Shown piece by piece: positions 1 through 29,978 of a stretch of DNA of 29,978 nt. Both the position numbers and the translations under genes were made by a program. Location of the stretch: IMG/VR virus record IMGVR_UViG_3300020042_006030, positions 1 through 29,978 of that record, one strand, 5' to 3'. This DNA is from a virus. Its lineage: Duplodnaviria > Caudoviricetes. Under the pieces are notes generated by a model. That model was not told the origin of the DNA and made no database searches. It saw only the letters and a list, made by a program, of their open reading frames with translations. The stretch's first letter is position 1. Every line of letters begins with the position of its first letter.

Positions 1-1
1 A

Positions 2-502
2 GTAGCGGGTGAGGCTGAGGTTAAAACTATCCGTAATAAGATACGTGAAATAGTAAGCGGTGCGGGTGAGACTTCACCTGAGAACTGAGCTAAACAATCA
101 GGCGTAGATGTTGAATACATTAACGAACAGATAGCTTATTTTATTGATAAGAATATTTTAAACGAGTCAGAGGCGGGATTTACTGTAACTGATAAAGGAT
201 TAAACAAAGCAGAAGATTTAGAGCCTGTATTAAAAACTGAAACTTATACCGTATATAAATACGTAGTAAGGAATGATGTTGAAGGTGGGGCTATAATCCC
301 AACTACTAGAAAATTCTGCAAAGATTTAATTAATAAGAATTACGAATATTCAAGAGCTGAGATAGAGGGGATTTCAAGACAAACGGGTAGAAACGTTTGG
401 GTTTATCGTGGAGGCTTCTATCACAATCCTCAAATAGACGAAACAGAGAAATGGTGTCGCCACATTTGGAAAGGTATAACTAAAACAAGAAAGAAGAAAT
501 GA
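2..502 (+). CDS. C-terminal part of probable portal protein (5' partial; contains one in-frame TGA at 86-88)
   Basis: Frame 2 reads VAGEAEVKTIRNKIREIVSGAGETSPEN*AKQSGVDVEYINEQ...TTRKFCKDL...VWVYRGGFYHNP...WCRHIWKG...KKK, ending in a TGA that overlaps the next ATG (ATGA 499-502). The R-x-FC...RGG-x-Y...CRH-x-W tail and position upstream of the adaptor resemble portal C-termini of Bacteroidota phages (recalled, not searched). Missing from the ORF track. Confidence 0.55.
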
Positions 503-1053
503 CAACGGATGCACTTTGGATAAGCGAAACCTTTTTAAAGGACAATTCAATTATAAACGATAATGTGGATTTTCAAACCTTGCAACCTGTTATTATTAAG
601 GTTCAAGACAAATACTTATATCCTATTTTGGGTACTGATTTATTTGAGGAAATATCCGGGCAAATTAGAGCTAACACAGTAACGGCTTTAAATACTACTT
701 TACTAAATAATTATGTAAGGAAGTGTTTAATGTGGTATATCCTTCACGAATCCCCTCCTGTATTTAAATACAGATTTATGAATAAGGGGGTAATGGTTAA
801 GAACTCTGAAAATTCTCAACCTGCGGACTTAAAAGAGATTCAATTCTTAATGAACAACTTTAAGCAAGATGCTGAATGGTATGCTGAAAGAATTACAAAA
901 TATTTAATTAAAAACGAATCGAGCTACCCTCTTTATAGAGCTAACTCTGATTTAGATGATATTAGACCAATCGGAAACAACTTTACAAGCTCACTTTTTT
1001 TAGGTGATGATGGTTGTGATGAGGGGGACTGTTTAAAAAACCTTATTAAATGA
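499..1053 (+). CDS. Putative head-tail adaptor/connector protein
   Basis: 184 aa helical protein (INDNVD...Q.KYLYPILGTDLF...A.WYAERITKYL...YPLY), between portal-like and tail-terminator-like genes. Confidence 0.55.
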   Translation: MTTDALWISETFLKDNSIINDNVDFQTLQPVIIKVQDKYLYPILGTDLFEEISGQIRANTVTALNTTLLNNYVRKCLMWYILHESPPVFKYRFMNKGVMVKNSENSQPADLKEIQFLMNNFKQDAEWYAERITKYLIKNESSYPLYRANSDLDDIRPIGNNFTSSLFLGDDGCDEGDCLKNLIK

Positions 1054-3395
1054 CCTTTACACATAACCAAATAGTAAAATTATTACAAGACACCGCAACT
1101 AATCACCAAATGATTAAGAGCTTTGGCTTTGGTGATATTTGGGAAGAGGGGGCTACTGAACAATTACAGCCACTTGTATTATGGGGTATTGATTTAGAAC
1201 ATAAAATAAATAGAAACGTACTGAACGAAACATCTACTATTGACTTAAATTATAAGTTAATTATAATGGACTTAGTAGATAAGGGTGAGAACATGGAGAA
1301 CGATGTTTTAAGTGACACGCTCCAAATTACCTTAGACGTTTTAGCTGTTTTAGGATATAAGAGTATGTATCCTTTTTATCAGTTTAGTTACTCAACTATA
1401 AAACCTTTTACTGAAAGATTAGATTCTGAATACACAGGGCATGAAGTGGATATTACTTTCACAATGCCTTTCGATAATAATATTTGTCAAGTCCCTTTAG
1501 ATAATTTACCTACTAGCTACACACCAACTCCTTCAGGGGGAATAGAATGGAGTGCAGTACCAAGCTCACGTACATTAACAATTAACGGGACTACTTATGA
1601 TCTCAGTGAAAATAGAACTTGGACTATAAGCACAGGAAATACTTACACCGCAGGAACAGGATTAAGTTTAACAGGTACAGTATTCAGTATTGATAACACC
1701 GTAGTTACTTTAACGGGTAGCCAAGCGTTAACAAATAAGACAGGAAACATATCACAATGGACAAACGATAGTGGATATTTAACATCTTTAACAGGGGCGG
1801 TTACATCGGTTTCAGGAACAATAAATAGAATAACATCAACTGGGGGAGCAACGCCCGTTATAGATATTTCGGCTTCTTATGTAGGTCAAACTTCATTAAC
1901 TACATTAGGAACAATAGCAACAGGAACATGGCAAGGTACTTCTATTTCTACTACTTATACAGACGCTAAGATTAAAGGTTCATTAGCTGCAACTGCGGGT
2001 TTAATAGGATACGGAACAGGAACGGCAGATACAATTTCAACAAATGCTAATTTTCTTTTTGATTCTGCAAACGTTGGTTTAATTGTTGGAGATACTGCTT
2101 TAGGAGCTTCAACAGATGTAGCAAGGTTTCAAAAAAATCAAAACGCTGCGACTGCTTTTAGAATTTACAATACAACTTCAGGAACGGCAGCCCAATCTTT
2201 CATACAATTATTAGATGGTACTGATGCTTTTAATTTCGGATTTACAAATACTTCTTTTACTCCTTCAGGTGCAATAACGGCTAAGACTGCTTATTTACAA
2301 GGTACGGGAACGGGTGGATTAGTTTTACAAGCTACTAATGCAGGTGGAGCTATCCAAATGACTACGGGAGGTGCTACTGTAAGGCTTAGTATTTCAAGTG
2401 CAGGTGTAATGACCTATGGGACTTCGGCTGCGAGTAGTCAACATATTTTTAACGTAGGTTCAAGTACTTCTCAAATAATTTTAAGAGAAAAAATAGGAGC
2501 TACAACACAAGCAGCTTTTTATATCGGGGTGGCTTCGGGTTCTGAAAGTTCTACTAACTATACTATAAATTACAACGGTACTTTACAAATAAATAGTCAA
2601 AGCACAACTACCCCTCTGTCTTTAAAGACTGGTGATAGTGCGGTTTATACTGTTACACCTACTAATACATCTTCAGTTGCTCATCACCAATGGAGTCAAA
2701 GGACGAGATTAACATTAACTGCATCGACTACGGTTGCTTCTTATTTATTTGGAGGTAATACTCAGCAATGGGCTACGGGTGCTATAACTAATCAATACTT
2801 TACACACTTCTTATCTAATACGATGGGATTTGTTGCTGCTAGTACAGCGACTAATGTTTTTGGGGTTTTTATTGAACAGTCAACAGTAGGAACTAATGCA
2901 GTAATTACAAACAACTACGCTTTAGGATTAGCTTATGATAGCAGTAATTATTTAGGAGTTGCAGTTTCAAGTGCGGGTGTTATAACGCATACTGCGGTGG
3001 GTGCAAGTGCAAGACACAACTTCGCTAATAAACTATCATCAACTCACCCAACAGGAGGTATAGGATATAATACAGGGGCGGGGGGAACAATTACTCAAAT
3101 AACAAGCAAAGCAACAGGGGTTACTTTAAATAAAGTTTGCGGTCAAATCACAATGAATAACGCTGCTTTATTAGGTGGAGCTTCTGTGACATTTACATTA
3201 ACTAATAGTGCTATCACAACAACAGATACTATTCATACTAATTACGCTAGTGGTGGAACTATTGGGGCTTATAGAATAGATGTAGATAATATAACCGCAG
3301 GGACTTGTGATATAACTGTAACAAATTTGACAGGTGGAAGTTTAAGTGAAGCAATAGTAATTAATTACGCAATTTTAAAAGGAGTAGCAGCATAA
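1050..3395 (+). CDS. Virion protein: N-terminal tail-terminator-like domain fused to Thr/Ser/Gly-rich fibre domains
   Basis: First ~150 aa globular (NHQMIKSFGFGD...KPFTERLDSEYTG...FDNNICQVP); remainder has fibre-type motifs RTLTINGTTYDLSENRTW, YTAGTGLSLTGT, TLGTIATGTWQG and C-terminal TQITSKATGVTLNKVCGQITM. Confidence 0.7.
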   Translation: MTFTHNQIVKLLQDTATNHQMIKSFGFGDIWEEGATEQLQPLVLWGIDLEHKINRNVLNETSTIDLNYKLIIMDLVDKGENMENDVLSDTLQITLDVLAVLGYKSMYPFYQFSYSTIKPFTERLDSEYTGHEVDITFTMPFDNNICQVPLDNLPTSYTPTPSGGIEWSAVPSSRTLTINGTTYDLSENRTWTISTGNTYTAGTGLSLTGTVFSIDNTVVTLTGSQALTNKTGNISQWTNDSGYLTSLTGAVTSVSGTINRITSTGGATPVIDISASYVGQTSLTTLGTIATGTWQGTSISTTYTDAKIKGSLAATAGLIGYGTGTADTISTNANFLFDSANVGLIVGDTALGASTDVARFQKNQNAATAFRIYNTTSGTAAQSFIQLLDGTDAFNFGFTNTSFTPSGAITAKTAYLQGTGTGGLVLQATNAGGAIQMTTGGATVRLSISSAGVMTYGTSAASSQHIFNVGSSTSQIILREKIGATTQAAFYIGVASGSESSTNYTINYNGTLQINSQSTTTPLSLKTGDSAVYTVTPTNTSSVAHHQWSQRTRLTLTASTTVASYLFGGNTQQWATGAITNQYFTHFLSNTMGFVAASTATNVFGVFIEQSTVGTNAVITNNYALGLAYDSSNYLGVAVSSAGVITHTAVGASARHNFANKLSSTHPTGGIGYNTGAGGTITQITSKATGVTLNKVCGQITMNNAALLGGASVTFTLTNSAITTTDTIHTNYASGGTIGAYRIDVDNITAGTCDITVTNLTGGSLSEAIVINYAILKGVAA

Positions 3396-3399
3396 TATT

Positions 3400-3621
3400 A
3401 TGAAATACGAATTAACAAACTCGGTAGTACTATCGGAAACGGTAATAAACGAGAACGAATACTCAGTAGATATTGAGTTGTATATCCACCCTACTGATGG
3501 GATAGCTCCTGACTTTCACAAAACTATAACAGTAGTTAGTGATAACAAACAAACGGGCTTTGAAGTTGACGCACAACGTGAGCAAGAAATTAGTATATTT
3601 ATCGAAAATATAAATAAATAA
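3400..3621 (+). CDS. Hypothetical acidic protein, possibly fibre-associated
   Basis: 73-aa ORF tightly packed after the fibre gene. Confidence 0.55.
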   Translation: MKYELTNSVVLSETVINENEYSVDIELYIHPTDGIAPDFHKTITVVSDNKQTGFEVDAQREQEISIFIENINK

Positions 3622-3623
3622 TT

Positions 3624-3932
3624 ATGGCTAAGAAAATCGAAAACAAAATTGCAAAGATTAGCGACAAAGAAACGCTAACTTACGGAGAATTGATTATGAC
3701 TTGCGTTAAATCGCCTACAATCTCTAACGGTCAACCGCAAGGATATGACTACGAAACTTTAAAAAAGATTAAGCGTGTTGACGATGTAATCGGTACTGAT
3801 AAATTAGTTAAAGAGTATTCGTTTGAGGATGCTGATTATGAATTTATTAAATCTAAAGTTCAGTCTATGAACTGGGGAATTTACTCGGCTGAGCTTATTA
3901 ATTTCATTACTTACATATTAGAACTTAAATAA
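3624..3932 (+). CDS. Hypothetical protein, possible fibre assembly chaperone
   Basis: 102 aa, operonic position after fibre; TAATG coupling to next gene. Confidence 0.5.
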   Translation: MAKKIENKIAKISDKETLTYGELIMTCVKSPTISNGQPQGYDYETLKKIKRVDDVIGTDKLVKEYSFEDADYEFIKSKVQSMNWGIYSAELINFITYILELK

Positions 3933-4168
3933 TGCCTAAGTTCTCTGACTTAACATTCACTTCAGCCGATATAATTAAAGGGGTTACTTTTTTTTGTATA
4001 GTAGGGGCTATGTGGGCTGATTTAAAAAGCGATAAGGTTAAAACCAAAGCCGATATATCATTCTTACAATACCAAGTTAACGAGTTAAAACAGATTTGTG
4101 GAATATTACCTAAACCAATTAATTTAGAAGATGATAAGCAAACACATAACCCTCTCCGAAGCAACTAA
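3932..4168 (+). CDS. Small membrane protein, holin/antiholin-like
   Basis: One hydrophobic segment (IIKGVTFFCIVGAMW) then coiled coil; directly upstream of endolysin. Confidence 0.5.
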   Translation: MPKFSDLTFTSADIIKGVTFFCIVGAMWADLKSDKVKTKADISFLQYQVNELKQICGILPKPINLEDDKQTHNPLRSN

Positions 4169-4535
4169 TAGCCCTACGGCTTTACGCTTAAAGATTAATA
4201 ACGAACCTAACGAGACTCAATTAGAGGCTATGAAGGTTGTGGCTAATATGTTATTTGAGCCTTTAAGAGAATGGTATGGTAAACCTATTAAGATTAACTC
4301 TTTCTTTAGATGTGAAGAGCTTAACAAATCGGTAGGGGGCGCTAAAACATCGAGTCATTGTCATGGTTGTGCGATTGATATTAACGCCGGAAGTAAAGAA
4401 GAGAATAAAAAGCTATTCGATTACGTTAAAGCTAATTTAGTATTTGACCAATTAATAAATGAATACGATTATAGTTGGGTTCATATATCGTACAAGGTAG
4501 GAATGAATAGAAACCAAACATTAGTAATAAAATAG
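4131..4535 (+). CDS. Endolysin, peptidase M15A family (Zn-dependent)
   Basis: INSFFRC..LN..VGG..TSSH..G.AIDI and FDQLINE...SWVHISY: His/Asp/His Zn-ligand pattern of Peptidase_M15_3. Confidence 0.9.
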   Translation: MISKHITLSEATNSPTALRLKINNEPNETQLEAMKVVANMLFEPLREWYGKPIKINSFFRCEELNKSVGGAKTSSHCHGCAIDINAGSKEENKKLFDYVKANLVFDQLINEYDYSWVHISYKVGMNRNQTLVIK

Positions 4536-4536
4536 T

Positions 4537-4544
4537 TATATTTG
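4537..4544 (+). promoter_or_regulatory. Bacteroidota sigma70 -7 box (TATATTTG)
   Basis: Exact TAnnTTTG match ending 4 nt before ATG 4549. Confidence 0.55.
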
Positions 4545-4548
4545 TATT

Positions 4549-4773
4549 ATGGAAAATCAAAAAGAAATAATCGTAGTAAAATTAAACACAGAAGAAATAG
4601 TTGCTTATTTAAACCCTAAGGAGTTTGAAGATTCTGTAACCGAAACTATTAAAAGTATTAATGATACCAAATCTGTTTGCGTATTAGGCGATATGCTTTG
4701 TAAATGTAAAGCAAGGACATTTGAAAATTTTTTAAATGAAGGTTGTGAGTATTACGTAACCAAACCGTTATAG
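4549..4773 (+). CDS. Hypothetical protein (moron within lysis cassette)
   Basis: 74-aa ORF with own promoter box, 5 Cys. Confidence 0.55.
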   Translation: MENQKEIIVVKLNTEEIVAYLNPKEFEDSVTETIKSINDTKSVCVLGDMLCKCKARTFENFLNEGCEYYVTKPL

Positions 4774-4777
4774 TAAA

Positions 4778-5041
4778 ATGATAAAGAAAATAGGCGAATT
4801 TATTAATAACCTTGTTAGGTCATTAGATAACACACAAAACTCAGGATATTCAGCTCGTAAATTATCGGCTTTTGTCGGGGTTATGGTAGCGGTTTATACT
4901 ACTATTAAGTTAATACCTAAAGAGTATTTAATAGAGGCTCTATACGCTTGGTTAGGGTTCGCTCTTTTATGTTTAGGAATTGTTACCGTTGAGCAAATTA
5001 TTAAGTTTAAGTCGGGGGGCAATACTACCGAATCGAAATAA
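4778..5041 (+). CDS. Holin-like membrane protein (2 TM)
   Basis: SARKLSAF followed by two hydrophobic helices and LGIVTVEQ, near endolysin. Confidence 0.65.
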   Translation: MIKKIGEFINNLVRSLDNTQNSGYSARKLSAFVGVMVAVYTTIKLIPKEYLIEALYAWLGFALLCLGIVTVEQIIKFKSGGNTTESK

Positions 5042-5071
5042 TACGTATATTAGCGAATATTTACGTATAAT

Positions 5072-5821
5072 ATGGCTATAAGGAGACTATTTTTTGACAT
5101 AGAAACATCCTTTAATATTATAGGCGATTTCGCCTGTGGTTACAATAAATCAATAGGTCACAATCAAATCTTAGAAGAACGTAAAATTATCTGTATTTGT
5201 TACAAATGGGAGGGTAAACCAAAAGTTTATCACTTACAATGGGACTCAAACAAATGCGATAAGAAAATGATTAAATCCTTTCTTAAAGTTCTTAACCAAG
5301 CTGAAGAAATAGTCGCACACAACGGAGATAGATTTGATATTAAATGGATTCGGGGGCGTTGTTTTATTCATAATTTAGACATGATGCCTACTTATAACAC
5401 AGTAGATACACTTAAAGAAGCCCGTAAACAGTTTAATTTAAACTCGAATAGGTTAGACTACCTTTCAAAAATAACAGGCGGAGACGGTAAATTAAAGACT
5501 GATTGGGATATGTGGGTTAAGATTACTTTATACAACCACAAACCGAGTCTTAACAGAATGGTTAAGTATTGTAAGGTCGATGTTTTAGAATTAGAACGGG
5601 TTTATAAAAAGATGTTCTTGCATATTAAGACTAAGACCGCAGTAGATAGAACTTACCTTTGTAATTGCCCTAATTGTGGTAGTGATAGAATGAGTCCAAA
5701 CACTTATAGAATCAATGCAAGTGGTACACGAATGGTTAGTTTAGGATGTAAGGATTGCGGAAAGTACCACTATATGCCTGCTAATAAATTTGAATCAGAA
5801 CGTAAAAAAATGACAAACTAA
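5072..5821 (+). CDS. RNase H-like / DnaQ-like 3'-5' exonuclease (RNase_H_2/YprB-like) with C-terminal Zn ribbon
   Basis: LFFDIET, AHNGDRFD, VDTL, SNRLDYL, YCKVDV exonuclease motifs; CPNCGS...CKDCG. Confidence 0.85.
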   Translation: MAIRRLFFDIETSFNIIGDFACGYNKSIGHNQILEERKIICICYKWEGKPKVYHLQWDSNKCDKKMIKSFLKVLNQAEEIVAHNGDRFDIKWIRGRCFIHNLDMMPTYNTVDTLKEARKQFNLNSNRLDYLSKITGGDGKLKTDWDMWVKITLYNHKPSLNRMVKYCKVDVLELERVYKKMFLHIKTKTAVDRTYLCNCPNCGSDRMSPNTYRINASGTRMVSLGCKDCGKYHYMPANKFESERKKMTN

Positions 5822-6147
5822 TGGACAATCTACAATGGCTTAAAATAAAAGTACTTTATTCTTTGACTTCAGGAATTGATGAAGAGGAGTTAAGCGATAT
5901 TGATATAATAAGATTAAAAAATGAAGGCTTTGAGGATGGTCACGAAATAGGGACTGCTATATTTAATCTAAGTATTGATCCTATTATGTATTTAGAGCCT
6001 CGTTCATTTGTACCAAAAGAGAAAAGCAATAAAAAGTACTATACTAAAATAACATTCGAGTCTGGTAACTTCATTTGTGCCGTTGGTAAACCTGAAGATA
6101 TTTACGATGAGATTTGTGTTTATGCTAATGAACTAACTAAAAAGTAA
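5821..6147 (+). CDS. Hypothetical protein
   Basis: 108-aa ORF, TAATG coupled. Confidence 0.6.
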   Translation: MDNLQWLKIKVLYSLTSGIDEEELSDIDIIRLKNEGFEDGHEIGTAIFNLSIDPIMYLEPRSFVPKEKSNKKYYTKITFESGNFICAVGKPEDIYDEICVYANELTKK

Positions 6148-6156
6148 CTTACAATT

Positions 6157-6630
6157 ATGGAACATATAAAGAATTGGTCACCCGTAGTAGCTTTAGTATT
6201 AATATTTATTTTACTAATGCAGTTAAGGGGATGTGACCCTAAACACCCCGAACCTACAACAATACCCGAACAAGCCCGAACCGATAGCTTTAGAACGGTT
6301 ATTAAGTACCACGACTCTGTAAGGGTTAACTACATAACAAAGTGGCGTAATAAGACTAGATTAGTGGATTCAAGCCCTTGTTATACTGAGGTTAAAACTA
6401 TCATAGCAGAATGTGATACTATCATTCGCATCGACTCAATATTGATTACATCTTTAAAAGGTCAAGTATCTAATGACTCTGTAATAATTTTTAAACAAGG
6501 CTTAATGTTAAAAGCTGATAGTTTACATATTTGTAAACTCGATAAGAAAATTAAAAGGAATAGGCGATTAGCCCTGTTCTTTGGGGCTATTGTAGCGGGG
6601 GGAGTTGGGGTTAAGTTGATTAATCCATAA
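6157..6630 (+). CDS. Spanin-like exported protein (lipoprotein-type signal plus C-terminal TM)
   Basis: N-terminal hydrophobic stretch ending LRGC, coiled-coil middle, basic patch and C-terminal hydrophobic LALFFGAIVAGGVGV; end of lysis region. Topology resembles unimolecular spanins. Confidence 0.5.
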   Translation: MEHIKNWSPVVALVLIFILLMQLRGCDPKHPEPTTIPEQARTDSFRTVIKYHDSVRVNYITKWRNKTRLVDSSPCYTEVKTIIAECDTIIRIDSILITSLKGQVSNDSVIIFKQGLMLKADSLHICKLDKKIKRNRRLALFFGAIVAGGVGVKLINP

Positions 6631-6796
6631 CGACCCCAGTACCGCCTTTGGATTCTTCTTTAGTTAGGTCTTTTATTTCATCAAGCCCCTTTGTATATGG
6701 TTCAAAGGCGACATCCAACACTTTTAAAATCCTGATAACATCTTCAAGTGTTTTAACTTTTTCAAAATCTATTTTGTAATGGCTAGTGTAATACAT
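6620..6796 (-). CDS. Small hypothetical protein (58 aa, not in ORF track)
   Basis: MYYTSHYKIDFEKVKTLEDVIRILKVLDVAFEPYTKGLDEIKDLTKEESKGGTGVVMD; TAAATTTG box upstream. Confidence 0.65.
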   Translation of the reverse strand: MYYTSHYKIDFEKVKTLEDVIRILKVLDVAFEPYTKGLDEIKDLTKEESKGGTGVVMD

Positions 6797-6819
6797 TCTC
6801 AGTAGGTGTTTATTGGTTA

Positions 6820-6827
6820 CAAATTTA
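6820..6827 (-). promoter_or_regulatory. Bacteroidota -7 box (TAAATTTG)
   Basis: Exact TAnnTTTG match on minus strand in intergenic DNA. Confidence 0.5.
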
Positions 6828-6872
6828 GTTTATTTATTCGGACTGTTAAAGCCCTGTGGGGTTAATACCTTA

Positions 6873-7187
6873 TTATAGATGGGGGTTAAATTTATTGAAC
6901 TTTTTAATAGCGTTTTTATCATTAATGGCATAGCACGTAAATACACATTCTGCTTTTAGCATTTTAGTAGTTGAAAATTCACCAAGCGAATTAAAAAAAT
7001 ACTCCTTACATCCATTTGGTATAACTATCGGTACGGGTGGAATATGTTTACCTCCTTTTAATTTTTCAGGGTCTATACCGCTATTAAACGGGTCATCAAC
7101 TAAAAATACAGGCTCAGACTTCCTATTAATAGAATCCATTGCCGCCATCATTGCCATTGCTCCTATTACTCCGATTTTTTTATTCAT
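6873..7187 (-). CDS. Hypothetical protein
   Basis: 104-aa ORF, C-terminal CYAINDKNAIKKF. Confidence 0.65.
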   Translation of the reverse strand: MNKKIGVIGAMAMMAAMDSINRKSEPVFLVDDPFNSGIDPEKLKGGKHIPPVPIVIPNGCKEYFFNSLGEFSTTKMLKAECVFTCYAINDKNAIKKFNKFNPHL

Positions 7188-7188
7188 A

Positions 7189-7332
7189 TCATTTCACTAT
7201 TAATTCATACCCCCTAACAACCTTCCCAAACCACTCTCCTATATCTTCAGGATGAGTAGCGATAAACCAATATAGTACGAGGTTGCTTAGTACTATTAGT
7301 GTTAGTCTGTTATTTTTTATAAAGGATTCCAT
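7189..7332 (-). CDS. Small membrane protein (47 aa, not in ORF track)
   Basis: MESFIKNNRLTLIVLSNLVLYWFIATHPEDIGEWFGKVVRGYELIVK; TAATG-coupled to the methylase stop and fills the gap. Confidence 0.6.
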   Translation of the reverse strand: MESFIKNNRLTLIVLSNLVLYWFIATHPEDIGEWFGKVVRGYELIVK

Positions 7333-7976
7333 TAGAATGTTAAGGATTGTTGAGTGGTTTCTTTTTTAGTTAGTATTCCTAAAGCAGTATTAAATATTGT
7401 TAGTCCGGCTTCGTAGTCTACTAGGTTACGAGCTATTTTTTGAATAGGTTGTTCACCTTTATATTGTGTAAAGTCGTATTCGTGAAATATGCAAAGGTTT
7501 TTAAGTTCATCTTTACCTCTTTGTGTAGCCTCATCAAATCTTGTGCTTAAAATATTTGGCAAAGTAAAATTAGTCCAATATAAATGCCTACCTCTTTTTT
7601 GTGCCGGAACCAATGGTTCGTAATAACCCGATACGTTTTCAACGCAATACTTACCACTAAAATAATTATCTAACAATATTATTTCTTGGTATAAGGTCAT
7701 ATCAGGATAAACAACATCACACATACCACCTTTACTACCCCAAAAACGAGCCTTAGAATGTGTCGGACAAGGCGGTGAACTCCAAATAAAATCAAACTCT
7801 TTATAGTGGTCTAAAAGATATTGGTGTGCATCCGCTACGATTACAGTATCATTAGGAAACCTCTCTTTATACATTCGAGCTAATTCCGGGTCAAGTTCAA
7901 CCGCAGTAATTTCGTGGTCGTTACCCCACTTGTAACGATTACCTCCTAAACAGGCATATAGATTTAATACTCTCAT
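7332..7976 (-). CDS. Orphan DNA (cytosine-5)-methyltransferase, compact phage type
   Basis: Motif I variant LNLYACLGG, catalytic WSSPPC, motif VI VENV. Confidence 0.85.
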   Translation of the reverse strand: MRVLNLYACLGGNRYKWGNDHEITAVELDPELARMYKERFPNDTVIVADAHQYLLDHYKEFDFIWSSPPCPTHSKARFWGSKGGMCDVVYPDMTLYQEIILLDNYFSGKYCVENVSGYYEPLVPAQKRGRHLYWTNFTLPNILSTRFDEATQRGKDELKNLCIFHEYDFTQYKGEQPIQKIARNLVDYEAGLTIFNTALGILTKKETTQQSLTF

Positions 7977-8100
7977 TCGTTTGATGGATTAAGGAGGGCT
8001 AACTCTTTCGTTTTATCTTGGCTCATCTCTCTTATGGTTTAGGGGTTAAATTTCTCTTAAAACTGAATCTCTAAAGTTCTTTATTAATTGGTCAGGACTC

Positions 8101-9429
8101 TTATAAATCGTAATTAGTTATTATCATTGTTTCTCCAAAAAACTTAGCCGGGACTTCGCCTATCTTTAATCCCCTACCTTTTGCAATATCTATCATTAAC
8201 AAATCAGTAGCATCAAGACTATGTGTTCCGTAAGGGATGTTTTCTAACATTTGATAGTAAGAAGGTCTAAATAAAAAAGTAACAATATCCGCATCCTGTT
8301 CTATACTTCCTGAATCCCTTAAATCGCTTAGGATTGGTTTTTTAGTATCTCTTAACTCTACTGCTCTACTTAACTGACAAAGTGCAATAACAGGGCAATT
8401 AAGCTCTTTTGCGGTGCTTTTTAAAGCTCTTGAAATCTCACTTACTTGTTGTTCTTTATTATTTCCCTGACCAGTCATAAATTGTAGGTAATCCACTACA
8501 AACAATCTAACCCCTTTTTCGTAGTACATTTTACGGGCTTTGTTTTTAAATTGATTAGTTGAAAGATTAGAACTACCATCAAAATAAATAGGTGCATCTG
8601 TTAACTCTCCGCAGTTATTTTCTACATAAAGTAACTCCCCCGCATTCATTCCCTTTTGGTTTATTTTAGTATTGTTTATTCCCGTATGTGATGAAATCAT
8701 GCGACCTACTAATTCATTAGGGGTCATTTCAAGACTAAATATTCCAACAGGTATAGACTGAGTCATAGCGGGGTATTTAGCTAATTGTAAAGCAAAGGCA
8801 CTTTTACCCATTCCCGGTCTTGCTCCAACTATTATTAAGTTTCCGTTTTGCCAACCTCCTGTAACATAGTCAAGATTTTTAATACCTGACATTATACCCG
8901 TTTTAACATTTCCCGCTAATACGTCCTTTTGGTCTTTAACAATCTCTAAATGTATTTCCTTAATTGTCTTTATGTTTGAGGATGCTATTGAGGTTAAGTC
9001 TTTAAGCTCTTTTTCAATAAACCCGATAACCTCAAAACAATCGGATGCGGTCTCATTTACCTTATTTTCAATATTTAAGGCTAGTTTTTTAAGCTCTCTT
9101 TCTAAATATTTTTGGTAAATAATAGCTGAATAGGTTTCTATGTTTGCTAAAGATGCGGGTTTAGTTGTTAGCTTGTTAAGATAGTAGGCTACCGATGAAC
9201 CTTCCAATTCCGCAACCCCAAGCCTTTTAAGCTCGTTTATTACGATAAATATATCTACACTACCCTTTGAGGATAAAAGTGTCTGTATTGCCTTAAAAAC
9301 TAGCTTATTCTCGTTTTTATAGAATACGTCATCTTTTAAAAATTGGATTTGATTAACCGCTAAAGCTGAATCGGTTATAATAAACCCTAGTACTGCGTTT
9401 TCTAATTCTATGTTATAAAGTTCTTTCAT
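8101..9429 (-). CDS. dnaB: Replicative DNA helicase DnaB
   Basis: Walker A GARPGMGKS, FSLEM, VVDYLQ, QLSRAVE, SDLRDSGSIEQDAD. Confidence 0.97.
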   Translation of the reverse strand: MKELYNIELENAVLGFIITDSALAVNQIQFLKDDVFYKNENKLVFKAIQTLLSSKGSVDIFIVINELKRLGVAELEGSSVAYYLNKLTTKPASLANIETYSAIIYQKYLERELKKLALNIENKVNETASDCFEVIGFIEKELKDLTSIASSNIKTIKEIHLEIVKDQKDVLAGNVKTGIMSGIKNLDYVTGGWQNGNLIIVGARPGMGKSAFALQLAKYPAMTQSIPVGIFSLEMTPNELVGRMISSHTGINNTKINQKGMNAGELLYVENNCGELTDAPIYFDGSSNLSTNQFKNKARKMYYEKGVRLFVVDYLQFMTGQGNNKEQQVSEISRALKSTAKELNCPVIALCQLSRAVELRDTKKPILSDLRDSGSIEQDADIVTFLFRPSYYQMLENIPYGTHSLDATDLLMIDIAKGRGLKIGEVPAKFFGETMIITNYDL

Positions 9430-10007
9430 CCTAATAATGCGTTACGGGTTTGAATTTTAGTTGGTGGGTTTTTAAGTAACCACCGTTTAAAGTGAAATAA
9501 AAATTTAGCATAAGTTGGATAAGAAACTTCACAACACTTCTTAAACTCCTCAATTCTAGGTAGTAATAATTCCTTACTAGATAAAGTCATCCTAGCTATA
9601 TCCTCTAAATCCATTGAGTTTGGTAAATCTTTAAACCATTGTGTGAGTTGGTTAACACTTACATTAACATTATCATTAACTGTTACTGTATCTGTTACTG
9701 TAACATTAACAGTTGACTTGCTTAAACTAGGTTCAACCTGCTTCAACTTGCTTCGTTTTTCTGCACTTGCTTTACCTCCCTTAGAGTAACCTTCTTTTGT
9801 TTTCTCCCACTCCTTTAAATCTCTCTTTAATTGTTGCTTAATTGGTTCAAATACAATATCTAAGAGTTCGTTAGGTGCTTCAGGGTTTAAGTCATTTATG
9901 TACCTTAAATAATGTTTAAAAAGGAGTCCAGCGTTAACATCACTAAGTTTCTCAACCGTATGAATAACGTCACAATATAGTAAAACGGACTTTTTATTAG
10001 TTGCCAT
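9426..10007 (-). CDS. Replication initiator (DUF6291-like N-terminus)
   Basis: KKSVLLY...LSD..AG.LFK...FEPIKQQLKRD, GGKAS, VNVTVTD linker; immediately upstream of dnaB. Confidence 0.7.
   Translation of the reverse strand: MATNKKSVLLYCDVIHTVEKLSDVNAGLLFKHYLRYINDLNPEAPNELLDIVFEPIKQQLKRDLKEWEKTKEGYSKGGKASAEKRSKLKQVEPSLSKSTVNVTVTDTVTVNDNVNVSVNQLTQWFKDLPNSMDLEDIARMTLSSKELLLPRIEEFKKCCEVSYPTYAKFLFHFKRWLLKNPPTKIQTRNALLG
9661..9772. repeat. Iteron-like repeats inside initiator gene (putative ori)
   Basis: AC(T/C)TGCTT at 9716, 9736, 9746, 9765, next to AT-rich CATTAAC and TGTTACTGTA repeats (9661-9710). Confidence 0.55.
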
Positions 10008-10143
10008 TATTAAGTTTTAAGTAGTCAATATTAGAAAATTTATATCCTTCTTTTTCAACTGCTTTTTGACAAGCCTCAAAGATTGTAGTTGCTAAGATTA
10101 TAAACCTTGAACCATTTGGTGATAATATATTAAATGAAGTCAT
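9997..10143 (-). CDS. Small hypothetical protein (48 aa, not in ORF track)
   Basis: MTSFNILSPNGSRFIILATTIFEACQKAVEKEGYKFSNIDYLKLNNGN, overlapping the initiator start. Confidence 0.6.
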   Translation of the reverse strand: MTSFNILSPNGSRFIILATTIFEACQKAVEKEGYKFSNIDYLKLNNGN

Positions 10144-10242
10144 AAAAAAATATCCCTACTAATCAAAGGCAGTCCAGTCGTACTGAAAGTACTAAGGCAA
10201 TGAGTTTCGGGAATATGTTTAAAATTTTTCATACTGAACTGC
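10144..10242 (-). ncRNA. Structured leader RNA / attenuator candidate upstream of replication genes
   Basis: AUAUUCCC-GAA...AGUA-GGGAUA followed by U7; alternative 10-bp pairing GCAGUUCAGU/ACUGGACUGC; internal hairpin GUACU-UUC-AGUAC. Confidence 0.6.
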
Positions 10243-10302
10243 GAGGTAAAGATAATTATTATTTCTAAAGGTTTAATCTCAAAGTAAAAAAGATATTAAC
10301 AA

Positions 10303-10692
10303 TTAAAATAGTTTAACATTATATCTTTGGTTTCCAAAATTACTAACTACGTTCCATTTAACAACCCCGTTAACTGTTACTGTTATATCATTAGCCTGAT
10401 AAGAACAAACACTACAAGCCTTAGAATAAAAGAATAAGTCTATACTATCAGATTGTAATATTTTAGTAGTGTATTTAACTAATGAATAAGTATAAGCGGA
10501 GTCGTGGGATAAGGTGTCATCACCCGCCCAATTAATGTTAATCCATCCGTTGCCTCCGTAGCATTTAGAATAAACTGTAACTGTTTTATCGGGTACTGCG
10601 GTTACTATTGGAGTCGTTACTGTTGTTGGTGCTACTGTTGCTTGTTTCTTACATCCCGTAATAAACAAAGCTAGAATTATTATTTTTTTCAT
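10303..10692 (-). CDS. Lipoprotein (possible superinfection exclusion)
   Basis: Signal peptide II MKKIIILALFITG-C, Thr/Pro linker, beta-rich domain. Confidence 0.75.
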   Translation of the reverse strand: MKKIIILALFITGCKKQATVAPTTVTTPIVTAVPDKTVTVYSKCYGGNGWININWAGDDTLSHDSAYTYSLVKYTTKILQSDSIDLFFYSKACSVCSYQANDITVTVNGVVKWNVVSNFGNQRYNVKLF

Positions 10693-11231
10693 GGTTTTAT
10701 TTGTGTTTTATGTCCGTTAATTTTTGATTTGTAAAACATTATTAATTCAGCTATCTCAGGTATTGATAATTTAGTGCTTAGTTTCCTTTGCTCATAAAGA
10801 GTATCAAACCTATCCTGACCTATTCTTAAAGCTAATCCTTTAGCGTATTCAGCTATATTTCCATGTAAGTGTTGATTGCATCGGACACATTGAGCGTGGA
10901 CGTTATCCTCATTAAATCTTAGGTTAGGATAAGCCCCACAACTAAAGTAATGACCCGCATCGTATTTCTCTCCTAGTTTACCTCCACAGCTTATACAGGA
11001 TTTGTTTCTATCTCTTAGCCGGATATAAGTGTTAAACAATGTTTGAAGTAAGTTAATAGAGCTTTGATGAGTTACTAAAGCCTTCTTCATTTCCTTAACT
11101 CTTTTAGTTACTTGTTTTTTGGAATTAAACTCTAAGGCACAATCCATACTACAAACTACTTGAAGGGGTTGATAAGGTAAAAACTCCTTTAAACACTGTT
11201 TACACTTCTTTTTTTTAGGCTTATAGTTCAT
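10689..11231 (-). CDS. ninG: NinG/Rap-like recombination endonuclease
   Basis: KCKQC...VCSMDCA, FNTYIRLRD..CISCG, DAGHY, LRFNEDNVHAQCVRCN. Confidence 0.92.
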   Translation of the reverse strand: MNYKPKKKKCKQCLKEFLPYQPLQVVCSMDCALEFNSKKQVTKRVKEMKKALVTHQSSINLLQTLFNTYIRLRDRNKSCISCGGKLGEKYDAGHYFSCGAYPNLRFNEDNVHAQCVRCNQHLHGNIAEYAKGLALRIGQDRFDTLYEQRKLSTKLSIPEIAELIMFYKSKINGHKTQIKP

Positions 11232-11552
11232 TTAATTTTGTTTATTAGCTGATATTGTTGAACGTAAAGACTCTAAAACCTTATAACCTGAAGACATCAA
11301 GTGTCTTATTTTATAGAGTTCAGGTACTTTATAATCTGATTCTCTTTCTTTTGATGCGTTACTTCCTTTAGTTTCAAAGTAAACCCCTAGCCATTGATTA
11401 TGATAGTAGATTCTATGTTCTGCTAACCAGTGAAGGTTAACGGATAAGTCTCTTAATATCTCGGATTGTTCCTGAGTAAAAGAAAGTTTTTTAGTTTCAT
11501 ACTCACTAATGGACTTGTTAATCTTTTCTAGTATTTCTTCTAAGGGTTTCAT
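11232..11552 (-). CDS. Hypothetical helical protein
   Basis: 106-aa ORF, coupled operon. Confidence 0.65.
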   Translation of the reverse strand: MKPLEEILEKINKSISEYETKKLSFTQEQSEILRDLSVNLHWLAEHRIYYHNQWLGVYFETKGSNASKERESDYKVPELYKIRHLMSSGYKVLESLRSTISANKQN

Positions 11553-11890
11553 TTGTTTCTTTGTTGAAATTCATACTCCTTTAAACGCTTATAGGCATTA
11601 TTAGATTGTTTCTTCATTTCATAATGAACGGCATCATCTTTAAAAAAGTCATCTTTAACCTCAATCCTTTTAAGTTTATAATCCTCTAAAGTCAAACCGA
11701 ATGCGTTTACTATCCTTTCAAATAAGTCTTTGTCTAATTCGATTGTAACCAATTCTAAAGGCTCTTCTTCAGCATCTTCGCTTACATAGACACAATTTTC
11801 TTTACAGTCTGAACATCTACCTAAACCCCAAGAGTCGCAGTCCCCGTTACCAACAGGATAAGCACCGCAGCAATTACTTACTTTTCTCAT
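11549..11890 (-). CDS. Hypothetical protein with N-terminal Zn finger
   Basis: SNCCGA...GRCSDCKENC. Confidence 0.65.
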   Translation of the reverse strand: MRKVSNCCGAYPVGNGDCDSWGLGRCSDCKENCVYVSEDAEEEPLELVTIELDKDLFERIVNAFGLTLEDYKLKRIEVKDDFFKDDAVHYEMKKQSNNAYKRLKEYEFQQRNK

Positions 11891-12303
11891 TATTCAGCCA
11901 TTTTAATTACAAAGTCAAACAATCTTTTAGCAGTAGTTTCAACTTCATCTAAGCTCATACCCATTTCAATACCGTAATTAGTCGCATTAGTCATTGAGTT
12001 TTGAGCTACTATTAATCTTTGTACTCCTTCATTTTTTACAACGGGATAACTTGAATTATTATTAACTACGTTTGGATTACTAACAACCTCTTCTTTTTTA
12101 ACTGACTTAGCTTTGTTGTACTCCTGACCTTCGTCTGTAATTTCATAGGTTAATTCCCAACCTACTTTCTGTTCATTCTTTTTACCGATGCTAATTTTAT
12201 CTCCATTCTCCATTAATAGATTGTGGTAGATTGTAGTCCCGTAGTTGTTTGTAAACGGCTTAGAGCTTACTACTGTTTTGATTTTACTTGTTTTGATTTC
12301 CAT
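11890..12303 (-). CDS. Hypothetical protein, possible OB-fold ssDNA-binding protein
   Basis: Beta-rich N-terminus, Asn-rich linker, IVAQNS helix; located in recombination region. Confidence 0.4.
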   Translation of the reverse strand: MEIKTSKIKTVVSSKPFTNNYGTTIYHNLLMENGDKISIGKKNEQKVGWELTYEITDEGQEYNKAKSVKKEEVVSNPNVVNNNSSYPVVKNEGVQRLIVAQNSMTNATNYGIEMGMSLDEVETTAKRLFDFVIKMAE

Positions 12304-12331
12304 TGTTTTGGGTTTTATTTGGTTTATAGGT

Positions 12332-12544
12332 TTATTTCCAAGTTTTATTTATTGAGTTAAGGGTTACAGATACCATTCCCTTTCTTAAAGTAGTCCAAAC
12401 ATTAGTGTTAGTTGTTTCAACCTCTGTTTTAAAAAGTCTTGCATATCCCTCTATAACCGTTAAGTCAATAGAGTAGATTTCAAAATCAGCCTCAATGTCT
12501 AAGTTTAAAAGTTCCTCGATGTTTGTTAGTTTCATATTAATCAA
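12332..12544 (-). CDS. Hypothetical protein
   Basis: ORF in dense early operon. Confidence 0.55.
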   Translation of the reverse strand: MINMKLTNIEELLNLDIEADFEIYSIDLTVIEGYARLFKTEVETTNTNVWTTLRKGMVSVTLNSINKTWK

Positions 12545-12755
12545 TTTTAAATTCGTTTAACCATTTTTTAACTCTCGTTTGTTCTATTTTAAAGTGAACC
12601 GATTTATTTCTTTTTACCTGACCTTTATCAGAAGTGTGTCTATTAATCTTTGATAAGGCTAAATCCCACTTTCTCATAATTTGGATTTGGTCGTGTCCTA
12701 ATTCGTGACGGCTTAAAAACCGTACTGAACTGAATGTTGGGTCGTTTGTCTTCAT
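12537..12755 (-). CDS. Hypothetical basic protein
   Basis: ORF in dense early operon, TAATG coupling. Confidence 0.55.
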   Translation of the reverse strand: MKTNDPTFSSVRFLSRHELGHDQIQIMRKWDLALSKINRHTSDKGQVKRNKSVHFKIEQTRVKKWLNEFKID

Positions 12756-13042
12756 TAGTTGTTTAGTTTAAATTTATAATTCGGTCTTGAGTATAATTCT
12801 ATTTTTTTAATCCCGGTATTAACTAAAAGCCCTTGTTTAGTTAAAGTAGTTATAGCCCTTCTAACGCTTGTTATTAAGAAACTATGTCCTTTAGCCTCTA
12901 ACTTATTTAAAGCCTCCCAAGCCGTTAAAGCCCTATCAGGATTGTCTTGAAATAACTCTAAGATTATAATATCCTGAGCATCGGCAGAGTTAGTGAAACT
13001 CATTAGCATTTGACCGCTTTCTTCTGTTGAGTTGTAAAACAT
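12755..13042 (-). CDS. Winged-helix DNA-binding protein
   Basis: LTAWEA...ITSVRRAITTLTKQGLLVNTG wHTH pattern. Confidence 0.7.
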   Translation of the reverse strand: MFYNSTEESGQMLMSFTNSADAQDIIILELFQDNPDRALTAWEALNKLEAKGHSFLITSVRRAITTLTKQGLLVNTGIKKIELYSRPNYKFKLNN

Positions 13043-13043
13043 A

Positions 13044-13286
13044 TTATTTAACTTTTATTGTTTCTAATACTTTATTAATCATTTCAGGGGTATATTCATT
13101 TTTTAATAAGTAACGCTCCATTTCTCCCTCTTTAATACAATCAGGACAGTAACATTCAGAACACCAAGCATCATAAGCTAATAATCTAAAGTCCCACATT
13201 ACCCCACATAAAACACAGGTGCGACCATCAGCAAACTTCTCAGGTGTGCTTAAATGATATTCTCTTAATTCATCAGGAGTGTCCAT
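13044..13286 (-). CDS. Zn-finger hypothetical protein
   Basis: CVLCG...CSECYCPDC. Confidence 0.6.
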   Translation of the reverse strand: MDTPDELREYHLSTPEKFADGRTCVLCGVMWDFRLLAYDAWCSECYCPDCIKEGEMERYLLKNEYTPEMINKVLETIKVK

Positions 13287-13945
13287 TACTTTAATTTTTC
13301 TAAAATCTGATTAATAGTTTCAAGTGATACATCAAACTGTTTTGAGCAACCAATCATAATTTTGGCTTTAGAATTTTCGCTGATTTTTTTAGCAGCTTCC
13401 CAAAAATCCCTAGAGAATAAATGACCATCAATTTCTGTTTTTTGTTGAGTTAGAATCTTCACCTCATACCCCCCTATCTTAATTACTTCGTCTTTAATGA
13501 TGGTAGCCCATTTGCCTTGTTTGTAGATGCAATGTCTACCGTAACCAGTGGTGTGTAATTCGTCATTTTCAAAATCAAAAGTATCACCCGAACCAACTTT
13601 ACCTATTTCGTGATTATAAGCCTTTACTGAATTTGTTAACGCATTAAATCTAATCTCAAACTTAAACCCTCTCTTAATAGCTTCCTTAGTTAAGGCTTCT
13701 TGTATCTCGGATGGGGTGGCGGGGCGTAAGTTTTGAAGTGTCCAATTAGAGCCTTGTTGCCATCCGTTTGAATCAAATCCGTAACAATCATATCCGTTTA
13801 GATTTTTTAAATAAACAAGATGAATACTAGAATCATTATAGCCATACCATTTATTTAATTCAGGTTTAACTAATGAAGCTTTAAACTCTTCAAATCTTTT
13901 ATCTTGCTCTGCCTTAAAGTCGGCTAACTGTTTTTCTATTGTCAT
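13286..13945 (-). CDS. Hypothetical protein
   Basis: 219 aa; LRPATPSEIQEALTKEAIKRGFK and IYKQGKWATII segments. Confidence 0.7.
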   Translation of the reverse strand: MTIEKQLADFKAEQDKRFEEFKASLVKPELNKWYGYNDSSIHLVYLKNLNGYDCYGFDSNGWQQGSNWTLQNLRPATPSEIQEALTKEAIKRGFKFEIRFNALTNSVKAYNHEIGKVGSGDTFDFENDELHTTGYGRHCIYKQGKWATIIKDEVIKIGGYEVKILTQQKTEIDGHLFSRDFWEAAKKISENSKAKIMIGCSKQFDVSLETINQILEKLK

Positions 13946-13948
13946 ATC

Positions 13949-14098
13949 TTATTTTTTAGTTTGTTTCCAAAATTTAACATCGTTCTTAAAAAAAGACTCC
14001 CATGTTGGTTCTTCATCTTTAAACTGATTAAGAACTATTAGCACACAAGCACCAAAGGCTAAGGCTATACAAAGTACTAATACTACAATTTCTAACAT
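13949..14098 (-). CDS. Small membrane protein (49 aa, not in ORF track)
   Basis: MLEIVVLVLCIALAFGACVLIVLNQFKDEEPTWESFFKNDVKFWKQTKK; fills the gap exactly. Confidence 0.65.
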   Translation of the reverse strand: MLEIVVLVLCIALAFGACVLIVLNQFKDEEPTWESFFKNDVKFWKQTKK

Positions 14099-14100
14099 AA

Positions 14101-14301
14101 TTAAGATTTTAATTCGTTTAACATTCGCTTTCTTTCTAATAGATAAAGGTTTATTTTATCGTGTGTGGACTGAGAACAAGAACCGTTTAAAGCGTTGTAA
14201 ACCGTTGCTGAGGTAATCCCCATTTCTCTAGCTGCTCTACTAACATCTAAGTTGTTAAAGTGCTTAATCCAAATGCTTAAAGTTGTTTTTTCTATTTTCA
14301 T
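14101..14301 (-). CDS. Cro/XRE-like HTH regulator
   Basis: VSRAAREMGITSATVYNALNG helix-turn-helix, 66 aa. Confidence 0.75.
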   Translation of the reverse strand: MKIEKTTLSIWIKHFNNLDVSRAAREMGITSATVYNALNGSCSQSTHDKINLYLLERKRMLNELKS

Positions 14302-14681
14302 GGTTGTTTAATTAATTGCAATCGGCTACTTTAATGTTTGGAGCAAAATTTCGCCGACTCGTAAAAGTTAGGTTAAATATTGTTTATAAAATCTCTAAGT
14401 AATTGTAGGTGCTGCCCTGAAAGAGTAATTCCATTTATTTCAAAAATATCACTCATTCCATCCTCACAATAACTTTTTATTATCATAGTTTGCTTGTTTG
14501 AATTTTTGTCCTGAGTTGTGTGGTTGTAATCTTTGTACTTAGTTGTTGCATCAATTGTAGTGGTTTTCTTTCCATAATCGTCACTTGTTGTTTCTAGGGT
14601 TGTTTTTTCTATTTTCATGGTTGTTTAGTTAATTGCGGTACGGTACTCCTTTCGTTTCCCATACTCGCAAAAGTTAGGTTA
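14282..14681. repeat. Bipartite direct repeat flanking ORF 14373-14618
   Basis: 38-bp block at 14282-14319 and 14599-14636 (1 mismatch); 19-bp block at 14357-14375 and 14663-14681 (1 mismatch). Confidence 0.92.
14373..14618 (-). CDS. Hypothetical protein
   Basis: 81 aa; shares N-terminal MKIEKTTL with the HTH gene. Confidence 0.65.
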   Translation of the reverse strand: MKIEKTTLETTSDDYGKKTTTIDATTKYKDYNHTTQDKNSNKQTMIIKSYCEDGMSDIFEINGITLSGQHLQLLRDFINNI

Positions 14682-14951
14682 TTCAGTGGCTTTTTTAATT
14701 GCTTTATAAGATTTAATTATTGCGCTTTCGATATCCCCTTTAGTTACCACGGCAGTATGTAAGTTTTGGAGAGCCTCTAATAGTTCAGGGGCGGAGGCGA
14801 TTAGTTTTTGATTAGCGGTTATTTCTTCGTTATGGTCGCTCCCCATATTTAAAGCCATCCCTCTAACTGTTATGGTTTTACCTTTTGAATCAACAATACT
14901 ATTGTATTTGTTAATTGTCCACGGCGCTGGTGTATGTTTTAAATTTTTCAT
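14679..14951 (-). CDS. Conserved phage early protein (HTPxPW...ANxxLIAxAPELLEAL type)
   Basis: KHTPAPW and ANQKLIASAPELLEAL motifs. Confidence 0.75.
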   Translation of the reverse strand: MKNLKHTPAPWTINKYNSIVDSKGKTITVRGMALNMGSDHNEEITANQKLIASAPELLEALQNLHTAVVTKGDIESAIIKSYKAIKKATE

Positions 14952-14979
14952 TTTTGCGAGTTTTAAATTGTTTATACGT

Positions 14980-14987
14980 CAAATATA
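14980..14987 (-). promoter_or_regulatory. Leftward early promoter -7 box (TATATTTG)
   Basis: Exact TAnnTTTG match 28 nt upstream of ATG 14951 in the divergent region. Confidence 0.7.
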
Positions 14988-15086
14988 ATGGATTCTTTTT
15001 ACATAAAAACTATAAAAGTTAAACTATTTTCATATAGTTTAGCTAAAGTGTTGATAACTAGATTAATAAAATTAACCTAACTTTTA

Positions 15087-15094
15087 TAAATTTG
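15087..15094 (+). promoter_or_regulatory. Rightward promoter -7 box (TAAATTTG)
   Basis: Exact TAnnTTTG match 8 nt before ATG 15103. Confidence 0.65.
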
Positions 15095-15102
15095 AGTCCA
15101 AG

Positions 15103-15639
15103 ATGCCTGAATGGGATGAATTAATTGAAAGAATAGCCAAAGATGACAAATATCGTCTTATGTGCAAGGGTATTACAAAAAACAAAGTACTAAGACAAGA
15201 GCTTTATTCAGAGTGTATAGTTACGTTATTTGATTTTAAAGAAGAGGTTTTTAAGGCTGATAAAGAGAACTACTTATCAGTTTATATTTATGCCGTAATC
15301 TATAATATTTGGAATCATAAAGGGGATGTTAAAAAATTTAAGGGTAAAACCTCCCCTCTTTATATGATAGCTGAACATAGGGAAATGCACAAAGAATACA
15401 TTAACGAGTTAAAGCGAAACGACAATAAGGATAAGAACTTAATAAGAGAGGCGGTTAACGAGCTATCTAAAAAAATGAACTCAGGAAACGAAGAGGATAG
15501 ATTAGCGGCTCAGTTACTTTGGGAGGTTTGTAATAGCAACAGCCACACAGTAAGCATTAAGAATAACACAAGTAGGTATCAAATTAACAGAAGGATAAAC
15601 CCTATACTAAAAGAACTTAAACGTAAACTAAATGGATAA
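15103..15639 (+). CDS. Sigma70/ECF-like transcription factor (probable late regulator)
   Basis: Region-2-like QELYSECIVTLF...YLSVYIYAVIYN and C-terminal region-4-like HTH; first gene of late arm. Confidence 0.6.
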   Translation: MPEWDELIERIAKDDKYRLMCKGITKNKVLRQELYSECIVTLFDFKEEVFKADKENYLSVYIYAVIYNIWNHKGDVKKFKGKTSPLYMIAEHREMHKEYINELKRNDNKDKNLIREAVNELSKKMNSGNEEDRLAAQLLWEVCNSNSHTVSIKNNTSRYQINRRINPILKELKRKLNG

Positions 15640-15895
15640 CATTATAATAGCAATAGTAGCTTGGTGGATAGCTGAGGGATGCGGATTAATTCAAAAGTTA
15701 ATTTGGTGGTTAATAAAGAAAGGGTATAAGAAAACTAATCGTTTAAAACCTTTAGATTGTCCTTTATGCCTAGCCTTTTGGATTGGGTTAGTGTATAACA
15801 CTATTGAGTATTCAAGTCCTTTAAACGGGCTTATAAACGCTATTCTATGTAGTTCGTGTGCAATATTAATATCTAAAATATATAGTAGGTTATGA
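15632..15895 (+). CDS. DUF1360-like membrane protein
   Basis: KPLDCPLCLAFWIG motif and hydrophobic helices. Confidence 0.65.
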   Translation: MDNIIIAIVAWWIAEGCGLIQKLIWWLIKKGYKKTNRLKPLDCPLCLAFWIGLVYNTIEYSSPLNGLINAILCSSCAILISKIYSRL

Positions 15896-15975
15896 GTTTA
15901 TACGAATTATCAGTAATATTTTGGTTAATGATTATTTCAGGTACTTTAATAATTAGAGACTTTACAAAGAAATGA
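15892..15975 (+). CDS. 27-aa hydrophobic peptide (not in ORF track)
   Basis: MSLYELSVIFWLMIISGTLIIRDFTKK; ATGA overlaps at both ends. Confidence 0.55.
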   Translation: MSLYELSVIFWLMIISGTLIIRDFTKK

Positions 15976-16190
15976 CCCCCGAACAATATAACCGACTTAA
16001 CGCTTACCGAACAAATTTAGAGGATGTCCTTAATCATGGTTGTTCTATTGGCGGTCAACTATTAAGAGACATTGATAATCTTTACCACGAAATATACCCA
16101 ACCGCAGCCCCTACTTCATTCGGTTGTAACGCTTGTATTAATGAAATGCTAAGAACTGTTTATAATACTTTATTGAAATATGGAAACTAA
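15972..16190 (+). CDS. Hypothetical protein with CxxC
   Basis: PTSFGCNACI. Confidence 0.65.
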   Translation: MTPEQYNRLNAYRTNLEDVLNHGCSIGGQLLRDIDNLYHEIYPTAAPTSFGCNACINEMLRTVYNTLLKYGN

Positions 16191-16476
16191 ATTTAAATTA
16201 CTAGACAAGGTAGTCTATGAGTATGTTAATTTCGACAAACCTATTAATATTGTACCAATATCACAGGGTTGTAGTGGCGCACCTTGTTATTTAAACAATG
16301 ATAAGGTTGTGGGTATTATTAAAAGAATTGAAACTACCCACGTTGAGGAATATTACTTTAATAATCCTGATGATTATGAACAAGAAGAAGAAGGTGAAAA
16401 CAACTACACTTATACAGAATATTTTATAACAGGTTGGGATAAACCATTAACATCATATATGATTAAATATGCCTAA
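16180..16476 (+). CDS. Hypothetical protein
   Basis: 98 aa, TKFKLLDKV start, acidic middle. Confidence 0.6.
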   Translation: METKFKLLDKVVYEYVNFDKPINIVPISQGCSGAPCYLNNDKVVGIIKRIETTHVEEYYFNNPDDYEQEEEGENNYTYTEYFITGWDKPLTSYMIKYA

Positions 16477-17665
16477 GATACTTTTAGTTGCTCAACAACA
16501 TACAGGAGGGGTAGAATACTACCGAATGATTAAACCTAACAATGTACTTCGTAGGCATTACCCAGACTTTCACTTCACAAAAGTTAACGCTATTCATCCA
16601 ACTGAGGACTTAGACGGTAGGCAAATAGTAAAGAAAGAAGGAGAGCCGGATGTAGAGTTCGCTTTCCGTATCAATGATGACTATTTAAAGTCTTTTGACC
16701 TTATCCATTTTTGTAGGGGGATAGCTTTAAAAGACTTATCACAAGGCGTAGCGGATCGCTTAAACAGATTAGGCGTTCCCTTTGGATTAGACTTAGATGA
16801 TTATTGGGAATTACCCGATGACCACTTACTCGCAGTAACTTATAAAGAACAAGACACCACAAAGAACATTATAGACTCTATTAAATTAGCTCACTTTGTT
16901 ACAACTACAACGCCTTACTTAGCTAAAGAAATAGAGAAATACAATAAGAATGTTCACGTAATTGAGAACGGGATAGACTTACAAGAACCTGCGTGGCAAC
17001 CTGACTTTGAAACTAAAGACGTTATGAGGTTTGGATTTATGCAAGGGGCTACTCAGTTAAACGATATGAAGTTTGTTGGCAAAGGAATACAACGAGTATT
17101 TGAAAGCAACTTAAAAGGCTATCAATTCGTTATAGGAGGGTTTAACGGGGTGGCGGGTAAAGCATCGAGCTACATTGGATATGAGAAATACATAACTAAC
17201 AATTTAAACGGACTACATAAATATCCTGAATACCAAAGATACTTATACAACTGTAAACAAGAAGGAAACGAGGCTTGGAAAGATATGCCTTATCGCAGAT
17301 TATGGGCTACAAAGGTTGAAGAGTTTGGCTACCAATATAACGAGATAGATGTTTCAGTAGTTCCTTTATTAGATACTAGATTTAATAATTGTAAGTCAGA
17401 GCTTAAATTAATTGAGGCGGGTGTTAAATGTAAAGCGGTTATAGTAAGTAATGTTAAGCCTTATGACTTATTAGCTAATGATAAGAATAGTTTTATGTGT
17501 GATAACACTTACGACTTTTACAGAAAGGTTAGATACTGTTTAGAGAATCCAAACGAGGTTAACGATAAGGCTTGTCAGTTAAGATATGATGTAGTTACAA
17601 AACATTCTTTACAAGTTTTGACAGATAAAAGATTATCAATATATTCGCATTATATTAAAAAATGA
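16469..17665 (+). CDS. GT-B fold glycosyltransferase (GT4-like)
   Basis: GVEYYRM..P, DLDDYW, VTTTTPYLA, VIENGID, PLLDTRFNNCKSELKLIEAG...VIVSNVKPY. Confidence 0.88.
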   Translation: MPKILLVAQQHTGGVEYYRMIKPNNVLRRHYPDFHFTKVNAIHPTEDLDGRQIVKKEGEPDVEFAFRINDDYLKSFDLIHFCRGIALKDLSQGVADRLNRLGVPFGLDLDDYWELPDDHLLAVTYKEQDTTKNIIDSIKLAHFVTTTTPYLAKEIEKYNKNVHVIENGIDLQEPAWQPDFETKDVMRFGFMQGATQLNDMKFVGKGIQRVFESNLKGYQFVIGGFNGVAGKASSYIGYEKYITNNLNGLHKYPEYQRYLYNCKQEGNEAWKDMPYRRLWATKVEEFGYQYNEIDVSVVPLLDTRFNNCKSELKLIEAGVKCKAVIVSNVKPYDLLANDKNSFMCDNTYDFYRKVRYCLENPNEVNDKACQLRYDVVTKHSLQVLTDKRLSIYSHYIKK

Positions 17666-18300
17666 AAATAGGAATTGGAATAACAACTCACAACAGACCC
17701 GAACATCTTGAATGGTGCGTTAAGAGTATTCATAAGTATACTGAGAATTGTAAGGTATATATTTACGATGATAAAGAATCTAAAGGCGTTGCTTATTCTA
17801 AAAATATGTGCCTATACAATCTTAAAGACTGTGATTATATTTTCCTATTCGATGATGATTGTGCTCCTAAACAAAAAGGATGGGTAGATTTATTTATTCA
17901 TTCAGGAGAAAATCATTTACTTTATATGAATAAGTCTTATGAGTATACTTGCGAGTTTGGGGATATAGAATATTATACTAATTGTTCGGGAGTATTTATG
18001 TTCTTAACAAAGAAAGTTATTGAGAAAGTTGGGTACTTTAATCCTGAATACGGAAGATACGGACTTGAACACGCTGGTTATTCTAAACGAATTTATCACG
18101 CAGGATTAACCAATACAAACTTTCAAGTTATTAAAAGAAGTTCAGACTACTTACACGCTATTGATTTTGACGGTGAGGTAGGGTTCAAACACTTCTCAAC
18201 TGTAACAGGAGAAGAGAGAAAAAAATGTGAAGAGATAAACGACCCTATATACAGATACGAAACATCAACTAGGAATTATTACTATGACTTCAAGCCTTAG
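17662..18300 (+). CDS. GT-A glycosyltransferase (GT2-like)
   Basis: IGITTHNRP, GVAYSKN, FLFDDD, VGYFNPEYGRYGLEH. Confidence 0.9.
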   Translation: MKIGIGITTHNRPEHLEWCVKSIHKYTENCKVYIYDDKESKGVAYSKNMCLYNLKDCDYIFLFDDDCAPKQKGWVDLFIHSGENHLLYMNKSYEYTCEFGDIEYYTNCSGVFMFLTKKVIEKVGYFNPEYGRYGLEHAGYSKRIYHAGLTNTNFQVIKRSSDYLHAIDFDGEVGFKHFSTVTGEERKKCEEINDPIYRYETSTRNYYYDFKP

Positions 18301-18988
18301 AATATTATTTCACATCCCAACACGTTCAAGACCTGATAGGGCTAGGACTGCGATACAAAACATAATTGATAATTGTGTTGATACTAACTATTTAATATTA
18401 GTTAGTTGTGATATTAACGATGAGGCTATGACTGGCTTTACGTTTCAACATCCAAAGGTTTTAATTCATTGGGGTACTTCATTAAATAAGATACACGCTT
18501 GTAACCGTTCAATTCATTTAATTAAAGATTGGGATATACTAGTAGCAAGTAGTGATGATATGATGTTCCAAGTTGAGGGGTTTGATAATGTTATAAGATA
18601 CTCGTTTAGGTCAGATGTATTAAGATTTGCAACACCTATTGAAGATTATAATTATAACCTAAACCAATTTGTTCACTTCTCTGACGGTAATCAGGGGGCT
18701 AATGTTTGTACCTTATCTATTATGGGTAGTGAGTATTACAATAGAGATAACTATGTTTATCACCCCGACTACGAGAACTTGTGGTGTGATGTTGAAGCGG
18801 GTGACGTAGCAAAGATAAGAGGGTGTTATAAGTATATGGGTAACGATTTAATAATCTTTAGACACCTTCACCCTGCATGGGGTTATCCTGTTCACGATGA
18901 CCAATACAAAGCCCAAGATAATTTACAAACAAGTGAACGAGATAAATCCGTATATTTAGCACGTAAAGAAAGGAACTTTGATTTATGA
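18284..18988 (+). CDS. GT-A glycosyltransferase (GT2-like)
   Basis: IPTRSRP, KIHACN, VASSDDM, YHPDYENLWCD, HLHP. Confidence 0.8.
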   Translation: MTSSLRILFHIPTRSRPDRARTAIQNIIDNCVDTNYLILVSCDINDEAMTGFTFQHPKVLIHWGTSLNKIHACNRSIHLIKDWDILVASSDDMMFQVEGFDNVIRYSFRSDVLRFATPIEDYNYNLNQFVHFSDGNQGANVCTLSIMGSEYYNRDNYVYHPDYENLWCDVEAGDVAKIRGCYKYMGNDLIIFRHLHPAWGYPVHDDQYKAQDNLQTSERDKSVYLARKERNFDL

Positions 18989-19539
18989 AACTTAGTATTT
19001 TAATACCTACTATTCCTGAACGTAAGGAAATGTTTAATAGGCTTATCATAGCCCTGATAGCTCAATGGACTGAAGGTGTTGAGATTTGTAGTAATGATGA
19101 CGAGGGTTCAATAGGAACTAAACGTAACCAACTACTTCAAGAAGCTAGTGGCGAATACGTTTGCTTCATTGATGATGATGATACAGTAAGCTCAACTTAC
19201 ATTCAAGACATCCTAACTGCCATTGAATCCAAACCCGACTGTGTATCTCTCAGAGGAGTAATAACGTGGGACGGTAGTAACCCTGAGATATTTGAACACT
19301 CACTAAGATACCCCGCATACGTTACACATACATTACCTGTTAATGGTATTAAGTATGAGAGATACCCAAATCACCTTAACACTATTAAAGCCTCAATAGC
19401 TAAACAGTTTAAGTTTCCTGAGATTAACTTTGGAGAGGATAGTGATTGGGCTAAACAGATTCACGACTCAGGATTAATTAATACAGAAGTTTACATAGAT
19501 AAAGTATTGTATCACTACTTATTTAAACCTAACAAATGA
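18985..19539 (+). CDS. GT-A glycosyltransferase (GT2)
   Basis: LSILIPT, SIGTKRN.LL..ASGEYVCFIDDDD, FGEDSDW. Confidence 0.92.
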   Translation: MKLSILIPTIPERKEMFNRLIIALIAQWTEGVEICSNDDEGSIGTKRNQLLQEASGEYVCFIDDDDTVSSTYIQDILTAIESKPDCVSLRGVITWDGSNPEIFEHSLRYPAYVTHTLPVNGIKYERYPNHLNTIKASIAKQFKFPEINFGEDSDWAKQIHDSGLINTEVYIDKVLYHYLFKPNK

Positions 19540-20408
19540 AGTGCATAAGCTACGCCTTATTCGGCTATAACAAAGAACGTAACGCTAACTGTTTCGACTT
19601 CGACTCTTATCTTAGAGGCTTAATGATTTCGATTAGAATGAATCGTTTATTATATCCTGATTGGGAAATAGTATTAAACTTAGACCAATCGACTTATGAA
19701 GGGTATAAAAACCTATTCGATAGATTACCTATCACTTGTATGATTCACGAACCCGCTCCACTTTGTAAGGCTATGCTTTGGAGAATGAAACCAATTTTTG
19801 AAATGGAACATGGGCAATGGAAATACTCTCACGTACTTTGTAGAGACTTAGATAGTCCGGCTACATACCGAGAAGTCCAAGCCGTTAAGTATTGGATAAT
19901 GAAAGAGAAAGCATTACACGCAATTACAGACTCAGTAAGTCACGATGTACCATTAATGGGAGGTATGATAGGAGTAATGACTAAACACTTTAACGAGAAG
20001 GTTGGTAACTCATGGGATAATATGTTAATGGGAACTACAATGGACTTTAGCTTAAAAGGCTCAGACCAAAACTTTCTTAATCATTATGTATATCCTAAGT
20101 TCGCAACTAAAGGAACTGAGTCGATTACACAACATTATTTTAACGGTTACTCAAATACATTCTTAAACGATTACCATACTTGTACGTGTCCACCAACTGC
20201 GGGGCATAGAAGCGATTGTCCTAACAATACAGAGATAGATTTACCTTACAAGTTAGCAGAGAGTAATTCAGTTTGTGGACATATCGGGGCGAGTGGTTGG
20301 TATGAGACCGCTTTGTTTAAATTCCTTCGTGAATATTGGAATGAGTTTGATGACTTATTAGAAGTAGAGAAAGAGTATAAACATATATTTTATTGGGCAA
20401 ATGCTTAA
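19536..20408 (+). CDS. Putative GT-A-like glycosyltransferase
   Basis: ISYALFG, LYPDW, MLWR, RDLDS (DxD), H..PLMGGMIG, DQNFL. Confidence 0.65.
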   Translation: MKCISYALFGYNKERNANCFDFDSYLRGLMISIRMNRLLYPDWEIVLNLDQSTYEGYKNLFDRLPITCMIHEPAPLCKAMLWRMKPIFEMEHGQWKYSHVLCRDLDSPATYREVQAVKYWIMKEKALHAITDSVSHDVPLMGGMIGVMTKHFNEKVGNSWDNMLMGTTMDFSLKGSDQNFLNHYVYPKFATKGTESITQHYFNGYSNTFLNDYHTCTCPPTAGHRSDCPNNTEIDLPYKLAESNSVCGHIGASGWYETALFKFLREYWNEFDDLLEVEKEYKHIFYWANA

Positions 20409-20517
20409 CGAGTTTGGACAATATGAACCACAAGACCCTAAGACGGGTTGGATATTTTTAATAATAACAACTATAATAATATGGACAATAATAATAGTAA
20501 CATTAAAAAGTATATAG
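20401..20517 (+). CDS. 38-aa single-TM peptide overlapping next gene (not in ORF track)
   Basis: MLNEFGQYEPQDPKTGWIFLIITTIIIWTIIIVTLKSI. Confidence 0.5.
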   Translation: MLNEFGQYEPQDPKTGWIFLIITTIIIWTIIIVTLKSI

Positions 20518-21236
20518 TAGTCTCAACAAACAACAACCCCGACTACTATTTTTATCTACCGTACATTGAGAAAGCATGGGCTACCTATGGTTGGGACTTA
20601 TGCGTTATGTTAACACATGATGTAGATGTAAACAGATTAGAAGTAAATAGAAAGGAAACTTTACTCTGTGTATTTCCTAGAGTCGATGAGTTAAGAACAG
20701 AAACAGTAGCTCAGGCTTCACGTTTATACGCCTCTCACTATTTACCAAAGGATGCCTTAATAATGACTAGCGATATGGATTTACTTCCTTTAACTAATTA
20801 TTGGAATCCGAACCCAAACGAAGTAACTAACTATGGACACGATTTAACAGGTCACTCGTTCTTCCCGATGGGATATACTGCTATGCTTGGTTCACGTTGG
20901 GTAGAGGTAATGAGACTAACACACGACCAAAAAGCTGATATGTTAAGAGATGCACACGAATTTAAAATAGCCTTTAGTGAGGATTGGGAGAAGTGGTGGA
21001 ATCATGATTGGACAGTATTAACAGATAGATTAAGAGTAGTCCCGGTTACTTCTATTGAACGTGGCAAACGTCCTGACGGTGTATTTGCTAAAGGTCGAAT
21101 AGATAGAGGGGACTCAATGAAGTTAATACCTAGAGAGGATTGGATAGACGCACATTGTGAGAATCATAATGTTAAGCATCCTGATAAACTTAATAGATTT
21201 TTACATATATTTGAAACTGTTTACGGTAAATTATGA
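20481..21236 (+). CDS. Putative GT-A-like glycosyltransferase
   Basis: VVSTNNNPDY, AQASRLY, MTSDMDLLP (DxD), IDAH; ATG 20481 preferred over TTG 20448. Confidence 0.62.
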   Translation: MDNNNSNIKKYIVVSTNNNPDYYFYLPYIEKAWATYGWDLCVMLTHDVDVNRLEVNRKETLLCVFPRVDELRTETVAQASRLYASHYLPKDALIMTSDMDLLPLTNYWNPNPNEVTNYGHDLTGHSFFPMGYTAMLGSRWVEVMRLTHDQKADMLRDAHEFKIAFSEDWEKWWNHDWTVLTDRLRVVPVTSIERGKRPDGVFAKGRIDRGDSMKLIPREDWIDAHCENHNVKHPDKLNRFLHIFETVYGKL

Positions 21237-21832
21237 TAGTAACCTGTGCCTTTAGAGAGCCTTATCTCTCACATAACACTAAGCAACTTGAAACTTTAAA
21301 GGGAGTACCCGTACTTTCTTTTAGAGATTGTTTACCTTATGGTGAAGGATTAGTAACTGAGAATATAGTAGAGAGGTTTCAAAAGTCATTGTATGGGTTC
21401 AAGCCTCATGCTATTCAAAAGGCTATTGACTTAGGCTTTAAGAAAGTTATTTGGTTTGACCCTTCAGTATATCCTTTAGAGTCAGTACAGACTATCTATG
21501 ACCAATTAGATAAACATCCAATGTTAGTTATAAAAGGAGATAGGCATATAAAAGATATGACCGCTAAATGGTTGTTAGATGAATTTAAACATTATGACAT
21601 TAATCATATCGGAGGCACTATTTACGCTTTTAATTTTAATAATCAAAATACGTTAGACTGTTTTTATAATTGGAGGGACTTAGAAATTAGCGGTTACTTC
21701 GGTGACCAAGAAGAATTTATGAAAGGACATTGGGCAGATGAATCTTGTATGGCTTTATGTATGGCTATTTGCGGAATAGAGCAAGTAAGTCTAAATTTTA
21801 AATATAGAAACCAAAAGGATGGAACTCTATAA
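21233..21832 (+). CDS. Putative nucleotide-diphospho-sugar transferase (GT-A-like)
   Basis: YGFKPHAI, VIWFDPS, GHWADES resemble the KP...W.D.S...H..DQS pattern of GT-A proteins. Confidence 0.6.
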   Translation: MIVTCAFREPYLSHNTKQLETLKGVPVLSFRDCLPYGEGLVTENIVERFQKSLYGFKPHAIQKAIDLGFKKVIWFDPSVYPLESVQTIYDQLDKHPMLVIKGDRHIKDMTAKWLLDEFKHYDINHIGGTIYAFNFNNQNTLDCFYNWRDLEISGYFGDQEEFMKGHWADESCMALCMAICGIEQVSLNFKYRNQKDGTL

Positions 21833-22673
21833 AGACCAAATACACAACGCCCCATTCATTGAGACTTGTACTCACATTTGGAGTGATGATGTTTCCCGTC
21901 CTAACAAGTCGGGGGTTTGGGAATACTACTTATCAATATCTAAAGAGTTTAATAAGCCTTTAGTTAATCAAACTAATATACCAAACAAAGCTATTATATT
22001 TGTAGGGATGTGTCATATACTTGAAAGTGTATTCGACCAACTACCAAGAGAGGGTGAATATATTATAGTACATAGAACTAATGATAGACCGTTCACAAAG
22101 CAGATGTATGACCGTAAACCAACAAGTGTTAAGTATGTTTATACAGTAGACTCAAGAGTTACTGCTGATGATGTATTCGCTATTCCTTTTGGTAATGCCT
22201 CAATTAATGGAGCTGACCCTTTTATTGAAGAAATAGCAAACGAACCTAAACGGGATGTTAGTACTCAATTATTTGTTTGTTATAACACAAACGCCTCAAC
22301 ACCGCATAGAACTGAATCTATACAAGTATTAAGAAACAAACCTTTTGCTTTTGTTTATGAACTTAACTATCCTACTATTCAAATGGCGGGAGATGAATTT
22401 TATCGTAATGTAAAGGCTCATAAGTTTACAATGGCTTTAGCCGGATGCGGTGCAGATGCTTCAAGACAATGGGCAGCTATTCAATTAGGTTCTATTCCTA
22501 TTGTAACTGATTGTCCTGAGATGCGACACTTTGAGGACTTACCGTTAATATTTTGTCCTAAAGATATGCACGAGATTACAGAAGAATGGTTATCTTTACA
22601 ATCAGTTGAGGGTAAGAGTACAGAAAGAATGAGAGCAAGTTATTGGATTAAACATATAAAAGAAAGATGGTAA
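21819..22673 (+). CDS. Exostosin/GT47-like glycosyltransferase
   Basis: HKFTMALAGCGADASRQWAAIQLGSIPIV...FEDLP, a variant of the exostosin-family F.L.P.G.G....R.WEA...G.IPV motif. Confidence 0.7.
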   Translation: MELYKDQIHNAPFIETCTHIWSDDVSRPNKSGVWEYYLSISKEFNKPLVNQTNIPNKAIIFVGMCHILESVFDQLPREGEYIIVHRTNDRPFTKQMYDRKPTSVKYVYTVDSRVTADDVFAIPFGNASINGADPFIEEIANEPKRDVSTQLFVCYNTNASTPHRTESIQVLRNKPFAFVYELNYPTIQMAGDEFYRNVKAHKFTMALAGCGADASRQWAAIQLGSIPIVTDCPEMRHFEDLPLIFCPKDMHEITEEWLSLQSVEGKSTERMRASYWIKHIKERW

Positions 22674-23242
22674 ACATAGCAGGACATACAATAGAAGAAT
22701 CGTTACTAGGTGACGGTGTTATTATCGATGTAGGTTGTAGAGACTTTCAATTCGCTAACTACTTCTATCCTAATACAGTCTATTGCATAGACCCCGACGA
22801 AAATGTATTTAAGGGTGCTAACATCTTAGACTCCCGTATTCATATGAACGTAGCTATCTCCGATAAAACAGGAGACTCAGGTTACTATGAGAATGGTGAG
22901 GCTACTTGTTTACAAGAGATTGACCCCGATAAAAACCACCCATTTAAACCTTGTAAGACAATTACAATGGATGACCTATACAAGATTACGGGTGAGAACG
23001 TAGATGTCTTAAAACTTGACTGTGAAGGTGCTGAGTACATTATCTTAGGGGAAACCTTTAGACCTATTCCTAAACAAATAAGTGTGGAGTTTCATAATCA
23101 CTGTGTACCCGCATTACATCAAGAGAAGTATAAGGAAATAGTTGAGAGATTATCAGAACACTATACAATGCACAACGACGTTTGGGAACAACGTCATGGA
23201 TGCGGATTTAATTTTTGGGACACATTATTTATAAAAAAATGA
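22667..23242 (+). CDS. FkbM-family SAM methyltransferase
   Basis: IIDVGC, NVAISD, ITMDDL, VLKLDCEGAEY, QISVEFH. Confidence 0.9.
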   Translation: MVNIAGHTIEESLLGDGVIIDVGCRDFQFANYFYPNTVYCIDPDENVFKGANILDSRIHMNVAISDKTGDSGYYENGEATCLQEIDPDKNHPFKPCKTITMDDLYKITGENVDVLKLDCEGAEYIILGETFRPIPKQISVEFHNHCVPALHQEKYKEIVERLSEHYTMHNDVWEQRHGCGFNFWDTLFIKK

Positions 23243-23793
23243 AAGCACAATTTACACCAACAAACAATGACCTAAGTTACTATCCCTTATTATTTAAGGC
23301 GTTAGAAGAAACTAAAGGGGACGTATTAGAATTAGGAACGGGACATGGTTCGACTGTACTTTTGCACGATTATTGCAAAGGTAAAAGAAACCTTTATTCT
23401 TTTGATGAGAAGCCTGAATGGTTAAATAAGTTCACCTACCTACAATATAATGAAAATGGAGTTCATCACGAATGTCATCACGTTATGGGTGTAGAAGGTT
23501 GGCGTAAAGTATTCCAACCTAACAAGAACCCCTCAGTCATCTTTATAGACCACGCACCGGGAGAAGACCGCAAACAAATGATACTAGACTTCAAAGACAC
23601 TAAAGGTATTATTGTTTGTCACGACACAGAACCCGCAGCAGACCACGGCTATCAAATGCGTCAACACTTTCCCCTATTCAAATACAAAGTTGAGGTTAAA
23701 ACAAACGGAGCATGGGCTACCGCATTAAGTAATGAAATCGACATAACTAAATGGGATGGTGAAACCTTTGGAGATTATAAAATAAGCCTATGA
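23239..23793 (+). CDS. Class I SAM-dependent methyltransferase
   Basis: VLELGTGHGST, IFIDH, IVCHDT; start 23239 gives ATGA overlap. Confidence 0.85.
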   Translation: MKAQFTPTNNDLSYYPLLFKALEETKGDVLELGTGHGSTVLLHDYCKGKRNLYSFDEKPEWLNKFTYLQYNENGVHHECHHVMGVEGWRKVFQPNKNPSVIFIDHAPGEDRKQMILDFKDTKGIIVCHDTEPAADHGYQMRQHFPLFKYKVEVKTNGAWATALSNEIDITKWDGETFGDYKISL

Positions 23794-23867
23794 ACTTCGC
23801 CCTACTAAACTACCAAACAGAACACTACCTAACTATAATAGGTGAAATAACTATAATACTAAACTAA
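23790..23867 (+). CDS. 25-aa coupling peptide (not in ORF track)
   Basis: MNFALLNYQTEHYLTIIGEITIILN; ATGA overlap upstream and TAATG overlap with terS. Confidence 0.5.
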   Translation: MNFALLNYQTEHYLTIIGEITIILN

Positions 23868-24295
23868 TGGCAAGAGATAAATTAATTCAAACTCCTGAGG
23901 AATTAGAAACCCACTTTAAAAACTATTGCGATTGGGTTAAATCAAATCCTATATTAGTTCAAGACTTTGTAGGTAAAGATGGTAACGAAGTACATAGAGA
24001 GAAACAAAGACCTTTAACTATGGAAGGGTTCGAGGTGTTTTGTTTTAATAACCAAATTATCAACGACTTAGGGGATTATTTTTCAAATAAGAATGACCGC
24101 TACTCAGAGTTTTCCACTATCTGTTCGCACATTAGGAAAGCAATAAGAGCTAATCAAATCGATGGAGGTATGGCAGGAATCTATAATCCTTCTATTACTC
24201 AAAGACTTAACGGGTTAACTGAGAAAACAGAAACAAGGTTGACAATGGAGCAACCATTATATCCTGATGTTCCAGAGAACGACGGCAGTAAATAG
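23867..24295 (+). CDS. terS: Terminase small subunit (P22 gp3-like)
   Basis: TPEEL...RPLTMEGF...GIYNPSITQRLNGL, directly upstream of terL. Confidence 0.85.
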   Translation: MARDKLIQTPEELETHFKNYCDWVKSNPILVQDFVGKDGNEVHREKQRPLTMEGFEVFCFNNQIINDLGDYFSNKNDRYSEFSTICSHIRKAIRANQIDGGMAGIYNPSITQRLNGLTEKTETRLTMEQPLYPDVPENDGSK

Positions 24296-25439
24296 AATAC
24301 TTAAACTAACCAAACGTAAAAAGGTTATACAAGGGGGGACATCGGCAGGTAAGACTTTCGCTATCCTTTCTATTCTTATTGATAAATGTTGCAAGACACC
24401 TAAGTTAGAAGTCTCAGTAGTTTCCGAGACTATCCCCCATTTAAGACGGGGTTGCTTAAAAGACTTTATTAAGATAATGCAGTTCACAGGTAGGTGGGTT
24501 GACTCAAACTATAACCGTACTTTATTAACCTATGTATTCTCTAATGGTTCTTATATCGAGTTCTTTAGTACAGACCAAGAGGATAGATTAAGGGGTGCAA
24601 GGCGTAACGTCTTGTATATTAACGAGGCTAACAACATCGACTTCAATTCTTATTATCAATTAGCTATTCGTACCTCTCACGATATTTTCTTAGACTTTAA
24701 CCCTACTGAGTCATTTTGGGGACATACTGAGGTATTAAGAGAAACAGACGCAGAGCTTATAGTATTGAACTACAAAGACAATGAGGCTTTACCCGCCAAT
24801 GTTATTATCGATTTAGAACAGGCTAAAGAGAAAGCTAAGACTTCAAGTTATTGGGCTAATTGGTGCAGGGTTTATATTGACGGGGAGATTGGTACGTTAC
24901 AAGGTGCGGTGTTTGATAATTGGGACACAGTCGATTCTATTCCGGCTGACGCTCAGTTAATATCTCATGGTTTAGATTGGGGCTTTACTAATGATGAGAC
25001 GGGTGTTATATCTGTTTACCGTATGAATGGTGAGCTTTACATTAAAGAGTTAATCTATTCAAAGGGGTTAACTAATAACGATATAGCTAACAAACTACAT
25101 GAGGTAGGGGTATCACGTCAACAGTTAATTATAGCGGATTCAGCCGAACCTAAAAGCATAGAGGATTTAAGGAGGCTAGGTTTTAATATACAACCTGCTA
25201 AGAAAGGTCAGGATAGTGTTAGAGCCTCAATAGATATTGTTCAAAGGTATAGACTTCATATAACAAGCGACTCTATTAATTTAATTAAAGAGATACGTAA
25301 TTACGTTTGGGAAACCAACAAAGCGGGGGAGCAAACGAGGTCGCCAATCGATTATATGAACCACTTAATTGACCCTCTTAGATACGTAGCATTAAACAAG
25401 CTGACTAATAAGAGTTCAGGTGTTTATCACATAGAATAA
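24267..25439 (+). CDS. terL: Terminase large subunit, PBSX family
   Basis: QGGTSAGKT, LYINEAN, DFNP, GLDWGF, ADSAEPK, NHLIDPLRY. Confidence 0.96.
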   Translation: MFQRTTAVNRILKLTKRKKVIQGGTSAGKTFAILSILIDKCCKTPKLEVSVVSETIPHLRRGCLKDFIKIMQFTGRWVDSNYNRTLLTYVFSNGSYIEFFSTDQEDRLRGARRNVLYINEANNIDFNSYYQLAIRTSHDIFLDFNPTESFWGHTEVLRETDAELIVLNYKDNEALPANVIIDLEQAKEKAKTSSYWANWCRVYIDGEIGTLQGAVFDNWDTVDSIPADAQLISHGLDWGFTNDETGVISVYRMNGELYIKELIYSKGLTNNDIANKLHEVGVSRQQLIIADSAEPKSIEDLRRLGFNIQPAKKGQDSVRASIDIVQRYRLHITSDSINLIKEIRNYVWETNKAGEQTRSPIDYMNHLIDPLRYVALNKLTNKSSGVYHIE

Positions 25440-25825
25440 GATAACTCTTCACCTGTTAAAGAGAAGTAAATGTTTTGAAGGGAGTGGACGTATTTAACTT
25501 GAGTAATAAGGTCACCAACACCATTTCTTTTTTTACATACATAAATCCCATAAATAAACTCGTCTCCAGAAGGGGTAGATACTGTGCAATTAAGTTTTAC
25601 ATAAACCCTATTAAAGCCTTTTGTTATCATACCATTATCCCATCCAAACTTAACCAACCATTCTTCTGTTAGGGGGATGGGGTGAATATCCCCTCCATGA
25701 GTTGCACCTATTAGATTAGGTTCTGTAACTATGCTCATAAAAGAGTCATCCGACAATGATTTAACCCTTACGTCTTTATTGGTATTATGTACCCAATTGC
25801 CTATACGAAGTTCGTTTGCTTTCAT
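25427..25825 (-). CDS. Hypothetical protein, antisense moron
   Basis: MKANELRIGNWV...PIPLTEEWLVKFG...YVHSLQNIYFSLTGEEL; TATATTAG box at 25830-25837 just upstream. Confidence 0.8.
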   Translation of the reverse strand: MKANELRIGNWVHNTNKDVRVKSLSDDSFMSIVTEPNLIGATHGGDIHPIPLTEEWLVKFGWDNGMITKGFNRVYVKLNCTVSTPSGDEFIYGIYVCKKRNGVGDLITQVKYVHSLQNIYFSLTGEELSYSM

Positions 25826-25880
25826 GGTGCTAATATAAGAATAACATTAACAAAAGCCTATATTTTTTACTTATATAGGT

Positions 25881-26483
25881 ATGCAATTAAATCTACCTAA
25901 AGATATTGGAGAACTTACTGTAAAGCAATTCCAAGACTTGACAGTTATTTACAATTCAGATAAAGACTTACTCGATAAAGGGGTTGAGGCTATCTCGTTA
26001 TTATCGGGAGTTCCTGAAAAAGATGTATGGGATATTGATTACAAGGAGATAGGGAAACTATTTACCCATGTAAGCACTTTAATGCAGTCTAAACCTAAAG
26101 AGGGTTTAAGAAAGTGGATAGTTTGTAACGGTAAAGTTTACAAAGCAGTTACCGATATTTCAAAGATAAGCACAGGTCAATATTTAGATTTAAAGAATTT
26201 AAGCAAGGATGATAATTGGATAGTTAATATGCACTTATTGTTAGGTTGCTTATATCTACCCGTTAATTGGTATGGTAAAGCAAAGAAGTACAACGGGGAG
26301 AAACTACCTGAGATTAGTAAGGATTTATTGACCGCAAAGTTAAAAGACGTGTATGGTCTGCTTTTTTTTTATTCAGCCGTATTAGAGAAGTTGAGTCCAA
26401 TTATCCAAATGTCTTTGGAAGAGGCGTTACAGACGATACAGGAAACATTGACCGAGATAAACAACGATTCACAGGTTTCGTAG
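25881..26483 (+). CDS. Putative tail assembly chaperone (short form)
   Basis: LTVKQFQ, ISTGQYLDL, LLFF at a T9 slippery run. Confidence 0.6.
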   Translation: MQLNLPKDIGELTVKQFQDLTVIYNSDKDLLDKGVEAISLLSGVPEKDVWDIDYKEIGKLFTHVSTLMQSKPKEGLRKWIVCNGKVYKAVTDISKISTGQYLDLKNLSKDDNWIVNMHLLLGCLYLPVNWYGKAKKYNGEKLPEISKDLLTAKLKDVYGLLFFYSAVLEKLSPIIQMSLEEALQTIQETLTEINNDSQVS

Positions 26484-26665
26484 AGGTATGGGGATGGCGT
26501 TATGTTATTTATCAGGTAGCTACATTTTACCCAAACATAACAGAGGATGAAATTTACGATTGGGAGTTGGTTAGATTTTTAAATGACTTAGCGTTCATGA
26601 AAGATAAAGGGGAGTATGATTTAGAAGTAGCTAGGCAACAAATGATTCAGAATGGCATTAGATAA
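26363..26665 (+). CDS. -1 frameshift extension of tail assembly chaperone
   Basis: After T TTT TTT (26363-26369) the -1 frame stays open to TAA 26663-26665: LFSRIREVESNYPNVFG...FVEVWGWRYVIYQVA...RFLNDLAFMKDK...NGIR. Confidence 0.8.
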   Translation, partial: FFLFSRIREVESNYPNVFGRGVTDDTGNIDRDKQRFTGFVEVWGWRYVIYQVATFYPNITEDEIYDWELVRFLNDLAFMKDKGEYDLEVARQQMIQNGIR

Positions 26666-27182
26666 AATAGAGGCTATATGTACTAAGTGGATTATTGACG
26701 TAGCCAATGATATGAAGGCTGAGATTAACCGATTGGTTAAACATGGAGGCGGTCAGGAGTCAGAGCTTGAAGGTAGTGTTAGTCCTTCGGTTACGGTACT
26801 AAGTAATGGCAATGTAGTGGTAGCCTTATCAATGGCTGACTATTGGGTTTTTGTTGAGAAGGGTAGAAAAGCGGGTAGTAAAATGCCCCCGTCTAAACCT
26901 ATTGAGGATTGGATTAAGGCTAAAGGTATTAAGGTTGAGCTTACAGTTAAAAAGAATACTAAGAAAAGAAAAGGCATAACTAAGGTACAAAGGAATTTAA
27001 GTTTTGAGAATAAGGTTAAAGGTTTAGCTTTTGTAATGCGTAGGTCAATAGGTAAAAAAGGAATTAAACCCCGTCCATTCTTTGACAAGGTTTTTAATCA
27101 GTCAAGAATAGATGAGCTTAAAAATATGTTAGCACCCGTAATGAAAGAAGAATTTATAATTGAATTAAAGAATGGCAATTAG
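26652..27182 (+). CDS. Neck/tail completion protein (HK97 gp10-like)
   Basis: YWVFVEKGR...PP...IEDWIKAKGI...GIKPRPFF. Confidence 0.7.
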   Translation: MALDKIEAICTKWIIDVANDMKAEINRLVKHGGGQESELEGSVSPSVTVLSNGNVVVALSMADYWVFVEKGRKAGSKMPPSKPIEDWIKAKGIKVELTVKKNTKKRKGITKVQRNLSFENKVKGLAFVMRRSIGKKGIKPRPFFDKVFNQSRIDELKNMLAPVMKEEFIIELKNGN

Positions 27183-28395
27183 CATACTTAGCAGTCCCGG
27201 TACTCACACGCCCGGATATAATGAACAGTACTTTGTTGCTAGTTCAAGTAACTCAAATCAAACAGGATTTAGATATGTAGTTGCGGTTACTGTTGGTTCA
27301 GATACTATAACAGAGAAGATTAATAAGCGTCCTGATAATGGTCAACTTTATTTTGACCCTTCGAGAATAGTACAGAGTTATTTAGATAATACTTTTGAAA
27401 GCACATTAAATATTCCTTCTTATGCTGAGGACTCTATTATCTATGTTACAGTAGGAATTACAGAAGAGTACGGTTCACCCGTTTCAGGGTTTGCGGGTGC
27501 ATCAGGTTCTTATTATGCTTGGAATGCAGCTTATCAAGCTCACGACTTCTCTACTTATACCTATTCAACAACAACATTAGCTAAGGACTTAACCCTTGCC
27601 CCTAGCTATACAGATACTATTAATTTCAACCAATCATATTTATATAAGATTTGGCACAAAGGATTTGGGACTACTACTCTTTATCAAATGAGAGTTATAT
27701 GTTATGATTCAAATGCTGCAATGATTCAAGACACAGTCATAAGGACACAATATACAAACTATGCAGATTATAAACAGAACCTAGTATTGGTTAATATAAG
27801 TCCTGCATCGTTTAACTCAATGGATTTATTTTTACCTGCGGGTTATGTAACTAAGACTTTTGGAATAGATGTTATTCCTAATACTACTTCTTACTATACA
27901 GTAGAGTGGTATAACTCAGGAGGGGCTACGGCAGGTAGTAATTTATATAGAGTTAACATAGACTCTATGTGTTATAAATACGATAGGACTGTATTACACT
28001 TTCTTAATCGTTTAGGTAACTATGACTCTTTTACTTTTAATTTATTGAACCGTAAAAATTCAGAGAAGAAAACATCAGAGTATAAAAAGAATCCATTTTT
28101 TAATGTAAGTAATGATTTGTTTTATCTAAACTATAAGTCTGACACAGTTACTTATGCAACAACGATAACTAATAAGATAACTCTTAATAGTGATTGGATT
28201 ACAGACGCTCAGGCTACTTGGTTAAAAGAATTGTTTATGAGTCCTTCTGTAATATTAGAAGACTCAACGGGTGCTTTATTTGCGGTTAAGGTTACAGATA
28301 CAAGCTATGAGAGTAAGCAAAAGGTTAACGATAGAGTATTTAATATCACAGTCAATTTAGAATATAGTTACCAAGATATAAGACAAAGAGGTTAA
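27172..28395 (+). CDS. Structural tail/baseplate protein
   Basis: Beta-rich 407 aa; FLNRLGNYDSFTF, LNSDWI, WLKELFMSPSV. Confidence 0.65.
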   Translation: MAISILSSPGTHTPGYNEQYFVASSSNSNQTGFRYVVAVTVGSDTITEKINKRPDNGQLYFDPSRIVQSYLDNTFESTLNIPSYAEDSIIYVTVGITEEYGSPVSGFAGASGSYYAWNAAYQAHDFSTYTYSTTTLAKDLTLAPSYTDTINFNQSYLYKIWHKGFGTTTLYQMRVICYDSNAAMIQDTVIRTQYTNYADYKQNLVLVNISPASFNSMDLFLPAGYVTKTFGIDVIPNTTSYYTVEWYNSGGATAGSNLYRVNIDSMCYKYDRTVLHFLNRLGNYDSFTFNLLNRKNSEKKTSEYKKNPFFNVSNDLFYLNYKSDTVTYATTITNKITLNSDWITDAQATWLKELFMSPSVILEDSTGALFAVKVTDTSYESKQKVNDRVFNITVNLEYSYQDIRQRG

Positions 28396-29936
28396 TGTTT
28401 ACTACTGAATTAATAGTTGGTACAAGTCCAAACGGTTATAGTTTAGATTTACAGAATGAGATACCAATCTCAATAAATTTATCTATTGCTGATATTAGAG
28501 AGCCTGAGAAAAGAAACGGCTCTTATTCTAAGACTATTAAGTTAAAAGGAACAAAGACTAATAATAAATTTTTTGAACATACCTATCAAGTTAACGTCTC
28601 GACTAATAGTTGGAACGCTAATATAAAGACTCCTGCTTATGTATTACAACAAGGCTCAGTAGTATTCGAGGGGTATTTAAGACTCTTACAAATTAACGCA
28701 ACTCAGGTTAATGGTGTTAATGATATTGAATACGAGGTATCAATATTTGGAGATAACAATACTTTATTTGCAGGGATAGGAGATTCTAAGTTACAGGACT
28801 TAGATATGTCAGAGTTCGACCACGTTTACTCAAGACAAAATATTATAAACAGTTGGGCTTCATTAATCAAAGTTAGTGGTGTCGATGTACCTTTTGCTAT
28901 TGGTAACGGGTATACTTATCCTTTAATTGATTATGGATATAATAATTTTAACGCTAATTCATATCCTGTTGAGACTTGGCGACCTGCTATATTTGTTAGA
29001 GAGTATATTGATAAGATATTCGCAGCAGCCGGAAAAACTTTTACCTCAACATTCTTTGATTCAGCTTTCTTTAAGAAACTAATCATACCTCACAACGGGG
29101 ATAAGTTCACAATGTCAGCAGCTAACTTAGCTTTAAGAGAGTTTTTAGCAGGTGATACGGGTGCAAGTGTAGCACAAAACCACACAATAATATTAGGTAC
29201 TGCGGGTGGTTATTGGCATGGGTTTGGTAGTACTGTTGTAGGTAATCACACATTAGATTTAAAGTTTAATGATGATACTACTAATCCTTATACAGACCCT
29301 TCAAATATTTACGACCCAACTACGGGGATTATTACTATTCAGTCAACAGGAAAGTATAGCATAACTGCAAAGGTAGATTGGCAATTAAAACTTAATTATC
29401 CTGCGGGTACTGCAAGTTTAAGTCAGTCATCACACCCATATCACTATAAACTATTAAAGTCTACGGATGGTGGTTCTACTTGGACTATTGCAGATACACA
29501 ATTCATAAACGATTCAACTCCTTTAAGTTCAAGTTACGCTAATATAACTTATAATTATAACTATTCATCTACTGCGTTAATGTATGCGGGTGAGAAGTAT
29601 AAGTTAGCAGTTAACGCTTTAGTTAACCAAACAACAGGGGATATGGTTTTTGTTGGTGGTTCGGGTAACGGCTCTATTGATGCAAGGCTTCGTTCAAGTG
29701 CTACTTTAAAGTTCACTCTTACTAATAATCAATTTAGTCCGGGTCAAACAATAACAATGAATGACGCTATCCCTAAAGATATTAAACAAAGGGATTTTCT
29801 TACATCGTTATTTAAAGCATTCAATTTATACGTTGACTTAGACGCTAACAATCCTGATAACTATTTAATTGAGACTAGGGATGACTTTTACGCTGCGGGT
29901 GAGACTAATAATTGGTCTAGTAAAATAGCTTGGTAA
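28395..29936 (+). CDS. Tail tip/hub-like protein (possibly truncated)
   Basis: SIADIREPEKRNGSYSKTI.L.GT..NN..F, YPLIDYG, RPAI, IKQRDFL.SL.K.FNL. Confidence 0.7.
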   Translation: MFTTELIVGTSPNGYSLDLQNEIPISINLSIADIREPEKRNGSYSKTIKLKGTKTNNKFFEHTYQVNVSTNSWNANIKTPAYVLQQGSVVFEGYLRLLQINATQVNGVNDIEYEVSIFGDNNTLFAGIGDSKLQDLDMSEFDHVYSRQNIINSWASLIKVSGVDVPFAIGNGYTYPLIDYGYNNFNANSYPVETWRPAIFVREYIDKIFAAAGKTFTSTFFDSAFFKKLIIPHNGDKFTMSAANLALREFLAGDTGASVAQNHTIILGTAGGYWHGFGSTVVGNHTLDLKFNDDTTNPYTDPSNIYDPTTGIITIQSTGKYSITAKVDWQLKLNYPAGTASLSQSSHPYHYKLLKSTDGGSTWTIADTQFINDSTPLSSSYANITYNYNYSSTALMYAGEKYKLAVNALVNQTTGDMVFVGGSGNGSIDARLRSSATLKFTLTNNQFSPGQTITMNDAIPKDIKQRDFLTSLFKAFNLYVDLDANNPDNYLIETRDDFYAAGETNNWSSKIAW

Positions 29937-29978
29937 CTATATTCTAAATTGACTGTGATATTAAATACTCTATCGTTA

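Follow-up and report, generated by a model that had tools for sequence, protein, structure and literature searches.

A duplicated gene-to-gene spacer with a likely loop E RNA hairpin in the early region of a Bacteroidota-type phage

We analyzed a phage DNA stretch of 29,978 nucleotides (IMG/VR record IMGVR_UViG_3300020042_006030, hereafter the window) and found one gene-to-gene spacer in two copies, which carry the minus-strand hairpins E1 and E2 and lie inside a block that is absent from a close relative of this Bacteroidota-type phage. The two copies probably form a real loop E RNA hairpin with a putative function. A sequence-only reading had grouped them with a third hairpin, E3, as a new cis-regulatory RNA family. 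All three hairpin strings are present on the minus strand, about where that reading placed them; however, by its sequence E3 belongs to another family of leaders, in whose other members the AGTA motif is missing, and therefore a three-member regulatory family is not supported. Moreover, E1 and E2 are not independent of each other, because both are copies of one duplicated repeat, which had been missed.

The variable block and its repeated spacer

The variable block (14300..14973, minus strand; 674 bp) lies between a promoter-like box and the start of an HTH gene, and contains ORF A, E1, ORF B and E2. ORF A (14679..14951, minus strand; 90 aa) is phrog_1273 / P22 Y8K6-like. ORF B (14373..14618, minus strand; 81 aa) has no family match, is flanked by the two repeats and shares the N-terminus MKIEKTTL with the HTH gene. 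The latter (14101..14301, minus strand; 66 aa) is probably Cro-like, with weak Pfam HTH matches below the cut-off (best E 0.0018) and four database matches to its product, itself included. In relatives, it is found immediately downstream of a promoter-like box. The box in the window, TATATTTG (14980..14987, minus strand), perfectly matches the Bacteroidota -7 promoter consensus TAnnTTTG as given in the accessible text of PMC6847099; since exact matches occur in the window at chance level (45 versus 43), its putative promoter function is argued by position alone. TAACTTTT was considered as an operator and rejected (9 matches versus 6.1 expected, with 17 of 100 shuffles reaching 9).

The block is cleanly absent from one 151-nt contig of run X3, a near-identical relative (depth 4, three differences), which joins 14299 directly to 14974, while one contig of X1, another close relative, carries 83 other letters between 14301 and 15049. 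Neither contig has E1 or E2 at this place, and the gene content tied to these hairpins thus differs between close relatives. ORF A is also found elsewhere without a hairpin behind it, namely in the X1 contig (adjoining 13044-13048) and in locus L037; a viral scan anchored on ORF A returned a single locus, with no hairpin downstream. Neither an antiterminator nor an integrase was detected among the 46 ORFs scanned in this incomplete contig.

Repeat copy 1 (14599..14681, minus strand) consists of the ORF A stop codon, a U-rich flank, E1, an A/C-rich initiation region and the first 20 nt of ORF B, whereas repeat copy 2 (14282..14375, minus strand) comprises the ORF B stop codon, E2 and the initiation region, and takes in the first 20 nt of the HTH gene. 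In both copies, the unit opens with a stop codon and reaches codon 7 of the gene downstream. E1 (14633..14670, minus strand) has a stem of 5+6 bp with a bulged A, a GAA/AGUA module, A.G and C-G pairs and a GAAA tetraloop. Its 5' side reads TTGCG (14670-14666), the bulged A, GTATGG (14664-14659) and GAA (14658-14656), followed by A-C-GAAA-G-G, AGTA (14647-14644), CCGTAC and CGCAA to 14633. E2 (14316..14364, minus strand) keeps the stem register, the bulged A and GAA/AGUA, reading TTACG (14364-14360), A, GTCGGC (14358-14353) and GAA, then a different apex of 19 nt, AGTA (14330-14327), GCCGAT and TGCAA to 14316. On its far side the motif would be closed by A.G, C-G and the GAAA loop in E1 and by a 4-bp TTTG/CAAA helix with an uneven linker in E2, and the two apical loops have nothing in common. 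The 3' end of each hairpin lies 14 nt upstream of an ATG.

Fold, covariation and occurrence of E1 and E2

Between the two copies, identity is 53/56 in the flanks, 5/12 in the upper stems and 8/8 in GAAA/AGTA (Fisher p 8e-5 and 0.015, from two sequences only). Despite the divergence of the stems, 21 of the 22 stem cells pair; three pairs are changed on both sides, two on one side and one is broken, whereas slid registers reach only 18-50% pairing. All three two-sided changes fall in the upper stem, the broken pair in the lower one. With only two sequences, this covariation was reached by 64 of 500 shuffles. The E1 region (14625-14675) is predicted to fold at -13.9 kcal/mol (z -2.79), with an upper-stem pair probability of 0.99 in a 751-nt context; the predicted E2 fold is weaker (z -1.02, pair probability 0.31-0.42). 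The sense strand folds better than the antisense strand for both E1 (-13.9 versus -8.8) and E2 (-9.7 versus -8.0), and the mean unpaired probability around the two start codons is 0.84 and 0.78. A strict hairpin scan (stem of at least five pairs, at least three of them G-C, with GAA/AGTA) found two hairpins in the window, whereas 100 dinucleotide shuffles averaged 0.16 and none reached two. A position-aware scan found three matches compared with none in all 35 letter-permuted controls, a test that is circular because the motif was picked from this same window. Taken together, these results support the view that E1 and E2 behave as an RNA hairpin under selection, specific to one strand and carrying an AGUA/GAA module.

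According to the accessible text of PMC1865062, AGUA-GAA is one of four derived sarcin-ricin / loop E (bulged-G) sequences. In E1 and E2, AGUA stands opposite GAA inside a hairpin and adjoins a canonical 6-bp helix, and E1 is capped by a GNRA loop. The 5' strand carries GAA and the 3' strand AGUA (order GAA, GNRA, AGUA); in the ribosomal sarcin-ricin loop this polarity is reversed, with AGUA located 5' of the GNRA loop. Therefore, E1 and E2 are not a mimic of the ribosomal factor-binding site.

A search of Rfam 15 gave two matches in the window at E 3-4.3, neither of them at E1, E2 or E3, and none in loci L140, L158, L243 and L248; E1 and E2 are not represented in Rfam. The expectation that such hairpins would be common in related phages was not borne out. 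No further E1/E2 copy was detected in 99 relative loci or in 151 Bacteroidota genomes, and 25 whole viral records yielded only two weak matches (E 0.02-0.05), which are places that had scored E 0.38 and 1.2 in the 99-locus search. Intergenic GAA/AGTA hairpins were not enriched in 995 kb of related phage DNA (4 versus a control mean of 3.6) or in a further 450 kb (1 versus 1.2; about 1.45 Mb in all). Likewise, GAA/AGTA counts stayed at control level in 36 DUF6291 loci and in 62 NinG loci, and viral scans anchored on the proteins of ORF 15103 and DnaB gave no relatives. Two flank-anchored pattern searches of IMG/VR returned no match and 24 matches, respectively, none of the latter with more than four of six stem pairs. 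BLAST against cultured phages with the E1/E2 region and the clade hairpin described below gave chance matches only.

Among the IMG/VR matches listed, one unrelated phage clade has the 15-nt apex of E1 at an intergenic position. The E1-type apex pattern had at least 119 matches, grouped into 64 clusters; among those listed, only one cluster, comprising 15 loci, is not inside an open frame of at least 80 aa, and it is one of two clusters with four G-C outer pairs and one of two carrying the exact inner letters of E1. Its tetraloop varies among the listed matches (GAAA in 7 loci, GCAA in 8). The same apex had 90 matches in GTDB genomes; nearly all were inside open frames and the longest outer stem was five pairs, and thus no host RNA with the E1 apex was found. 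In phage Lillamy9-1, a candidate near 8010 was rejected, as GAA is absent from its filifjonk9-1 paralog and 6H homolog. Another at 10520 (9-bp stem, GAA-GTAY-AGTA, 22 nt upstream of an ATG) is a weak lead only, since 3 of 35 controls reach an equal count. The element is not described in the papers reached by a full-text literature search, a range that excludes most subscription papers, and six of the nine supplementary files of PMC10690425 hold no match to the motif.

The E3 leader

The E3 leader (10140..10254, minus strand) carries a TATCTTTA box (10254-10247), a 5' arm GCAGTTCAGT (10242-10233), its complement ACTGGACTGC (10178-10169), a TCCC..GGGA stem and a 7-U tract. It is spanned by a leader ORF of 30 aa (10140..10232, minus strand), whose stop overlaps the next ATG and whose equivalent is open in all four E3 homologs. 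That ATG opens a 48-aa ORF (9997..10143, minus strand) lying between E3 and the DUF6291 replication-initiator-like gene (9426..10007, minus strand), downstream of which a DnaB-like helicase is encoded (8101-9429).

Only four contiguous pairs (TCCC/GGGA) adjoin GAA/AGTA in E3, and a longer stem requires a bulged U. The best predicted fold is another helix (-17.2 versus -12.9 kcal/mol with TCCC/GGGA forced, in a calculation that does not credit loop E). AGTA is found in none of the four homologs, and GAA in one, where it is paired with TTC. A model of E1/E2 does not match E3 at E<=5. Membership of E3 in one family with E1 and E2 is therefore not supported, and its next start codon is not that of the initiator.

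The E3 family has conserved pairing of its own. In its 10-bp helix all 50 cells are paired, 4 of the 10 pairs are changed on both sides, and none of 500 shuffles reaches this covariation, two of the five rows being identical in the helix. The spacing from box to 5' arm is 4-5 nt throughout the family. In 401 Bacteroidota genomes, the E3 pattern had one match, the start of an ordinary gene. The leader class is real, and E3 is likely a promoter-uORF leader of the attenuator type, in which the covarying arm would compete with the U-tailed stem. P4 seqA/seqC, the P1 c4 targets and plasmid rep leaders are attenuators controlled by antisense RNAs or leader peptides. They share with E3 a promoter, a 5' arm and a complementary box inside a U-tailed stem before replication genes; E3 differs in carrying an open leader ORF that overlaps the next start and in having no c4-type match in Rfam. 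One X1 contig lacks E3 at the corresponding place. Control of the HTH gene, its neighbor and the replication operon by one factor acting through all three hairpins is not supported, with close relatives lacking E1/E2 or E3 at these places.

Possible roles of the repeated hairpin

Our preferred explanation, to which we give somewhat less than an even chance, is that E1 and E2 are a loop E stop-to-start spacer bounding the next cistron, and that E3 is an unrelated, translation-coupled attenuator. The E1/E2 core would fold on the early mRNA as a loop E hairpin that marks or shields the downstream cistron at its 5' boundary, leaves the A/C-rich initiation region unpaired and, alone or together with a host protein, forms a processing or decay barrier. 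Homologous recombination at the repeated flanks would have gained ORF B or would shuffle it, as with the PeSLs of T4. In E3, pairing of the 5' arm with the downstream complement would hide the start of the leader ORF and compete with the U-tailed stem, and we therefore propose that leader translation decides on read-through.

PeSL cassettes of T4-type phages are, in the accessible text of PMC2839356 and PMC4122927, repeated stop-to-start intergenic units with a stem-loop that flank variable orphan genes in the early region and form a plausible recombination joint. By this analogy, the repeated E1/E2 spacer likely serves as a PeSL-like recombination joint. In contrast to PeSLs, E1 and E2 have a loop E internal motif and Bacteroidota-type signals, no clear promoter, no terminator tail (there is no U-tract downstream and a scan predicts no terminator), two copies only and no single-element empty site in contigs. 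The empty site, seen in one short contig, removes both repeat copies, compared with the one ORF plus one copy expected from the PeSL model; neither an empty site with one chimeric element nor mini-circles were found in the contigs of five runs, which do not cover E1/E2.

It is possible, albeit unlikely, that E1 and E2 are instead PeSL-like internal promoter cassettes, with the U-rich 5' flank as a degenerate -7 box. With transcription beginning at the upper-stem base, the loop E stem would become the 5'-terminal hairpin of a short mRNA. Consistent with this, AACTTTTG (E1) and AACTTTTA (E2) lie 3 nt upstream of the upper stem, similar to the box-arm spacing of the E3 family, the paired changes are confined to the upper stem with the broken pair below, and PeSLs extend from stop codon to start codon in the accessible text of PMC2839356. 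However, the two boxes have one and two mismatches to TAnnTTTG, the first T among them, and are not among the 45 exact matches in the window, where even perfect boxes are at chance level, and no clear -33 TTTG is visible by eye.

Removing E3 from the sequence-only reading leaves E1 and E2 as nut/boxB-like sites, through which a phage antitermination or translation factor would act on the long early transcript. Both are within the first 700 nt after the promoter-like box and keep the internal-loop motif while their stems vary, with a GNRA apex. This role is nevertheless unlikely: the block is missing from this place in relatives, ORF A also turns up with no hairpin behind it, the ORFs scanned include no antiterminator, and the apical loops share no sequence. 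Equally doubtful is a broader reading, in which GAAAC-GNRA-GGAGUA would be a portable intergenic RNA module that occurs across host phyla and is read by a single conserved host factor (a nuclease or ribosome-associated protein), being used here as the joint of a cassette array through which a leaderless Cro-like mRNA becomes an expandable operon.

That the spacer has no special function at all, being a recent duplication with arms re-matched by template switching, GAA/AGTA unmutated and a chance match outside, is distinctly unlikely. There are only two copies without enrichment in related phages, and 6 of the 64 apex clusters have at least four outer pairs, about as expected by chance among the matches listed; however, pairing was kept although divergence is far greater in stems and apex than in the flanks, and the stems contain G.U pairs, which are not expected from template switching. 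Integron cassettes have inverted attC core sites (GTT core) at both ends and an integrase. DNA-level single-strand hairpin recombination sites of this kind, with the RNA motif incidental, are very improbable: consecutive intergenic regions around a variable gene and a structured element with a conserved internal loop, as the accessible text of PMC5737381 describes for the DUF1874 RNA motif/attC, and the retained bulged A are in favor, but E1 and E2 are simple hairpins without an Rfam match, their 3' end lacks the GTT core, no integrase is among the ORFs scanned, and the GNRA loop and AGUA/GAA are RNA motifs.

As for the processing enzyme, the early RNase III sites of phage T7, such as R1.1, are similarly hairpins with asymmetric internal loops between early cistrons, just before starts. 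RNase III needs a helix of about 11 bp between cut and loop (accessible text of PMC1540722), whereas the helices of E1 and E2 are short and broken and reach 11 bp only when non-canonical pairs are counted; thus, the RNase III version of E1/E2 processing appears to fit poorly.

The value of the finding is moderate, because the evidence consists of two paralogous copies and one outside match. If E1 and E2 work as proposed, they would show how genes are inserted at the head of an early operon in Bacteroidota phages, which have no Shine-Dalgarno signals: one reusable spacer would combine a boundary hairpin, an initiation region and recombination homology. The PeSL idea would then extend beyond T4, and the spacer would provide a compact natural loop E hairpin for host-factor tests.

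The E1/E2 repeat

All three hairpins picked out by the sequence-only reading were found in the window: E1 (14633-14670), E2 (14316-14364) and E3 (in the leader 10140..10254), on the minus strand among small genes that run leftward from about 14950 to 6870. That reading had joined them into one candidate loop E-type (sarcin-ricin, GAA/AGUA) cis-regulatory RNA family with a shared binding factor. Our analysis does not support this three-member family: E1 and E2 are one duplicated repeat, and E3 is an unrelated leader. A scan for GAA...AGTA with flanking stems (at least 5 pairs, at least 3 G-C) found just two sites, E1 and E2, where 100 shuffles gave 0.16 on average; E3 appeared only at 4 pairs. 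A position-aware count gave three GAA/AGTA sites versus none for 35 permuted motifs, a circular comparison since the motif had been chosen in the window.

Each copy starts with the upstream gene's stop codon and reaches 20 nt inside the next gene. E1 separates ORF A (14679..14951, minus strand, 90 aa) from ORF B (14373..14618, minus strand, 81 aa), E2 separates ORF B from the probable Cro-like HTH gene (14101..14301, minus strand, 66 aa), and both downstream products begin with MKIEKTTL. The copies agree at 53/56 positions outside the core, 5/12 in the upper stems and 8/8 in GAAA plus AGTA, with wholly different apices. Among 11 stem pairs, three show two-sided changes, two one-sided changes, one is broken and five are invariant; slid registers pair at 18-50%, and 64 of 500 shuffles reached the pairing score, which rests on two sequences only. 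The predicted fold is good for E1 (z -2.79) and weak for E2 (z -1.02), better on the coding strand than on the opposite one in both, and leaves the surroundings of both start codons largely unpaired. In the ribosomal sarcin-ricin loop, the strand order of the motif is the reverse of that in E1/E2. AGUA-GAA is among four sarcin-ricin sequences derived in PMC1865062.

Searches for relatives

The window, a complete virus record of 29,978 nt, encodes a terminase, a DnaB-like helicase, NinG, a DUF6291 initiator-like protein, an endolysin and several glycosyltransferases. The host is probably a member of Bacteroidota, because, for three window proteins, the closest cultured relatives come from phages of Flavobacterium, Cellulophaga and Bacteroides. 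About ten genes at 16469-23793, including four for glycosyltransferases and one for an FkbM-type methyltransferase, directly precede the terminase genes. Separately, a 54-nt inverted repeat (28326-28379 and 29925-29978, identity 53/54) flanks a 513-aa ORF (28395-29936), with one arm (29925-29978) at the contig end; it may be a segment that inverts or else an artefact of assembly.

Rfam gave no match at E1, E2 or E3. With an E1/E2 covariance model, only E1 and E2 scored below E 0.3 in the window, E3 being unmatched at E<=5. Across 99 loci the best E was 0.33 (five displayed alignments match the flank only), 25 whole viral records gave two weak matches only, and 151 Bacteroidota genomes none. 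Flank-anchored patterns yielded no further member, and a GAA/AGTA search of 36 viral and 62 metagenome loci found no family. Intergenic GAA/AGTA hairpins in related phage DNA numbered 4 in 995 kb (control mean 3.6) and 1 in 450 kb (1.2).

The apex pattern matched 90 times in GTDB, with no long-stemmed intergenic family, and at least 119 times (about 140 estimated) in IMG/VR. Among the IMG/VR matches listed, which form 64 clusters, only one cluster, of 15 loci, lay outside a long open frame. In its hairpin the stem has four G-C pairs, the inner letters are those of E1, and GAAA alternates with GCAA; a single copy in a 33-kb record, it follows the stop of a 256-aa gene, with a second small hairpin before and a sigma-70-like box after. 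This cluster, with a probably proteobacterial host, counts as a single independent event and was picked out post hoc. Between hairpin and box lies a long variable intergenic stretch (L140:1020-1250; G008 about 23590-23830) with further possible stems and no Rfam match.

In phage lillamy9-1, a 9-bp hairpin candidate is a weak lead for the motif; a second was rejected. A repeated TAAC...GTTA inverted-repeat unit, attC-like in appearance, also lies between early genes of lillamy9-1 and filifjonk9-1 (L348:7900-8110, minus strand; L353:1908-2063 and 3078-3214, minus strand), at three places in the latter. No description of the E1/E2 element was found in Rfam or in the full-text literature searched, including passages of PMC5737381, PMC4333381 and PMC9723704 and part of the PMC10690425 supplement, and sequence look-ups gave no look-alikes. 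We take E1/E2 for a genuine duplicated element of small size and class it as a variant phage intergenic cassette.

The E3 leader

A pattern from the 5' part of E3 found nine IMG/VR loci. Four are true homologs, and each of these lies immediately upstream of a DUF6291-type gene. AGTA occurs in none of the four, whose stems are canonical at that place. The covarying part is a 10-bp helix between an arm just behind a promoter-like box and its complement within a U-tailed stem: 50/50 cells are paired, four pairs carry two-sided changes and 0/500 shuffles equal it (L248 and L250 are identical here). The same helix is the best fold by prediction. A leader ORF opens immediately behind the arm in E3 and in 4/4 homologs, and its end overlaps the following start. 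E3 is a leader of a different kind from E1/E2 and probably acts by translation-coupled attenuation. By eye, regions upstream of DUF6291 matches in six loci (L006, L016, L024, L031, L035, L036) show promoter, 5' arm and U-tailed stem in unrelated sequence; the E3 layout seems common before DUF6291 genes.

The variable block and candidate functions

Contigs from five DNA runs were aligned to the region at 80% likeness; these are single contigs, and none covers E1 or E2. A 151-nt contig of run X3 (3 differences) joins 14299 to 14974, so that TATATTTGACGT abuts the HTH gene ATG and ORF A, E1, ORF B and E2 are absent. In a contig of run X1, 83 other letters replace the interval between 14301 and 15049, and ORF A lies elsewhere with no hairpin behind it; 10108-10707 is also skipped, 48 other letters replacing 10109-10706 (E3 and a 129-aa lipoprotein-like ORF, 10303-10692). 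In a loose end of run X2 at 14301, a TATATTTG box precedes the ATG by four bases on the minus strand. On the plus strand, within 15064-15102, TAACCTAACTTTT also directly precedes a perfect TAAATTTG box; this box lies 8 nt ahead of ORF 15103 and is divergent from the 14987 box.

We tentatively favor E1/E2 as an RNA boundary element, a candidate function to which we give somewhat under even chances. A stable hairpin would lie after the stop codon and before an initiation region that is open and rich in A, and would protect the next cistron's 5' end or define it; in F. johnsoniae, an A-rich initiation region takes the place of a Shine-Dalgarno sequence (PMC6847099). It is unlikely that E1/E2 is an internal promoter with a 5'-terminal hairpin, and rather less likely that it is an antitermination site. 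We give a slightly smaller chance to the repeat having no special function, and very little to a DNA-level attC-like site. An RNase III site is doubtful, the size arguing against it (PMC1540722).

Being repeated, the E1/E2 unit could also supply homology for recombination around ORF B, resembling the PeSLs, repeated stem-loop cassettes of T4-type phages that offer recombination homology (PMC2839356 and PMC4122927). The ORF A-E1-ORF B-E2 block is variable among relatives, by gain or by loss.
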